Source: Patescibacteria group bacterium
GTDB lineage: Bacteria > Patescibacteriota > Patescibacteriia > UBA11705 > DATKZF01
Reading direction: 5' to 3'
Length of the DNA: 47,462 nucleotides
NCBI GenBank assembly: GCA_049319825.1
Contig: JBMORT010000002.1
Coordinates: 337,230 to 384,691, forward strand
In this document: positions 1 to 47,462 of the stretch, piece after piece
How the letters are laid out: the number at the start of each line of letters is the position of its first letter
Numbering within the stretch: position 1 is the first letter of the stretch
Translations under genes and position numbers: made by a program
The notes under the pieces: generated by a model
Databases searched by the model: none
What the model saw: only the letters and a program-made list of their open reading frames with translations
What the model was told of the DNA's origin: nothing

Positions 1-55
1 AATAGGTATGAATCACGAACCAGCGCCTGCCCCGCTCGAGGACTTGTTTTGGCAT
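1..55 (-). CDS. nusG: NusG N-terminus (partial, continues beyond the window start)
   Basis: Not in the ORF track because it is open at the window edge. The reverse complement of 1-55 reads ATG CCA AAA CAA GTC CTC GAG CGG GGC AGG CGC TGG TTC GTG ATT CAT ACC TAT = MPKQVLERGRRWFVIHTY, the W[YF]V[IV]HTY opening of NusG. It lies 22 nt downstream of secE, in the conserved secE-nusG order. Confidence 0.7.
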   Translation of the reverse strand, partial: MPKQVLERGRRWFVIHTY

Positions 56-77
56 ATTTTAAATTGATTAAAATTGT

Positions 78-260
78 TTAGACAACCCAGCTGATAATCT
101 TTGAAAAAATAAAATCCAAGGCTCCCAAAAAAATGGCCACGGAAAGGCTGATGCCGATGACGATCAAAGTATTTTTAATCGTTTCCTTTTTAGTCGGCCA
201 AGATACTTTTTTAAGCTCTGTCTTGGAATCGTTTAAGTACTGTGTAATTTTATTGGGCAT
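78..260 (-). CDS. secE: Preprotein translocase subunit SecE
   Basis: 60 aa with the KKVSWPTKKET motif followed by a single C-terminal TM helix. Sits immediately upstream of nusG. Confidence 0.85.
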   Translation of the reverse strand: MPNKITQYLNDSKTELKKVSWPTKKETIKNTLIVIGISLSVAIFLGALDFIFSKIISWVV

Positions 261-464
261 AAATATTTGTCAGGCGCAGAGTTCATATACAGCTTTATTG
301 GCAGGGGCATCGTTTGTAATTGAATCTGGCCGCTAAGAATTTTGCATAGTAATTTAGCAGGTCTTAAAAATAGCCCCGTGGGCTATTGAATGACAATTAA
401 AATATACACTAATTCTAAAATAAATGCAAGCGAATCGGTGAATAAGCGTGAATACCCCTAAATA

Positions 465-492
465 TTGACAAATTTGTCAGTTATTGTACGAT
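465..492 (+). promoter_or_regulatory. Sigma70-type promoter (TTGACA-16-TACGAT) with a perfect 14-bp palindrome over the -35 box
   Basis: TTGACA at 465-470 and TACGAT at 487-492. TGACAAATTTGTCA at 466-479 is its own reverse complement. Confidence 0.4.
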
Positions 493-525
493 AGATAAAG
501 CGTATATTAAAAGGAGGCGGCGACA

Positions 526-723
526 ATGTGCGATCCGGACAATTACTTTTACTATAATGCCTATCCGGTCGTCTCGCAAGATTATTTGAATACACAAATA
601 AACATTGGCGCGGATATTAAAGAGGTCGGAATCACCGATGTTTATGATAGTTCGAGGAACTTGACCAGATGGCAGCTGTTTTTCAACTGTGATACTGGCG
701 AAAGGTTCCGGATCAAGAGATAA
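526..723 (+). CDS. Small hypothetical protein (65 aa)
   Basis: AAAGGAGG lies 7 nt before the ATG. It has its own promoter upstream and a hairpin plus T-run directly after the stop. Preferred over the overlapping antisense ORF 481-774, which has no RBS. Confidence 0.5.
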   Translation: MCDPDNYFYYNAYPVVSQDYLNTQINIGADIKEVGITDVYDSSRNLTRWQLFFNCDTGERFRIKR

Positions 724-726
724 TCC

Positions 727-750
727 AGCAGCGACATACCGCTGCTTTTT
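727..750 (+). terminator. Rho-independent terminator
   Basis: AGCAGCG-acatac-CGCTGCT followed by TTTTT. Confidence 0.6.
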
Positions 751-849
751 CATATAGAAAAAAACCGCCAGCATCGCTGGTAATTTTCATTTACCTTGAC
801 CGCGTACACTCTTCAGTGTAAATTATGAGTATAGACTTAAATAAAACAT

Positions 850-2331
850 ATGTCTCAAACATCGACTTCAAGAGAGGAAAGAATGAAAAAATTACAGCTG
901 CTGGAGGAAAGGCAGATACCGCCCTACGCTGACAAATTCGATAAAAACACCGATGCCGGCCAGATTGATGAAACAATGATGGATAAAAAGGTCAGTATTG
1001 CCGGTCGGCTGATGCTTTTTCGCGACATGGGTAAATTAACCTTCGCCCATCTTCAGGATTTTTCCGGTCGCGTGCAAATAGTTTTTAAAGTCGATGAGCT
1101 CGGAAAACAAGCCTACAATGATTTTTTACAAACGATCAATATCGGCGATTTTGTCGGCGTCAGCGGACCGGTATTTAAAACGAAAAAGGGAGAAATCTCG
1201 GTTTTGGTGAAAAAATATAAATTTTTGTCCAAGTCGCTGCGCGATTTGCCTGAAAAGTTTCATGGGATTAAAGATCGCGAACTTATTTATCGTCAGCGTT
1301 ATTTGGACTTAATAATGAACGAAGGTTCGCGACGTCGTTTCAAATTTCGCAGCGATCTTTTGTGGGAGCTGAGAAATTTTTATAAACAAAACGGTTTTGA
1401 AGAGGTGGAAACATCCGTTTTGGGCAATACCGCATCCGGCGCTCTGGCAACGCCATTTAAAACTCATCATCAGGCGCTGGACATTGATTTATATTTGAGA
1501 ATCGCGCCGGAAATTCAGCTGAAGGAATTGATCATCGGAGGCTATGAAAAAGTTTTTGAGGTGGCTAAAGTATTCAGAAACGAGGGCATTGATCCCAGTC
1601 ATCTTCAGGAATTTTCCATGATCGAGCATTATGCGGCTTATTGGGATTTTAAGGACAACATGAAATTTACGGAAAAGATGCTGACTACGGTCATTAAAAA
1701 ATTATTGGGCACGTTAAAATTAAAAATATTAAACCGAGAAGAAAAATCGGTTGAAGTTGATTTTAAAACGCCTTGGCCGGTGGTTTCCTTCCGGCAATTG
1801 CTGAAAAAAGACTGCGGTATCGATATTGATCTTTTTGAAACAGCGGCTGATTTGAGGAAAGAAATTAAAAAAAGAAAAATTGTAATTGAGGGAATCGATA
1901 AACTCGGACGGGGAAATTTGATCGACGCGTTATATAAGGAGGTCTCGCGGCCAAAGCTGGTTAAACCGACTTTTTTAATCAATCATCCGCTGGATTTGTC
2001 TCCGTTGGCCAGAAAAAACGACAATGACCCGCGAGTGGTTGATCGGTTTCAGCTGGTGGTCAACGGCTGGGAAATCGTCAACGCATACAGCGAGTTAATC
2101 GATCCGATCGATCAGCAGCTTCGATTTGATCAGCAAACGAAAGCCAGGGCGGCCGGGGACAATGAGGCGATGCAAAAGGACACTGAGTTCGTGAAGGCGC
2201 TCGAGTATGGAATGCCGCCAACTTCGGGCTGGGGGATGGGCGTGGAGCGGCTCGCCGCGCTTTTAACCGGTCAATCAAATTTGCGCGATGTGGTGTTTTT
2301 TCCGATGATGAAGCCGGAAGATAACAAATAA
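850..2331 (+). CDS. lysS: Lysyl-tRNA synthetase, class II
   Basis: 493 aa with an N-terminal OB anticodon-binding region and class II core motifs (FRNEG, GWGMGVERL). Confidence 0.97.
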   Translation: MSQTSTSREERMKKLQLLEERQIPPYADKFDKNTDAGQIDETMMDKKVSIAGRLMLFRDMGKLTFAHLQDFSGRVQIVFKVDELGKQAYNDFLQTINIGDFVGVSGPVFKTKKGEISVLVKKYKFLSKSLRDLPEKFHGIKDRELIYRQRYLDLIMNEGSRRRFKFRSDLLWELRNFYKQNGFEEVETSVLGNTASGALATPFKTHHQALDIDLYLRIAPEIQLKELIIGGYEKVFEVAKVFRNEGIDPSHLQEFSMIEHYAAYWDFKDNMKFTEKMLTTVIKKLLGTLKLKILNREEKSVEVDFKTPWPVVSFRQLLKKDCGIDIDLFETAADLRKEIKKRKIVIEGIDKLGRGNLIDALYKEVSRPKLVKPTFLINHPLDLSPLARKNDNDPRVVDRFQLVVNGWEIVNAYSELIDPIDQQLRFDQQTKARAAGDNEAMQKDTEFVKALEYGMPPTSGWGMGVERLAALLTGQSNLRDVVFFPMMKPEDNK

Positions 2332-2347
2332 TCAATAAAATATAAAA

Positions 2348-2372
2348 AGACTGATTCGCTCAGTCTTTTTTT
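2348..2372. terminator. Bidirectional terminator between convergent lysS and gyrB
   Basis: AGACTGA-ttcgc-TCAGTCT, flanked by an A-run and a T-run. Confidence 0.7.
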
Positions 2373-2410
2373 GTTGTCTGCTTGACGTTATGTTTATGTG
2401 TTTTTCATCA

Positions 2411-4507
<2,097 letters not shown>

Positions 4508-4785
4508 TTAAATGAGGGAGTTGGTAAAAATTATCTAAAAAACCGATGAACGCTTGAGAAAATTACATAAATATTGTAGCAAAAATTTACCTGATTGAAA
4601 AGGGGATTGCTGATGATTACCAACGGTCATGACCAATTTGGTTTAAATATTGAATTGGTCCACAATGGTTACGAATTGCTGATTGTTTGGTGGCGAAATG
4701 TATCCTTCGATGCGATTGATGACAGACGGGAGTATATCAGCATCGCTGGTGCTACGCGCTCCATGTTCCACGCTCAAAGCAATTG

Positions 4786-4802
4786 TGTTATAATATAACC
4801 AT
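4786..4802 (+). promoter_or_regulatory. Extended -10 promoter (TGTTATAAT) placed 8 nt before the ATG; candidate leaderless start
   Basis: TG at 4786-4787, TATAAT at 4789-4794, ATG at 4803. No SD element. Confidence 0.4.
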
Positions 4803-5741
4803 ATGGCTTTTTCAATCGGAAAAAATAATAATGACGCTTCAGATTCAAAACCGGAATCTTCCCCAATGCCGAATCGAGCAGAGCCGACCAGCCCGGAGGA
4901 GCAGAGGCTGCAGTTTGGTTTGTGGTGGCTGGAGCATAAACAGACTCTTTTAGTCGTCGCTGTTTTGACGGCCATGGCTGTCGGCGGCGCATTATTGATA
5001 TTCGGGTTATATGGTTTGGCCGATTATTACCTGCTTGGCTATACAAAAAATCAGCGATTGTTTTCTTTGCGTACCGTGAATTTGAATTGGGATTATATCC
5101 GGCAGGTCAGCACGCCCGGGGCATTGTCATTTGACGCGGTAAAAGTAATTAAAGCCGGAGAAAATTATGATTTGGTGGTTAGGGTCACTAATCCCAATCA
5201 AGATTGGTACGTTCAAAAATTGGATTATCATTTTTCATTCGGCTCATCTCAAGCCGCGTCCACAAGCAGCTATGTTTTGCCAGGTGAATCAATGTATTTG
5301 GTTGAATTGAATCAAAAAAGAGCGGGCGCGCTGACTGCCGAACTGGTGATCGACGCCATTGAATGGAAGAAACAGTCCAATTTCAATATTTTAAAGGAGC
5401 AATTATTGAATTTTGAGGTGAGCGATGTAAATTATATCCCGGCCGGGCAAATCGAATCCGGCCAGCAGCCGATGAATCAGGTGAAATTCACCGTTAAAAA
5501 TAGTTCGCCGCAAAATTTTTGGAACGTTGATTTTGTCATATTGCTTTACGGTGGCGATCAGCTTCGCGCTGTTAATATTTATACTCTCGACAGTCTTGAT
5601 TCGCTCGAGCAGACCGCAGTAATGATCAATTGGCCCGGCGCTTTGCCGGCCATCAGCCGCGCGGTCGTGATTCCGCAAATCGATATTTTAAATCCCGATT
5701 CCTTTAAAGGATTCGGCGAAGTGAATGCCGAGGAAAAATAA
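4803..5741 (+). CDS. Hypothetical membrane-anchored protein (312 aa)
   Basis: Long ORF with one TM helix (LLVVAVLTAMAVGGALLIFGLYGL) after a polar N-terminus. No motif recognised. Confidence 0.7.
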   Translation: MAFSIGKNNNDASDSKPESSPMPNRAEPTSPEEQRLQFGLWWLEHKQTLLVVAVLTAMAVGGALLIFGLYGLADYYLLGYTKNQRLFSLRTVNLNWDYIRQVSTPGALSFDAVKVIKAGENYDLVVRVTNPNQDWYVQKLDYHFSFGSSQAASTSSYVLPGESMYLVELNQKRAGALTAELVIDAIEWKKQSNFNILKEQLLNFEVSDVNYIPAGQIESGQQPMNQVKFTVKNSSPQNFWNVDFVILLYGGDQLRAVNIYTLDSLDSLEQTAVMINWPGALPAISRAVVIPQIDILNPDSFKGFGEVNAEEK

Positions 5742-5848
5742 TCGGTGGCCCAAGTAATTTGTGATGAGTTCGGAATTTCTTTGATTCCCTGTCTTTTACG
5801 AATTACTTTTTTTTGTTGCTCATTTTTTAGATTTATCGTAAGATTACG

Positions 5849-6952
5849 GTGACTATGTACGGATTAATCCAAAAAATAAGAAAATTCGACTGGGTGCTCT
5901 TGGTGGCAATTTTTTTACTGTTGGTTTTAGGGTTGAGCGCCGTTTACAGCGTGGACTTAAGCAAAGAAGGGGATCATTTTTCAAGTTTTAAAAAACAAGT
6001 GATTTTTTCCATCGTCGGTTTGCTGATATTTGTTTTTTTCAGCTTGTTGAATTATAATTTTTTTCGATCATACAGCCGCTTGATATACATTATCGTCTTG
6101 CTGCTGCTAATTTTCGTGTTAATCTTTGGCAGCAATATCCGTGGCACTACAGGCTGGTTCGCCATTGGCGGTTATGGGTTTCAGCCGGTCGAGCTGGCGA
6201 AAGTGGCGTTGATAATTTTTTTGGCTAAATTTTTTTCCAATCGTCATCAGCAGTTCAGCCAAGTCAAGCATATCGTCATCAGTTTTATCGGCACGGCCGT
6301 GCTTGTCTTTTTGATCATGCTGCAACCCGATCTTGGTTCGTCGATGATTCTTTTGGGCATTTGGGCGGTACTGCTGGTGATGACCGGTGTTCGGCGATCT
6401 TATATAATATTTTTAATTTTGGTGGTGATCGTCGTTTTTTCTTTTTCCTGGCTGGTGATTTTAAAGGATTATCAAAAAGAAAGAATCTTGACTTTCCTCG
6501 ATCCCGGTCGCGATCCGCTGGGCAGCGGTTATAATGTTTCTCAGTCGATGATTGCCGTCGGCTCCGGCCAGCTTTTGGGACGTGGTTTGGGTTTTGGCTC
6601 TCAAAGTCAGTTAAGGTTTATTCCCGAAAGCCAAACCGATTTCGTGTTCGCAGTTATCGCCGAGGAACTGGGCTTGCCCGGCGTGATACTGGTGCTCGGC
6701 TTATGGTCGTTGATATTTTTCAGATTGGTATCAGCCGCGAAAAAAGCGCCGAATGATTTTTCCATGTTTTTTATTTTAGGGGTAATCATACTGTTTTTTT
6801 TGCATGTTTTCGTAAATATCGGCATGAATATGGGTTTGGTGCCGGTGACGGGCATATCGCTTCCGCTATTGAGCGCCGGCGGCAGCTTTTTATTCATTGC
6901 CTTGGCCACTTTGGGTATATCCGAGAGCATAATAATGCGCAGTGAAAAGTAG
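5849..6952 (+). CDS. SEDS-family peptidoglycan polymerase (FtsW/RodA)
   Basis: 367 aa, about 10 TM helices, conserved GSGQLLGRGLG, PESQTDFVFAVIAEELG and PVTGISLPLLSAGGS blocks. The track start is GTG 5849; ATG 5855 is an alternative. Confidence 0.9.
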   Translation: MTMYGLIQKIRKFDWVLLVAIFLLLVLGLSAVYSVDLSKEGDHFSSFKKQVIFSIVGLLIFVFFSLLNYNFFRSYSRLIYIIVLLLLIFVLIFGSNIRGTTGWFAIGGYGFQPVELAKVALIIFLAKFFSNRHQQFSQVKHIVISFIGTAVLVFLIMLQPDLGSSMILLGIWAVLLVMTGVRRSYIIFLILVVIVVFSFSWLVILKDYQKERILTFLDPGRDPLGSGYNVSQSMIAVGSGQLLGRGLGFGSQSQLRFIPESQTDFVFAVIAEELGLPGVILVLGLWSLIFFRLVSAAKKAPNDFSMFFILGVIILFFLHVFVNIGMNMGLVPVTGISLPLLSAGGSFLFIALATLGISESIIMRSEK

Positions 6953-7006
6953 ATTAGACCGCTTGACGATTCGCAAATAAGCGGTTATACTAGCAAAATA
7001 GAAGAT

Positions 7007-7330
7007 ATGATACCGCAAAATCATTCATTAAAAATCATCAGCAATTGCCCGGCTTGTCGGGCAATGTATAACCCGGCGGAAATCAATATTGTTGACGAAA
7101 AAGAAAATGCCCATATCCTGCATCTGACTTGCCAGCGCTGCAAAAACAATATGTTGGTTTTACTTTTGGCCAGCGCCAAAGGCATTAGCAGTATCGGATT
7201 ATTGACGGATTTGGAGAGCAGTGAAGCGGTCAAGTTCATTGACAGTCGGCCGATATCGAGCGACGAGGTGCTGGAAGCGAAAGAGCTGATGTCCGATACC
7301 AGGAAATTTTTTGAAATATTAAAAAGATAG
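7007..7330 (+). CDS. Hypothetical zinc-ribbon protein (107 aa)
   Basis: CPAC...CQRC pair (CxxC-N26-CxxC). No other motif. Confidence 0.6.
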   Translation: MIPQNHSLKIISNCPACRAMYNPAEINIVDEKENAHILHLTCQRCKNNMLVLLLASAKGISSIGLLTDLESSEAVKFIDSRPISSDEVLEAKELMSDTRKFFEILKR

Positions 7331-7393
7331 AATTTAAATCAGAAAGCGAAACCCGGTTTTTCCGATTTCGATTTCAGATTGTAATTAATTAAT

Positions 7394-8080
7394 ATGCCGT
7401 ATTCATTGTCAGTTAAAAAAAGAGCAGGAGGCGAATCAATCAGTGATTTATTGAAAAAAAATATTGTGCCGGGCGTAATCTACGGTCCAGAAGTCAAGGA
7501 AAATATTTTAATTCAGATTTCCGAGCAGGATTTAAAAAAGGCTTATGATTTAGCCAGCAGCGCCATGATTGATCTGGTGGTCGGAGATCAGAAAACTCCG
7601 TTGGAAGTTTTGCTCAAAGCCGTGCAGTTTGATTCGATTTCCGATCGACCGGTCCATGTTGATTTTTATCAGGTGAAGCGGGGACAAAAAATCGAAACCG
7701 AGGTGGATTTGCATTTTATCGGCGAGGCGCCGGCAGTAAAAACATTGGGCGGTATCCTGGTCAAGCAATTAGATTCGATTTCCGTCAAGTGTTTGCCCCG
7801 CGATCTCGAAAAAGTGGCCGATCTCCAAGTCGACCTCAGTCAATTGAATACATTTGAAGATTATATCCACATCAAGGATATAAAGATTCCCGATGGAGTC
7901 GAGCTGATGGAGAATTTGGATGATGTCGTGGCTTTCGTGTCCGAACCGGAAGAAGACATCGCCGAAGCCGCACCGTCATTGGAAGATCAGATGCAGAAAG
8001 TCGAAGTCGAAGCCAAAGGCAAAGAGGTGAAAGAAGGCGAAGCCGAAGGCAAGGCGGCGCCGGCGGAAAAAAGCAAATAG
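7394..8080 (+). CDS. rplY: Ribosomal protein L25 (Ctc form)
   Basis: 228 aa with an L25/Ctc N-terminus (GVIYGP..., VHVDFYQV) and an acidic/lysine-rich tail. Confidence 0.9.
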   Translation: MPYSLSVKKRAGGESISDLLKKNIVPGVIYGPEVKENILIQISEQDLKKAYDLASSAMIDLVVGDQKTPLEVLLKAVQFDSISDRPVHVDFYQVKRGQKIETEVDLHFIGEAPAVKTLGGILVKQLDSISVKCLPRDLEKVADLQVDLSQLNTFEDYIHIKDIKIPDGVELMENLDDVVAFVSEPEEDIAEAAPSLEDQMQKVEVEAKGKEVKEGEAEGKAAPAEKSK

Positions 8081-8139
8081 CCAAAAATAATAAAAGTTGA
8101 TAGAATGAAAGTGTCTTATTAGTAGGCACTTTTATTTTT

Positions 8140-9201
8140 ATGAGCGACACAGAAAAAATTGCTTGGTATAAAAACAAACAATTGATAGCCATCGGTTTAT
8201 TCGCGGGCGTCTTGTTGGCCGCGGTTATAATTTCTTATTTATTTACCGATAAACCACCGTCAGCGCCGGCGCCAGACCAGCCCGCGACGGGAGAATCTTC
8301 GTTAGATTGCCCCCAGCGACGACTTTTGGATAATGTCTGCGTCGCGGCCGGGTTCGGCAATTTAACCCCATGGGCGGTGATGATTGAAAATAATATCGAA
8401 GCCCGGCCGGTCGCCGGCATCGATGCCGCCAGTTTGGTGTTCGAGGCGATCGCCGAAGGGTCGATAACCAGATTCTTAGCCGTTTTTCCCGGTGACAGCG
8501 AAGTGGAGAAAATCGGTCCGGTCAGATCGGCCAGGCCTTATTATCTCGATTGGGCCACTGAATTTGATCCGGTTTATATCCATGTCGGCGGTAGTCCGCA
8601 GGCACTGGCAGAGCTGGCGGATTCGTCGATGAAGGATTTGAATCAATTTTATTTTGGCGATTATTTTTGGCGGTCCAATGATCGGTTTGCTCCGCATAAT
8701 GTGTACACTTCAAGCCAGCTGATTAATAAAGTAATGGAAAAGAAAGACTGGTCGGGCACTTCAGAATATGAACCATGGCAATTCAAAGACGAAACGGCCA
8801 GCGCTGACAGCACGGCGGAGCAAAACATCGTTATCAATTATAATTCCAGTTATTACGATGTGAATTGGCAATATGATGCCGAAAGCAACGAATACGTGAG
8901 ATATCAATCGGGTAAGAAATATCTCACCGAAGCCGGAGACGCCGTCACTGCCAAAAATGTCGCCGTGGTCTATACGCTGGTCAGGGTAATAGACGATTAC
9001 GGCCGGCTGGATACCAAGACCATCGGCCAGGGCCGAGCGCTGGTTTTCCGCGATGGCATCGGCATTGACGGTCAATGGAAAAAACAAAATGCCAAAAGCC
9101 GGTTGCGTTTTTATGACCAAGCGGGAGAAGAGATTCGGATGAACGGTGGGAAAACGTGGATCGCCATCGTGCCTGATAATCTGCCGCTGGCGGAATATTA
9201 A
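8140..9201 (+). CDS. DUF3048 (YerB-like) secreted or anchored protein
   Basis: N-terminal TM. The AVMIENNIEARP..., EGSITRFLAVF and IGPVRSARPYY blocks match my recollection of the YerB/DUF3048 family. Confidence 0.75.
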   Translation: MSDTEKIAWYKNKQLIAIGLFAGVLLAAVIISYLFTDKPPSAPAPDQPATGESSLDCPQRRLLDNVCVAAGFGNLTPWAVMIENNIEARPVAGIDAASLVFEAIAEGSITRFLAVFPGDSEVEKIGPVRSARPYYLDWATEFDPVYIHVGGSPQALAELADSSMKDLNQFYFGDYFWRSNDRFAPHNVYTSSQLINKVMEKKDWSGTSEYEPWQFKDETASADSTAEQNIVINYNSSYYDVNWQYDAESNEYVRYQSGKKYLTEAGDAVTAKNVAVVYTLVRVIDDYGRLDTKTIGQGRALVFRDGIGIDGQWKKQNAKSRLRFYDQAGEEIRMNGGKTWIAIVPDNLPLAEY

Positions 9202-9203
9202 TT

Positions 9204-9881
9204 ATGAAAAAAAATAAATGGTCCAAATTTTATTTATGGGGCGTATTGATGATTCTTGCCGTCGGATTGCTGATTTTCGGTTATAATTTAATGAACGGAA
9301 AAAATTTATTTGCCAAACGGCAGAATTTTGATTTTTCCCAATATTTGGACACCAAAGATTTTAATCCGTTTTTTCAAAGAAAAGTCATGGAATTGGCCGA
9401 AACAATAAATGCTCAGGCCCATCCTGCCGCGGAGCAAGCGGCGGCCGCTGATGAGCCAGCACCCGGCGTGTACTTTACTCAATTTTTTAAAAAAACTACC
9501 CCGGCAGAGACTGAAAAATATATCCGTGATTTTTTAAGTGATTTTGCAGAAATCGGCGAGAAGCGCATCATTGATTTATACGCCAGCGATTGTTTCGATT
9601 TAAATATAAATCCAGAGCATCGGTCGGAAACGCTGGAACATTTGGCGGCCGAAGCGGATCTTACGCAATTAGCTGTGATCGAACCGCCCGTTTGGCAGGC
9701 TTGCTATAGCGGATCGTATTATCCTGATCAAATTATTACAAAAATCGCATCTCTTGATTTAAATTTGATGATTGATCAGTCTCCGGGGGATTATGTCGCT
9801 AGACTCGATGGCGAATTATCGTCGGAGACGGAAGCAAAAATTACGGAGATGTATGGCGATGTGATCAAAATTAAAAAGTAA
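9204..9881 (+). CDS. Hypothetical membrane-anchored protein (225 aa)
   Basis: Starts 3 nt after the previous stop. Single N-terminal TM. Confidence 0.7.
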   Translation: MKKNKWSKFYLWGVLMILAVGLLIFGYNLMNGKNLFAKRQNFDFSQYLDTKDFNPFFQRKVMELAETINAQAHPAAEQAAAADEPAPGVYFTQFFKKTTPAETEKYIRDFLSDFAEIGEKRIIDLYASDCFDLNINPEHRSETLEHLAAEADLTQLAVIEPPVWQACYSGSYYPDQIITKIASLDLNLMIDQSPGDYVARLDGELSSETEAKITEMYGDVIKIKK

Positions 9882-9940
9882 ACAACCAGATAATAATAAA
9901 ATCGCTCGGCCCGTCAGCTGGTCAGCGATTTTTTGTTTTT

Positions 9941-9974
9941 GCCGGGGCGACGCGCGCGAGCGCGTCGCCCCGGC
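9941..9974. repeat. Perfect 15-bp GC-rich hairpin with a GCGA loop
   Basis: GCCGGGGCGACGCGC-gcga-GCGCGTCGCCCCGGC. A GC-rich island in an AT-rich spacer with no adjacent T-run downstream. Confidence 0.6.
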
Positions 9975-10059
9975 TCAGGTGAAATAAAACGGCGACCCGT
10001 TTGTATTAATATGCAGACAGCGGTTAATCGCCTTAATAACAAATAATCAATCGACTTCT

Positions 10060-10986
10060 ATGAAACAAATTAAAAAAACATCTTTGGCAGTAACAAGTAT
10101 CGTTCTTTTTGGATTATTAATCACCAGCACGGTTTACGCCTACGACGGCGATTTATGGCTTGATCCTCAAATGGATGAAAGCATGGGCCATAAATCGGGA
10201 AACCATGTTTTTGGCCCGGGCATGCGACTGGGAGCGAAGAATGGATTTGCTGGAGAAATCAAGGATATCGGAGCGGAAATTCTCGGTCTGACCGCGGATC
10301 AATTGAAATCAAAAATCGATTCCGGCCTGACACTTCAAGAAATTATCAAGGAAGCCGGTTATACTCAGGAATCATTTCGTCAGGCCATGAACGAAAAAAT
10401 GACGGCGGATATGAAATCGAAGCTCGAGCAGTTGGTGAACGAAGGTAAAATTACCACTGAGCAAATGAACAAGAAACTGGATCACATCCAAGAACGAGAG
10501 CGCTGGGCGCATGATTTGAGAGATAAAATCTTGTCCGCCCAAGCCGAGCTACTAGATATGTCATCAGCGGAACTTCAAGCCAAGCTTGATTCGGGCGACA
10601 ACCTTAAAGATTTGGTTAAAGAAGCCGGGTTCACGATAGAAGAATTCCACTCAAAAATGTCAGAGAGAAGAACAGCCATAGAAAAGGAGCATCTTAAAGA
10701 TTTGCTCAGTCAGGGGAAAATCACTCAGGATGAATACGATAGAATGATCAAGCAAATAGAAAACGGACAGCTGCCCGGCCTGCCTGGCGAAAGAGCGGGT
10801 AATCGCTTCGAAAGCGTAAAAGCTCCGCTGCAGGAATTGGTCGAAACCGGTGTAATCACCGCCGATCAGTTAGATAAAATATTGGCTAAACTGGAAAAAT
10901 TCGGCAGTGAAAATAAACCGGATAAATTCATCGGCCATGGCGGTCAAGGCATTTTCAACGGATCACAAGCCCTGGGATTAAATTAA
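10060..10986 (+). CDS. Secreted helical repeat protein (308 aa)
   Basis: Signal peptide (…TSTVYA/YDG). Internal duplication: LTADQLKSKIDSGLTLQEIIKEAGYTQESF... versus MSSAELQAKLDSGDNLKDLVKEAGFTIEEF... Confidence 0.75.
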   Translation: MKQIKKTSLAVTSIVLFGLLITSTVYAYDGDLWLDPQMDESMGHKSGNHVFGPGMRLGAKNGFAGEIKDIGAEILGLTADQLKSKIDSGLTLQEIIKEAGYTQESFRQAMNEKMTADMKSKLEQLVNEGKITTEQMNKKLDHIQERERWAHDLRDKILSAQAELLDMSSAELQAKLDSGDNLKDLVKEAGFTIEEFHSKMSERRTAIEKEHLKDLLSQGKITQDEYDRMIKQIENGQLPGLPGERAGNRFESVKAPLQELVETGVITADQLDKILAKLEKFGSENKPDKFIGHGGQGIFNGSQALGLN

Positions 10987-11005
10987 TATAAATCGTCGTT
11001 GGTTT

Positions 11006-11041
11006 AAAAAATCCGCGAGCCGGTACGGCAGCGGATTTTTT
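11006..11041 (+). terminator. Rho-independent terminator
   Basis: ATCCGC...GCGGAT stem followed by TTTTTT. Confidence 0.6.
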
Positions 11042-11045
11042 ATAT

Positions 11046-11141
11046 GGCCCGTGTTCATGCGCCGTGCGCGGCGCGCAGGGACACAGCGCTGCGCTGTCCC
11101 TGCAATTCGTCCGACAAAGCGGACGAATTATGAACACGGCC
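11046..11141. other. GC-rich element of about 96 nt that can fold as a four-way junction
   Basis: Outer stem GGCC(C)GTGTTCAT / ATGAACACGGCC encloses three hairpins: GCGCCG-tgcg-CGGCGC, CAGGGA(ca)CAGCG-ctg-CGCTGTCCCTG and AATTCGTCCG-acaaag-CGGACGAATT. Confidence 0.5.
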
Positions 11142-11147
11142 GGCTGA

Positions 11148-11981
11148 TTATAGTTTTACAATCACCAGGCGATTTTTTCCGCATAAATCCTTTTTAATCT
11201 GAATCGAGCCGGAGGTGAGGTTACTTCTAATCAGATGTTCTATTTGGTGACTTTGCGCCGGATCGATTTCAAAAAAAACATACCTGGGATTATATTTTGA
11301 TTTTGACAATTGATCAAGCAATTGCCGGTAAAAGTATAAGCCCGCCGCCGGGGCGAGCAGGGCCGACCTTGGCTCCTTTTTTATTTCCGGAAATAATTTG
11401 ACGCTCTGCCCGTAGATTTTTTTTGAAAGATAGGGGAGATTGGCGGCGATAATGTCGATTTTTTTGTTGTTGAGCGGCGAGAATAAATTACCTTTGAAAA
11501 AATTTATTCTGACTTTATTTAGTCTGGCGTTTTGTCTGGCAATACTTAGGATCGCGGATGAATTGTCGGTCGCATAGACTTTGTTGAATCCGTTTTTAGC
11601 CAGGGCCACGGCAATGCATCCAGAACCAGTTCCAATGTCCGCCACTGTTAATTTTTTATCAAGCTTTAAAATTTCATCAATCATCAGTTCGGTTTCAGGC
11701 CGGGGAATCAATACTTGGGGATTTACCTTGAATGGCAGCTTATAAAATTCTTTCCGGCCGACCAAATAAGCGATTGGCCAGTTTTTTAATCTTTGGGCAA
11801 TCAATCGGTTGAGCTTTTTGAGCTGAGCCGAGGTTAAGGTGTTTTGCGGATATGTGTATAAAAATGCTTTGTCCTTTTTTAAAATGAAACCCAATAAAAC
11901 TTCAGCGTCAAGCCGCGGGCTTAATTTTTTTGTGGCTTTAAATTTTTGCTCCGCCGTTTGCAGAGCTTGTCTGATAATCAT
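11148..11981 (-). CDS. prmC: Release-factor glutamine N5-methyltransferase (PrmC/HemK)
   Basis: 277 aa with the SAM motif VADIGTGSGCIA. The catalytic tetrapeptide reads NLPY rather than the usual NPPY. Sits directly downstream of prfA. Confidence 0.88.
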   Translation of the reverse strand: MIIRQALQTAEQKFKATKKLSPRLDAEVLLGFILKKDKAFLYTYPQNTLTSAQLKKLNRLIAQRLKNWPIAYLVGRKEFYKLPFKVNPQVLIPRPETELMIDEILKLDKKLTVADIGTGSGCIAVALAKNGFNKVYATDNSSAILSIARQNARLNKVRINFFKGNLFSPLNNKKIDIIAANLPYLSKKIYGQSVKLFPEIKKEPRSALLAPAAGLYFYRQLLDQLSKSKYNPRYVFFEIDPAQSHQIEHLIRSNLTSGSIQIKKDLCGKNRLVIVKL

Positions 11982-12017
11982 ACCGCTATATTGCCGAATA
12001 TTTTCCGTGCTTCGTTA

Positions 12018-13088
12018 TTATTTTTGTTTTTCCAATCGCAGTTTGATATCTTCATCGCGCAGGGCATTGATTATTTCTCCCAAATTTCCATCCAGGATGG
12101 ATTCGATATTCGACCAGTTTTGTTTTATTCGATGATCGGTTATTCGGTCTTGAGGAAAATTATACGTTCGTATTTTCTCGGAGCGGTCGCCGGTGCCGAC
12201 TTGCATTTTTCTGGATTCAGATATTTCCTTGGTTCTTTTTTCCTCCTCCATTTCCAGCAATCGGGAGCGTAGTACTCTCATCGCCTTTTCTTTGTTTTGC
12301 GCTTGTGACCGTTCGTCCTGGCAAGATACCACAAGATTTGTCGGTAAATGGGTTATTCTGACAGCCGAGTAGGTCGTATTAACGCTTTGGCCGCCATGAC
12401 CGCCGGCGCAGAACGTGTCGATCCTTAGGTCTTTGGGATCGATTTTTACGTCAACTTCTTCGGCTTGAGGCAATACAGCCACTGTCGCCGTCGAGGTGTG
12501 CACGCGGCCTTGCTTTTCCGTTTCCGGTACGCGTTGCACGCGGTGAACACCCATTTCGTATTTTAAGTGCGCGTAAACATCCTGTCCGTTAATTTCAAAT
12601 ATCACTTCTTTGAATCCGCCTATACCGATCTGGTTGGCGTCGAGCATCGAGGTTTTCCAGCCTTTGGTTTCCGCGTATCTTGAATACATGCGAAACAGGT
12701 CGGCCGCGAACAGCGCCGATTCGTCTCCGCCGGCGCCAGCCCGGATTTCGATGATCACGTTTTTTGAATCCCTGGGATCTTTGGGCAATAGGCCGGCTTT
12801 TAATTCGTCTTCCAATTTTAAGGCCGCCGGCTCCAGCTCGGCGACTTCTTGTTCGGCCAAAGCCTTGAGGTCCTGATCCCCGGCGCTGTCTTGCAGAGCT
12901 TCTTTTGCCTGTTTTAAATTTTCTTGATTCTTTTCGTAGCGGGTAATCAGGTCGATAATCTCTTGCAAGCCGGCGTGCTGACTGGAAATTTGTTTTAGCT
13001 TTTGGGCATCACTAATTACCGCCGGGTCCTGCAGCTGGTCTTCCAGTTTTTTAAATTGTTTTTTAATTTTATCGATTTGTGATTGCAT
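12018..13088 (-). CDS. prfA: Peptide chain release factor 1
   Basis: 356 aa with the GGQ motif ([10 protein letters not shown]) and a PxT-type decoding tripeptide ([14 protein letters not shown]). Confidence 0.97.
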
Positions 13089-13103
13089 ATGGATATTATA
13101 ACA
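13089..13103 (-). promoter_or_regulatory. Extended -10 (TGTTATAAT) ending 6 nt before the prfA ATG; candidate leaderless start
   Basis: The minus strand reads CATGTTATAATATCCATATG. No SD element. Confidence 0.4.
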
Positions 13104-13275
13104 TGTCGCCGGCCTGAGAGGGTATCAGTGGGTGTCAGCAGGCTAAGAAGCAAAGATGGTCCCATCCCTTTGTCTTGGTGCTGTTTAGCCTCTTCAAGCG
13201 CTTAAACAAAAATCTCCCATAACTTTAGGTATTGAAAACCAATACCTTCAGTTAGAGAGATAAATTTTCCGGCAG

Positions 13276-13551
13276 TTACTTTTTGGTCTTTTTTGCCGCC
13301 TTGGCTTTTCTTTTCGCCGTTTTACCTTTGCGCTGAGCGCTGACAGCTGAGGTTTTGGCCATTTTCTCTTTGAATTTTTCCACTCGGCGGGCGGTATCCA
13401 CGATTTTTTGCTGACCCGTAAAGAATGGATGGCACATCGAACACAGCTCGGTTTTTATTTCTTCCTGAGTCGAGCCGGTGGTAAAGCTGTTGCCGCAAGC
13501 GCAAGTAACTTTGGCGTTCGGGTAATATTGAGGATGTATGTCTTTTTTCAT
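13276..13551 (-). CDS. rpmE: Ribosomal protein L31
   Basis: Opens [10 protein letters not shown], carries CxC...CxxCHPFFTG, and has a lysine-rich tail. Confidence 0.95.
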
Positions 13552-13625
13552 ATGTCTGGAGCGAATAAGCGAAATCTTTTTTATATTTATTCGCTTTTCA
13601 GCTATTTTATTCGTTAAGTAGTCCT

Positions 13626-13654
13626 ATTCTAGCATGAAATAAAAAACATTGCAA
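13626..13654 (-). promoter_or_regulatory. Candidate rpmE promoter (TTGCAA-17-TAGAAT)
   Basis: Hexamers at 13649-13654 and 13626-13631 on the minus strand. Confidence 0.4.
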
Positions 13655-13666
13655 TATTCAAAAATA

Positions 13667-13694
13667 TTGACATAATTTGAATAATTTATACAAT
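13667..13694 (+). promoter_or_regulatory. Candidate promoter (TTGACA-16-TACAAT)
   Basis: Hexamers at 13667-13672 and 13689-13694. Confidence 0.45.
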
Positions 13695-13727
13695 ATAAAC
13701 GAAGTCCGGTGGCCCATGGAGGGGGAG

Positions 13728-14102
13728 ATGACCAAAGAAAAAAGAAAAAGACCAATGGATACCGATTTGTTTGCTGATGTCGTTTTCGAGGAAGTGGCCA
13801 CGCCGGAGTGGGTTGGTTTCAGCCACCAGGTCACCGAGGCCGATATCATCGATGTTGAAGATGAGAAATCAGATTCGGACGACGCCGCTCACTCGGCCAA
13901 GCCGCCAGTGCCGCCGCCGATTCCGGGCGATGCTTTGCCGAACCCGGAGCCGCAGAAATTTGACAAAGAGGCGATTAAGCGCGCGCGGCGGCAACGCCAG
14001 CCGCCGGCGACCATCAATTTCGATGGTGAAATCATTGACGTAACTCCAAAGCCCGCGCCCCCGCCGCTGCCCGACAAGCCTCGCGGGCCGCGTAGCCGGT
14101 AA
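13728..14102 (+). CDS. Hypothetical acidic/proline-rich protein
   Basis: GGAGG at 13718-13722 lies 5 nt before ATG 13728; the track ORF opens earlier, at 13677. GC-rich, with PPVPPPIP and PAPPPLP tracts. Confidence 0.55.
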   Translation: MTKEKRKRPMDTDLFADVVFEEVATPEWVGFSHQVTEADIIDVEDEKSDSDDAAHSAKPPVPPPIPGDALPNPEPQKFDKEAIKRARRQRQPPATINFDGEIIDVTPKPAPPPLPDKPRGPRSR

Positions 14103-14127
14103 ACGCGCACACTGGCGTAAAATCAAT

Positions 14128-14156
14128 AAACCTTTGGTCTGACCAAAGGTTTTTTA
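14128..14156. terminator. Bidirectional terminator
   Basis: AACCTTTGG-tctga-CCAAAGGTT followed by TTTTT. Lies between convergent genes. Confidence 0.7.
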
Positions 14157-14161
14157 GTTTA

Positions 14162-15697
14162 TTACGTTGTTTCGACAATGATGTTGAAAGTCGATCTGAT
14201 CAATTCCTCCCGCGTGAACTCGCGGCAGCAATAGCCGCAGACAGCGCGCGATGGATCCAGGCTGACAGTAAAGATCGGCTTGGCCTCGGCGAGATGAGAG
14301 GCGCATTTTTCGTTTGGACAAATCAGCGCGTCCGGCATGGTGGCGCCGGAAATTCTGGCTGTTTGCTTGTTGAAAAAACCGTCAACGACTTGATTGATTT
14401 TAATGCCGGGGGCGATGAATGTTGCCAATGTTTTCCCCACCGGATTCAGCAGCATCCCGTGCAGCACCACGATATCCTTTCGGCCTTGGATGCTGACTTC
14501 GTGGAAGGCGCCATCGCCGATGGCGCTCCCGGCCTTGGAAATGACGTTGGCGACAGCATGTCCCAACCCCGGAGGGATATGATCGATGATTGTGCCGCGG
14601 CTTCTGATCGGCTGAAAATAATCATCGGCTTTGCCGGCTTCTCTTCTGTTTTTTAGCCGGTCTTCATTGGGCATTTCCGTGTGCGTTTCCGTCCGGCAAG
14701 GGATTATCGGTGCGAATTGGGTGGCCTCGCTAAGACGCAGGTAGCTCCAGCGATGCGCGGCCATGCGCAGGGCGATGCCGATGGTCATCTGCTCCCACAT
14801 GGCGTTTCGGGGATCATTGGAAATATCGATGGCGATCTCCGGGCCTCTGGGCCCGGGATGCATGACAATGACTTTCTCACCGAACAATTCTTGCAGTTCT
14901 TTTCTTCCAAGCACATAGCGGTTGAGTACTCTGGCCAGTTCCATGGGATCGGTGTATCGTTCTCTTTGAATTCTGGTGCCCATGATAATGTCGCATTTTC
15001 CGACTGTCCGGAATGAATCGTGTTCTTCGATGTGCAAGCCTTGCCGGCGAAATTCAGGAATTCCGGTGCCCGGCGCGCAAACGGTGACAATGCGAATATC
15101 ACCATAACGGGCGTTGAGCATTCGCAGAATATCGAGATCGGAATTGAGTGTGCGTGAATAGCGCAGGTCACCGAACATCAGTACGGAGAAATCATGCGTT
15201 CGTCCCAGTCGGTGTTTGATTGTCGCCAGATTCAGCAGGGCCTGAGTCGGATGGCGGTTGGCGCCGTCTCCGGCGTTATGCACGGCGCAGCGGAATCCCG
15301 AGCGAGCCAGAATTTCCATGGCGAACTTGGCGCTGCCTTCGAATTCCGTTCTGAAAACGAAAATGTCAGACAGCTGAGTGCCGGCATGGGTGCGGATCGA
15401 GTCTGCCAGCGATTCGCTTTTTGCCAGCGACAACGCGTCCGCCAGCGGCAGAATCACCACATTGAAGCCGGTCAATTTCGCGGCCAAAGCATTGGTGTAC
15501 ACTGTTCTGCTCGATGGCTCTTTTGACATAATCAGCACGGTCGGCAGACTATCCGCGGGAAATTCCAGCCGCAACGGGTGCCCTGGTGGCGGACGTTTTT
15601 TTTCCACCGCGAATTTATACAATTCCAGGGCATGGTCAATGGCCATTTCCAAAATTTCATCAAGTGAAAAATCGTTGATAGTAATTATGTGTTTCAT
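14162..15697 (-). CDS. pyrB: Fused aspartate carbamoyltransferase: catalytic (PyrB) plus regulatory (PyrI) chain
   Basis: 511 aa. The N-terminal ~310 aa carry ATCase motifs: SSRT (the STRTR position), HPTQ, RIQRERY, HPGPRGPE. The C-terminal ~150 aa match PyrI: RGTIIDHIP, GRKDIVVL, and the zinc cluster CPNEKCASH...CGYCCREF. Confidence 0.85.
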   Translation of the reverse strand: MKHIITINDFSLDEILEMAIDHALELYKFAVEKKRPPPGHPLRLEFPADSLPTVLIMSKEPSSRTVYTNALAAKLTGFNVVILPLADALSLAKSESLADSIRTHAGTQLSDIFVFRTEFEGSAKFAMEILARSGFRCAVHNAGDGANRHPTQALLNLATIKHRLGRTHDFSVLMFGDLRYSRTLNSDLDILRMLNARYGDIRIVTVCAPGTGIPEFRRQGLHIEEHDSFRTVGKCDIIMGTRIQRERYTDPMELARVLNRYVLGRKELQELFGEKVIVMHPGPRGPEIAIDISNDPRNAMWEQMTIGIALRMAAHRWSYLRLSEATQFAPIIPCRTETHTEMPNEDRLKNRREAGKADDYFQPIRSRGTIIDHIPPGLGHAVANVISKAGSAIGDGAFHEVSIQGRKDIVVLHGMLLNPVGKTLATFIAPGIKINQVVDGFFNKQTARISGATMPDALICPNEKCASHLAEAKPIFTVSLDPSRAVCGYCCREFTREELIRSTFNIIVETT

Positions 15698-15713
15698 CCC
15701 ACCTCCCTTGGCG

Positions 15714-15742
15714 CAAAAAAAGAACAGCGTTTTGCTGTCTTG
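15714..15742 (-). promoter_or_regulatory. Terminator-like hairpin plus U-run directly upstream of the pyrBI RBS (possible attenuator)
   Basis: The minus strand reads AAGACAGC-aaaac-GCTGTTCTTTTTTTGCGCCAAGGGAGGTGGGATG. Confidence 0.35.
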
Positions 15743-16007
15743 GGTTTCAAGGAACGGCCTCCTTTGAGGTAGAGTAGCGAAAAGACACGATTTTGTTAAG
15801 TGGATAAGTGACCGGCATCGGTTAAATCGCTGTCGAGTTTTTGGCGGGTAGGAGAGTCGGGTACTCGTTTACAATTCCCAATTCAAATTTCTATCCATCG
15901 GATTCCGGCTGCCAATTTCCCAACCGGCCTGGCAAAACACTATTTCTACAATTATCCAAAGAAACGAGCTTCGGGTGTCGGGAAACCCTTAATTATTTTC
16001 AATATTT

Positions 16008-17117
16008 GTGATAAAATCAAGATATATGAAAAATGGCGGCGAGCAAATACAATATCAATTTTTTTCAATTTCAAAGGATGCTTGGAACGCGATGTATGAT
16101 GCCATTGAAAAGTCGAAAAAAAGTATATATTGGGAAACATATATTTTCATCGACGACAATGCCGGTCAGCGTTTTGTTGATATTTTGGAAAAGAAAGCCA
16201 GGCAGGGCGTCGAGGTTAAATTAGTGATCGACGGCTTCGGGAGCTTTGCTTTTTCCAGAGCCTCGACATCAAGATTGAAGCAGGCCGGAGTTGATTTGGT
16301 CGTGTTCAATCCGGTGACGCCGGGCACGTTTGTTCGGTTTTGGCGGGCTTTTTGGAAAAGGACTCATCGAAAAATTTTGGTCATTGATAACCGTATCGGA
16401 TTTATCGGGGGGGTAAATATTCAAAATTTTATGGCCGACTGGCTCGATTTGCAGTTGATGATTAGAGGGACGATCGTCAGGTCTTTGACTCGCGCCTTCG
16501 CCAAATCTTACATACAAGCCGGAGGAGAAAAAAAGAATGTCAGTGCGTTGCTTCATCCCAAAATTGATAAAAGCAAAAAATTAAAGTTTCTGCTCCCAAA
16601 TCCACAGGCGAATCGTTCCACCATTCATGCCAATTATCTCCGAGCGATCAATGGAGCGAAAAAATATTTTAAGCTGGCCGTACCTTATTATTTGCCGAAC
16701 CGGAGATTGATCAAAGCCATGGCGCGAGCCAGAAAGCGCGGCGTAAAAATAGATTTGATCGTGCCGCTTCGAACCGATTTAAGAGTCGTGCAGTGGGCCG
16801 TTAGAAAATATTACAATTTAATGTATCGGTTGGGCGTCAATATATATTTCACCCCTCAAATGATGCACGGCAAAGCTTATGTGGTCGATGGCAACGAAGG
16901 CATGGTCGGATCGAGCAATATCGATCATGGCAGCTTTTATCGAAATCTGGAAGCCAACGCCTATTTTACCGATCAGCAGATGGTCGGCGATTTGGAAAAG
17001 ATATTCAAACAGTGGCAGCTATATGCCGAACCGTTCGAAGAGAATCGTTGGCGAAATGTCGGGTTGATTTCCAGATTAAAATCGGCTTTCGCCGAACTGA
17101 TCAGCCCGTGGCTGTAA
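16008..17117 (+). CDS. Phospholipase D / cardiolipin synthase-like protein (two HKD motifs)
   Basis: HRKILVIDNRIGFIGGVNI and HGKAYVVDGNEGMVGSSNID. No N-terminal TM helix. The track start is GTG 16008; ATG 16026 is an alternative. Confidence 0.85.
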   Translation: MIKSRYMKNGGEQIQYQFFSISKDAWNAMYDAIEKSKKSIYWETYIFIDDNAGQRFVDILEKKARQGVEVKLVIDGFGSFAFSRASTSRLKQAGVDLVVFNPVTPGTFVRFWRAFWKRTHRKILVIDNRIGFIGGVNIQNFMADWLDLQLMIRGTIVRSLTRAFAKSYIQAGGEKKNVSALLHPKIDKSKKLKFLLPNPQANRSTIHANYLRAINGAKKYFKLAVPYYLPNRRLIKAMARARKRGVKIDLIVPLRTDLRVVQWAVRKYYNLMYRLGVNIYFTPQMMHGKAYVVDGNEGMVGSSNIDHGSFYRNLEANAYFTDQQMVGDLEKIFKQWQLYAEPFEENRWRNVGLISRLKSAFAELISPWL

Positions 17118-17177
17118 GGCATTGCGATTGGTTTGAATAAATGGTAAAATTAATATATAAACAATTAAATAAAAATT

Positions 17178-17504
17178 ATGAGAAGAAAAACCAAAACCAG
17201 TTTTTTGGCCGGGGCGGCGATCGGCGCGGTGATCGGCACAGTGGCCGCGCTACTGCTCGCTCCCAAGTCCGGCAAAGAAGTTCGGGCTGATATAAAAAAG
17301 ATGGCCAAAGAAATGAGCACCAAAATATTAAAAGAAGTGGAAAAGGCGAAAAAGATGACGAAAATCAAATATGATGACTTGGTCGATAAAGTTGTTGATG
17401 AATATAAAAAGAAAAAAAGGGTCGCCGATAAAACAATGGATGACATCCGTAAGGAATTAAAGTCAAAATGGCGGGAAGTGGAAAAAGAATTAAAGCACAA
17501 GTAG
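17178..17504 (+). CDS. YtxH-like protein
   Basis: LAGAAIGAVIGTVAALLLAPKSGKEVR hallmark followed by a charged helical tail. Confidence 0.75.
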   Translation: MRRKTKTSFLAGAAIGAVIGTVAALLLAPKSGKEVRADIKKMAKEMSTKILKEVEKAKKMTKIKYDDLVDKVVDEYKKKKRVADKTMDDIRKELKSKWREVEKELKHK

Positions 17505-17529
17505 TTATCCACATCGATATTTATAACAT

Positions 17530-17558
17530 TTGACGGCGCATTTAAAATTTTATATAAT
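17530..17558 (+). promoter_or_regulatory. Consensus-like promoter (TTGACG-17-TATAAT)
   Basis: Hexamers at 17530-17535 and 17553-17558. Not followed by any ORF. Confidence 0.55.
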
Positions 17559-17564
17559 AATTCA

Positions 17565-17660
17565 AGCAAAGGATTTTCCCTTTGCGGTATTGAAATAAAG
17601 TTGCATTCGCAACTCAAAGCCTAAAGAGAGAAAAGTCCTGCAATATTGCAGGACTTTTTC
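17565..17660 (+). ncRNA. Candidate small RNA of ~95 nt, or a terminated leader of lgt
   Basis: Lies between the promoter and a strong terminator (AAAAGTCCTGCAatatTGCAGGACTTTTT, 17631-17660). Two internal hairpins: CAAAGG-atttt-CCTTTG and AGTTGC-attc-GCAACT. Contains no ORF. Confidence 0.4.
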
Positions 17661-17748
17661 TTATATCGGCCGGTGTCTTTTGATTGTCGATCAGCCGCAT
17701 TTTTGATATAATGCCATCAAATAAGAAAATGCTTTAAAAATTTTCAAT

Positions 17749-18615
17749 ATGATCAATTTCCTTCACCATTACTCGCCTCGATCGATAATATTTTCCGTCG
17801 GCGGCCTTGATATTCATTGGTATGGTTTGTTGATGGTTCTCGGTGGTCTGCTTGGATTGTTTCTGGCATGGTATTTGGCCAGATACTTTAAAATTAACCG
17901 GCCTTGGCTGTTTGATTTGGCTTTTTGGTGGGCAATTTTCGGCTTGATCGGCGGACGCATATATTACGTGATTTACGCTTTCGATTTTTACAAAGATAAT
18001 CCGCTGGATATCTTTAAAATATGGCAAGGCGGGCTGGCCGTGCACGGCGTAATGATCGGCGCCTTTTGCGCCACATTCTTTTTCGCGCGCGCTAAGGGAA
18101 TTAATTGGTTGAAACTGTTTGATTTGTCGGCGATCGGTTTGGTGACGGCGCAGATTGTCGGTCGTTGGGGAAATTATTTTAATCAGGAATTGTTCGGCCG
18201 GCCGACCGATTTGGCCTGGGGCATTCCAATATTACCGATTAATCGACCGGTGGAATATATTGCCGAACAATTTTTTCATCCCACTTTTTTGTACGAATCT
18301 TTGCTGAATATCGTATTGCTCGGGATTTTGTTGATTTTGGTTTGGTTGCGGTTTGGTAAAAATATAGAGATAAAAAACGGTATCATTTTTTTCTCTTATA
18401 TTTTGGGCTATTCGATAATTAGATTCAATATGGAATTTTTGCGGCTCGATTACAGCCCGGTGGTTTTCGGCGTGCGTTGGGCGCAGCTATTCAGCGGTTT
18501 GCTGATTTTAGCGTCAATATTTTTTATCGTGTTCTGTTCGATCCGCAAAGGCAAGCGGACTCAAATAAAAAAGAAGATTGAAAAAAAAATCAATCTGATC
18601 AAGACTGAATTGTAG
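17749..18615 (+). CDS. lgt: Prolipoprotein diacylglyceryl transferase
   Basis: 288 aa, polytopic, with GGRIYYV, HG...G and GRWGNYFNQELFGRPT motifs. Confidence 0.93.
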   Translation: MINFLHHYSPRSIIFSVGGLDIHWYGLLMVLGGLLGLFLAWYLARYFKINRPWLFDLAFWWAIFGLIGGRIYYVIYAFDFYKDNPLDIFKIWQGGLAVHGVMIGAFCATFFFARAKGINWLKLFDLSAIGLVTAQIVGRWGNYFNQELFGRPTDLAWGIPILPINRPVEYIAEQFFHPTFLYESLLNIVLLGILLILVWLRFGKNIEIKNGIIFFSYILGYSIIRFNMEFLRLDYSPVVFGVRWAQLFSGLLILASIFFIVFCSIRKGKRTQIKKKIEKKINLIKTEL

Positions 18616-18682
18616 TAATGTTTTTATCAATAACACATTAACTGGGCGGAGCGCTACGTGGCTACCCCCGTTTGAACTAAAT

Positions 18683-18955
18683 ATGCTTCGTTGGTTGCTG
18701 CCAATTATTATGTCCTTGGTAACCTTGCTGACCGGCGGCTTGGTGACTTGGGAATTCAATGAAGCGCCCGATAATGAAAAAGAAATGCGGATGATCGAAA
18801 TGGTAGAAAGTCAAATGGCCAAATCACCGCTGAGGTATATAATCATTAAATACGGCATCGAGTGGAAAACGGATGAATCGGCAGTGATTTCCGGCCGCAC
18901 AGTTTTTAATATGCCGGTGGTGACTGTCCAAATGGATAAAAACGCGATTCGCTAG
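18683..18955 (+). CDS. Small hypothetical membrane-anchored protein (90 aa)
   Basis: N-terminal TM helix. A terminator hairpin (AACCC-gttga-GGGGTT plus T-run) follows. Confidence 0.5.
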   Translation: MLRWLLPIIMSLVTLLTGGLVTWEFNEAPDNEKEMRMIEMVESQMAKSPLRYIIIKYGIEWKTDESAVISGRTVFNMPVVTVQMDKNAIR

Positions 18956-19059
18956 AATCGGTCTATTATAAATAACCCGTTGAGGGGTTTTTTTATTAGT
19001 TGTTTTGGGCACACACATACCGCGGGCCAGTTAATTAATGACATTTCAGGCGGTCTTTT

Positions 19060-19240
19060 TCGTTTAAAGGCGAAAGGCCAGCCTTCGCTAAAGCTTCCGC
19101 CTACGCTTGAAGCTTCGGCGGACAGGTCGGCTGGCAGGCGAAAGGCGAAACACGAGATACGAAAGGCATTAGGCAGAAGGCAATGGGCAATAGTAATGCG
19201 ACAAGCCACTGCCTCCTGCCTCTTGCCTCCTGCCTAATTT
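19060..19240 (+). repeat. GC-rich structured non-coding element
   Basis: Hairpins GCGAAAGGC-ca-GCCTTCGC and AAGCTTC...GAAGCTT. A long imperfect hairpin ATTAGGCAGAAGGCAATGGGCA...TGCCTCTTGCCTCCTGCCTAAT ends in TTTTT. Confidence 0.45.
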
Positions 19241-19298
19241 TTCACATTGACAAAAATTCTGAAGTTTTATATTTTAAAGATAAGCATTAAACAACTCT

Positions 19299-20147
19299 AT
19301 GATAAAAATTCTCATCATCGGAGCCAAAGGAATGCTCGGGCAGGATTTAGCCATGGTTTTTGAAAAAGAAAACCCGATCCTTTTTGATAGAGAAGATATT
19401 GATATCGCCGACCGCCGCCAAGTCTTTGAAAAATTGATGGATATTAATCCTGACATCATTATAAATTCCGCGGCCTATAACGCGGTCGACGCGGCCGAAG
19501 AAGATTTTTCGATCGCCCAAGCCGTTAACGTGGCCGGCCCGGCCAATTTGGCGGAAGCAGCTCAAAATTTGGGGGCTGTTTTTGTTCACTACGGATCAGA
19601 CTATGTTTTTGACGGCCAAAAAAAGTCGGGCTACCGCGAGCATGATGTGCCTAATCCGATCAGCGCTTACGGCATGTCCAAATATTTGGGAGAAGAACAG
19701 GTAAAAAACAAGGCAGCCAAATTTTATATTATCCGGCCTTCCAGGCTTTTCGGTCGCCCGGCTTCATCTGAAGGAGCCAAAAAAAGTTTTGTGGACGTGA
19801 TGCTCAAACTGGCGTCAGAAAAAGATAAACTGGATGTGGTGGATGATGAGCGCAGTAATCCGACTTATTCACCTGATTTGGCCGAGCGTACCCGGTTTAT
19901 TTTGGAAAATAAGTATCCATACGGCATCTATCACGCGGCCAACGGCGGCGCCTGCACTTGGTACGAATTCGCCAATGAAATTTTTAAGCAAAGTGGCGTG
20001 AAGATAAGATTAAATCCGGTGCCGGCTTCTAAATTTCCACGGCCGGCGGCCAGACCGGCTTATTCATCATTAAAAAACACGAAACTGCCGGCAATGAGGA
20101 ACTGGAGAGAAGCGCTCGATGATTATTTATCGATAATTTCCAAATAG
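19299..20147 (+). CDS. rfbD: dTDP-4-dehydrorhamnose reductase
   Basis: Rossmann N-terminus MIKILIIGAKGMLG, YGMSKYLGE catalytic region, length 282 aa. Confidence 0.9.
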   Translation: MIKILIIGAKGMLGQDLAMVFEKENPILFDREDIDIADRRQVFEKLMDINPDIIINSAAYNAVDAAEEDFSIAQAVNVAGPANLAEAAQNLGAVFVHYGSDYVFDGQKKSGYREHDVPNPISAYGMSKYLGEEQVKNKAAKFYIIRPSRLFGRPASSEGAKKSFVDVMLKLASEKDKLDVVDDERSNPTYSPDLAERTRFILENKYPYGIYHAANGGACTWYEFANEIFKQSGVKIRLNPVPASKFPRPAARPAYSSLKNTKLPAMRNWREALDDYLSIISK

Positions 20148-20240
20148 CGGGCAGTAATTGCAAATTTATCCGGGGAGTTATCGAGACAGGCTCCAAGCTT
20201 CAATTCAAAGATTTTGGAATAGGTTATTTAAAGCAGTAAT

Positions 20241-21107
20241 ATGAAAGGAATCATTTTAGCCGGAGGAGCCAGCACGCGCTTATATCCGGCCACTTTGGCC
20301 ATGTGCAAACAATTGCTGCCGATCTACGACAAGCCGATGGTTTATTATCCGCTTTCGACTTTAATCATGGCCGGCATCAGGGATATTTTAATAATCTCAA
20401 CCCCAAAGGACTTGCCCAGATTTAAGGATTTGTTCGGAGATGGCGCGCAGCTGGGACTGAATTTGCAATATCAGCAGCAAGAAAAACCCCGCGGCCTGGC
20501 CGAAGCTTTTATTTTGGGAAAAAAATTTATCGGTAAAGACAAAGTCTGTCTGGTTTTGGGCGACAATATTTTTTACGGCCCCGGATTCGAAGAAATGCTG
20601 GCTCGCGCAGCGAATTTGGAAGCGGGAGCAGTGGTATTCGGCTATTATGTCGGTAATCCTCAGCGCTACGGCGTGGTTGAATTCGATCAGTCGGGAAAAG
20701 CTGTTTCCATCGAGGAAAAACCCGATACGCCTAAATCAAATTACGCGGTGGTCGGATTGTATTTTTATGATAATGAAGTGGTTAAAATCGCCAGAGACGT
20801 CAAACCCTCATGGCGCAATGAATTGGAAATCACCGATATCAACAACGAATATTTAAAACAAGGGAAGCTAAAAGTCGAATTGATGGATAAAGGATTTGCC
20901 TGGCTCGATACCGGGACTTTTCAAAGCTATGCTGACGCTTCGGTTTATATTAAGGCGATTGAGGAGCGGCAGGGAATAAAAATCGGCTGCATCGAGGAAG
21001 CCGCTTATCGCCGGGGGTTTATCGACTCTGAGCAGCTGCGTCGCGTGGCCGAGCCGTTGGTCAAGAGCGGTTATGGAGAATATTTGATAAATTTAATAAA
21101 TAAATAA
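20241..21107 (+). CDS. rfbA: Glucose-1-phosphate thymidylyltransferase
   Basis: Opens [18 protein letters not shown] and has the LGDNIFYG block. 288 aa. Confidence 0.95.
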
Positions 21108-21117
21108 AAATAAAATT

Positions 21118-21990
21118 ATGGAATTCAATTACTCGGCATTAGTGAAAAAATCATGGAAAGACGCTTGGAAAAACAAGCTGCTTTGGCTGTTTGGTATTTT
21201 TATCGCTTCCGGAGTGGAGGGTATTAATTATCGGGACAGCTTTGATTTGCAAGCGATGCAGACCGAAGCGTTCAGCTGGACTCAAAGCGGCATTCCGCGT
21301 GGAGCATATTTGGTTATCACCGTTGTCGGGATTATTTTGTTGATCGTGTTTTTTATTCTGTCGATCATCGCCACCAGCGCGATCATCAAGGGTGTGGCCA
21401 ACGTCGGCACGGGCGCGAAAAACAAATTTAAAGAATTATGGAAGCTGGGCGTCGAGAGATTTTGGAAAATTTTCGCTTTGGAATTGATTGTCGCTTTGGC
21501 GGTATTGGTTTTGATGGCTCCGGCGCTGCTTATATTTTTGGGCGTCGGCTGGCTGTCGATTGTCGTGATGATCTGGATTTTGCTGGTAATCATCGGGTTG
21601 GTCGCCATCGGTAATTTTATGTATTACATTCTTGGATACGCGATTATTGATAATAAAGATATCAAAGAATCAATTTTATTCGGCTGGAAATTGTTTGCAA
21701 ACAATTTAAAAATTTCTATCTTGGTTTCTTTGATCAGCTTGGGTTTAGCCATCGCTTTCGCTCTCGGATTGGCGCTGGCCGTGGTGATCGCGCTTATTCC
21801 TTTCGTGTTGCTTGGGTTTTTATTGGGACTGGCCGGACCGCTCGGCGCCTTGATTGCCGGGATTCTGGCCGCGCTGGTGGTGCTGGCGCTGGTGCTGGCG
21901 GCGCGCGGACTCATGAATACTTTTTTATATTCACTTGGAGTATACACATTCATGGAGTTGACCGAGCGCAGCGTTTTGAAAGGCAAGTAA
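21118..21990 (+). CDS. Hypothetical polytopic membrane protein (290 aa)
   Basis: Six or more hydrophobic helices. No motif recognised. Confidence 0.75.
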   Translation: MEFNYSALVKKSWKDAWKNKLLWLFGIFIASGVEGINYRDSFDLQAMQTEAFSWTQSGIPRGAYLVITVVGIILLIVFFILSIIATSAIIKGVANVGTGAKNKFKELWKLGVERFWKIFALELIVALAVLVLMAPALLIFLGVGWLSIVVMIWILLVIIGLVAIGNFMYYILGYAIIDNKDIKESILFGWKLFANNLKISILVSLISLGLAIAFALGLALAVVIALIPFVLLGFLLGLAGPLGALIAGILAALVVLALVLAARGLMNTFLYSLGVYTFMELTERSVLKGK

Positions 21991-21997
21991 TAAAATT

Positions 21998-22027
21998 AAA
22001 AAACAGGCTGGTCAGGCCTGTTTTTAT
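21998..22027. terminator. Bidirectional terminator
   Basis: AAAAAACAGGC-tggtcag-GCCTGTTTTTA between convergent genes. Confidence 0.65.
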
Positions 22028-22028
22028 T

Positions 22029-23360
22029 TTATCGGATATCTAATTTCCAAAGCTTTTCATCGGCCAACAAGAATACATTCTTTTTGTCATTATCAAAAAA
22101 GAAATCGTCAATCTTCAGATCGTCCGGCGTTAACTGCCAGACATTATGCTTTTCTCGGTTGTCGAGCTCGATCATTTTCAATTTGTTTTCATGAAGCACG
22201 GCCAGATAATTATTGTTAAGCCACTGAATTTTTTCGATCGGCGTACTGTAGCGCACGATGAGGTCGGCTTGGGGAACGTCGGCCTTGAGAGATAAAGTGA
22301 ATATTTCAAAATCATTGTAAACAGCCATTAATTTATCTTCTGCCAGAAATGAATATCGATCACAGCCGTCAATTTTTATTTTTGTTTCATCGATGTCTCT
22401 CGATATCACGTACAGTGAGTCGGTTTTATGGTCAATGATGATAAGCGAATCATTGACGAAGGAATCAATGCTGAATTTGGCTGAAGGTAATTTGATTTGT
22501 TCGATGATTTTATCGGGATTCTGGATGGCTGACAAATTCAGATTGGCGCCGGCTTCGTTGTCGACGATGGTGTATAGCCGATCGCCAAATACCGCGAAGT
22601 CAATGATGTCAATGGTTTGGTCATCGATTATTTTTTCGAAGACCGGAGACTGCCCCAGCAAATTTATTTGCCAAAGCTGATGGGCGTTTGAAAAATAAAT
22701 GAAGTGTTCGTTTTCGTCGCCCCATTTGATGATTTCCGGGTCGATGGCCAGTGCGGGTAATGTTTGGCGATAAGAGTTGTCGCTGGCGATAATTTGATAT
22801 TGTCCAGCCTCGTCTAGGAGAAGAAATTTTTGAAGCTTGGGACTAGCGTCAATAATCCGCGTGCGGCCGTCAAAAGAGGCGATCGGCGTCAGTTGACCGC
22901 TGGACAGGTCAAAGCAGGCATAATTCGTTTTTTGAGCATCGTCGGTTTCGGCCAGAACGCATTTGGCCGCGGCTCGCGTCGCGGCGATATCTCCGCCGGC
23001 CAGTGCGACCGGCGAAGCGTCCTTGAATAAAACGATATTTTCGGCAAAAGTGGTGCTTTGAGATCTGATTTCCAATTCTTTTTGCCAGGATTTATAGCCG
23101 TCTCTTTTGGCTTCGATTAAATATTTATTTGGGAAAATGTTGGTGATATGAGCGGGGGTATCGGTTTTTTCTAGAGTGCCGTTTAAAAATATTTGAGTTG
23201 ATTTGGGTTCGGTTTCGATAAAAAGCGCTCCGGTTTTTTTCAATTCATTTTTTTTAAAGTTATAACGGTATCCGGCGGTGTATAAAATTAAAATCGGCGC
23301 GCTGATCATAAAGCCGATTATGAATATGGAGGCGATTATTCTTCGGATTTTTATTGTCAT
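22029..23360 (-). CDS. PEGA-domain membrane-anchored protein
   Basis: N-terminal TM, then a PEGA-like block (LFIETEPKSTQIFLNGT...YLIEAKRDGYKSW). The remainder is beta-rich. Confidence 0.8.
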   Translation of the reverse strand: MTIKIRRIIASIFIIGFMISAPILILYTAGYRYNFKKNELKKTGALFIETEPKSTQIFLNGTLEKTDTPAHITNIFPNKYLIEAKRDGYKSWQKELEIRSQSTTFAENIVLFKDASPVALAGGDIAATRAAAKCVLAETDDAQKTNYACFDLSSGQLTPIASFDGRTRIIDASPKLQKFLLLDEAGQYQIIASDNSYRQTLPALAIDPEIIKWGDENEHFIYFSNAHQLWQINLLGQSPVFEKIIDDQTIDIIDFAVFGDRLYTIVDNEAGANLNLSAIQNPDKIIEQIKLPSAKFSIDSFVNDSLIIIDHKTDSLYVISRDIDETKIKIDGCDRYSFLAEDKLMAVYNDFEIFTLSLKADVPQADLIVRYSTPIEKIQWLNNNYLAVLHENKLKMIELDNREKHNVWQLTPDDLKIDDFFFDNDKKNVFLLADEKLWKLDIR

Positions 23361-23499
23361 AAATAATTGATCGATTGTTTCAATATCAATTTATATCATC
23401 ATAGCTTATTTTTTTCAACAAATCCACCGCTGATTTTGTTCAAACTGTAAAAATATGGTATATTATTACTAACTTCAACAATTAATTTACAAATTTTTT

Positions 23500-23799
23500 A
23501 TGACCAAAAAAGAAATTTTAAATGCCAATATCATCAATCTGCTGGGCATCGAAGCATTACCTCAAGATCGCCAGGTCTCGATATTGGATCAGGTGAGTGA
23601 TTTGGTGCAGCGACGGATTGTGCTGCGGGTGATGGATTCACTTAAAGACGAGCAAAAAGAAAAGATGGCAGCACTGGAAAATGATTACGAGGCGCTGGCC
23701 GAATATTTGGCAAAAAATATTCCCGGTCTGGAGAAAATCACCCAGGAAGAAATTATTAAGGTTAAAACAGAGCTGCTTGATGTTCTGCCCAAGGAGTAA
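23500..23799 (+). CDS. Small helical hypothetical protein (99 aa)
   Basis: Clean ORF 16 nt upstream of the next gene. No motif recognised. Confidence 0.65.
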   Translation: MTKKEILNANIINLLGIEALPQDRQVSILDQVSDLVQRRIVLRVMDSLKDEQKEKMAALENDYEALAEYLAKNIPGLEKITQEEIIKVKTELLDVLPKE

Positions 23800-23815
23800 T
23801 TAATATTTTATTAAT

Positions 23816-26800
23816 ATGGATCAAAAAAATATGGAGTCCCGGCCGGCGCGGCCGGACGAAGAGCTGAGTGAGCTGCCCGCAGAGCCGGAAAAGCTGGCTC
23901 AGGAATTGGCAATGTCGGCAGAAACCGAAAAAAAAGAGGCTGTTGGATTTTTCCGCGGTCTTTTCGGCCGAGGTAAGTGGCAAAAAAAAGAACAAAGTCT
24001 GGCCAAACTGGAGGCGGCGCAGCAGGCAGTGGAGCAGAAAGTGCAGGAATTCAAACAAAAAACGGAAGAGATTTTATCAGCTGATCAGCAGGAAAAAAAA
24101 GGATTGCTTGATACTGCCAGAGAAAAATTCGTTGAGGCAGCGAGAAAATTAAAAAAATATGAAGGACTGCGCGGCTGTTTGCGGCGCTTGCGCGATCGGT
24201 TTGAAGCGGCGGACGCCATTAACGCGCATCAGGAGGCGAAACATAATTATATCGAATCCAGGGCGGAATTTGTCGGCGACAGCGTTGAAAAACATCTTAA
24301 AGAAAGCATGGCTTTGGCCGATAAGCAGGCAGAAGCGTTCGCGGCCGACCGTGGTTGGGGGCGTAAATTTTATGACAGCTATAAAAAGCTCGGTGAGTGG
24401 AATTTGACCAAGCTGGGCTGGGAACCGAAAGGCAGAATCGGCCGGCTGGTGGCCCGAGCGGCCAGCGTCCGAACGGCGATCAGCCTTGGCTTGCTAGCCG
24501 GTGGCTCGGTTTTGGCGGCGACCGGCGCGGCCGCGGCCGCGGGAGGAATTTTCGTGGCGCGCCGAGCGCTGGGCGGTTTGGGCGCCGGCGTCGGTTCATA
24601 TGATTTGATGAAAATGGTGGCCGATCGCAAATTAAGCGGGGAAGTCAATGATGATAAGCTAAAGCAGATGCCGGTCGATGAGATTAGAAAAAGACTTGAA
24701 TATTTTGAGGCGGCGGCTCCGCTCAGCGGTAAAAAACCTTCGGAAATAGATTTTTATAATAAGCTGGCAATCGAATATTCGGCTCGGATAAAAAGTGATT
24801 TGTCCGCCGCCGAGCATTCTTTGAAAACAGAGGCGGCCGAACCGCCGACCAGTTTTGAAAACATAAAAGATCAAGAGTTTGATAGACAAAAAAATCAAAT
24901 CAATTCGCTCTTGGTTAGAGAATTGAAACTGATGACCGCCGGGCTGGCGCAGAAAGAGCGCGCCCAGAAAGCACAGGGAGCGGCAAAGGCAGAAGCCGAG
25001 CGTTCAATCGAATGGTTGGCTCAGGAAATGGATAAACTCGGTGAGGAAATGATCGGCCATGGTCGGGCGGCTGAAATGATCATTGAATTTTTGGAAAAAA
25101 ATAATTTGGTTGACAATCCGGCCTTGGCTTTGCGCCAGCAAGGCAAGGATTTCGCGCTTAAACCCGAATACGATATGGATTTGGAGGAATATCTCAAAGC
25201 CGACAATGATTTTCAAAAGATGATTGAATCGGCGGCCATGGAGACTTTTCGGGAAGTCGCCGCCGCCGCCGACGCCGAGCGGAAACGGGCGGCCGAGAGA
25301 GCGATGTTGATCCAAACAAAATTATCTCAGCTGGCGGCGGAGAGCTTAAATGATATTGATCGCCGGCGTAAAAAATCAAAAAAGAATAATCGTTTGATGA
25401 AGGGCATCGCCGCCGGCGTGGGGGTCTTTGTCGGATCTGGCGGCACCAGCTGGTTGATGAAGAATATGTTTTTTGAAGGCGAGGCTCATGCCAGTGAAAT
25501 CAACGGAGAAAACATGGTGTATAATCCGGATTATCCGGCTGAAGCGCTGCCGCAGTTTCCATTGGCCGAGGCTGTTGACGCCCCGAAAATTCCGGTCGAG
25601 ACGGGTACGGTGGTTTATGAAATTCCGGCCGAGCAGCTGCCGATCGTGGCCGCGCCGCCGGCTGATTCAATAGCGGTGCCGGCATTGGAAATTAAATCCG
25701 GAGGGGCTGAGGCGCTGGCTGTTGATTTCGAGGCGCCGGAAATGGTGATCACTCCGCTCAAAGCCGTGACCGCGCTAAAGCCGGGCGAAGGCATTCTTAG
25801 CGGCATTAATCGAATTTTAAATCAAGATCCTGATTTGAAAAATATTTTTAATACTCCGGCTGAATTGCGGCGATGGAAGATCGGCCAGCTGAAAAATTTG
25901 GGATTTGAAATGAAAGGATCACGTTGGATTTCTCCCGTCACCGTGCACGAGGGCGATCAGGTGGAGATTATCAAGCGACCGGATGGTTCGCTCGATCTTC
26001 AAGTAACAGCCAAGCCGGCCGCGGCGCTGTCGCCGGAAGAATATCTGGCCAAACAGCGAATCCGCGAATTCATGCCGCCCAGAAAGTTAAAATTAACCGA
26101 ACCGGAGAAATTAAAAGCGCTGCTTAACCGTCAGCTGGAATGGGCGTTTTCGGAAAAAGGGCCGATGACGCTCGATGAAGAAATGACGCGGCAGCTGGAA
26201 TGGGCATTTTCTGAAAAAGGACCGAAGACTTTTAACGAGGAAATGAGAGGCCAACTAGAGCGCTGGTTCACCGGCCCCGAGTCAAAAACGGTGCCGGACC
26301 CGGGATTGGATAGTAAAATCGCCGCGGCTAAGCCGGCCGGCAAAGTGGCCGCTGAATCATTGCTCGATCAGCCAATACCGGACAAACCGGCGGCCGAGGA
26401 GCTGTTAAGCAAAAAAATTCCATCAAAACCGAGTACCGCCATGGAAACGGTGATCAAGCCAAAATCAGTGGCGGCCGCGGCGCCAGAAGCGGTCGGTCGT
26501 CCGTCCGGAAATGCTGGACCGATTTTCGAGACAGTGCCCGGCGTTTATGGATTTAATTCCGAGAGCATTGCCGGCGGTCGCATAATCGTCAAGCCGCTGA
26601 CCGGCGGCGGCTATCAAGCTTTTGTCGAAGGGCAGGTCAAGCTCAGCCAGGCGGATTTGGTAAAAAAGGGCGTCTTAGCCAAGGATTTTCAGGCTAAACT
26701 ATTAGAAAGATATCAGGATCGGGCACCGCTGATCAGGCAGGCGGTGGAGGGAGTGGCGAGACGGATATATTTGCATGAGGAAGCTTTGCGTATTGCTAAG

Positions 26801-26896
26801 GCACAAGGCAATAAAGAGCTGGTTAATGCATTAAAAAAGACGGTGCAAGCGCTCCGATTGGCCAACTATCGCCGTTTTGGCAATCTTTTTGCTTGA
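23816..26896 (+). CDS. Large coiled-coil membrane protein (1026 aa), hypothetical
   Basis: Long heptad-like charged segments and two Gly/Ala-rich hydrophobic segments. Pro/Ala-rich linker regions. Confidence 0.85.
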   Translation: MDQKNMESRPARPDEELSELPAEPEKLAQELAMSAETEKKEAVGFFRGLFGRGKWQKKEQSLAKLEAAQQAVEQKVQEFKQKTEEILSADQQEKKGLLDTAREKFVEAARKLKKYEGLRGCLRRLRDRFEAADAINAHQEAKHNYIESRAEFVGDSVEKHLKESMALADKQAEAFAADRGWGRKFYDSYKKLGEWNLTKLGWEPKGRIGRLVARAASVRTAISLGLLAGGSVLAATGAAAAAGGIFVARRALGGLGAGVGSYDLMKMVADRKLSGEVNDDKLKQMPVDEIRKRLEYFEAAAPLSGKKPSEIDFYNKLAIEYSARIKSDLSAAEHSLKTEAAEPPTSFENIKDQEFDRQKNQINSLLVRELKLMTAGLAQKERAQKAQGAAKAEAERSIEWLAQEMDKLGEEMIGHGRAAEMIIEFLEKNNLVDNPALALRQQGKDFALKPEYDMDLEEYLKADNDFQKMIESAAMETFREVAAAADAERKRAAERAMLIQTKLSQLAAESLNDIDRRRKKSKKNNRLMKGIAAGVGVFVGSGGTSWLMKNMFFEGEAHASEINGENMVYNPDYPAEALPQFPLAEAVDAPKIPVETGTVVYEIPAEQLPIVAAPPADSIAVPALEIKSGGAEALAVDFEAPEMVITPLKAVTALKPGEGILSGINRILNQDPDLKNIFNTPAELRRWKIGQLKNLGFEMKGSRWISPVTVHEGDQVEIIKRPDGSLDLQVTAKPAAALSPEEYLAKQRIREFMPPRKLKLTEPEKLKALLNRQLEWAFSEKGPMTLDEEMTRQLEWAFSEKGPKTFNEEMRGQLERWFTGPESKTVPDPGLDSKIAAAKPAGKVAAESLLDQPIPDKPAAEELLSKKIPSKPSTAMETVIKPKSVAAAAPEAVGRPSGNAGPIFETVPGVYGFNSESIAGGRIIVKPLTGGGYQAFVEGQVKLSQADLVKKGVLAKDFQAKLLERYQDRAPLIRQAVEGVARRIYLHEEALRIAKAQGNKELVNALKKTVQALRLANYRRFGNLFA
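26129..26272 (+). repeat. In-frame tandem 60-bp repeat (2.4 copies) inside the 1026-aa gene
   Basis: RQLEWAFSEKGPMTLDEEMT / RQLEWAFSEKGPKTFNEEMR / GQLERWFT. Confidence 0.8.
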
Positions 26897-26928
26897 TAAA
26901 GAAATTTTATTTGAAGATTTATGTATAA

Positions 26929-26957
26929 TTGACATTTTTAATTATATATGCTATAAT
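26929..26957 (+). promoter_or_regulatory. Consensus promoter TTGACA-17-TATAAT
   Basis: Hexamers at 26929-26934 and 26952-26957. Confidence 0.6.
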
Positions 26958-26970
26958 ATATTATATAACC

Positions 26971-27192
26971 ATGTCAGGAGGGAAAATGAGGAAAGGAACC
27001 ATTCGCAGTCTTTTGACAGCCTTACTGTGTCTGGTCTGTTTGACCCTGGTGTCAAATGAAGTTTTTAACATCAGCTACTTGCCGGCTCACCAGATCGCCG
27101 TTTTGTCCATGGTGATCTGGATCATTTCCTGCCTGGCCGGTTACGGCGTTTTCTGCGTCGTTAGACGACAGACTCATCAACAATTTAGTTAG
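26971..27192 (+). CDS. Small two-TM membrane protein
   Basis: ATG 26971 is 14 nt after the -10 box. The alternative ATG 26986 follows AGGAGGG. Two hydrophobic helices. Confidence 0.5.
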   Translation: MSGGKMRKGTIRSLLTALLCLVCLTLVSNEVFNISYLPAHQIAVLSMVIWIISCLAGYGVFCVVRRQTHQQFS

Positions 27193-27330
27193 CGCAAGTC
27201 GTTTAAAACGTGCTTGCGCGCAGTACCTTAATCTAAACCGTTGGTCGAGATCAAGGTATTGCGCGAATTTACCGCAGGCAATAAAAAAACACCACTCAAG
27301 ATGGTGTTTTTTGCTGAACAAAATTCCGGC

Positions 27331-27407
27331 TGGCGGATCGGACGGGACTCGAACCCGCGATCTCCGCCGTGACAGGGCGGCGTGTTAACCAACTACACCA
27401 CCGATCC
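27331..27407 (-). tRNA. tRNA-Asp (GUC), CCA encoded
   Basis: Minus strand: GGATCGG TG GTGTAGTTGGTTAACAC G CCGCC CTGTCAC GGCGG AGATC GCGGG TTCGAGT CCCGT CCGATCC G CCA. Full cloverleaf with a TTCGAGT T-loop. Confidence 0.93.
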
Positions 27408-27480
27408 ATCAGCCGGAGTTTTGTTATCTTTAAATGCCGGTCGGTAAATACCGGCCGTCATGTCGTAAAACGACGTAAAC

Positions 27481-27509
27481 ATTATAACTTGTCGGCTAGT
27501 ATAAGTCAA
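27481..27509 (-). promoter_or_regulatory. Promoter for tRNA-Asp (TTGACT-17-TATAAT)
   Basis: Minus-strand hexamers at 27504-27509 and 27481-27486. Confidence 0.5.
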
Positions 27510-27565
27510 GCGCGCTTGCATTTACTTGAACGCGGCGTTGAGCTATAATTAATTTATAGTTTCAT

Positions 27566-28267
27566 ATGAGGAAATTAAAAAACATTCAATCCAACCAAGA
27601 TAAGTTGGTAGACGACATTTTGGAAAAACTCCGGTCGGGCCGAGCCGGGCAAGAAATTAATTTTTACCCGGAATCTCAGACGAAAACCCGCACCAGGCGG
27701 AATTCGGTTTCATCATTGCCAAAAAAGAAAGATCAGTCCGCATCGAACCGACGCCCCGCAGTCAGCCCGGCGCATTTTAAAGACGAGGCCCAAGAATTTA
27801 TCGAATCGATGAACACAGCCGAAGAAACTTGCTTCGACCAGATGATGGGGGCAGTTAGCGCTGAAACGGAGAGAGAGAGAGTGGAAAATCTTCGCCGCTA
27901 CTTAAAACAAAACCGCGCTTCAATCCCTAACCGTTTGGTCGCTAATTTGCGTTTTTTTCCGTCACTGCTTAAGTATTATCTGTTGGCCGACACCGACCAT
28001 CGCCTCAAGCCCAGACCGGCGTTGCTTTTAAATCAGCCATCGCTTCGTTTATTGCCGACAGCAAAGCTGGTGCGCGCCAGAATATCCGGTTTAAAAATTA
28101 AACGACAAAATGAAAAATTCAAGCGTCGTCTCCGGCAAAGAATAAAGCGTGAATTTTATCTTGACATCAAATCTCCCAGTGGAGAGGAAAAAGAAGCGAT
28201 TGAAAATTTATTGGAAATTTCTTCAAAATTTAGACAACTGTACGAAGAATATAAGAAAATAAAATAA
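27566..28267 (+). CDS. Basic hypothetical protein (233 aa)
   Basis: Clean ORF, Lys/Arg-rich, followed by a terminator hairpin. Confidence 0.65.
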   Translation: MRKLKNIQSNQDKLVDDILEKLRSGRAGQEINFYPESQTKTRTRRNSVSSLPKKKDQSASNRRPAVSPAHFKDEAQEFIESMNTAEETCFDQMMGAVSAETERERVENLRRYLKQNRASIPNRLVANLRFFPSLLKYYLLADTDHRLKPRPALLLNQPSLRLLPTAKLVRARISGLKIKRQNEKFKRRLRQRIKREFYLDIKSPSGEEKEAIENLLEISSKFRQLYEEYKKIK

Positions 28268-28292
28268 GCCGATTCAGCGTGAATCGGCTTTG
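28267..28292 (+). terminator. Terminator hairpin
   Basis: AGCCGATTCA-gcg-TGAATCGGCT followed by TTT. Confidence 0.55.
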
Positions 28293-28633
28293 GCTTTGTA
28301 TAAAGCAAAGACGCAGACGAATAAATAGAAGAGCCGCTCCTTCTGCTCTTGGGGCAGAGCGGATCGCTCGATGTGCAGGGAATAAATGGGATATTTTTTC
28401 CCCCCGCGCAGCAATGAATCAACGAGCAATGGCAAATCGACTAAATGTTTTTTTATAATATCACCGCTGAAGCATTGGCAAAAAACGGTCAGTGCTTCCG
28501 CTTCAAAATACGATAATCTGATAAAAACATATTTCAGCCAACTTTTGAGTGATTTTTTGCCCCGCAGCCGATTGAGCAATTGATTTTTCCTGGAGGCTGG
28601 ATTTGTCTGTCTATCGCAGCGCTTGTTTTCCAT
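28274..28633 (-). CDS. Hypothetical protein (119 aa)
   Basis: GGAG lies 6 nt before the ATG. The C-terminal LPQEQKERLFYLF weakly resembles a sigma region-4 segment, but the ORF ends soon after it. Confidence 0.45.
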   Translation of the reverse strand: MENKRCDRQTNPASRKNQLLNRLRGKKSLKSWLKYVFIRLSYFEAEALTVFCQCFSGDIIKKHLVDLPLLVDSLLRGGKKYPIYSLHIERSALPQEQKERLFYLFVCVFALYKAKADSR

Positions 28634-28690
28634 GTTAAGCTCCGGTTTTGTTTTAGTTTAATAATATACATCAAATATTTTGTTTTGTCA

Positions 28691-28724
28691 AAACAAAAAT
28701 CAACCCTGCTTGGGTTGATTTTTG
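28691..28724 (-). terminator. rplT terminator
   Basis: AATCAACCC-aagca-GGGTTGATT followed by TTTTTGTTTT on the minus strand. Confidence 0.65.
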
Positions 28725-28727
28725 TGA

Positions 28728-29072
28728 TTATTTGATCGCGTCAATAATTTTTTCAAATATTTGAGGATTATGCTCGGCAATATCAGCCAGAATTTTCCTG
28801 TCCAAGCCGACTTTTTTTACCTTGAGTTGATTGATGAACTTGCTGTAGCTCAGCCCGTATTCTCTGACAGCCGCATTGAGTTTGATTTGCCAAAGTTGTC
28901 TGGCGACGCGTTTCTTGGCTCGCCGGTCTCGGTGCGCGTACGCGCCCGCTTTTAAGACCGCTGTTTTTGCCAGCCGAATGGTTTTTTTTCGGCGGTGGCG
29001 ATATCCTTTCGCTTGTTTAAGCAGTTTTTTCCTGCGCTTTAAATGAGATTTTCCTCTTTTAACTCTTGGCAT
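28728..29072 (-). CDS. rplT: Ribosomal protein L20
   Basis: Opens MPRVKRG..., contains KGYRHRRKK. 114 aa. Confidence 0.95.
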   Translation of the reverse strand: MPRVKRGKSHLKRRKKLLKQAKGYRHRRKKTIRLAKTAVLKAGAYAHRDRRAKKRVARQLWQIKLNAAVREYGLSYSKFINQLKVKKVGLDRKILADIAEHNPQIFEKIIDAIK

Positions 29073-29134
29073 AATATTTCATGATAGATTGTAAGCTTAA
29101 AATTAGATGTCGTTTTCCGCTTTATTATCTATTA

Positions 29135-29332
29135 TTAATTATAAGGCATGGCCTGCTTCAGTAATTTATTGACTGTTTTAGACATTTGAATATCGCTTCT
29201 TTTCAGCCTGACCTGTTTGCCCGTGTCTCGAGTATTAAAATGATCTTGCCCGCTGCGTCTGGCGATCACTTTTTTATTCTTGGTGATTTTGATTCTTTTG
29301 TTCACCGCTTGGGTGGTTTTCATTTTTCCCAT
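29135..29332 (-). CDS. rpmI: Ribosomal protein L35
   Basis: MGKMKTTQAVNKRIKIT matches the MPKMKT opening. The start is trimmed from the track ORF to the ATG 1 nt after the infC stop. Confidence 0.9.
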   Translation of the reverse strand: MGKMKTTQAVNKRIKITKNKKVIARRSGQDHFNTRDTGKQVRLKRSDIQMSKTVNKLLKQAMPYN

Positions 29333-29333
29333 A

Positions 29334-29882
29334 TTATGATTTTGGCGCCACGACCGCTGACAATTTGCTTCCTTGTTTGGAGATGTCTTGCTCAACTACG
29401 TGGTTAATCTGTAGATTATCGATAAAATTTTTAATTAATTCTTTGGTTAATTGAGTATGCTGATGCTCACGGCCGCGTAAAATCGTTTCAACCTTAACTT
29501 TATGTCCTTTATCTAAAAATTTTTCAGCTTGTTTGCGTTTTAATTCCAAATCATGATCACTGATTTTGGCGGATAATCGAATGCCTTTCATTTCCAGCTG
29601 TTTCTGCTGCTTCCTCTGTTTGCGAAGCATTTTTTCCTGTTCATATTGCATTTTGCCGTAATCGGTGAATTTGGCCACCGGCGGTTCTGCTTTTGGTGAA
29701 ACGACCACCAGGTCATAACCTTTTTCTTTGGCCAACATGATTGCTTGGCGAGTGGCCATTACTCCCAGCATGGTGTTTTGTTCGTCGATCACTCGAACTT
29801 CCGGCGATCTGATGCCTTCATTGGTCGGAAATTTAACTTTTACTTGCTTCGGCTTTTTGCCGAATTTGTAATACCTTCTCAT
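29334..29882 (-). CDS. infC: Translation initiation factor IF-3
   Basis: IRSPEVRVIDEQ N-domain and C-domain, in the infC-rpmI-rplT order. Confidence 0.93.
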   Translation of the reverse strand: MRRYYKFGKKPKQVKVKFPTNEGIRSPEVRVIDEQNTMLGVMATRQAIMLAKEKGYDLVVVSPKAEPPVAKFTDYGKMQYEQEKMLRKQRKQQKQLEMKGIRLSAKISDHDLELKRKQAEKFLDKGHKVKVETILRGREHQHTQLTKELIKNFIDNLQINHVVEQDISKQGSKLSAVVAPKS

Positions 29883-29974
29883 TTTTTTATGATTGTTAAT
29901 TTAATCGTAAATCATCACGGCCATTCTTCACTGGCTGCGCCATTCGAAGCCCCGATGACATTCGGAGCGAAGAA

Positions 29975-30363
29975 TGGTGGAGATGGCGGGAATCGAACCC
30001 GCGTCTAGAGATTAAACCGCTGGCGTTTCTACGGAAAGTAGTTCGTTTATGATTGTTCGGCCCGTTCGGTATAAAACAAACAAAATCCGATCAGGCGATA
30101 GCCAGCATAATCTTGGTTGAAGCGTCTGGCAGCGATTCAACCCAGCTCGATAATGGCGCCTGCGTTGCCTATCGAGCATCGGCAGGCAAGCGGTCGCTGG
30201 ATATTAAGCAGCAACAGGAGCAAAAGCCAAAGCGAAAGCGCTTTTTACTTTTGCCAGTACATTATTCGCACTTATTTTGATTGTCAAAAAGTTTAATGAG
30301 CATTTTGACAGCTCATTTCCGCGCGCAAGCAGCTCGCCATCTCTATCGAAGCCGATCATCCCC
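29975..30363 (-). ncRNA. ssrA: tmRNA (SsrA)
   Basis: The 5' end is GGGGATGATCGGCTTCGATAG and the 3' end GCGGGTTCGATTCCCGCCATCTCCACCA. The acceptor stem has a G3:U70 pair. Internal tag frame GCG AAT AAT ... GCT GCT TAA = ANNVLAKVKSAFALAFAPVAA. Lies 61 nt downstream of smpB. Confidence 0.9.
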
Positions 30364-30424
30364 GGGGCACACGTATCATGGAACATTTCGTATTGATTTA
30401 TAATCCATGTCCCATGCGCCATGA

Positions 30425-30877
30425 CTAATACTGCTTCATCGCTCTTTCTATCTGTCGTTTGGCCTCTCGTTCTTTGATCGTTTTTTTCTTTTCGTATTTT
30501 TTCTTTCCTTTGGCCACGCAGAATTCCAATTTGATGCGATTGTGCTTAGTATACACCCGAAGCGGTATTAATGTCAAGCCTTTTTGCTTTAAAAGTCCTA
30601 TTAATTTACTGATTTCTTTTTTATGCAAAAGCAGTTTTCTCGATGCTGTCGGATCATAGCTAGGTTGACTGCCAGCAGGTTTATATTTGGAAATATGCGC
30701 GTTAGTTAAGTACACCTCGGTTTGCGGGGTGTGCTTGATGGTGACGATTGAGCCTTTCAAATTGATCTGCCCGGCCTTGATTGATTTTACCTCCGGGCCG
30801 GTTAAAACCAAGCCGGCCTCGAATTTTTCGAGGATGTCGTAATCGAATTTCGCTTGTTTATTGATCACCGGTTTCAT
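30425..30877 (-). CDS. smpB: SsrA-binding protein SmpB
   Basis: 150 aa with the GLVLTGPEVKS, LLLHKKEI and basic C-terminal tail hallmarks. Confidence 0.95.
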   Translation of the reverse strand: MKPVINKQAKFDYDILEKFEAGLVLTGPEVKSIKAGQINLKGSIVTIKHTPQTEVYLTNAHISKYKPAGSQPSYDPTASRKLLLHKKEISKLIGLLKQKGLTLIPLRVYTKHNRIKLEFCVAKGKKKYEKKKTIKEREAKRQIERAMKQY

Positions 30878-30925
30878 AGATGATTTTTATGGTCGCGCTA
30901 TTATTATATGAATTTTTTTAAAAAT

Positions 30926-31168
30926 AAGAAAGGACAAGAGGGACAACAGGTAGGGAGGATAGAAGGAGGGGAGAAAAGCAGATGATGGGGTGGTAGGGAT
31001 TTGGAAAGGAAGGAAAAATGTGAAGGGTAGGTAGATGGGGGGGGCGACAAGCATGGGATTGGGGTTGGGGGGGGGTCACATTGTTTTCTTCTTTTTTTGC
31101 CTACTGGCTGCTTTCTTTTCCTTTTTTCCTCTGTATGATTTCTTTCCTGTTGTTTCTTGTCCTTGTTT
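30926..31168 (+). other. Strand-asymmetric hairpin of ~243 nt: purine-rich 5' arm, pyrimidine-rich 3' arm, G-run apex
   Basis: Base pairing of AAGGACAAGAGG..CAACAGG (30930-30950) with CCTGTTGTTTCTTGTCCTT (31146-31164). Further inward pairing works only with G:U pairs. TGTGA (31019-31023) pairs with TCACA (31076-31080) to close an apex containing G8, G3, G4 and G9 runs. Confidence 0.55.
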
Positions 31169-31195
31169 TCTTAATGTGCTTTAGAAGGGAAGGCT

Positions 31196-31352
31196 TGTGC
31201 CCAATTCCAACCTCGAAAGGCTAGAACTAGACAGCAATACATTTAAGTATTTACAAGCATTCGTCCCCCCTAAAGGGGGCTCTACGCCCCTCTTGGGCAC
31301 ATGTTCGGAATGAACTGGGTATTATAGTCTGTCCCGAATATTTGCCCAAGAG
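31196..31352. other. Three-segment mutually exclusive pairing element
   Basis: TGTGCCCAA (31196-31204) pairs with TTGGGCACA (31293-31301). CTCTTGGGCA (31290-31299) pairs with TGCCCAAGAG (31343-31352). CCCCC-taaa-GGGGG lies between, at 31266-31279. Confidence 0.45.
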
Positions 31353-31553
31353 AAACGCGGCCGATAAAATGAACAAACACTTTAATAGTGCATATTAGCA
31401 AAAAAGAATGATTTTGTCAAGTCGTTTTTTATTGTTGTTATTACTTTGTCTAATTTTAGGTAAAAAATGGTCAAAGCGATCACTAAAATTTTTGCGGCTT
31501 GGAAATAAAATAAAATGTGATGTATAATAAAAACGAGGAGGATTTTTTGATAT

Positions 31554-32606
31554 ATGAAACAATATAAAACTTTTAGCATTTCATTTATTTCCATCGTGAA
31601 ATTTTTTATCGTGCTGATCAGTCTTTATTTTTTGTATTTGATCAAAGATGTTCTGGCGCTGGTGTTTGTCTCTCTCATTTTCGCCTCCGCTATCGATTCA
31701 TGGGTCGATTGGCTTCAGAATAAAAAAGTACCGCGAGGCGTGAGCGTGCTGATCATTTATTTATTGGCGGTCGGAATAGTCGGCTCAGCCGTTGCTTTGG
31801 TGGTGCCGCCGATCATTTCGCAGTTGATGGATTTAACCAATAATTTCCCCACCTATTATGAAAGAGTCAGGGAGGTGTTTTCATTTTTTCAGGAATATTC
31901 GGCCAAATTCGGTTTTCAGCAAATTTCGCCGTCCAATTCATCTATCAGTTCAAATTTGGGTGGCGCCGCTTCCAGCATTATCTCGACTTTAGCCAATGTG
32001 TTTGGCGGCGTCGTTTCGTTTTTGGTCGTCTTGGTAATAACTTTTTACATGACCGTTGAGGAAAATTCCATTAAAAGAACAATTCGATCGCTGGTGCCCT
32101 CGAAATATCAAGAGTTGATTGTCATGCTGATCAATAAAATTCAGAATAAAATCGGCAAGTGGCTTAAGGGACAATTAGTACTGTGTTTGATAATCGGCGT
32201 GCTGACATACATTGGTTTGCTTATTCTCGGCGTCAAGTACGCTTTGGTGTTGGCGTTGATCGCCGCTCTCGGCGAATTTATACCGTACATTGGACCGGTA
32301 ATCAGCGCCATTCCGGCAATCTTTTTGGCTTTTTCCCAATCTCCGATCAAAGCGCTGTTCGTGCTGATTTTATTTGTCGTGATCCAGCAAGTGGAAAATC
32401 ATTTATTGGTGCCAAAAATTATGCAAAAAGCGGTCGGCTTGAATCCTGTTGTCAGCGTCATCGCGCTATTGATCGGCGCCAAAGTCGGTGGAGTGCTCGG
32501 CGCGGTTTTAGCCATTCCGGTGGCGACGGCGCTCAGCATAATCATCCGAGAGGTGTTTGAGGAAAAGGAATCATTAACCAAGGATAAAGAAGAGCCGGCC
32601 GGTTAA
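31554..32606 (+). CDS. AI-2E family transporter (PerM/YhhT-like)
   Basis: 350 aa, about 8 TM helices, conserved GEFIPYIGPVISAIPA block. Confidence 0.9.
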   Translation: MKQYKTFSISFISIVKFFIVLISLYFLYLIKDVLALVFVSLIFASAIDSWVDWLQNKKVPRGVSVLIIYLLAVGIVGSAVALVVPPIISQLMDLTNNFPTYYERVREVFSFFQEYSAKFGFQQISPSNSSISSNLGGAASSIISTLANVFGGVVSFLVVLVITFYMTVEENSIKRTIRSLVPSKYQELIVMLINKIQNKIGKWLKGQLVLCLIIGVLTYIGLLILGVKYALVLALIAALGEFIPYIGPVISAIPAIFLAFSQSPIKALFVLILFVVIQQVENHLLVPKIMQKAVGLNPVVSVIALLIGAKVGGVLGAVLAIPVATALSIIIREVFEEKESLTKDKEEPAG

Positions 32607-32607
32607 T

Positions 32608-33369
32608 ATGTTTATTGTATATAAGCTTTTTCAAATAATATCACCGTTGTCGCTGGCGTTGGTTTTGGAAATTATTTTTTTCTCCAAAACGCCGCTGGCA
32701 GTTTTATTGCCAGTCACATTATTGATTACCGCCTCAGCCGTCTGGCTTTATCATCGATTCAAATTCACTGCTGAATTCTTTAGCTTCCTGATCAGCCCGC
32801 TTGTCTTTGTGGCGGTCACCATTCTCTTCGCTTTGTTTATTGATAAAACATGGCTGTATCACCTGTATGCTGGTTTTGTGGCGATATTCTTGTTTGTTTA
32901 TTTGGGGCGCATGTTGGATTATAAATTTTATCCGACCAGATATCAGCCCTATTCCCTGGAAAATTTTTCCTGGTACATGGCGATGCTTTCCACGTTTTTA
33001 TTTTTTTCCTTTGCCTTTGGCTTAATAATTTTTTTAAAAATGAAATTGCTCTTCCTGGCGCTAATCGTGCTGGCGTTCAGCTTGTTGCTCTTGTATCAAA
33101 TATTTTGGATAAATAAAATTCAGTTCGCGGATAGTCATGTATTCATCGTGGCCATCGCCGTGGTGCTGGTCGAGCTGTTCGCGGCCATATATTATTTGCC
33201 GACCGGATTTTACGTCAACGCGTTTATTCTAACTGTCGCTTTTTATCTGATGACCGGTTTGGCGAGAGCGTTTTTATCAGGCAGCCTCGATAAAAAGAAA
33301 ATTATTAATTTTTTGGCCATCAGTGCCGTTTGCTTGGTCGCCATATTGGCCACGGCGCGATGGATATAA
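32608..33369 (+). CDS. Hypothetical polytopic membrane protein (253 aa)
   Basis: Starts 2 nt after the previous stop. About 7 hydrophobic helices. Confidence 0.7.
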   Translation: MFIVYKLFQIISPLSLALVLEIIFFSKTPLAVLLPVTLLITASAVWLYHRFKFTAEFFSFLISPLVFVAVTILFALFIDKTWLYHLYAGFVAIFLFVYLGRMLDYKFYPTRYQPYSLENFSWYMAMLSTFLFFSFAFGLIIFLKMKLLFLALIVLAFSLLLLYQIFWINKIQFADSHVFIVAIAVVLVELFAAIYYLPTGFYVNAFILTVAFYLMTGLARAFLSGSLDKKKIINFLAISAVCLVAILATARWI

Positions 33370-33371
33370 TT

Positions 33372-34514
33372 ATGAGCAATTTAGAAAAAAAGAAATTTAC
33401 CGTTTATCAAATAATAACAGTAATTTTAATCGCGGTATTTTGCGGCTTCTCTGCCGGATTAGTCGGCGAAATCTGGATCAGCGATTTTATAAAAAACGGC
33501 AAAGTGGAAAAAGAAAAAATAGAATCTTTGTCCGATCGGCTCGACGCGCTGACTCAAAAGCAAGAAAAAAGGCTAAAGGATATTTTAGCGGAAAAAGATT
33601 CGTCAATCAACCAGACTATCGATCAGATCAGGCCGACGATCGTCAGCTTTTACAAATTCAAACCGCAAACTGGCAACTGGAGCGATATTTTGTTGGATCA
33701 AGATATTACCGGTTTGGGAACGGTGCTGACTACCGATGGTTGGATCCTGACCGATAAGGCGGTATTGGCCGGAGACACCAATCAGATAGCGGTTTCTTTT
33801 GAAAAGAAAATTTATGCCGTCGTCAATTATGTCTGTGACAGCGCGACCACGGCATGTTTTGTGAAAATCGACGCCCAAGATTTGCCGGTCGTTAATTTAA
33901 CCTCACGGGAATTTATGACCAGCGGCCAAACGGTGCTGGCCGTTTCCGCGGATTTGATCTTTCCGACAAGCATCGAGTGTTTGTATTGCTCCGTGGCAAA
34001 GACCAGATCGGATTTAATTCGTTCATCGGAAAAATATTATCAATTCATAAAACTGATCGAACCGTTGAACGATAATTGGCTGGGAGCGCCGATCGTCAAT
34101 TTGGATGGTCAGCTGGTCGGCGTTTTAAGCTCGGATAACGTGGTGGTGGCGGTGGATAATATTCAGTCGATAATGAAACAGGCGATCTCTTCCGGCGCGA
34201 TCACCAGAAATTTTTTGGGCGTGTCATACATAGATTTAAGCGAAGCGGTCGGCTGGCAAAAATATGCCGATTATAAACAGGGAGCGCTGCTTTTTGGCGT
34301 TGATGGCTCGCCGGCGGTAATGTCCGCCAGCCCGGCGCAATTGGCCGGGCTGAAATCGGGCGACATTATTTTATCCATTGAAGACGAGTTGATAACGGAT
34401 AAGAGTTCATTAACCAAAATAATTCAGAGCTATAAAAGCGGGCAGGAGGTTAAAATAAAAATTATGCGTCAGGGACAGCCGCTTGAGGTGAACGCGGTAT
34501 TAACGGAAATGTAA
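33372..34514 (+). CDS. HtrA/DegP-like trypsin-fold plus PDZ protein lacking the catalytic triad
   Basis: N-terminal TM, trypsin-like blocks and a C-terminal PDZ (LAGLKSGDIILSIEDE...). Catalytic positions read TDKAV (for TNAHV), TTAC (for tDlA) and NWLGAP (for GNSGGP). Start taken at ATG 33372, after the upstream stop. Confidence 0.8.
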   Translation: MSNLEKKKFTVYQIITVILIAVFCGFSAGLVGEIWISDFIKNGKVEKEKIESLSDRLDALTQKQEKRLKDILAEKDSSINQTIDQIRPTIVSFYKFKPQTGNWSDILLDQDITGLGTVLTTDGWILTDKAVLAGDTNQIAVSFEKKIYAVVNYVCDSATTACFVKIDAQDLPVVNLTSREFMTSGQTVLAVSADLIFPTSIECLYCSVAKTRSDLIRSSEKYYQFIKLIEPLNDNWLGAPIVNLDGQLVGVLSSDNVVVAVDNIQSIMKQAISSGAITRNFLGVSYIDLSEAVGWQKYADYKQGALLFGVDGSPAVMSASPAQLAGLKSGDIILSIEDELITDKSSLTKIIQSYKSGQEVKIKIMRQGQPLEVNAVLTEM

Positions 34515-34536
34515 TTAATCTCGGCCGCCCGAGGCT

Positions 34537-35328
34537 ATGAGCAACAGATCAACAGCTAAAAACAAAAAAAACTATCTAAATTTGAAATTGTACGCCGCGC
34601 TGACTACGGTTATTTTAATTCTGGCCGTTGTTTTTTCACTTGTCTTTTTGACATTCAAATATTCGGCGCAGACCAGCGTTATTGTCGTGCCAAAGGGGAG
34701 CATCGAGCCAGATGCGGTGACCGCCGGATTGATATCCGATCGGCTGGCCAGCAATTTGGCGGAAGTCGTTTATACTTCGAGGTTTTTTTATCAAACAATG
34801 GATGCCGGCTACCAAGTGCCGATGGATTTATTCTCCAATGACGAAAAAATTAGGCGCCAGCAGTGGCAAGCGGCGGTCAGCGCCCGAGTCCGTCCGGAAA
34901 CCGGAATTTTGGATATTATCGTTTATCATAAAGACAGCCGCGTCGCGGGCGAATTGGCTAACGCCATCGCTTATTCGCTGACACTTCATGGCTCAGAATA
35001 CACCGGCCTTCAAAACACGGAGGTGAGGATTATCGACGCCGCGATCGTTTCGGAATTTCCGGTTAAGCCCAACATAATGATTGTTTTAGCCATCGGTTTA
35101 TTATTGGGATTAATCGTCAGTTTTTCCGTCTCCATTTTAATAAATGAAAAATCGGCATTACGATCGACGAAGCCGAAAATAAAGGAAGATCTTTTTGAAA
35201 AAGAGAACGTTTCCGAATCACTGGAAACAATCGCCGTTCAGCCGGCGCCGCCGGCGGCATCCAAGACGGAACCGATTTCAGATTTTCCGCCGGAAGTGAT
35301 CGAGACCATGCCGAAAAGTAATAAATGA
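34537..35328 (+). CDS. Wzz/chain-length-determinant-like protein
   Basis: Two TM helices flank a ~150-aa loop. The second TM is preceded by PVKPN, as in PCP/Wzz proteins. Ends in TGA. Confidence 0.55.
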   Translation: MSNRSTAKNKKNYLNLKLYAALTTVILILAVVFSLVFLTFKYSAQTSVIVVPKGSIEPDAVTAGLISDRLASNLAEVVYTSRFFYQTMDAGYQVPMDLFSNDEKIRRQQWQAAVSARVRPETGILDIIVYHKDSRVAGELANAIAYSLTLHGSEYTGLQNTEVRIIDAAIVSEFPVKPNIMIVLAIGLLLGLIVSFSVSILINEKSALRSTKPKIKEDLFEKENVSESLETIAVQPAPPAASKTEPISDFPPEVIETMPKSNK

Positions 35329-35449
35329 AATGTCCGCCAATGGCGGATCAGCCGCTGATTTTAAAAGCAAAATATCGAGTCCCGCTGAAGCGGGACATTT
35401 TTAAAATATAAAAAACAGCAGTAAGCTTGGCTGACCGCTGTTCGGTTTT

Positions 35450-36430
35450 TTATCTTCTTGGCGATGCCAGTTGACGAGCACGGATCATTTCTACCGGGCT
35501 GCGTCTTTGGCATTGCACGCTCAAATCATTCAGCTGGTATTGAAGGCTTCGCTGGTTTTGAGCCAGTCCGCCGATCATTCTGTAGATGTTTTCTTGAAAT
35601 TCGCTCAGCACCAGCGCAAACTGGCGGTTGTTTAGAAACGCGCCATAGAATTCCGGCGAGTTATTGGCATCGGGCGCGGTCAGGAAATTCAGCAGCCAAA
35701 TGCTCTGGAACATGCTCAGCGAGTAGAGCGGCCTTAGCCAGTCGCCGGAGAAGATCACCCCGGTAAAGTATTGCGCGGCCAGCTCCAGCGATTTGAACAG
35801 GGAAAACGATAGATAGCCGTTGCGTCTGGCCTTAAGGTAACGCTCAACTTTTATTTTCAGCGCCGGGCTCATGCCCTTGATCACCGCAGGGATCTGATTT
35901 AGGATTTCCTCCTTTACTCGCCAATCTGCTTGACTGTCGGGCGTAACCAGTCTGATGTATTCGCCGGGCTTGATTTCATCGGCAATTTCCCAGTTAAAGT
36001 CGCCATTGACCTGCTGAGGGTATTCGGTACCGTCCGTCGTATACACGTGGGCGAAAATGTCCGACTGGTCGTGCGAAACTAAAATGATTCGAGCTTGCGC
36101 GTTGACCAATTGAGCCATTGTTCTCGGAATCGGCGCGTAAAGTTTGGCTGATAACTCCCCGTGAATTCTAATGCGATAGGCCCAGAATTCATTGATCTCA
36201 CCGCCTTGAAGCCGTACTAGAACCTTCCAGCGAAACCCGGCTTCACCGATAGTCAGCCGAGCCAATCCATTGCCCGGCTTGATTTGGTATTCAACCATTA
36301 CATATTCCTGGAGTCGTGGCAGTTCTTCCGGAATCCAGGCTTCTTCCGGGTTGTTTAGCCCGTATTTTGGGCCGCAGCCGTACAGTAGCCAAGAAACGGC
36401 CAAACATCCCGCCCTCAAGTAACTGAGCAT
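35450..36430 (-). CDS. Hypothetical lipoprotein
   Basis: AAGGAGA lies 7 nt before the ATG at 36430 (the track ORF starts 30 nt earlier). Signal peptide with lipobox LLYGC. This is the first gene of the higher-GC block. Confidence 0.65.
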   Translation of the reverse strand: MLSYLRAGCLAVSWLLYGCGPKYGLNNPEEAWIPEELPRLQEYVMVEYQIKPGNGLARLTIGEAGFRWKVLVRLQGGEINEFWAYRIRIHGELSAKLYAPIPRTMAQLVNAQARIILVSHDQSDIFAHVYTTDGTEYPQQVNGDFNWEIADEIKPGEYIRLVTPDSQADWRVKEEILNQIPAVIKGMSPALKIKVERYLKARRNGYLSFSLFKSLELAAQYFTGVIFSGDWLRPLYSLSMFQSIWLLNFLTAPDANNSPEFYGAFLNNRQFALVLSEFQENIYRMIGGLAQNQRSLQYQLNDLSVQCQRRSPVEMIRARQLASPRR

Positions 36431-36507
36431 GTCCGGTCTCCTTTTTTTATCAATAAACATTAAATTTTATCATATTTTACTGTTTTTGTCAAAGCGATCG
36501 GCTATTA

Positions 36508-36536
36508 TTGACTTTTGATGAACATTCTGTTACGTT
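36508..36536 (+). promoter_or_regulatory. Candidate promoter TTGACT-17-TACGTT
   Basis: Hexamers at 36508-36513 and 36531-36536. ATGAACATT occurs twice just downstream. Confidence 0.4.
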
Positions 36537-36571
36537 GAAATGAACATTGAAAATAAAAAAAGGAGGAAATC

Positions 36572-38407
36572 ATGCCCAGATTTCGGTTCGATGACGAAGA
36601 CGGGTTGAAAAGGGCCGGTCAGCCGGAAGCAACGGTTGATCAAGGTCAACTAGAGCATGATACTCAACCGGAGATGAAAGCGGTCGTCGCAGACCCAAGC
36701 ACCACGTCCGAGACGGCGGTCGTTTTGGACGCACCGGCTCCGGCGGTCGTATCAGCGCTCGCCGCGATTGATCCTAATTCGTCTGAATTTCTCGATTTGG
36801 AAATCACTCAGGAAATTGTGGATAATTGGCAGGGCAATTGCCCGAAAGAAGATTGCGATGGGAAATTGATTTTATTGGCCGAAGGAAAAAAAGATCAGCC
36901 GGCAATTTACATTTGCAGCCAGCGGCGCTGTGGATTCAATGTTAAGATCGGTGAGAAAATGCACCAGGCATTTATCAAAAATGGCCAGGACTGTCCTGTC
37001 TGCGGACATCGAATGGTTAAATATGAAAATACCGAAGGTGAGAGCGGACATTATTGCTTGTATTGCGTAAGAAAAAAGTACGAAGCCATGATGACCGAAC
37101 AGGCTGCTGAAGTTAATCACCCGGGAAATAGTCACCCGGTCGATAAAACCGATAACGTTGAGGAGCCACCTGTTGATCGTGCGATGCCCGCAGCTCAGGA
37201 GCCGGAAGCGGCCCCAGCTATTACCGATATTTCGGATGAAGATGTGTTGGCCTCGATTGATGTGGGATCCTCCTCTCCCGGGCCGGGGATGACTCATGCC
37301 ACCGACGCGGAGGCGGCTGTCCCGAATATTGTCGTTGACGTCGGCCCGGCTGAACGAATGCCTTCGGGTAACAGCGGCGCAGCAGCGCCGGCACCGAGTA
37401 GCGCGGATGCCCCCGAATTGCTGGAAATCAAAAAAGCGCTGGAAGTGATGAAGGACATTCGTCAGGGACTGATTACCATGAAGCGTGACATGTCCAAAGG
37501 CATGTCTGTGGAAATCGATGCCAAGCTTGAAGCGGTTGAACAGCGGTTGCTCGGCATGATCAATAAAAAGGATGATAAATTGCGAGACCTGCAGCAGTCC
37601 TTTGATCAATTGATCCAACAGATGCACGAATTGGAGCAAAGACTGGCCGATGAAGCCGCTTTCTTTGCCAGAGAACCTTCGGATCAGCGCTCAGAAGCGG
37701 TGGTGCTGGGCGAAAGTCTGGCCCGATCTCACAAGCGTCATAGTTATTATTTGATGAGTTTGGCCGCTGGATTGACCTTTGTGATCGTGTGGCTTATTTT
37801 TGGCGCCTATTTGTCTGACAAGCGGTATAATGAGCTGGTGACCGAAACACGCAAAAATCGGGATTTGCCGACAACAACCGAGCCGGATTGGGACAAATTC
37901 TGGGGCGAGTGTTCGCAAAGCGCTAATTGCCGCAAATTGATTGATCAAACCGTTGGCCGATCGATTGACGCCAGCCGTATCGAGGCCAACATTCGTGCTC
38001 AATCGATCGCGGACATCGAACGCGAATGCGATGTCATGTCTCTTCTGTTTATTGACAATGATCGATTGAATTACGCGGCTTTGTCCAATCGGCTCAGCCA
38101 GCTCGAATCAAAAAATTGGTCCGAATGCTGTTTCTCGCCGGCGCCAACCGCCAGCCAATCCTGGTCCGCTGGCCAGTCCGAGGCGCCGGCACCCGTGTCC
38201 ATGCCTGTTTCTCGGCCGGAGAATCGGGCACATCCCCTGATCCGTCAACCGGATTCACCGCGAATTTCTTCGGGCAAAAAACCTGTGGTCATCAGTGGAA
38301 AAAAGCCGTTTGACGGTATTGTCAACGGTGTTCGGGTACGCTACAAGTGCGAAGGCCTGGGCTGTGATCAGCAAATGATCACTGTCAATCCGCCATCGCG
38401 CAAATAA
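36572..38407 (+). CDS. Bitopic membrane protein: two N-terminal zinc ribbons, coiled coil, one TM, Cys-containing C-terminal domain
   Basis: AAAGGAGGAAATC precedes the ATG. Contains CPKEDC...CSQRRC and CPVC...CLYC. Heptad region around residues 290-350. TM helix YYLMSLAAGLTFVIVWLIFGAYL. Confidence 0.75.
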   Translation: MPRFRFDDEDGLKRAGQPEATVDQGQLEHDTQPEMKAVVADPSTTSETAVVLDAPAPAVVSALAAIDPNSSEFLDLEITQEIVDNWQGNCPKEDCDGKLILLAEGKKDQPAIYICSQRRCGFNVKIGEKMHQAFIKNGQDCPVCGHRMVKYENTEGESGHYCLYCVRKKYEAMMTEQAAEVNHPGNSHPVDKTDNVEEPPVDRAMPAAQEPEAAPAITDISDEDVLASIDVGSSSPGPGMTHATDAEAAVPNIVVDVGPAERMPSGNSGAAAPAPSSADAPELLEIKKALEVMKDIRQGLITMKRDMSKGMSVEIDAKLEAVEQRLLGMINKKDDKLRDLQQSFDQLIQQMHELEQRLADEAAFFAREPSDQRSEAVVLGESLARSHKRHSYYLMSLAAGLTFVIVWLIFGAYLSDKRYNELVTETRKNRDLPTTTEPDWDKFWGECSQSANCRKLIDQTVGRSIDASRIEANIRAQSIADIERECDVMSLLFIDNDRLNYAALSNRLSQLESKNWSECCFSPAPTASQSWSAGQSEAPAPVSMPVSRPENRAHPLIRQPDSPRISSGKKPVVISGKKPFDGIVNGVRVRYKCEGLGCDQQMITVNPPSRK

Positions 38408-38435
38408 GGACTTTAATCAAATTAAGTCCTTTTTT
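38406..38435 (+). terminator. Rho-independent terminator
   Basis: AAGGACTT-taatcaaatt-AAGTCCTT followed by TTTT. Confidence 0.6.
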
Positions 38436-38504
38436 ATTGGATTAAAAAAAATTTGAAGCTAAAGACTGCGGCTGATCATTTTACTTCTGTCAGCTTCTTA
38501 ACTT

Positions 38505-38533
38505 TTGACTTTTTTGGTAATCTGTGCTATATT
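38505..38533 (+). promoter_or_regulatory. Promoter TTGACT-17-TATATT
   Basis: Hexamers at 38505-38510 and 38528-38533. Confidence 0.5.
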
Positions 38534-38567
38534 TTTATGTTAAACGTTCATTAAAAAGAGGAAAGGA

Positions 38568-39227
38568 ATGCAGATGACTGAAAATAAGTCAGTTGCTGAA
38601 ACGACGCCAACTCGTGGTTTTGATTTTGCCGGTCTTTTCGGAGATGAAAGAAACGACCAGGTGAATCCCCCGACTGAAGATGAAGCCGCGATTTTCATCA
38701 AAGAAGCGCGTCAGGCCAATACGCGAATCAATGAGCTGGAGGCGCGCCTGGAGAAATTGATCAAGTTTGTTCGGGATTATTTGCAGAATTTGACCCAAAA
38801 TGATTCTCATAAAGAGGGGAAAGGGGATGATGTTTCCAGGGAAATCACTGATCTTCGAGCGGTGCTGGACGCATTAAAATCCCAGCTCCAGTACCAAGAA
38901 ACGAAGTATGCGGAAGGCCTGAATCAGTCCACGCAGGCTGTTGTCGGGCTTCACGATACGCTGACAGTCAAGCTGGAGGCGATTGACGCGGCCATCGCTG
39001 AATTGCGGGCAAAAGGCGAAGAAAACGCCCAAACTCAGCGGATTCGTACCATTCTCGATGAAGAGCTGAGAAAGCTCACGGTGCCCACGCCTGCTCCTCC
39101 GCAGCCCGATCCCAAAGCCAAGGGTGGCGCGACAAACGGGAACGGAGTGTTTCTCTACGGCACCATGGCCATTCTTGCTTCGCTTCTTCTTTTGGCTGCG
39201 GTGTTGTGGCTGAAGGGTGGCATTTAG
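38568..39227 (+). CDS. Tail-anchored coiled-coil protein (219 aa)
   Basis: GAGG lies 6 nt before the ATG. Long helical heptad region, a Pro-rich linker, and a C-terminal TM helix (FLYGTMAILASLLLLAAVLWL). Confidence 0.7.
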   Translation: MQMTENKSVAETTPTRGFDFAGLFGDERNDQVNPPTEDEAAIFIKEARQANTRINELEARLEKLIKFVRDYLQNLTQNDSHKEGKGDDVSREITDLRAVLDALKSQLQYQETKYAEGLNQSTQAVVGLHDTLTVKLEAIDAAIAELRAKGEENAQTQRIRTILDEELRKLTVPTPAPPQPDPKAKGGATNGNGVFLYGTMAILASLLLLAAVLWLKGGI

Positions 39228-39256
39228 CGCGTTTTTCAAAGAAAAGCGCGCTTTTA
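39226..39256 (+). terminator. Rho-independent terminator
   Basis: AGCGCGTTTTTC...GAAAAGCGCGCT followed by TTTT. Confidence 0.55.
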
Positions 39257-39335
39257 TTATTTGATTAGAAAAATTTACAATGTTAGTTATATGATATTCA
39301 ACTTAAATTCGACATAATTTTAATGTTACTTCTTC

Positions 39336-39408
39336 CCAATTTCGGCTCGCGCCGACCTACTTTTTGTAACCCTTCGGCTACGCTCAGGGCAGGCCAAAAA
39401 GTAGGCAA
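39336..39408. repeat. 73-bp repeat, copy A (identical to 44811-44883)
   Basis: CCAATTTCGGCTCGCGCCGACCTACTTTTTGTAACCCTTCGGCTACGCTCAGGGCAGGCCAAAAAGTAGGCAA. Contains TCGGC-tcgc-GCCGA and a 12-bp stem, CCTACTTTTTGG-type, formed with CCAAAAAGTAGG. Confidence 0.9.
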
Positions 39409-39413
39409 AAAGT

Positions 39414-39484
39414 TTTGGGGGGCTTCAAATTCTTGTCGACGATAACGTAATAATATCGCGCCGTGGGCAATGAAGCCCCCCAAA
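39414..39484. repeat. Perfect 14-bp inverted repeat with a 43-nt spacer
   Basis: TTTGGGGGGCTTCA (39414-39427) and TGAAGCCCCCCAAA (39471-39484). Confidence 0.7.
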
Positions 39485-39607
39485 CCCCCAATGCTATAAA
39501 CGAACGATTGGTTCATAAAAAATCCCGAAATGTTTTTTTCAGTCTTTGAATAAAAAAATGATTCGTGATAATTTACGTAAATTTAGAGGTATTTTATACT
39601 TCGCGCA

Positions 39608-39636
39608 TTGACAAAAAAATCAAATTATGCTATATT
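39608..39636 (+). promoter_or_regulatory. Promoter TTGACA-17-TATATT, followed by a structured leader of ~150 nt
   Basis: Hexamers at 39608-39613 and 39631-39636. The leader has stems TAGGTAT/ATACCTA, AATTCGG/CCGAATT and TTATTGG/CCAATAA. Confidence 0.5.
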
Positions 39637-39791
39637 ACTTTGATATCATTAGGTATTTTCAGCATGGAGAATTATACCTATTTCAAACTTCTAATTCGGG
39701 GTAGGTTATTGGGGTGTTTTGGTCTAAAATAAGCCAATAATGTGTTCCGAATTGAGGAAACTGAACGTTTAACGTTTTAGGAGGGACGAAA

Positions 39792-40409
39792 ATGAGTGAA
39801 GGAAAAGTCAGTGCGGGATCTGTTTTTTCTATCGTTACCGTGATCATGATGGTCGCGGTACTGGTAGTCGTGTTGGTCATCGCGTTCAAGGGCGACGGCC
39901 AGCCCCAGCCCGCGCCGGCTTCGACCGTCGCGGCTACGTCGTCTACGGCAACGCCGAGCGGCATCGGGATTTCCGACCTTAACGCGCTGGGTTCAAGTAT
40001 GAACCAGCGCATGGACGGCTTTGACGGCCGGCTCGGCGGGGTCGAGCGGGAAGTCGGCGAGGTCAAGCAAGGCCTTGTCGATGTCCGCAATGACCTCAAG
40101 GAAATGCCGGAGGTCATGCGGCAAATGCTGGTCGAGAGCGGTGGCCGCGGCATCCCCATGGGGTGCAATGGTCTGTCCAACTGCGGACGTTCTTGTCCGG
40201 ACGGCACCACCGGCTACCGAGTTGCGGACACCTTGCCGGACGGAAGGCGGGTGTATTACATCAAGTGCGACAAGGTGAGAACCAGGCGTGCTGCGCCGCC
40301 GGCGGCCCAGCCATCAGCTGAGGGCGCGACCCGTCACGTCAAGGAGACCTGGGCGTACCCGGTTCCCGGCGGCGGCTGGAGCGGGTACGAGACGCGATCC
40401 GTTCAGTAG
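39792..40409 (+). CDS. N-terminally anchored membrane protein with a coiled-coil segment and a Cys-containing C-domain
   Basis: TAGGAGGGACGAAA precedes the ATG. TM helix VFSIVTVIMMVAVLVVVLVIAF. GC-rich with GAC/GGC codon style. Confidence 0.7.
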   Translation: MSEGKVSAGSVFSIVTVIMMVAVLVVVLVIAFKGDGQPQPAPASTVAATSSTATPSGIGISDLNALGSSMNQRMDGFDGRLGGVEREVGEVKQGLVDVRNDLKEMPEVMRQMLVESGGRGIPMGCNGLSNCGRSCPDGTTGYRVADTLPDGRRVYYIKCDKVRTRRAAPPAAQPSAEGATRHVKETWAYPVPGGGWSGYETRSVQ

Positions 40410-40475
40410 TTGACCAAGACAAGAAGAAGGGAAGGAGGAAGCGGCAAGATACGGACAACTCTGTATTTTGCCTTT

Positions 40476-40516
40476 TGCACCGTTTATGCTTCAGAAAATG
40501 AAGCATGCGCGGTGCA
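40476..40516 (+). other. Strong nested intercistronic hairpin
   Basis: TGCACCG-ttt-ATGCTTCA-gaaaa-TGAAGCAT-gcg-CGGTGCA. No T-run follows. Confidence 0.5.
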
Positions 40517-40562
40517 GAAGAAACTGCAATAAACCATAACCGATTTAAGGGAGGAAATAATC

Positions 40563-41111
40563 ATGTCCAGCACGTCGTTCAAGGTGGTTGCGTTGGTCAC
40601 TTGTGTTTCATTTTTCTTCGTCGCCTGCGGGAGTTCGTCCAGTACGACGCGCAGGTCCAGCGCCAGCGCCGGGTACAACGGAAACGTGACGCTGGACCCG
40701 GTTCAGCAGGATCTGCGCGAGTGCGAGGCGCGCATTATGAGCGGCCTTGCCAATGGGCAGATGACCAGACTCAATTCCGGTCGAATCTGCAGGAACGCCG
40801 CCGGCACCCCGCACGTACAGCTCCGGAAGGAAGAGTACGTGGAAGGGAACGGACCGGTAGTTCGAGAGTGGCGGTCAGAAAACCTCCAGCCCGTGCCGTT
40901 CCCGTCGCCTTCGTCCTCATTTCAGGAGGAGGAGCAGATCGAGGACGATTCCAGCGTCTGGGATTGGCTGGGGCCGGTCCTGATCGCGACGGCGGTTCTT
41001 TCAACTACGGCCGCGCTCATCTGGGCGGCCGAAACCTGCCGTCTGTCGCCGTGCGTGGAGTACCACCGCGGCGTATCTCAGCAGAATGGTCTCACCGCAT
41101 TCCACTTTTAG
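40563..41111 (+). CDS. Lipoprotein with an additional C-terminal TM helix
   Basis: AGGGAGGAAATAATC precedes the ATG. Lipobox FFVAC/GSSSS. C-terminal helix LGPVLIATAVLSTTAALIWAA. Confidence 0.7.
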   Translation: MSSTSFKVVALVTCVSFFFVACGSSSSTTRRSSASAGYNGNVTLDPVQQDLRECEARIMSGLANGQMTRLNSGRICRNAAGTPHVQLRKEEYVEGNGPVVREWRSENLQPVPFPSPSSSFQEEEQIEDDSSVWDWLGPVLIATAVLSTTAALIWAAETCRLSPCVEYHRGVSQQNGLTAFHF

Positions 41112-41254
41112 TTCTTTTTTCCCCAATCGCCACGGCAATTGGGGTCTTAATCGAAGCTCATCAGCGAAAGCTAGTGATTTTCGACTAAGGAGCGAATTCA
41201 ACGAACAAACCGAACAGCACCAGTTAACAACACCAGTTTAGGAGGAAGAACATC

Positions 41255-44164
<2,910 letters not shown>

Positions 44165-44178
44165 GCGCTACCTAACTT

Positions 44179-44216
44179 GAGCTCTTGATCAACGATCAGG
44201 GGCTCTTTTATTTTTT
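44179..44216 (+). terminator. Rho-independent terminator closing the 39792-44164 operon
   Basis: GAGCTCTTGATC-aac-GATCAGGGGCTC followed by TTTTATTTTTT. Confidence 0.65.
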
Positions 44217-44275
44217 GAAAAGGGGACTACGAAACTACGAAAAGTTTCGAATTCTACGAAAACATGCCATATACA

Positions 44276-44304
44276 TTGACAAAATCGATAAAATATGATA
44301 TAAT
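44276..44304 (+). promoter_or_regulatory. Consensus promoter TTGACA-17-TATAAT, preceded by three CTACGAAA direct repeats
   Basis: Hexamers at 44276-44281 and 44299-44304. CTACGAAA at 44227, 44235 and 44254. Confidence 0.55.
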
Positions 44305-44336
44305 TATTTGATAAATCCAAACCAAGGAGAGTTGAA

Positions 44337-44714
44337 ATGACTCGTTTTTTTGCAGTTTTGGCGGCCTTTTTTAGCCTTCAGGGATGTGTTATCGACTATC
44401 AGGAAACGGCCAAAAGGGAAGAGGCCGGATCTATCGTCAATGATCCGATGCCCGAGGACCCGGGCCTGATTAAGCCGCGGGTCAATCTGGCCGACGCCCT
44501 CAACCGGGCAATCGACGAGGATCCGGTGGTGGTGGCGGATATCAAGCGATGCAAAAAGCTTAATATTCCGCCCAAACATTACCTCCCGTTCAAGGAGACG
44601 GGCAACCTCTGCGTGGCCGATAGGGATGGCCAAAAGGAGCTCAAAATTCATCCTGGACACATCGGCCGTATCAGGGACGGCCTTGAGCGCAAACTGGCTG
44701 GGAAAATGCCTTAA
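44337..44714 (+). CDS. Small lipoprotein (125 aa)
   Basis: AAGGAGAG precedes the ATG. Lipobox FSLQGC. Confidence 0.7.
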   Translation: MTRFFAVLAAFFSLQGCVIDYQETAKREEAGSIVNDPMPEDPGLIKPRVNLADALNRAIDEDPVVVADIKRCKKLNIPPKHYLPFKETGNLCVADRDGQKELKIHPGHIGRIRDGLERKLAGKMP

Positions 44715-44810
44715 ATTGGCGTTTTTTCGGCCATTTCCGCAGCTTTCGAAGCACTTCGAAGGCTGTTTTTATTATAAAATAGACTTTAATGCTTGTGTAA
44801 ATATTATTTT

Positions 44811-44883
44811 CCAATTTCGGCTCGCGCCGACCTACTTTTTGTAACCCTTCGGCTACGCTCAGGGCAGGCCAAAAAGTAGGCAA
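44811..44883. repeat. 73-bp repeat, copy B (identical to 39336-39408)
   Basis: Base-for-base identical by eye, in the same orientation. Confidence 0.9.
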
Positions 44884-44933
44884 CCTGTCATCGCTTATTT
44901 ATAATATTTTTGTAAAGTATTTACCATTATTTC

Positions 44934-44958
44934 GTCTTCATTATTGAAGACATTTTTT
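44934..44958 (+). terminator. Rho-independent terminator
   Basis: GTCTTCA-ttat-TGAAGAC followed by ATTTTTT. Confidence 0.6.
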
Positions 44959-45017
44959 GTTCAAATTTATACAAAAAATAGGCGTTTGACGCGTATTGAA
45001 AATTATGGCCGAAAAAC

Positions 45018-45046
45018 TTGACAAAATAAGTGTTTTTTGCTAAGGT
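45018..45046 (+). promoter_or_regulatory. Candidate promoter TTGACA-17-TAAGGT
   Basis: Hexamers at 45018-45023 and 45041-45046. Confidence 0.4.
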
Positions 45047-45207
45047 AAGGAGTCAAAATTATTCTGGGATGATTGTGCCTTGTTAATAAAAAACTGCCTG
45101 AAAACGGTCTGAAAAAAATTTTTTGGATGGTTTTCAGCCAGCATTTTGCTGGCGCTCGGTTCGTTGACAACCACCCTTTTCAACAAGGGAATAAAAAGGA
45201 GAGAAAA

Positions 45208-47462
45208 ATGAAGAAGAAGAACGAAAGGCGTCTGGTCAACTCGCTTTGCGGACTGATTTTCATTTTCGGCTGGGGGATTTTCGGCTGCTCCGACAAGAAT
45301 CAATGTACTTTCAGCGATGAATGCGGCGCGGGCGAGGCCTGCGTCAATCACCATTGTGTGACCGGAAGCAGCGTCTCGCACGAGACGCCTGATGTGCCGG
45401 CCAGCTCGGATAGCCCGAGCGGCGGAGGAAATTCTGATACGACCAATCCTCCGCCCAGCACCAATCCGCCTCCGGCGGCTTGTACGCCGACCGGCATCGA
45501 AAAGTGCGACGGGCTCGACAATGACTGTGATGGTCTGGTCGATGAAGACGTACTCAACGACTGCGGATCCTGCGGGCCAGTGCCTGCGGAGATCTGCAAT
45601 GGCGAAGACGACGACTGCGACGGAGACGTCGATGAAGGACTTCGAAACGATTGCGGCCACTGCGGGCCGATTCCGCCTGAAGAGTGCGGCAACAAGCTCG
45701 ACGATGACTGCGACGGCGATATCGACGAAGGCTGTGAATGCAAAATCGTCGGTGAAACCGAGGTCTGTGAGATCGGAGATCTTCTGGGCCAGTGCAAGTT
45801 TGGTGAGCGTGTCTGCACGCATGACTACAACTGGAGCCATTGCATGCAGGTTGTTTTCCCGGAACCGGAAATCTGCAACGACTGGGATGACGACTGCGAT
45901 GGACAGATTGATGAAGAGTTGATCAACAACTGCGGCCAATGCGGTTTGCCGCCGGCCGAAATCTGCGACGGCTACGACAACGATTGTGACGGTGACATCG
46001 ATGAAGGCTGCGAATGCCTTATCGGTCAGCATCGCCTGTGCGGCACCAATATCGGCCTTTGTCAGCAGGGTATTGAAACCTGCGTCAGCTACGGCAGTGG
46101 TGTCGGTCACTGGTCGGATTGTGTCGGCGCCATCGAGCCGGATGTTGAAATCTGCGATGGTCGCGACAACAACTGCGACAGCGTCATCGACAACGGCTGC
46201 GCCTGCACCATCGGCGAGACCCGCTCCTGCGGGATCGATATCGGTCAGTGCTCGCGCGGTATTCAAACATGCGTCGATAACGGCGCTGGCCTGGGTACCT
46301 GGAGCGACTGCGCCGGATCATTTGTCGGCCCGGACGTGGAAATCTGCGACGGGCAGGACAATAACTGCGACGGCCATATCGACGAAGATTTGCTCAACGC
46401 CTGCGGGACGTGCGGCCAGGCGCCGGACGAAATCTGCGACGGCGAAGACAATGACTGCGACAGCGCCATCGATGAGGGCTGCGATTGCACCGTCGGCTGG
46501 AGCCGTGAGTGCGGTTCTGACCTTGGTGAGTGCGTCATCGGGACCCAGAATTGCTACGACGACGGGAACGGACTGGGCATCTGGGGTACCTGCGAAGGCG
46601 CCTTTGTCGGTCCGAATATGGAAATTTGCGACGGTTTGGACAATGACTGCGATGGTGACGCCGACGAAGCGTTACTAAACATGTGCGGCCAGTGCGGCGT
46701 GGTCCCTGCGGAGATCTGCGACGGCGTTGATAACGACTGCGACGGCGGGATCGACGAGGACTGCGACTGCACGATCGGGCAGGCCAAAACCTGCGGCACC
46801 GATATGGGGCAGTGCGAGTTCGGTATCCAGATCTGCTATGATCTGGGCAATCATATGGGCTACTGGGGCGATTGCGAAGAGCCCTTTGTCGGTCCGAGCG
46901 TTGAAGTCTGCGACGGCGCGGACAATGACTGCGACGGCGGGATCGACGAGGGGTGCGACTGCACGATCGGGATCATTCGCGTCTGCGGATCGACCATGGG
47001 CGTGTGTGAACTCGGTACCCAGGAATGCCTGGACAATGGTTATGGCATCGGTTATTGGGGCGAATGTCTCAATGACACGGAGCCGAGCGTAGAGATCTGC
47101 GACGGAGCGGACAACAACTGCGACGGCGCGATCGATGAAGGCTGCACGTGTACTATCGGTCAGTTCATCGGCTGCGGCTCTGATTTGGGCGAATGCGTGC
47201 GCGGCACGCAGGAATGCCTGGATTTGGGTAACGGTACGGGCTACTGGTCCGATTGCGGCGGTTCGTTTGTCGGTCCGATGACCGAGACCTGCAATGGTCT
47301 GGATGACGATTGCGACGGCGATGCCGACGAGGAGTTGCTCAACGCGTGCGGAACTTGCGGGCCGGTGCCCGCGGAGCTCTGCGACGGCGTTGACAACGAT
47401 TGCGACGGCGACGTCGACGAGAACTGCCAGTGCACGATCGGCCAGACCGAGTCCTGCGGGAC
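45208..47462 (+). CDS. Giant cysteine-rich repeat lipoprotein (more than 751 codons, open at the window end); absent from the ORF track
   Basis: AAAAGGAGAGAAAA precedes ATG 45208. I translated this frame by hand to 47460 and found no stop. Sequence MKKKNERRLVNSLCGLIFIFGWGIFGC/SDK (lipobox), then a Pro-rich linker, then at least 14 CDG.D[ND][ND]CD[GS]..DE motifs. These alternate with C.C.IG..R.CG...G.C..G.Q.C modules and LLN.CG.CG..P.E modules. Confidence 0.88.
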   Translation, partial: MKKKNERRLVNSLCGLIFIFGWGIFGCSDKNQCTFSDECGAGEACVNHHCVTGSSVSHETPDVPASSDSPSGGGNSDTTNPPPSTNPPPAACTPTGIEKCDGLDNDCDGLVDEDVLNDCGSCGPVPAEICNGEDDDCDGDVDEGLRNDCGHCGPIPPEECGNKLDDDCDGDIDEGCECKIVGETEVCEIGDLLGQCKFGERVCTHDYNWSHCMQVVFPEPEICNDWDDDCDGQIDEELINNCGQCGLPPAEICDGYDNDCDGDIDEGCECLIGQHRLCGTNIGLCQQGIETCVSYGSGVGHWSDCVGAIEPDVEICDGRDNNCDSVIDNGCACTIGETRSCGIDIGQCSRGIQTCVDNGAGLGTWSDCAGSFVGPDVEICDGQDNNCDGHIDEDLLNACGTCGQAPDEICDGEDNDCDSAIDEGCDCTVGWSRECGSDLGECVIGTQNCYDDGNGLGIWGTCEGAFVGPNMEICDGLDNDCDGDADEALLNMCGQCGVVPAEICDGVDNDCDGGIDEDCDCTIGQAKTCGTDMGQCEFGIQICYDLGNHMGYWGDCEEPFVGPSVEVCDGADNDCDGGIDEGCDCTIGIIRVCGSTMGVCELGTQECLDNGYGIGYWGECLNDTEPSVEICDGADNNCDGAIDEGCTCTIGQFIGCGSDLGECVRGTQECLDLGNGTGYWSDCGGSFVGPMTETCNGLDDDCDGDADEELLNACGTCGPVPAELCDGVDNDCDGDVDENCQCTIGQTESCG

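Follow-up and report, generated by a model that had tools for sequence, protein, structure and literature searches.

Intrinsic terminators are G+C-rich stems of 5-14 bp with loops of 3-8 nt, whose base leads directly into a U-run on the transcribed strand and which close one transcription unit shortly ahead of the promoter of the next; in bidirectional intrinsic terminators an A-run lies on the other side, so that both strands read a stem and a U-rich tail. Rho-dependent terminators use rut sites ('C>G bubbles'), at least 70-80 nt of C-rich, G-poor and normally unstructured RNA, untranslated and followed by a pause-like stem. Leader attenuators, among them riboswitches, T-boxes and the L20 leader (RF00558) before infC-rpmI-rplT, place a promoter, a folded domain and a terminator-like hairpin ahead of translation-related genes, while MITEs and palindromic repeats (ERIC, Correia, RUP) are units of about 200 nt with terminal inverted repeats and AT-rich flanks that form a long hairpin when transcribed. 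To our knowledge, almost nothing has been described on non-coding RNA or transcription signals in Patescibacteria (Candidate Phyla Radiation), and a literature search on smpB-linked RNAs, or on Rho in Patescibacteria, found nothing relevant.

The window analysed here is a stretch of 47,462 nt from a Patescibacteria group bacterium, in which the spacer between smpB and an AI-2E-type transporter gene houses a long hairpin (Table 1). The spacer measures 676 nt, as given in a preliminary description of this DNA. On the smpB side lies the gene cluster smpB-ssrA-infC-rpmI-rplT, with infC, rpmI and rplT beyond the tmRNA, whose tag was read by ARAGORN as ANNVLAKVKSAFALAFAPVAA; the nearest SmpB sequences are from MAGs of Patescibacteria (Candidate Phyla Radiation). 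Other gaps in the window that measure 0.9-1.1 kb contain short ORFs only. On the smpB strand, which is the minus strand of the window, the parts of the spacer follow an order common to 8/8 complete spacers: promoter, structured domain, hairpin, U-run, smpB -10. Our preferred reading, put forward tentatively, is that the hairpin forms the end of a non-coding unit on this strand that has not been described before: a large stem-loop, evolving fast, that acts as terminator and insulator.

Table 1 Features of the spacer between smpB and the transporter gene and of its neighbours (window positions)
Feature	Position	Strand	Basis or remark
tmRNA	29975-30363		After smpB; Rfam, 129.5 bits
smpB	30425-30877	-	
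smpB -10, TATAAT(A)	30902-30908	-	Symmetric with TATTAT on the plus strand
U-run UCUUAUUUUU (complement of 30920-30929), then A-run	30913-30929	-	Terminator-like tail after the stem
Hairpin: purine-rich arm, G-rich apex, pyrimidine-rich arm	30926-31168		Folding; homologs at the same place
Base stem, left strand AAGGACAAGA	30930-30939		GGACA invariant in 10 homologs; neighbouring pairs covary
Inner apical stem-loop, stem TGTGA/TCACA	31019-31080		TGTGA (31019-31023) pairs with TCACA (31076-31080), closing the G-rich apex; pairing kept across homologs, sequence varies
Apical G-runs	31037-31075		G8 at 31037, GGG at 31055, GGGG at 31061, G9 at 31067
Conserved loop motif GACAAGCATGGGA	31046-31058		Near-invariant in homologs
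Base stem, right strand TCTTGTCCTT	31155-31164		Pairs with AAGGACAAGA
Structured RNA domain, about 185 nt	31172-31355	-	Covariation, alignment A4
3' GCACA	31175-31179	-	Domain structure
P4	31180-31274	-	Domain structure; encloses P5 at 31200-31231
P3	31277-31289	-	Domain structure
P2, long hairpin	31290-31352	-	Domain structure
5' leader motif UGUUC	31371-31375	-	Invariant in alignment A3
Promoter P1: TTGACA, 17-nt spacer ending TGC, TAATAT (extended -10)	31392-31420	-	Scan 10/12, with TG
AI-2E-type transporter gene	31554-32606	+	

The arms of the hairpin are complementary from the base inward, as first described. Both the basal AAGGACAAGA/TCTTGTCCTT pairing and the TGTGA/TCACA pairing were recovered; the hairpin is real and non-random, its inverted repeat exceeding chance. 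The base stem comprises 7-8 bp, including 3-4 G-C pairs. With 4 C in 93 nt and 86% purine, the left arm (30926-31018) is as poor in C as the preliminary description had it, while its account of the right arm (31081-31168) as almost free of purines somewhat overstated the case, since 3 A and 11 G make up 14 purines in 88 nt (16%). Read as minus-strand RNA, the 243 nt contain 85 C and 28 G, an overall C/G of 3.0. In 78-nt windows the G/C skew reaches a maximum of 20, the most extreme value of the 47-kb window, and all those with G/C of at least 5 start at 30897-31013. No second copy of the hairpin was found within the window. A scan of the window with Rfam 15 passed only the tmRNA and tRNA, leaving the hairpin unmatched at gathering score or E ≤ 10, and seven homologous loci gave nothing at E ≤ 1, the weak matches being miRNA-like hairpin noise; the original impression that no known RNA family is involved was borne out. 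A plus-strand ORF from a conserved ATG, considered as a small hydrophobic or type I toxin-like protein, was rejected on finding that its frame is not kept: its length is 4-57 codons, and L087, L091 and L093 have a stop after 4-6 codons.

Looking for homologous spacers beside smpB/ssrA, a check suggested at the outset, recovered them in about ten ultra-small Patescibacteria, with compensatory changes: the homologous hairpin lies upstream of smpB in 8 complete and 3 partial spacers. The homologs comprise L001, L081, L087, L089/L090, L091, L092 and L093, with partial copies in L098, L099 and L100; L081 was the sole useful locus from a metagenome scan with an SmpB alignment (low-complexity peptide patterns chosen). 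SmpB of the hairpin-bearing loci is 73-80% identical to that of the window. Relatives with 62-67% SmpB identity lack the element; among them, those with the same gene order and 64-67% identity have spacers of only 98-208 nt. In L001 and L087 the far-side gene differs, is co-directional and has its own terminator; the element therefore belongs to smpB and not to the transporter gene. A replication origin, considered for the divergent genes, was dropped, the module travelling with smpB into this co-directional context.

Hairpin length varies from 186 to 255 nt over the homologs, and the interior is mostly unalignable across the family. At the base, AAGGACA/TGTCCTT is conserved: GGACA/TGTCC does not vary, the pairs after it covary (AG/CT, GT/AC, GA/TC), and GGATAAG/CTTATCC in L098 represents a compensatory C-G to U-A change. 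No two homologs share the sequence of the inner apical stem, yet its pairing is retained, and the apical loop carries the near-invariant GACAAGCATGGG, usually together with GGGTAAA. On the window plus strand, G exceeds C 2.4-4.4 fold in all homologs, and a run of three C is absent from every one of them. The skew has the same direction in 11/11 homologs; an inverton was rejected on this ground, the G-rich side always lying on the window plus strand. Three contigs from independent assemblies (L088, L099 and L100) end at or inside the hairpin, and the element therefore seems to break short-read assemblies.

On the smpB strand the module opens with promoter P1, whose layout is preserved with exact 17-nt spacing in 8/8 complete homologs and likewise in L001, the -10 reading TAATAT, TACTAT or TAAGAT. 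A structure built manually for the adjacent domain has two hairpins, one long and the other small (GGGGC/GCCCC), and a long stem that encloses a further hairpin with a tetraloop cap. Of its cells in alignment A4, 88.6% are paired, and 24 pairs are changed on both sides, compared with 11.2 ± 2.2 in column shuffles (0/500) and 5-11 in slid controls. On the smpB strand the helices contain 45 G.U against 11 A.C cells, and the domain RNA is therefore made from that strand. The domain has no match in Rfam; its covariance model (R1), run over 70 loci, recovered the 8 training loci only, and a degenerate domain pattern gave no match in viral contigs. A minus-strand ORF in the domain was rejected, being open in about half of the homologs and shifted in frame by 1-2 nt indels while the stems covary. 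With a consensus promoter and a covariation-supported fold without database match, the locus is a clean candidate RNA gene, and the hairpin appears to go with a candidate RNA family that is new and narrowly distributed. The AUGCUUG of the hairpin's apical motif recurs in one strand of the long stem of the domain, without covariation between the two; a pairing of this AUGCUUG with the 3' strand of P4, followed by eye, was rejected, as P4 covaries in L089, L091 and L092 and the apical motif is fixed. Because the motif does not covary with the domain stem, a protein or a trans-RNA is more likely to be its partner.

Two further elements surround P1. A palindromic box, GGCTAAWTTTAGC, lies about 25 nt upstream of the P1 -35, at 31447-31460 in the window, where it is degenerate, and also in L001, L087, L092 and L093; it may be an operator. 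The heptamer TTGTCAA (window 31414-31421) reads as a -35 on both strands. In module-less relatives (L094:1903-2000, L095:1793-2000) it provides the promoter of the transporter gene (TTGTCA-17-TATAAT) with its -35, and in carriers of the module it is P1, on the other strand, that uses this heptamer.

Beyond the hairpin, the smpB TATAAT is exact in 10/11 homologs, in most of them 17 nt after the stem/TTTCTT, and is symmetric (TATAATA on the minus, TATTATA on the plus strand) in 9/11. The smpB ATG follows 6-7 nt past this -10 in L001, L087, L089 and L093 and 15-230 nt past it in the other homologs, and no Shine-Dalgarno sequence of smpB was found in any homolog. Relatives without the module (L094, L096) likewise retain a -10 box 6 nt before the smpB ATG. 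Because even these relatives keep the -10 by the ATG, smpB has its own promoter, with an mRNA that is probably leaderless. Judged by its sequence layout, the module is a self-contained unit inserted upstream of smpB and, being self-contained, would need its own terminator.

Several observations concern smpB itself. Within its coding sequence, TTGACA-18-TATACT lies at window positions 30548-30577 (minus strand), about 185 nt upstream of the tmRNA. These hexamers are nucleotide-invariant in 11-12 of 12 homologs, synonymous sites included, and the neighbouring codons vary; they are probably an embedded tmRNA promoter. The smpB 5' UTR, where one exists, is marked on the mRNA strand by tandem repeats rich in C and U, namely (CUUCCAG)n in L081:520-611 and L099:1-133 and (CCUUCU)n in L100:150-273. 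In L098:250-479 it contains an insert, about 230 nt long, in which GGGCTTGACAGGGC forms inverted repeats, and around L091:1985-2000 a second CTTGTTGTCCTTTTT, the right base of the hairpin, stands between TATAAT and the smpB ATG and may be a rearrangement remnant.

Between the domain and the hairpin no earlier terminator-like site was found. On the smpB strand, the hairpin stem leads straight into a U-run, UUUCUUnUUUUU, in 11/11 homologs, with 7-9 U in the first 10 nt after UGUCC in every one of them; an A-run comes next. On the plus strand the tail is less uniform, with 4-9 U in 10 nt, and is poor in L001 and L087 (UUCUUAAAAA). A strong promoter facing the promoter of an essential gene needs a stop, and the hairpin with its U-run is the sole terminator-like feature; hence the terminator and insulator reading, to which the module's accompanying smpB while the far-side gene differs in L001 and L087 also adds. 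Under this reading, P1 would start an RNA of about 430-490 nt, the first part of which would fold into the multi-hairpin domain and the last 190-260 nt into the hairpin, with its base AAGGACA/UGUCCUU followed by the U-run on the minus strand. The hairpin would end the P1 RNA just before the smpB promoter, serving as terminator and insulator and as a 3' structural cap. We thus infer termination at the hairpin in the smpB direction.

The hairpin resembles intrinsic terminators in that its stem base leads directly into the U-run on the smpB strand and that its place, after the P1 unit and before the smpB -10, fits the end of a unit. Unlike them, it is 190-260 nt long with many internal loops, is rich in A/U and wobble pairs, was not called by a consensus terminator scan, and bears a conserved loop motif and an extreme strand skew, neither of which is necessary for termination. 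Also counting against the terminator reading, many positions of the arms are A.C on the minus strand, and the stem is weaker and its consensus fold poorer in pairs there than on the plus strand, as detailed below. The locus offers an unusual terminator-like stem that bears the most extreme strand skew of the region. As in bidirectional intrinsic terminators, an A-run lies on the other side of the stem, so that both strands read the stem with a U-rich tail. Near-symmetry of the -10 element is described as the cause of divergent transcription in bacteria (PMC10268837), and by analogy the symmetric smpB -10 would plausibly also send plus-strand transcripts into the hairpin. The same stem, made stronger on that strand by its G.U pairs and followed by a U-rich tail in most homologs, would stop these transcripts as well, and such a bidirectional terminator fits the data better than a one-strand model. 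If the stem does terminate both ways, it would illustrate the means by which genomes of great compactness shield a leaderless essential gene from a strong RNA promoter next to it.

For the interior of the hairpin, the composition constraint (C-rich, G-poor minus-strand RNA) and the loop motif would together make a landing site for a factor. Like a rut site, the minus-strand RNA is C-rich and G-poor over more than 150 nt, well beyond 70-80 nt, with C/G of 3 overall, up to 20 in 78-nt windows and 2.4-4.4 in the homologs; as in Rho-dependent terminators, it is not translated and leads up to a pause-like stem that has a U-run. Unlike the normally unstructured rut sites, the C-rich arm is partly paired with the A-rich arm. 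On this resemblance, Rho is one candidate, and Rho or another protein may land on the hairpin; none of the 10 large window proteins scanned was Rho. If the C-rich arm is such a landing site, it would offer a handle on termination factors in Patescibacteria.

The strand on which the hairpin acts bears on the first of the alternatives. The plus-strand RNA folds with -85.1 kcal/mol and the minus-strand RNA with -51.3 kcal/mol, at z -4.8 and z -6.2 against dinucleotide shuffles. Because a purine tract will pair promiscuously with a pyrimidine tract downstream of it, a local-composition null was used in which bases were shuffled inside 30-nt blocks, preserving the make-up of each arm. Against this null, the plus strand compares with -73.0 ± 4.7 kcal/mol (z -2.6), about 12 kcal/mol being register-specific, and the minus strand with -29.3 ± 4.4 kcal/mol (z -5.0), a gain of 22 kcal/mol. 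The absolute stability of the plus strand is thus mostly that of a G/A-rich tract followed by a U-rich tract, about 73 of its 85 kcal/mol surviving local-composition shuffling. Over nine homologs, the register-specific gain amounts to 8-23 kcal/mol on the plus and 12-23 kcal/mol on the minus strand (z -3.3 to -6.5 for the latter) and is equal or larger on the minus strand in 7/9. The minus-strand minimum free energies, -31 to -51 kcal/mol over the homologs, are low per nucleotide yet significantly below those of the shuffles, and the stem is 20-40 kcal/mol weaker on the minus than on the plus strand. Strand energy differences in hairpins made of a purine arm and a pyrimidine arm mostly reflect composition, and call for tests with shuffles that preserve local composition.

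Wobble pairs were counted after one arm had been aligned, under a strand-symmetric score, to the other in reverse complement. Among the transition mismatches, 169 are G.U on the plus strand and 22 are G.U on the minus strand, an asymmetry that recurs in all 9 homologs. In the subclade of the window, L092, L093 and L098, the consensus fold has 40 pairs and -27 kcal/mol on the plus strand compared with 19 pairs and -10 kcal/mol on the minus strand; the alignment contains, on the plus strand, 46 G.U vs 3 A.C and 72 vs 8 interchanges between Watson-Crick and G.U pairs. The wobble excess is real. The abundance of plus-strand G.U pairs had been pointed out in the preliminary description, which took the element for a plus-strand RNA. 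As we would put this alternative, the hairpin would be a dedicated structured RNA, either a stand-alone small RNA or antisense to the 3' end of the P1 RNA, whose long G.U-rich helix and G-rich apex would carry the function. A plausible start exists in the symmetric smpB -10, which is TATTAT on the plus strand in 9/11 homologs (for the principle, PMC10268837), and the U-rich tail follows the stem on this strand in most of them, though it is poor in L001 and L087. However, there is no conserved -35 on the plus strand, where the sole scan match (9/12) is in L001; the gain after local-composition shuffling is no better than on the minus strand; and the G-quadruplex motif of the apex is not conserved.

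The wobble excess may also follow from composition. G-richness covers segments that have no pairing partner, namely both apex flanks in L093 and the GT/GGGT repeats in L092, and for this reason the excess does not prove that a plus-strand RNA exists: the same pattern would arise if the minus-strand RNA were selected to be C-rich and G-poor, and the skew of G over C looks like the primary constraint and not a by-product of wobble pairing. The wobble signal of the hairpin points to the opposite strand from the G.U signal of the adjacent domain. The earlier view that the helix is far better on the plus strand stands for absolute energy, with an advantage that is mainly compositional, and both strands beat dinucleotide shuffles while most of the plus-strand energy persists under local-composition shuffling. 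The further step, that the G.U pairs fix the strand, was not upheld, given the minus-strand register gain and the skew of unpaired segments; all independent direction signals (P1, domain G.U and U-run) point to the smpB strand. We regard a dedicated plus-strand RNA as rather unlikely.

A broader proposal would join both strands: the spacer would encode a Patescibacteria non-coding RNA of a new class, physically linked to the genes for trans-translation, in which a structured 5' domain is combined with a hypervariable, skewed 3' hairpin, convergent sense and antisense RNAs share an asymmetric stem, and the C-rich loop CCCAUGCUUGUC recruits a factor coupling the RNA to smpB/tmRNA expression. We offer this as speculation that is more doubtful than not by a good measure.

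The P1 transcript might alternatively be a cis-regulatory leader of smpB, together with ssrA, infC, rpmI and rplT, in which the domain senses a protein or ligand and sets the hairpin as an attenuator, UGUUC competing with UGUCCUU for AAGGACA. The sequence of promoter, conserved domain, terminator-like hairpin and gene is that of classical attenuators, and the module always adjoins smpB. The leader motif UGUUC has two possible partners, GCACA and the AAGGACA at the base of the hairpin; RNAalifold predicts its pairing to GGACA, and all three partner sequences are invariant, as expected under a three-way constraint. This alternative pairing, however, shows no covariation. Unlike the genes behind known leaders, smpB is preceded, beyond the hairpin, by a conserved -10 of its own and is apparently leaderless in several homologs, and the tmRNA seems to own a promoter inside smpB. 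The leader would also have no Rfam match and a hairpin ten times larger than usual expression platforms, and relatives manage without the module. A leader function is decidedly unlikely on these grounds.

A neutral account, in which the base stem and flanks alone matter and the interior is tolerated low-complexity DNA driven by slippage, the skew being a functionless mutational or slippage artefact, draws on the hypervariable length and sequence of the interior. Runs of microsatellite type occur in the interior, in L092 as (GT)n(GGGT)n and in L093 as (GATGGCGGG)3; L001 and L087, which are close relatives, differ at the apex through a replacement; and assemblies break at the hairpin. Against such drift, the loop motif GACAAGCATGGG and GGGTAAA are conserved across homologs, the inner stem covaries, the arms keep a register-specific complementarity, and the direction of a skew that is unique in the 47-kb window is constant in 11/11 homologs. 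We consider this account improbable. A MITE or other mobile palindromic element was rejected: with its length, terminal inverted repeats and AT-rich flanks the hairpin is like one, but unlike one it is single-copy in the 47-kb window, is fixed at the same locus in all relatives, has diverged in place and shows no target duplication.

A DNA-level element by the smpB promoter (G-quadruplex, cruciform or H-DNA) modulating transcription or replication is very improbable: although the only canonical G-quadruplex motif of the 47-kb window (four runs of at least 3 G, loops of 1-7 nt) fits exactly at 31055-31075, within the stretch at 31037-31075 that the preliminary description called a textbook motif, the tract is polypurine/polypyrimidine and the smpB promoter has its -35 position right beside the inverted repeat, the motif is kept with loops ≤ 7 nt in only 3/8 homologs (5/8 with loops ≤ 12 nt; absent from L081, L087 and L091, and present in L001, a close relative of L087), unlike what is expected of a functional quadruplex, general G-richness alone being conserved; the arms, rich in G.T, would make a poor cruciform; and the H-DNA or triplex also envisaged there found no support, the tracts being 84-86% pure and the best mirror arm, at 13 nt, no longer than the 10-22 nt of local shuffles.

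Elsewhere in the window, a 969-aa protein at 41255-44164 (+) carries eight MopE-type metal-binding repeats, and a 1026-aa ORF at 23816-26896 (+) and three ORFs of 400-600 aa gave no Pfam match. A single 511-aa ORF at 14162-15697 (-) contains OTCace_N, OTCace, PyrI and PyrI_C domains, that is, aspartate carbamoyltransferase catalytic and regulatory-chain domains, and looks like a PyrB-PyrI fusion.

What the first reader, a model, noticed from the sequence alone, without database searches (positions are those of the whole stretch)
35450..47462. Uncharacterised GC-rich envelope-protein island occupying the last 12 kb
Seen in the sequence:
- At about 35.4 kb, coding composition and codon choice switch from GAT/AAA/ATT-rich to GAC/GGC/TGC/CCG-rich. 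The shift is strongest between 39.8-44.2 kb and from 45.2 kb on.
- Intergenic regions stay AT-rich and carry host-style TTGACA-17-TATAAT promoters and hairpin/T-run terminators.
- All nine genes have AGGAGG-type ribosome binding sites.
- All nine products look envelope-targeted: lipobox lipoproteins at 36430, 40563, 44337 and 45208, single-TM coiled-coil proteins at 36572, 38568 and 39792, and the 969-aa repeat protein at 41255 with a signal/anchor-type N-terminus. The two giant cysteine-rich repeat proteins are 41255 and the 45208 lipoprotein.
- I recognise no enzyme, ATPase, integrase, transposase or known secretion component.

Inference: a horizontally acquired or fast-evolving cell-surface module. 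Membrane-anchored coiled-coil scaffolds would display metal- or calcium-binding disulfide-rich repeats. That would fit attachment to a host cell or a mineral surface in an episymbiotic small-genome bacterium. I cannot match this gene set to any described system.
Basis: partly seen in the sequence, partly recalled or inferred. Interest (0 to 1): 0.8.

Follow-up and report, generated by a model that had tools for sequence, protein, structure and literature searches.

The report
Acquired GC-rich MopE-repeat surface protein genes
The last 12 kb is not one mystery island: three lineage-specific membrane-protein genes of ordinary composition sit next to GC-rich, probably horizontally acquired genes for cysteine- and aspartate-rich "MopE-related" surface repeat proteins, a widespread protein kind whose function is unknown.

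Summary
Partly confirmed. A real shift in composition and codon use exists, but it begins at about 39.8 kb, not at 35.4 kb.

- **35.4-39.2 kb.** The genes at 35450(-), 36572 and 38568 use the same codons as the 27 housekeeping genes to their left. The 611-aa protein (36572) has no relative among 1.84 billion representative proteins.
- **39.8 kb onward.** The genes at 39792, 40563, 41255, 44337 and 45208 exceed every left-hand gene in codon bias. GC3 is 0.63-0.78 against about 0.50.
- **The two giant proteins.** Both match Pfam PF11617 ("putative metal-binding motif") strongly, and the 969-aa one has more than 7,000 relatives, some of which sources name "MopE-related protein".
- **GC3 controls.** In three genomes such genes match their flanks. 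In a Candidatus Uhrbacteria contig they carry the same GC3 excess as here. This favours horizontal acquisition.
- **Same genome.** AT-rich intergenic DNA, strong sigma-70-like promoters, GGAG-type ribosome binding sites and a shared 74-nt hairpin element argue that all of it lies in one genome.
- **Envelope targeting.** Four lipoboxes and several membrane segments are real. However, the two largest coiled-coil proteins are predicted to face the cytoplasm, so the "display scaffold" idea is not supported.

No mobility, enzyme, phage or defence genes were found. Verdict: new members of a known kind. Large cysteine-rich exported proteins have already been described in Candidate Phyla Radiation (CPR) bacteria. 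Interest is modest.

The parts
35450..36430 (-). Lipoprotein gene (326 aa from the ATG at 36430). No family match. Native composition.
   Evidence: Lipobox CLAVSWLLYGC. A GGAG ribosome binding site precedes the ATG at 36430, and the promoter's -10 box ends at 36464, so the upstream ATG at 36460 is unlikely to be used. GC3 0.60, codon bias 0.37, inside the left-hand range. No Pfam, NCBIfam, PHROG, PADLOC or PDB hit. The AlphaFold model is unusable, pLDDT 36.
36464..36492 (-). Promoter-like site for the 35450(-) gene (TTGACA-17-TAAAAT with TG).
   Evidence: It shares 26 of 30 nt, in inverted orientation, with the promoter at 44276-44305 (pair I2).
36572..38407 (+). 611-aa ORFan. N-terminal part with CxxC pairs (zinc-ribbon-like), coiled coil at about 300-390, one membrane segment at 394-412, and a C-terminal part of about 200 aa with cysteines.
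   Evidence: Only itself was found in the word-index search and in the full HMMER search of 1.84 billion representatives. Only sub-threshold zinc-finger and coiled-coil Pfam hits. Native codon use, bias 0.22. Membrane segment.
38505..38533 (+). Promoter-like site for the 38568 gene.
   Evidence: 10/12 match with TG.
38568..39227 (+). 219-aa tail-anchored coiled-coil protein (membrane segment at 194-212). No cysteines.
   Evidence: Only weak coiled-coil-type hits (Syntaxin, Use1, SMC, JetC), all far below cut-off. Codon bias 0.41.
39226..39252 (+). Terminator-like hairpin with T-run after the 38568 gene.
   Evidence: 12-bp stem.
39333..39408 (+). Copy 1 of the 74-76-nt hairpin element with the 25-nt core CCTTCGGCTACGCTCAGGGCAGGCC.
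   Evidence: The Logan contigs L001 and L002 break inside it.
39608..39636 (+). Promoter-like site for the 39792-40563-41255 unit.
   Evidence: 11/12 match with TG.
39792..40409 (+). 205-aa protein with an N-terminal signal-anchor and 4 cysteines. GC-rich.
   Evidence: Membrane segment at 14-32. GC3 0.75, codon bias 0.57. No family hit.
40563..41111 (+). 182-aa lipoprotein with a second hydrophobic segment near its C-terminus. GC-rich.
   Evidence: Lipobox VTCVSFFFVAC. Hydrophobic segment at 138-156. GC3 0.76.
41255..44164 (+). 969-aa exported acidic cysteine-rich repeat protein. It has a signal or anchor sequence, 8 MopE-type units of about 45 aa (residues 141-634), six of them followed by a CG-x-G-x-C...CP-x-DC linker, then 3 CGNG units of 52 aa (659-810) and a unique C-terminal domain (811-969).
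   Evidence: PF11617 E 3e-89 with 8 stretches. More than 7,000 relatives. 96 Cys; 201 Asp+Glu against 19 Lys+Arg; 4 Cys per unit. The PDB match is limited to residues 2-49 of MopE 2VOV. AlphaFold model of residues 141-304: pLDDT 85, no regular secondary structure.
44179..44205 (+). Terminator-like hairpin after the 41255 gene.
44276..44304 (+). Consensus promoter (TTGACA-17-TATAAT with TG) for the 44337 gene.
   Evidence: 12/12 match.
44337..44714 (+). 125-aa lipoprotein of intermediate composition.
   Evidence: Lipobox VLAAFFSLQGC. GC3 0.63, codon bias 0.50. No family hit.
44739..44766 (+). Terminator-like hairpin after the 44337 gene.
44808..44883 (+). Copy 2 of the 74-76-nt hairpin element.
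   Evidence: The Logan contig L003 ends inside it.
45208..47462 (+). Lipoprotein of more than 751 aa that runs off the window end. Half-MopE motifs (E-x-CDG-x-DNDCDG-x-IDEGC) alternate with C-x-C...CG...G-x-C...G-x-Q-x-C modules.
   Evidence: PF11617 E 5e-51 with 10 stretches. Lipobox IFIFGWGIFGC. 92 Cys. GC3 0.72. Repeat layout.

Best explanation
The region is a mosaic, not one system.

1. **35.4-39.2 kb: native genes.** These are three lineage-specific genes: a lipoprotein, a 611-aa single-pass protein with a zinc-ribbon-like, coiled-coil N-terminal part predicted to be cytoplasmic, and a tail-anchored coiled-coil protein. Each has its own promoter, and their functions are unknown.

2. **39.8-44.2 kb and from 45.2 kb: acquired genes.** Two transcription units, with a small lipoprotein gene between them, were most likely acquired horizontally from a GC-richer lineage. 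They now run from host-type promoters and ribosome binding sites. Their main products are two members of the widespread PF11617 / "MopE-related" class.

3. **How the giant proteins probably work (inferred).**
   - They are exported by Sec. The 45208 product is lipid-anchored through Lgt; the 41255 product is held by, or cleaved from, its N-terminal hydrophobic segment.
   - Outside the cell, each unit of about 45 aa is locked by two disulfides.
   - Its two acidic loops (DxDxDG and DG-x-DNDCDG-xx-DEG) bind Ca2+. Together the units form a stiff, extended, very acidic stalk.
   - The stalk presents the non-repeat C-terminal domain for attachment to another cell or to a surface.

The two 74-nt hairpin elements are small interspersed repeats in the intergenic DNA. 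They are not attachment sites of a mobile element.
For: **Shown**
- Composition, GC3, codon choice and codon bias separate the genes from 39792 on from both the left-hand genes and the 35.4-39.2 kb genes.
- The GC3 excess is not a property of the family. In three genomes MopE-type genes match their flanks: 0.96 vs 0.94, 0.61 vs 0.62, 0.81 vs 0.80. In a Ca. Uhrbacteria contig two adjacent ones have GC3 0.82-0.91 against 0.43-0.55 for their neighbours. In a fifth contig they are GC3-poorer than some of their flanking genes.
- The non-repeat genes 39792 and 40563 share the shift, so repeat homogenisation alone cannot explain it.
- Family membership: PF11617 E 3e-89 and 5e-51; 7,064 hits, named "MopE-related" or "putative metal-binding motif-containing protein" in Myxococcota, Thermodesulfobacteriota, Pseudomonadota and Ca. 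Uhrbacteria.
- Export signals and lipoboxes, with Lgt in the window.
- Each unit has 4 Cys and 11-16 acidic residues.
- The AlphaFold model is confident but has no regular secondary structure, as expected for small modules stabilised by disulfides or metal. Its best PDB neighbour is the Ca-binding type-3 repeat region of thrombospondin-1, but the match is not significant (E 0.26).
- Separate transcription units.
- Same genome: AT-rich intergenic DNA and GC-rich ORFs are contiguous in independently assembled Logan contigs. The promoters at 36464-36492 and 44276-44305 share 26 of 30 nt. The 74-nt element is 99% identical on both sides of the block.
Against: - No donor was identified. The best relatives share only about 35% identity, and only over the repeat region.
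- No integrase, transposase or tRNA-linked junction is present.
- Intergenic DNA inside and around the GC-rich units is host-like, which is unusual for recently transferred DNA.
- Four-fold codon preferences (CCG, GCC, GGC) already resemble those of the host.
- Ca2+ binding, disulfide formation, surface location and adhesion are all inferred.
- The fold match to thrombospondin is not significant.
- The homology search for the five small proteins failed its own control, so their ORFan status is shown only for the 611-aa protein.
- The host taxon is unknown.
Confidence: 0.6

Rival explanations
1. One co-functional envelope module. All eight genes would act together, with membrane-anchored coiled-coil proteins displaying the cysteine-rich repeat proteins on the surface.
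For: - The genes are adjacent.
- Every product has a membrane segment or a lipobox, against 0 of 27 left-hand proteins with a lipobox.
- The 35450(-) and 44337 genes have near-identical promoters, 26 of 30 nt, which hints at co-regulation.
Against: - There are two composition classes and at least six separate promoter-terminator units.
- The 36572 and 38568 coiled coils lie on the N-terminal side of a late or terminal membrane segment with no signal peptide, so they are predicted to be cytoplasmic.
- No relatives exist with which to test conserved linkage.
- MopE-type genes in five other loci have unrelated neighbours, and none of the window's small proteins matches the two loci tested by tblastn, L005 and L006.
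Confidence: 0.12
2. Native, long-resident genes. Their high GC3 would come from selection or biased gene conversion acting on cysteine-, aspartate- and glycine-rich repeat genes, not from transfer.
For: - Promoters, ribosome binding sites and intergenic DNA are host-type.
- Four-fold codon preferences resemble the host's.
- No mobility genes are present.
Against: - The non-repeat genes 39792 and 40563 share the shift.
- Two-fold codon families flip against host preference.
- MopE-type genes match their flanks in three other genomes, so the family has no built-in GC3 excess.
Confidence: 0.13
3. Assembly chimera. The GC-rich segments would come from another organism and were joined through the 74-nt repeat, whose 25-nt core occurs in many bacteria.
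For: - The repeat flanks the highest-GC block exactly.
- All three Logan contigs break inside the repeat copies.
- The 25-nt core occurs in at least 120 metagenome stretches.
Against: - The full 74 nt, including the AT-rich stem, is 99% identical in both copies.
- AT-rich, host-style intergenic DNA is contiguous with the GC-rich ORFs within single Logan contigs.
- One promoter sequence is shared across the supposed junction.
- The ribosome binding site style is the same throughout.
- A 76-nt repeat is easily spanned by ordinary reads.
Confidence: 0.05
4. Copper handling, as with MopE of Methylococcus. The repeat proteins would bind or scavenge copper or another transition metal at the cell surface rather than acting as adhesins.
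For: - The Pfam family is named Cu-binding_MopE.
- The only PDB sequence match is MopE, 2VOV.
Against: - The match covers only residues 2-49 of MopE.
- The Cu(I) ligands are two histidines and a kynurenine (PMC3423442 abstract). In the MopE/CorA structures they lie in the beta-sheet body shared with CorA, and the Ca2+ site is taken to be structural (PMC3912023).
- That body has no counterpart here.
Confidence: 0.1

Closest known systems
PF11617 / "MopE-related protein" / "putative metal-binding motif-containing protein" (large repeat proteins of Myxococcota, Thermodesulfobacteriota, Pseudomonadota and others)
   Same: The same repeated motif of about 45 aa with 4 Cys and two acidic loops, scoring far above the Pfam cut-off. 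Large size, export signal, tandem arrays. About 35% identity over the repeat region to thousands of proteins.
   Different: The N-terminal part, the CGNG units and the C-terminal domain (811-969) of the 41255 product have no match among the top 120 relatives. The linker module after six of the units recurs in only 11 of the 119 other relatives. Here the genes are compositional outliers in a low-GC genome.
Hypothetical protein COV06_02280 of Candidatus Uhrbacteria (P0075, GCA_002774875.1)
   Same: A lipoprotein-type N-terminus, MopE repeats and a unique C-terminal domain. It lies next to a second MopE-type gene. Both are strongly GC3-elevated, 0.82-0.91 against 0.43-0.55 for their neighbours. 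The host is a CPR genome.
   Different: Only about 34% identity, confined to the repeats. The neighbouring genes differ. No hairpin element with the 25-nt core is present.
Large cysteine-rich extracellular proteins of CPR Peribacteria (Anantharaman et al. 2016, PMC4736985)
   Same: [quoted passage not shown] The authors propose that they mediate attachment, possibly to other cells, in genomes that also invest in rhamnose synthesis and carry several Lgt copies. The window also encodes RmlA, RmlD and Lgt.
   Different: That genome has 58.5% GC, so no comparable GC anomaly was reported. The taxon of this window is not established.
MopE / CorA surface copper-binding proteins of methanotrophs (PDB 2VOV)
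   Same: The N-terminal 48 residues of MopE* carry one copy of the motif. MopE is secreted to the medium and its relative CorA is on the cell surface.
   Different: The copper-binding beta-sheet body is absent here. MopE has one motif copy, not an array.
Thrombospondin type-3 repeats (Ca2+-binding, disulfide-locked "wire")
   Same: By eye, both have short disulfide-locked units rich in DxDxDG-type acidic loops and lack regular secondary structure. It is the best Foldseek neighbour of the model.
   Different: The match is not significant (E 0.26, TM 0.17). Pfam reported no other family for either protein at E <= 0.01. This is an analogy of mechanism only.

Membership tests
PF11617-containing "MopE-related" repeat proteins | Motif match above the Pfam gathering score, in tandem copies | tested here: met
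   41255: 293 bits, E 3e-89, 8 stretches. 45208: 171 bits, E 5e-51, 10 stretches. The cut-off is 27 bits.
PF11617-containing "MopE-related" repeat proteins | Many full-length relatives sharing the repeat architecture | tested here: met
   7,064 proteins at E <= 1e-5. The best scores 741 bits. Some are named "MopE-related" by NCBI.
PF11617-containing "MopE-related" repeat proteins | Export signal | tested here: met
   An N-terminal hydrophobic segment in 41255 and a lipobox in 45208. These are pattern-based predictions only.
MopE/CorA copper-binding proteins | Beta-sheet body carrying the Cu(I) site (two His plus kynurenine) | tested here: not met
   Only residues 2-49 of 2VOV align. The Cu ligands are named in the PMC3423442 abstract. 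The metal sites lie in the beta-sheet body shared with CorA (PMC3912023).
Thrombospondin type-3 Ca-binding repeats | Significant sequence or fold match | tested here: inconclusive
   2RHP is the best Foldseek hit, but E is 0.26 and TM 0.17. Pfam reported no family other than PF11617 at E <= 0.01.
Myxococcus cysteine-rich repeat (TIGR02232 / PF13948) | HMM match to the CGNG-x-x-E-x-GE-x-CD units | tested here: not met
   Not reported by Pfam or NCBIfam at E <= 0.01. The resemblance of residues 659-810 is by eye only.
Classical genomic island / integrative element | Integrase, recombinase or transposase | tested here: not met
   No such family in Pfam, NCBIfam or PHROGs.
Classical genomic island / integrative element | Insertion next to the 3' end of a tRNA or tmRNA gene | tested here: not met
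   The tmRNA gene is at 29975-30363 on the minus strand, 5 kb away, with its 3' end pointing away from the region. tRNA-Asp is at 27331.
Classical genomic island / integrative element | Flanking direct repeats and deviant composition | tested here: met
   76-nt direct repeats flank 39409-44807, and the composition is deviant. However, the deviant composition continues beyond the second repeat, and the repeat is a hairpin element with a widely distributed core.
S-layer / known adhesin or secretion operon | SLH, S-layer, autotransporter, sortase-signal or secretion-system families | tested here: not met
   None in Pfam or NCBIfam.
Phage, plasmid or defence cargo | Match to phage, plasmid or defence protein families or records | tested here: not met
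   PHROGs gave none. PADLOC gave only weak coiled-coil noise. Two proteins found no relative in viral contigs. tblastn against plasmids and phages found nothing.

The most novel reading that the evidence does not exclude
Low-GC, small-genome (CPR-type) bacteria may repeatedly capture GC-rich MopE-type acidic double-disulfide lipoprotein genes from GC-rich bacteria, possibly their own hosts, and place them under native promoters as attachment organs. That would make these cassettes a marker of who attaches to whom. Separately, the tail-anchored coiled-coil protein (38568) and the zinc-ribbon coiled-coil ORFan (36572) could belong to an undescribed membrane-proximal cytoplasmic apparatus.
Probability: 0.12. 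Interest if true: 0.6.

Novelty: new member of a known kind. Interest (0 to 1): 0.3.

Why it matters
If the acquisition reading holds, this is a second example, after a Ca. Uhrbacteria contig, of a low-GC genome carrying strongly GC3-elevated MopE-type surface lipoprotein genes under native expression signals. That would be a concrete lead on how organisms with reduced genomes obtain attachment proteins.

The PF11617 class itself is very large (more than 7,000 relatives in one search), and I found no published functional study of the repeat motif itself. A simple Ca2+/disulfide test on one unit would therefore inform thousands of annotations, and could correct the misleading "Cu-binding" label.

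Otherwise the region is ordinary: lineage-specific membrane proteins next to repeat-rich surface proteins, as already described for CPR genomes.

Tried and rejected
- **Exact-protein look-ups.** The 969-aa protein is not on record as a called gene there. The others lie only on three Logan contigs of one run (SRR32167788), which break at the 74-nt repeats.
- **Homology for the 611-aa protein.** Only the protein itself was found, in both searches.
- **One concatenated query of the five small proteins.** It returned nothing, not even the proteins themselves, although they are in the collection. The internal control failed, so I treat this result as void.
- **Genome-collection scan with the neighbouring HtrA gene, for taxonomy and synteny.** It found only an unrelated hit at 24% identity.
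- **90%-identity cluster look-ups for 20 window proteins.** No full-length relative turned up at that level, so no taxon name was obtained.
- **Other library searches.** PHROGs, PADLOC, viral contigs, plasmids, phages and PDB sequence searches found nothing for the small proteins.
- **AlphaFold on the 35450(-) lipoprotein without an alignment.** pLDDT was 36, which is unusable.
- **Rfam on the long intergenic regions and on metagenome copies of the hairpin core.** No family covers it.
- **Idea that the 25-nt-core hairpin travels with MopE genes.** Rejected: 0 of 120 metagenome loci carrying the core have MopE motifs.
- **Idea that the core always sits in a hairpin.** Only 21 of 97 distinct copies have a flanking stem of at least 6 bp, against about 10% in shuffled pairings.
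- **Idea that the island is tied to the tmRNA gene.** Rejected on distance and orientation.
- **Literature.** Searches for the run accession, DUF5656 and translated repeat words found nothing.

Full report

Partly. In 1-kb windows GC rises to 0.60-0.65 between 40 and 44 kb and to 0.53-0.61 from 45 kb, against 0.39-0.50 over most of the window. The tetranucleotide distance from the 1-35 kb mean is 0.05-0.064 in those stretches. Everywhere else it is 0.013-0.03, including 35-39 kb at 0.019-0.028, which is no higher than the native stretches at 14-16 kb and 24-27 kb.

Per-gene GC3:

| Gene | GC3 |
|---|---|
| 27 left-hand genes | about 0.41-0.64 |
| 35450(-) | 0.60 |
| 36572 | 0.55 |
| 38568 | 0.55 |
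| 39792 | 0.75 |
| 40563 | 0.76 |
| 41255 | 0.78 |
| 44337 | 0.63 |
| 45208 | 0.72 |

Synonymous codon choice tells the same story. The left-hand genes and the three genes at 35.4-39.2 kb prefer GAT (68% and 64%), GAA (71% and 70%), AAT (68% and 65%) and AAA (76% and 61%). In the genes from 39792 on these preferences are reversed or, in the small 44337 gene, weakened.

Karlin codon bias against the left-hand set is 0.20-0.45 for the 27 left-hand genes taken one at a time. It is 0.22, 0.37 and 0.41 for 36572, 35450(-) and 38568. It is 0.46-0.57 for all five genes from 39792 on, above every left-hand gene.

So the switch is real, affects silent sites, and starts at about 39.8 kb, not at 35.4 kb.

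**2. Expression signals and gene count**

- Intergenic DNA is AT-rich: 0.27-0.36 GC around the units and 0.43-0.45 inside the 39792-41255 unit.
- Promoter-like sites are enriched, 20 against 7.8 +/- 2.5 expected. The best lie just upstream of genes: 44276 (12/12), 39608 and 36492(-) (11/12), and 38505 (10/12).
- Strong terminator-like hairpins lie at 35379 (bidirectional), 39226, 44179 and 44739.
- This gives at least six transcription units: 35450(-); 36572; 38568; 39792-40563-41255; 44337; 45208 onward.
- Every start has a GGAG-type ribosome binding site.
- For the minus-strand gene the real start is the ATG at 36430. The upstream ATG at 36460 lies at the predicted transcription start and has no ribosome binding site.
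- I count eight genes, not nine.

**3. The products**

- *Lipoboxes.* A PROSITE-style lipobox is present in four products: 35450(-), 40563, 44337 and 45208. None of the 27 left-hand proteins has one. The window encodes Lgt.
- *Other export signals.* The 39792 product has an N-terminal signal-anchor. The 41255 product has a hydrophobic N-terminus but no lipobox.
- *The 611-aa 36572 product.* It has no signal peptide. About 390 residues precede its only strong membrane segment (394-412). They include CxxC pairs with sub-threshold zinc-finger hits and a coiled-coil stretch.
- *The 38568 product.* It is tail-anchored, with its membrane segment at 194-212 of 219 residues.
- *Inference.* Most of these two proteins, coiled coils included, is cytoplasmic. 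This undercuts the idea that they display the repeat proteins on the surface.

**4. What the giant proteins are**

Both match Pfam PF11617 ("putative metal-binding motif", Cu-binding_MopE) far above its cut-off: E 3e-89 with 8 stretches and E 5e-51 with 10 stretches.

The 969-aa protein has 7,064 relatives at E <= 1e-5 among the candidates scored. Identity is about 35% over about half its length. Sources name some of them "MopE-related protein" or "putative metal-binding motif-containing protein", from Myxococcota, Thermodesulfobacteriota, Pseudomonadota and Candidatus Uhrbacteria.

Architecture of the 969-aa protein:
- a signal or anchor sequence;
- eight units of about 45 aa, each with 4 Cys and 11-16 acidic residues;
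- a CG-x-G-x-C...CP-x-DC linker after six of those units;
- three CGNG units of 52 aa;
- a unique C-terminal domain of about 160 aa.

The N-terminal part, the CGNG units and the C-terminal domain match none of the top 120 relatives. In total the protein has 96 Cys and 201 Asp+Glu against 19 Lys+Arg.

The 45208 lipoprotein alternates the second half of the motif with other cysteine modules, and it runs off the window end.

The only solved structure with sequence similarity is MopE of Methylococcus (2VOV), and the match covers only its residues 2-49. The Cu(I) ligands of MopE are two histidines and a kynurenine (PMC3423442 abstract). The metal sites lie in the beta-sheet body shared with CorA, and the Ca2+ site is regarded as structural (PMC3912023). 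The family name therefore says nothing about copper here.

An AlphaFold model of residues 141-304, built with a 47-row alignment of repeat segments, is confident (pLDDT 85) and has no regular secondary structure. Its best PDB neighbour is the Ca-binding type-3 repeat region of thrombospondin-1, but the match is not significant (E 0.26).

I therefore infer, and have not shown, Ca2+-loaded, disulfide-locked units forming an extended acidic stalk.

**5. Horizontal acquisition or not?**

The key control is whether MopE-type genes carry a built-in GC3 excess. They do not.

| Locus | MopE-type gene GC3 | Flanking genes GC3 |
|---|---|---|
| L128 | 0.96 | 0.94 |
| L129 (Thermodesulfobacteriota) | 0.61 | 0.62 |
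| L130 | 0.81 | 0.80 |
| L006, Ca. Uhrbacteria (two adjacent genes) | 0.82 and 0.91 | 0.43-0.55 |
| L005 | 0.50-0.53 | 0.56-0.74 |

One of the two Uhrbacteria genes encodes a lipoprotein with the same overall plan as here.

In the window the non-repeat genes 39792 and 40563 share the shift, so homogenisation among repeats cannot be the whole story.

Against transfer:
- no donor was found, since identity never exceeds about 35-40% and is confined to the repeats;
- there are no mobility genes;
- the intergenic DNA is host-like;
- the four-fold codon preferences are similar to the host's.

I rate acquisition from a GC-richer lineage, followed by domestication, as the most likely account, but it is not proven.

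**6. Chimera?**

The source is an NCBI assembly with a 384,691-bp contig. An independent Logan assembly of run SRR32167788 gives three contigs:

| Logan contig | Window span | Note |
|---|---|---|
| L001 | 29976-39365 | crosses the 35.4 kb "boundary" without a break |
| L002 | 39379-41786 | |
| L003 | 42253-44840 | |

The breaks fall inside the two copies of the 74-76-nt repeat and inside the repetitive gene, as expected for a short-k assembler.

Arguments for one genome:
- Within L002 and L003, AT-rich host-style intergenic DNA is contiguous with GC-rich ORFs.
- The repeat copies are 99% identical over their full length, including an AT-rich stem.
- The promoters at 36464-36492 and 44276-44305 share 26 of 30 nt.

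**7. The small proteins and the ORFans**

The 611-aa protein has no relative at E <= 0.001 among 1.84 billion representative proteins. For the other five small proteins my single concatenated search failed its own control: it did not return the proteins themselves. Their ORFan status therefore rests only on negative Pfam, NCBIfam, PHROG, PADLOC, PDB, phage and plasmid results.

The organism is poorly sampled. All 20 window proteins looked up, housekeeping ones included, have no full-length relative at 90% identity, and a genome-collection scan found no close relative. Its taxon is not established.

Several features agree with what was described for CPR Peribacteria: RmlA and RmlD, Lgt, a PyrB-PyrI fusion, DUF5656, and large cysteine-rich exported proteins. 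That paper proposes such proteins mediate attachment (PMC4736985). This is a lead, not a test.

**8. The 74-nt repeat**

It consists of a small hairpin followed by a 10-bp stem that encloses a 25-nt core. Only two copies exist in the 47 kb, and both lie in this region.

Their flanks differ widely and their median GC is 0.61. Some copies form tandem 24-nt arrays, and some sit inside a larger composite palindromic element.

No Rfam family covers it. It is not associated with MopE genes elsewhere, 0 of 120 loci. I treat it as an interspersed element that happens to bracket the block, not as an attachment site.

**9. Verdict**

Acquired surface repeat proteins: yes. A single module with coiled-coil display scaffolds: no. 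CPR episymbiont host: untested.
- The giant proteins are new members of a known, very large class whose function is unknown. Comparable proteins have already been noted in CPR genomes.
- Interest is modest. The most useful follow-ups are read-level validation, whole-genome placement, and a Ca2+/disulfide test on one repeat unit.

Noticed in passing
window 39371-39395 and 44846-44870; loci L008-L127: The 25-nt core CCTTCGGCTACGCTCAGGGCAGGCC of the 74-nt repeat is identical in at least 120 metagenome stretches with unrelated flanks (median GC 0.61). Some copies form tandem 24-nt arrays (L061, L081, L082). Others sit inside a composite palindromic element of about 110 nt (for example L011, L013, L022, L045). 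No Rfam family covers it and I found no paper on it.
   Followed up: partly
window 39417-39490: Directly after repeat copy 1 lies a second inverted repeat, GGGGGGCTTCA ... TGAAGCCCCCC. Its 11-bp arms are about 50 nt apart. It is absent after copy 2.
   Followed up: no
window 36463-36492 and 44276-44305: The promoters of the 35450(-) and 44337 lipoprotein genes share 26 of 30 nt, spacer included, although they lie in different composition classes. This may indicate common regulation.
   Followed up: no
window 29975-30363 (tmRNA, minus strand): The Logan contig L001 starts at window base 29976, one base inside the 3' end of the tmRNA gene (29975). This could reflect strain variation to the left of that point, where the IF3 gene and an unannotated 233-aa ORF (27566-28267) lie.
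   Followed up: no
window 13677-15697: A second, milder GC-elevated patch (GC 0.54-0.57, GC3 0.62-0.64). It holds a PyrB-PyrI fusion gene (14162-15697, minus strand) and a proline-rich 141-aa ORF with no family match.
   Followed up: no
window 23816-26896: A 1026-aa alanine-rich protein with no Pfam match, GC 0.52. It contains a 60-nt tandem duplication at 26129-26248.
   Followed up: no
L006 1-4132 (Ca. Uhrbacteria, GCA_002774875.1 PCYM01000003.1): Two adjacent MopE-type genes with GC3 0.82-0.91 lie within about 4 kb of a contig end, in a genome whose other genes have GC3 0.43-0.55. This is the same anomaly as in the window.
   Followed up: partly
L005 4905-14671: In this ENA contig two MopE-type genes are interleaved with PEGA-domain genes and have lower GC3 (0.50-0.53) than most flanking genes (0.56-0.74).
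   Followed up: no
tool behaviour: A concatenated 1057-aa query to the word-index homology search returned no hit at all, not even the five constituent proteins, which are representatives in the collection. Negative results from such chimeric queries should not be trusted.
   Followed up: yes

Follow-up and report, generated by a model that had tools for sequence, protein, structure and literature searches.

The ultra-small Patescibacteria are believed to live in attachment to other cells, and to our knowledge few of the molecules that make this contact have been identified. The locus studied here lies at the 3' end of the window, i.e., of the whole 47,462-nt stretch that was analysed from a Patescibacteria genome of 1.16 Mb with standard genetic code (table 11). 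For this end, the first-stage ORF track lists one 408-aa minus-strand ORF (45040-46266) and three plus-strand ORFs (45392-45922, 45986-46678 and 46727-47092). The initial annotation, which quotes these four ORFs correctly, claimed that they hide a much longer plus-strand gene. We thus ask whether such a gene exists, what kind of protein it encodes and what this protein may do.

Reading frame and coding evidence

The plus frame starting at ATG 45208 shows no in-frame stop up to 47460, i.e., it comprises 751 codons and is open at its 3' end, just as the initial annotation had read it; the proposed Shine-Dalgarno site is also in place (Table 1). The open frame extends upstream to TTG 45073 and covers 796 codons in all, for which the chance expectation given the local base composition is about 3e-12. 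From 45208 on, its codon-usage score of 0.279 is the top value of the six frames. Mismatches between repeat copies concentrate on plus-frame codon position 3 (0.49-0.53, vs. 0.21-0.29 for positions 1 and 2). Furthermore, an identical partial product (P0003, 752 aa), derived from a partial-gene caller, is present in a public protein collection. The frame from 45208 is a genuine gene.

The first-stage ORF track missed this gene because it runs off the window. Given that the public collection already contains P0003, the gene had been overlooked by that track only. An alternative genetic code was considered and rejected: TGA terminates 61 of 328 long ORFs, and the genes are intact under table 11.

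The minus-strand ORF could itself be a real gene or a second, overlapping one, as it is long: a simple base-composition model gives a chance of about 1e-6 for 408 stop-free codons. Its codon score, however, is 0.09-0.10 compared to 0.279 for the plus frame, and its codon position 1 (which equals plus-frame position 3) carries the largest share of differences among repeat copies. It also starts upstream of the promoter region of the plus-strand gene. Antisense shadows of equal or greater length are found opposite every homologue, e.g., 1,524 aa in the relative L010 and 2,240 aa in G001, one of two genomes of the same family (G001, G002) that we used for synteny. Any resemblance of the antisense translations to relatives is confined to stretches that mirror the repeat gene. 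Long shadows are to be expected when the opposite strand is rich in GAC, TGC and GGC codons. We therefore follow the initial annotation in calling the ORF a shadow and consider a minus-strand gene practically out of the question.

Table 1. Features at the 3' end of the window (window coordinates).
Feature	Position	Strand	Basis or remark
969-aa Cys-rich protein, 8 full-length PF11617 motifs	41255..44164	+	shares only the motif core with the 45208 product
125-aa lipoprotein gene	44337-44714		between the 41255 and 45208 genes
Structured direct repeat, 76 nt, in the 5' intergenic region	44808..44883	+	second copy 39333-39408
Antisense shadow ORF of 408 aa, non-genic	45040..46266	-	codon score, mismatch pattern
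Shine-Dalgarno AGGAG	45197..45201	+	sequence reading; spacing to ATG 6 nt
CDS, Cys-rich repeat protein (putative lipoprotein), 751 codons	45208..47460	+	no stops, PF11617, codon score, P0003
Putative signal peptide and lipobox, residues 1-27, MKKKNERRLVNSLCGLIFIFGWGIFG followed by C	45208..45288	+	sequence pattern
4-Cys knot, residues 28-50, SDKNQCTFSDECGAGEACVNHHC	45289..45357	+	kept in G001 and G002 orthologues
S/T/P-rich linker, residues 51-97, PPPAACTPTGI at its end before the first module	45358..45498	+	
Two S modules, 30 aa and 4 Cys each	45499..45678	+	
L' variant long module, 63 aa, 8 Cys	45679..45867	+	core CGNKLDDDCDG with one extra residue
Modules S, L, L; residues 221-377	45868..46338	+	
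Modules S, L, S; residues 378-501	46339..46710	+	
Modules L, L, L; residues 502-692	46711..47283	+	
Module S, then L truncated after 29 residues at the contig end	47284..47460	+	

N-terminus and module anatomy

The N-terminus (MKKKNERR...GWGIFGC) combines a K/R-rich start, a 17-residue hydrophobic stretch and I-F-G-C, with G-C at positions 26-27. We take it to conform to the PROSITE PS51257-type lipoprotein rule, with Phe at lipobox position -2 being atypical. The positional orthologues carry lipobox-type N-termini as well: that of G001 reads LLAGC, and that of G002 reads FLANC, which is less canonical. The genome encodes the respective machinery: Lgt (PF01790, E = 3e-67) at C2:355014-355760, which is 17785-18531 in the window, and the signal peptidase II LspA (PF01252, E = 8e-28) at C2:81377-81790, where C2 is the contig of the window. 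The lipoprotein signal of the initial annotation is thus plausible, and Cys27 would be the lipidated residue. In the G002 orthologue, we find the same linker with a PPPAxCTP motif.

Behind the linker, the repeat body is composed of 14 modules: six short ones (S; 30 aa, 4 Cys) and eight long ones (L; 63-64 aa, 8 Cys). Cysteine makes up 12.3% of the 751 residues. The order S S L' S L L S L S L L L S L(cut) is irregular; the top self-similarity offsets are 315, 221 and 94 aa, and the offset of 127 aa corresponds to L+L. The regular super-repeat of about 125 aa with three parts, as put forward in the initial annotation, does not exist given this order: there are two module types, and the proposed parts 2 and 3 together form a single L. 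The S modules follow the pattern E.C[DN]G.D[DN][DN]CDG..DE.L.N.CG.CG..P., while L modules read E.CDG.DN[DN]CD..IDEGC.C..G..R.CG...G.C..G.Q.C...G.G.G.W..C.G.F.GP... Common to both is the core E-x-C-D-G-x-D-N-D-C-D-G-x-x-D-E, i.e., the C-terminal half of Pfam PF11617.

Over 68 L modules (34 L-L pairs from three genomes), all cysteines as well as E1, D7, D9 and D15 are invariant; D7 and D15 are also invariant in 26/26 S units. AlphaFold models an L-L pair with a pLDDT of 87.5, where each L has a core rich in loops and, behind it, a 3-stranded sheet, and S plus the following core with a pLDDT of 91 and loops only. These confident models show small loop/hairpin modules in tandem. Foldseek against the PDB returned no significant match for either model (best E-values: L-L, 0.17; S, 5.6).

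Family membership and proposed metal binding

Next, we consider the family. The whole protein matches PF11617 with 170.9 bits (gathering threshold 27 bits; E = 5.3e-51) in 10 stretches. The full motif has 30 positions (DxDxDG...DC.D......PGA.E.CDG.DNDCDG), of which the 45208 product covers only 8-30, 11-30 or 14-30; it is therefore a core-only variant. No NCBIfam model matches, and a relaxed Pfam scan of single modules found nothing besides PF11617, plus a weak sub-threshold match of the N-terminal knot to the Dumpy DPY module (E = 0.0017).

With the plus frame as query, 2,994 homologues are found at E <= 1e-10, named 'MopE-related protein' (NCBI) or 'putative metal-binding motif-containing protein' and including Patescibacteria. 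Most of them belong to Myxococcota. The nearest relatives are Patescibacteria with 41-42% identity, the closest matches including Gracilibacteria and Peribacteria MAGs, and nothing on record is more than 42% identical. Full-length relatives with the same plan have 1,337 aa (L009, on a closed Gracilibacteria chromosome), 1,333 aa (L010) and 1,758 aa (L011). PF11617 occurs in 26/41 relatives and, at E <= 1e-9, in 13/151 genomes of a phylum-wide sample, the genome of the window included. Belonging to a known and already annotated repeat family, the protein is ordinary in this respect.

The Pfam name 'Cu-binding_MopE' would suggest that it binds or acquires copper, as does MopE of Methylococcus capsulatus. 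Beside the strong PF11617 match and the NCBI name of its relatives, this could draw on the D-rich N-terminal stretch of MopE*, which may add to weak Cu(II) binding (PMC3423442). The proven Cu(I) site of MopE, however, consists of His132, His203 and kynurenine130 within a C-terminal beta-sheet domain (PMC3423442, PMC3912023), and the 45208 product has no counterpart of this domain, for which structures of MopE* and CorA have been solved, or of the His/His/kynurenine site. It matches no PDB chain (phmmer, E <= 0.1; two module profiles, E <= 10), and its 10 His per 751 residues show no recurring module position. The PF11617-like stretch of MopE was disordered and never demonstrated as a copper site, and the 45208 product covers the PF11617 motif in part only. 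The sequence thus does not support copper binding, and we regard this reading as very improbable.

The acidic cores of the S and L modules are probably stabilised by calcium instead, judged from motif resemblance. In the teneurin C-rich region, the core D-N-D-G-D-G-x-x-D binds three Ca2+ (PMC9058538), and an alignment of the teneurin core with the PF11617 consensus has been published (PMC3278476). By eye, we equate the acidic module positions with teneurin D843, D845 and D851, with PMC9058538 as reference. When aligning a module with a Ca2+-binding module, hhalign covers 6 columns only (DNDCDG/DNDGDG; E = 0.036, probability 1.4%), and the HMMER module profiles found no Ca2+-binding module among PDB sequences.

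Neighbouring genes and composition

The initial annotation described the 41255 protein as a paralogue-like partner. Both indeed share the CDGxDNDCDG core, but they are not close (30% identity, 29% gaps) and use different module sets, the 41255 product covering positions 1-30 of PF11617. Likewise, the claim that two adjacent genes encode more than 1700 aa holds for the length (969 + 751 = 1,720 aa), while a lipoprotein gene and the 76-nt repeat lie in between (Table 1). We see no sign that this repeat belongs to the 45208 gene, and Rfam gave no credible match in the region upstream of it.

In total, about 10 Cys-rich paralogues are arranged in three clusters and make up 1.5% of the genome. The best stretch between paralogues is 87% identical over 121 nt, which provides no evidence of recent gene conversion. 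Codon usage of the Cys-rich repeat genes is C-ending and GC-rich. The 45208 gene has a local GC of 0.59 and a GC3 of 0.72, compared to genome values of 0.44 and 0.51, respectively.

Given these differences and the many homologues from Myxococcota, the gene might be foreign, either acquired recently from a myxococcotal donor or introduced by mis-binning or chimeric assembly. Against this, it is part of a contig of 384 kb whose intergenic DNA is AT-rich, and it has a host-type Shine-Dalgarno site; its nearest relatives are from Patescibacteria; and four other Patescibacteria genomes carry the same GC-rich genes between flanks of GC 0.38-0.51. The locus is, furthermore, syntenic in G001 and G002, and the family is present in most relatives as counted above. 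A foreign origin is hardly credible.

Contig break and candidate continuation

The window ends where contig C2 ends, with base 47460 closing the last complete codon. The 45208 gene is thus cut by an assembly break inside a repeat. The candidate continuation is a 490-aa 5'-open ORF on the reverse strand at the end of contig C1. Among contig ends, the motif occurs only at the 3' ends of C2 and C1. The C1 ORF, which covers PF11617 positions 1-30, begins in register with an L-module tail. In G001 the locus is contiguous: AI-2E is followed by Cys-rich lipoproteins (the last one with 2,405 aa), then glycosyltransferase, HrcA, GrpE and DnaK. The same order results when the C1 reverse strand, with its glycosyltransferase at C1:29287-30525, is placed behind the end of C2. 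In G002, the assembly breaks at the same gene.

Based on register and synteny, the 45208 gene most probably continues in the C1 ORF, which would bring its full length to 1,241 aa or more; the C2-C1 gap could also hold more than one gene. No dovetail overlap was found between the ends of C2 and C1, and metagenome contigs, scanned with codon degeneracy once for the residues at which the C2 ORF breaks off and once for those with which the C1 ORF begins, gave 0 matches in either case. The flanks of the best-match loci (L009, L010, L011, L016) correspond in the repeat genes alone, such that synteny is uninformative there.

Two further properties were looked at for the C2-C1 join. A C-terminal signature (terminal core plus short tail) was examined as a marker; as it is common to several paralogues, it lends the join little weight. 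The best full-length homologues (P0004-P0006) were also inspected for collinearity, for which their termini are too variable.

Proposed role and variation of the locus

Taken together, we propose that the 45208 gene and its probable continuation on C1 encode a giant lipid-anchored surface protein of Patescibacteria that acts as a disulfide-stapled, Ca2+-binding attachment fibre; we assign this reading a probability of about 0.8. On this sequence-based model, the protein would be exported via Sec and then lipidated by Lgt and LspA. DsbA-like oxidoreductases may form its disulfides, i.e., four per long and two per short module. Two DsbA-like proteins are encoded in the genome, in which neither a DsbB nor a VKOR partner was found. 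The acidic cores would bind Ca2+, not copper, and the outcome would be a stiff beads-on-a-string fibre projecting from the cell that mediates attachment to a host cell or surface. Should the protein truly end with the C1 ORF, it would lack a recognisable ligand-binding head domain; the case for adhesion is thus one of analogy, by which it is the most likely role.

A protein of repeats from end to end, without a head domain, might also be a structural component of the envelope, such as a Ca2+-cross-linked coat, a spacer for the distance of cell wall or S-layer, or a protective shield. The share of the genome taken by the paralogues points in this direction, as does their C-ending, GC-rich codon usage, which might suit abundant envelope proteins. 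Furthermore, high Cys content has been proposed to give rigidity in Peribacteria (PMC4736985). However, at the conserved locus the repeat body is wholly replaced between sister genera: mixed S/L modules with MopE core are found here, L-type modules only in G002, and about 110 units of the form CGDGxC...CPxDC in G001, while the 4-Cys knot is kept. Such wholesale replacement suits a contact molecule exposed to hosts or phages better than a housekeeping scaffold, and the patchy distribution of the family argues the same way. We thus consider a structural role unlikely, albeit less so than the other alternatives discussed, and retain the attachment fibre as preferred reading. A repeat body that evolves fast at a conserved locus is what is expected of a host-contact protein.

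More tentatively, and with some doubt on our side, the slot between the GNVR/HtrA-like genes and glycosyltransferase-hrcA-grpE-dnaK may be a conserved 'surface-fibre cassette site', at which the anchor end (signal peptide, lipobox, 4-Cys knot and S/T/P linker) is kept, the body is exchanged and a private C-ending codon dialect persists across genera. GC3 of the Cys-rich repeat genes is 0.72-0.80 across genera. If true, module replacement would change host or surface specificity in episymbiotic bacteria, and this swapping would be distinct from diversification by point mutations or of the DGR type.

Discussion

The 45208 gene is not a new kind of thing, and its locus is highly variable among related bacteria. 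Since giant Cys-rich lipoproteins occupy about 1.5% of such a small genome, they are prime candidates for the molecules of cell contact, and the case studied here adds a clean module anatomy of such a protein. It also comes with a warning, namely that the 'copper' label of PF11617 is unsupported for these proteins. For annotation, the lesson is that such genes break short-read assemblies and run off contig ends, and that the shadow ORFs opposite to them, which can span hundreds or even thousands of codons, carry a risk of mis-calls.

Comparison with known systems

First, we compared the 45208 product with other PF11617 proteins of Patescibacteria and Myxococcota. They share CDGxDNDCDG cores, signal peptide or lipobox and a high Cys/Asp/Gly content. 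The relatives have lengths of 1,000-2,400 aa and contain the same L-type module (C.C..G..R.CG...G.C..G.Q.C...W..C). With its S/L mix, the 45208 product is intermediate between the S-rich L009 and the all-L proteins L010 and L011.

For Peribacteria, clustered, large, very Cys-rich extracellular proteins with signal peptides have been described that vary between strains and for which attachment was proposed (PMC4736985). Judging from the closest matches, the bacterium in question, Candidatus Peribacter riflensis (Anantharaman et al. 2016, PMC4736985), appears to belong to the same wider lineage. Like the 45208 product, its proteins are large, clustered and Cys-rich with signal peptide and Myxococcus-like Cys-rich repeats, Lgt being present; variation between strains or genera is likewise shared. 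Neither a module anatomy nor an assignment of motifs is given there. With a genome GC of 58.5%, the Cys-rich genes of P. riflensis do not stand out by composition, in contrast to the GC-rich patches in the 44% GC genome studied here.

MopE/CorA of methanotrophs are surface-associated and contain the same short D-rich, Cys-containing motif, after which PF11617 was named. In MopE, one or two such motifs are located in a never-resolved region, while in the 45208 product the motif is the repeating unit.

The teneurin C-rich, thrombospondin type 3 and LDL-receptor class A modules, which are extracellular and adhesion-type, show a D-N-D-x-D-G-x-x-D core flanked by cysteines as found here, but differ in cysteine pattern and module length. 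Homology is not demonstrable by hhalign (6 columns), HMMER or Foldseek. Finally, fibronectin type I tandems provide the best, non-significant Foldseek match to the L-L pair (E = 0.17-0.5; TM-scores 0.18-0.27, without sequence similarity). They too are small disulfide-stabilised beta-hairpin modules arranged head to tail, i.e., the likeness to L-L is one of architecture only.

Plus-strand reading frame and antisense shadow

The initial annotation had read an uninterrupted plus-strand frame from ATG 45208, preceded by an SD site. This frame holds: its translation comprises 751 residues without a stop (TGA is a stop codon in this genome) up to the edge of contig C2, and AGGAG is found six bases 5' of the ATG. 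When open-ended ORFs are allowed, the frame extends over 796 codons, for which the chance of containing no stop is ~3e-12 given the local base composition. The four ORFs quoted from the first-stage ORF track were all recovered at their coordinates. Since the end of the window (C2:337230-384691) coincides exactly with the end of contig C2, the gene is cut by an assembly break.

We also compared this frame with the 408-aa minus-strand ORF, which had been regarded as its shadow. With a codon model that had been trained on this genome (324 long ORFs), the plus frame scores 0.279, versus 0.092 for the best antisense frame and 0.102 for the 408-aa ORF. As independent evidence, differences between repeat copies are concentrated at codon position 3 of the plus frame (0.49 for long and 0.53 for short modules, compared to 0.21-0.29 at positions 1 and 2); in the register of the minus-strand ORF, codon position 1 would vary most. 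The plus frame is thus under purifying selection, and the 408-aa ORF is indeed its shadow. Antisense shadows are systematic in this repeat-protein family, with ORFs of 1,524 aa opposite the Patescibacteria homologue L010 and of 2,240 aa opposite the gene of G001, a genome of the same family.

The exact partial product (P0003; 752 aa, 384,691-bp contig) is already part of a large public protein collection. That is, the gene was missed by the first-stage ORF track, as claimed, but not by partial-gene callers.

Module architecture and neighbouring features

Features and coordinates are provided in the table. As had been proposed, the product starts with a lipoprotein signal. Its modules follow the order S S L' S L L S L S L L L S L(cut). 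Self-similarity maxima are found at offsets of 315, 221 and 94 aa, while 127 aa merely corresponds to L+L, such that the suggested regular ~125-aa super-repeat of three parts is inaccurate; its second and third parts jointly form one L module. The product is rich in Gly (15.6%), Asp (14.2%) and Cys (12.3%). Each of the eight cysteines, as well as E1, D7, D9 and D15, is invariant in the 68 L modules compared across three genomes.

Features of the window product and of related loci (window positions unless a contig is named; S/L, short/long Cys-rich modules; G001 and G002, two genomes of the same family)
Feature	Position	Strand	Description
Signal peptide with lipobox-type cysteine	N-terminus		MKKKNERRLVNSLCGLIFIFGWGIFG/C; sequence reading
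4-Cys knot	after signal peptide		QC..DEC..GE.C....C
S/T/P-rich linker	after 4-Cys knot		ends PPPAACTP
Module body			14 modules on core E-x-C-D-G-x-D-N-D-C-D-G-x-x-D-E
S modules (n=6)			30 aa, 4 Cys; end L.N.CG.CG..P
L modules (n=8)			63-64 aa, 8 Cys; core, then C.C..G..R.CG...G.C..G.Q.C...G.G.G.W..C.G.F.GP
Open frame of window gene	45073-47460	plus	
Lgt gene	17785-18531		
76-nt direct repeat	39333-39408; 44808-44883		73 nt identical; brackets four genes
125-aa lipoprotein gene	44337-44714		lipobox SLQGC
Its promoter	44276-44304		perfect TTGACA-17-TATAAT, TG extension
Its terminator	44739-44766		own hairpin/T-run
GC-rich region	39800-47462		
G001 GC-rich island (L089/L090)	G001:C2:48500-78000		
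G001 positional orthologue (L089/L090)	G001:C2 about 57778-64995	minus	2,405-aa lipoprotein
G002 first half (L091)	G002:C7:1-2920	minus	at least 935-aa frame running off contig C7 start
G002 second half (L092)	G002:C2:1-1898	plus	632-aa 5'-open frame, then same glycosyltransferase
DsbA-like (Thioredoxin_4) genes	C2:210539-211015; C9:74649-75131		
PF11617-type secreted/lipoprotein gene cluster	C6:323162-329858	minus	four tandem Cys-rich genes
PF11617-type secreted/lipoprotein gene cluster	C2:192347-203666		two Cys-rich genes
High-GC ORFs, contig C3 (examples)	C3:5252-12073; C3:16467-17459		

The 125-aa lipoprotein gene sits between the two giant genes and its product matches no Pfam family. The 76-nt direct repeat has only two full copies genome-wide and a two-hairpin fold (z = -3.3); no Rfam family matches it, and neither G001 nor G002 has a copy in the syntenic region.

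Probable continuation across the assembly gap

Among all contig ends, the PF11617 motif occurs at only two, namely the 3' ends of C2 and C1. The C1 reverse strand begins mid-module (AGAYIGPAAEICDGVDNDCDG..., an L-module tail followed by an S module) and stays open for 490 codons before a stop; glycosyltransferase, HrcA, GrpE and DnaK genes are located 3' of this ORF. The two ends show no sequence overlap, and two metagenome scans yielded no bridging contig.

In G001 (3 contigs), the whole locus is found on a single contig, in the order AI-2E transporter, DUF5656, HtrA-like protein, GNVR protein, GC-rich island, three Cys-rich lipoprotein genes (517, 570 and 2,405 aa), a 513-aa gene, and the orthologous glycosyltransferase, HrcA, GrpE, Hsp20 and DnaK. 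The C2 end and then the C1 reverse strand reproduce this arrangement, and this synteny settles their order. In G002, the locus is broken inside the orthologous gene, whose two halves fit in module register. C2 and C1 very probably join into one gene; its product would then have at least 751 + 490 = 1,241 aa, to which the residues encoded in the gap are added. Short-read MAGs are systematically fragmented at repeat genes of this type.

Family membership and homologues

The window product is a member of a known, already annotated repeat family. Pfam PF11617 (Cu-binding_MopE, 'putative metal-binding motif') matches it with 170.9 bits and the neighbouring 969-aa Cys-rich protein (41255 protein) with 293 bits; NCBIfam provides no match for the window protein. 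In the window gene, matching is confined to the C-terminal half to two-thirds of the model's 30 positions, all of which are covered in the C1 ORF and in the 41255 gene. With 30% identity, 29% gaps and little in common beyond the core, the two neighbours are motif relatives, not close paralogues, which narrows the earlier reading of the 41255 protein as a paralogue-like partner.

At E <= 1e-10 we found 2,994 homologues, named 'MopE-related protein' or 'putative metal-binding motif-containing protein' in Patescibacteria and Myxococcota; P0003 aside, identity to the window product never exceeds 42%. Genomic matches are strongest in Patescibacteria, namely in a closed Candidatus Gracilibacteria chromosome, an unclassified MAG and a Candidatus Peribacteria MAG; a long series of Myxococcota matches comes next. 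In these three Patescibacteria, the full-length genes (1,337, 1,333 and 1,758 aa) follow the plan of the window gene, i.e., a lipobox and then S and/or L modules, locus L009 being rich in S modules and L010 and L011 being built from L modules throughout.

Within the window's genome (1.16 Mb, 10 contigs, 99% complete, 44% GC), 53 PF11617 matches are distributed over ~10 ORFs in three clusters (~5,800 aa in total, 1.5% of the genome), and nearly all of these ORFs start with a signal or lipobox sequence. The closest DNA similarity to the window gene (87% over 121 nt) is found in short genes on C6 (260 and 186 aa). The motif is found in 26/41 relatives and, at E <= 1e-9 and counting the window's own genome, in 13/151 genomes sampled phylum-wide, such that the family is native but patchy.

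GC-rich composition

For the window gene, GC is 0.59 and GC3 0.72 (genome: 0.44 and 0.51), and synonymous codon preference is switched to GAC, AAC and ATC; GC3 of all family members in this genome is at or above the 95th percentile. The same contrast is observed for L009, L010, L011 and the syntenic G001 island: Cys-rich lipoprotein genes and island have GC 0.59-0.69 and GC3 0.72-0.80, their flanks in the same genomes GC 0.38-0.51. Since it is kept across genera, the contrast represents a conserved trait rather than a sign of recent transfer.

Several ORFs of contig C3 (18.5 kb), including Cys-rich lipoprotein-like ones, also reach GC 0.62-0.69 and GC3 0.72-0.84. A further AI-2E transporter is encoded on C3 and shares 49% identity with that of the window. 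C3 may be another GC-rich island or a mis-binned contig.

Structure and putative function

AlphaFold2, run with module alignments as input, provided locally confident module models. An L-L pair (pLDDT 87.5, pTM 0.50) is predicted to combine, per L module, a loop-rich core with a three-stranded sheet; S plus the next core (pLDDT 91) is modelled with regular secondary structure absent. Foldseek found nothing significant in the PDB for either model, the best match of the L-L pair being tandem fibronectin type I modules (E = 0.17), and searching the PDB chains by sequence or by profile gave no match to the product.

In the preferred model, the product would be exported via Sec, lipidated by Lgt/LspA and oxidatively folded, and stiff, Ca2+-stabilised modules may then form an attachment fibre. 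Besides Lgt, the genome encodes LspA and two DsbA-like proteins. Neither DsbB nor VKOR was detected there, yet it encodes thousands of extracytoplasmic cysteines.

Comparison with known systems

The copper-binding (MopE-like) label is not supported. The Cu(I) site of MopE is formed by His/His/kynurenine in a beta-sheet domain, which is absent here. In MopE, the PF11617-like stretch was neither ordered nor resolved (PMC3423442, PMC3912023). The acidic core D-N-D-x-D-G-x-x-D resembles the teneurin C-rich domain, which binds three Ca2+ with TSP3-like and LDL-A-like geometry (PMC9058538) and was earlier aligned with the PF11617 consensus (PMC3278476). Since hhalign aligns module core and teneurin domain over six columns only (E = 0.036, probability 1.4%), we infer Ca2+ binding by the acidic cores from the motif and not from demonstrated homology.

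The initial observation is essentially right and its main interpretation supported; the interest of the gene is modest and lies chiefly in annotation pitfalls and a variable locus. With regard to the latter, the three positional orthologues (window product, G001, G002) have the anchor end in common. For window product and G002, the first ~120 residues are 40% identical, with knot, linker and first core alike. Their repeat bodies differ in kind: the window product mixes S and L modules, G002 has L-type modules only, and G001 (sister genus; 17.5% Cys) carries ~110 tandem ~20-aa CGDGxCxxxExxxxCPxDC units and a single PF11617 motif. If the C1 ORF is the C-terminus, the window body possibly continues with CGNGxCExGE...CPxDC units and full PF11617 motifs. 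The differing bodies agree with the Peribacteria genome paper, which describes strain differences in large Cys-rich extracellular proteins as contributing majorly to genotypic variety (PMC4736985).
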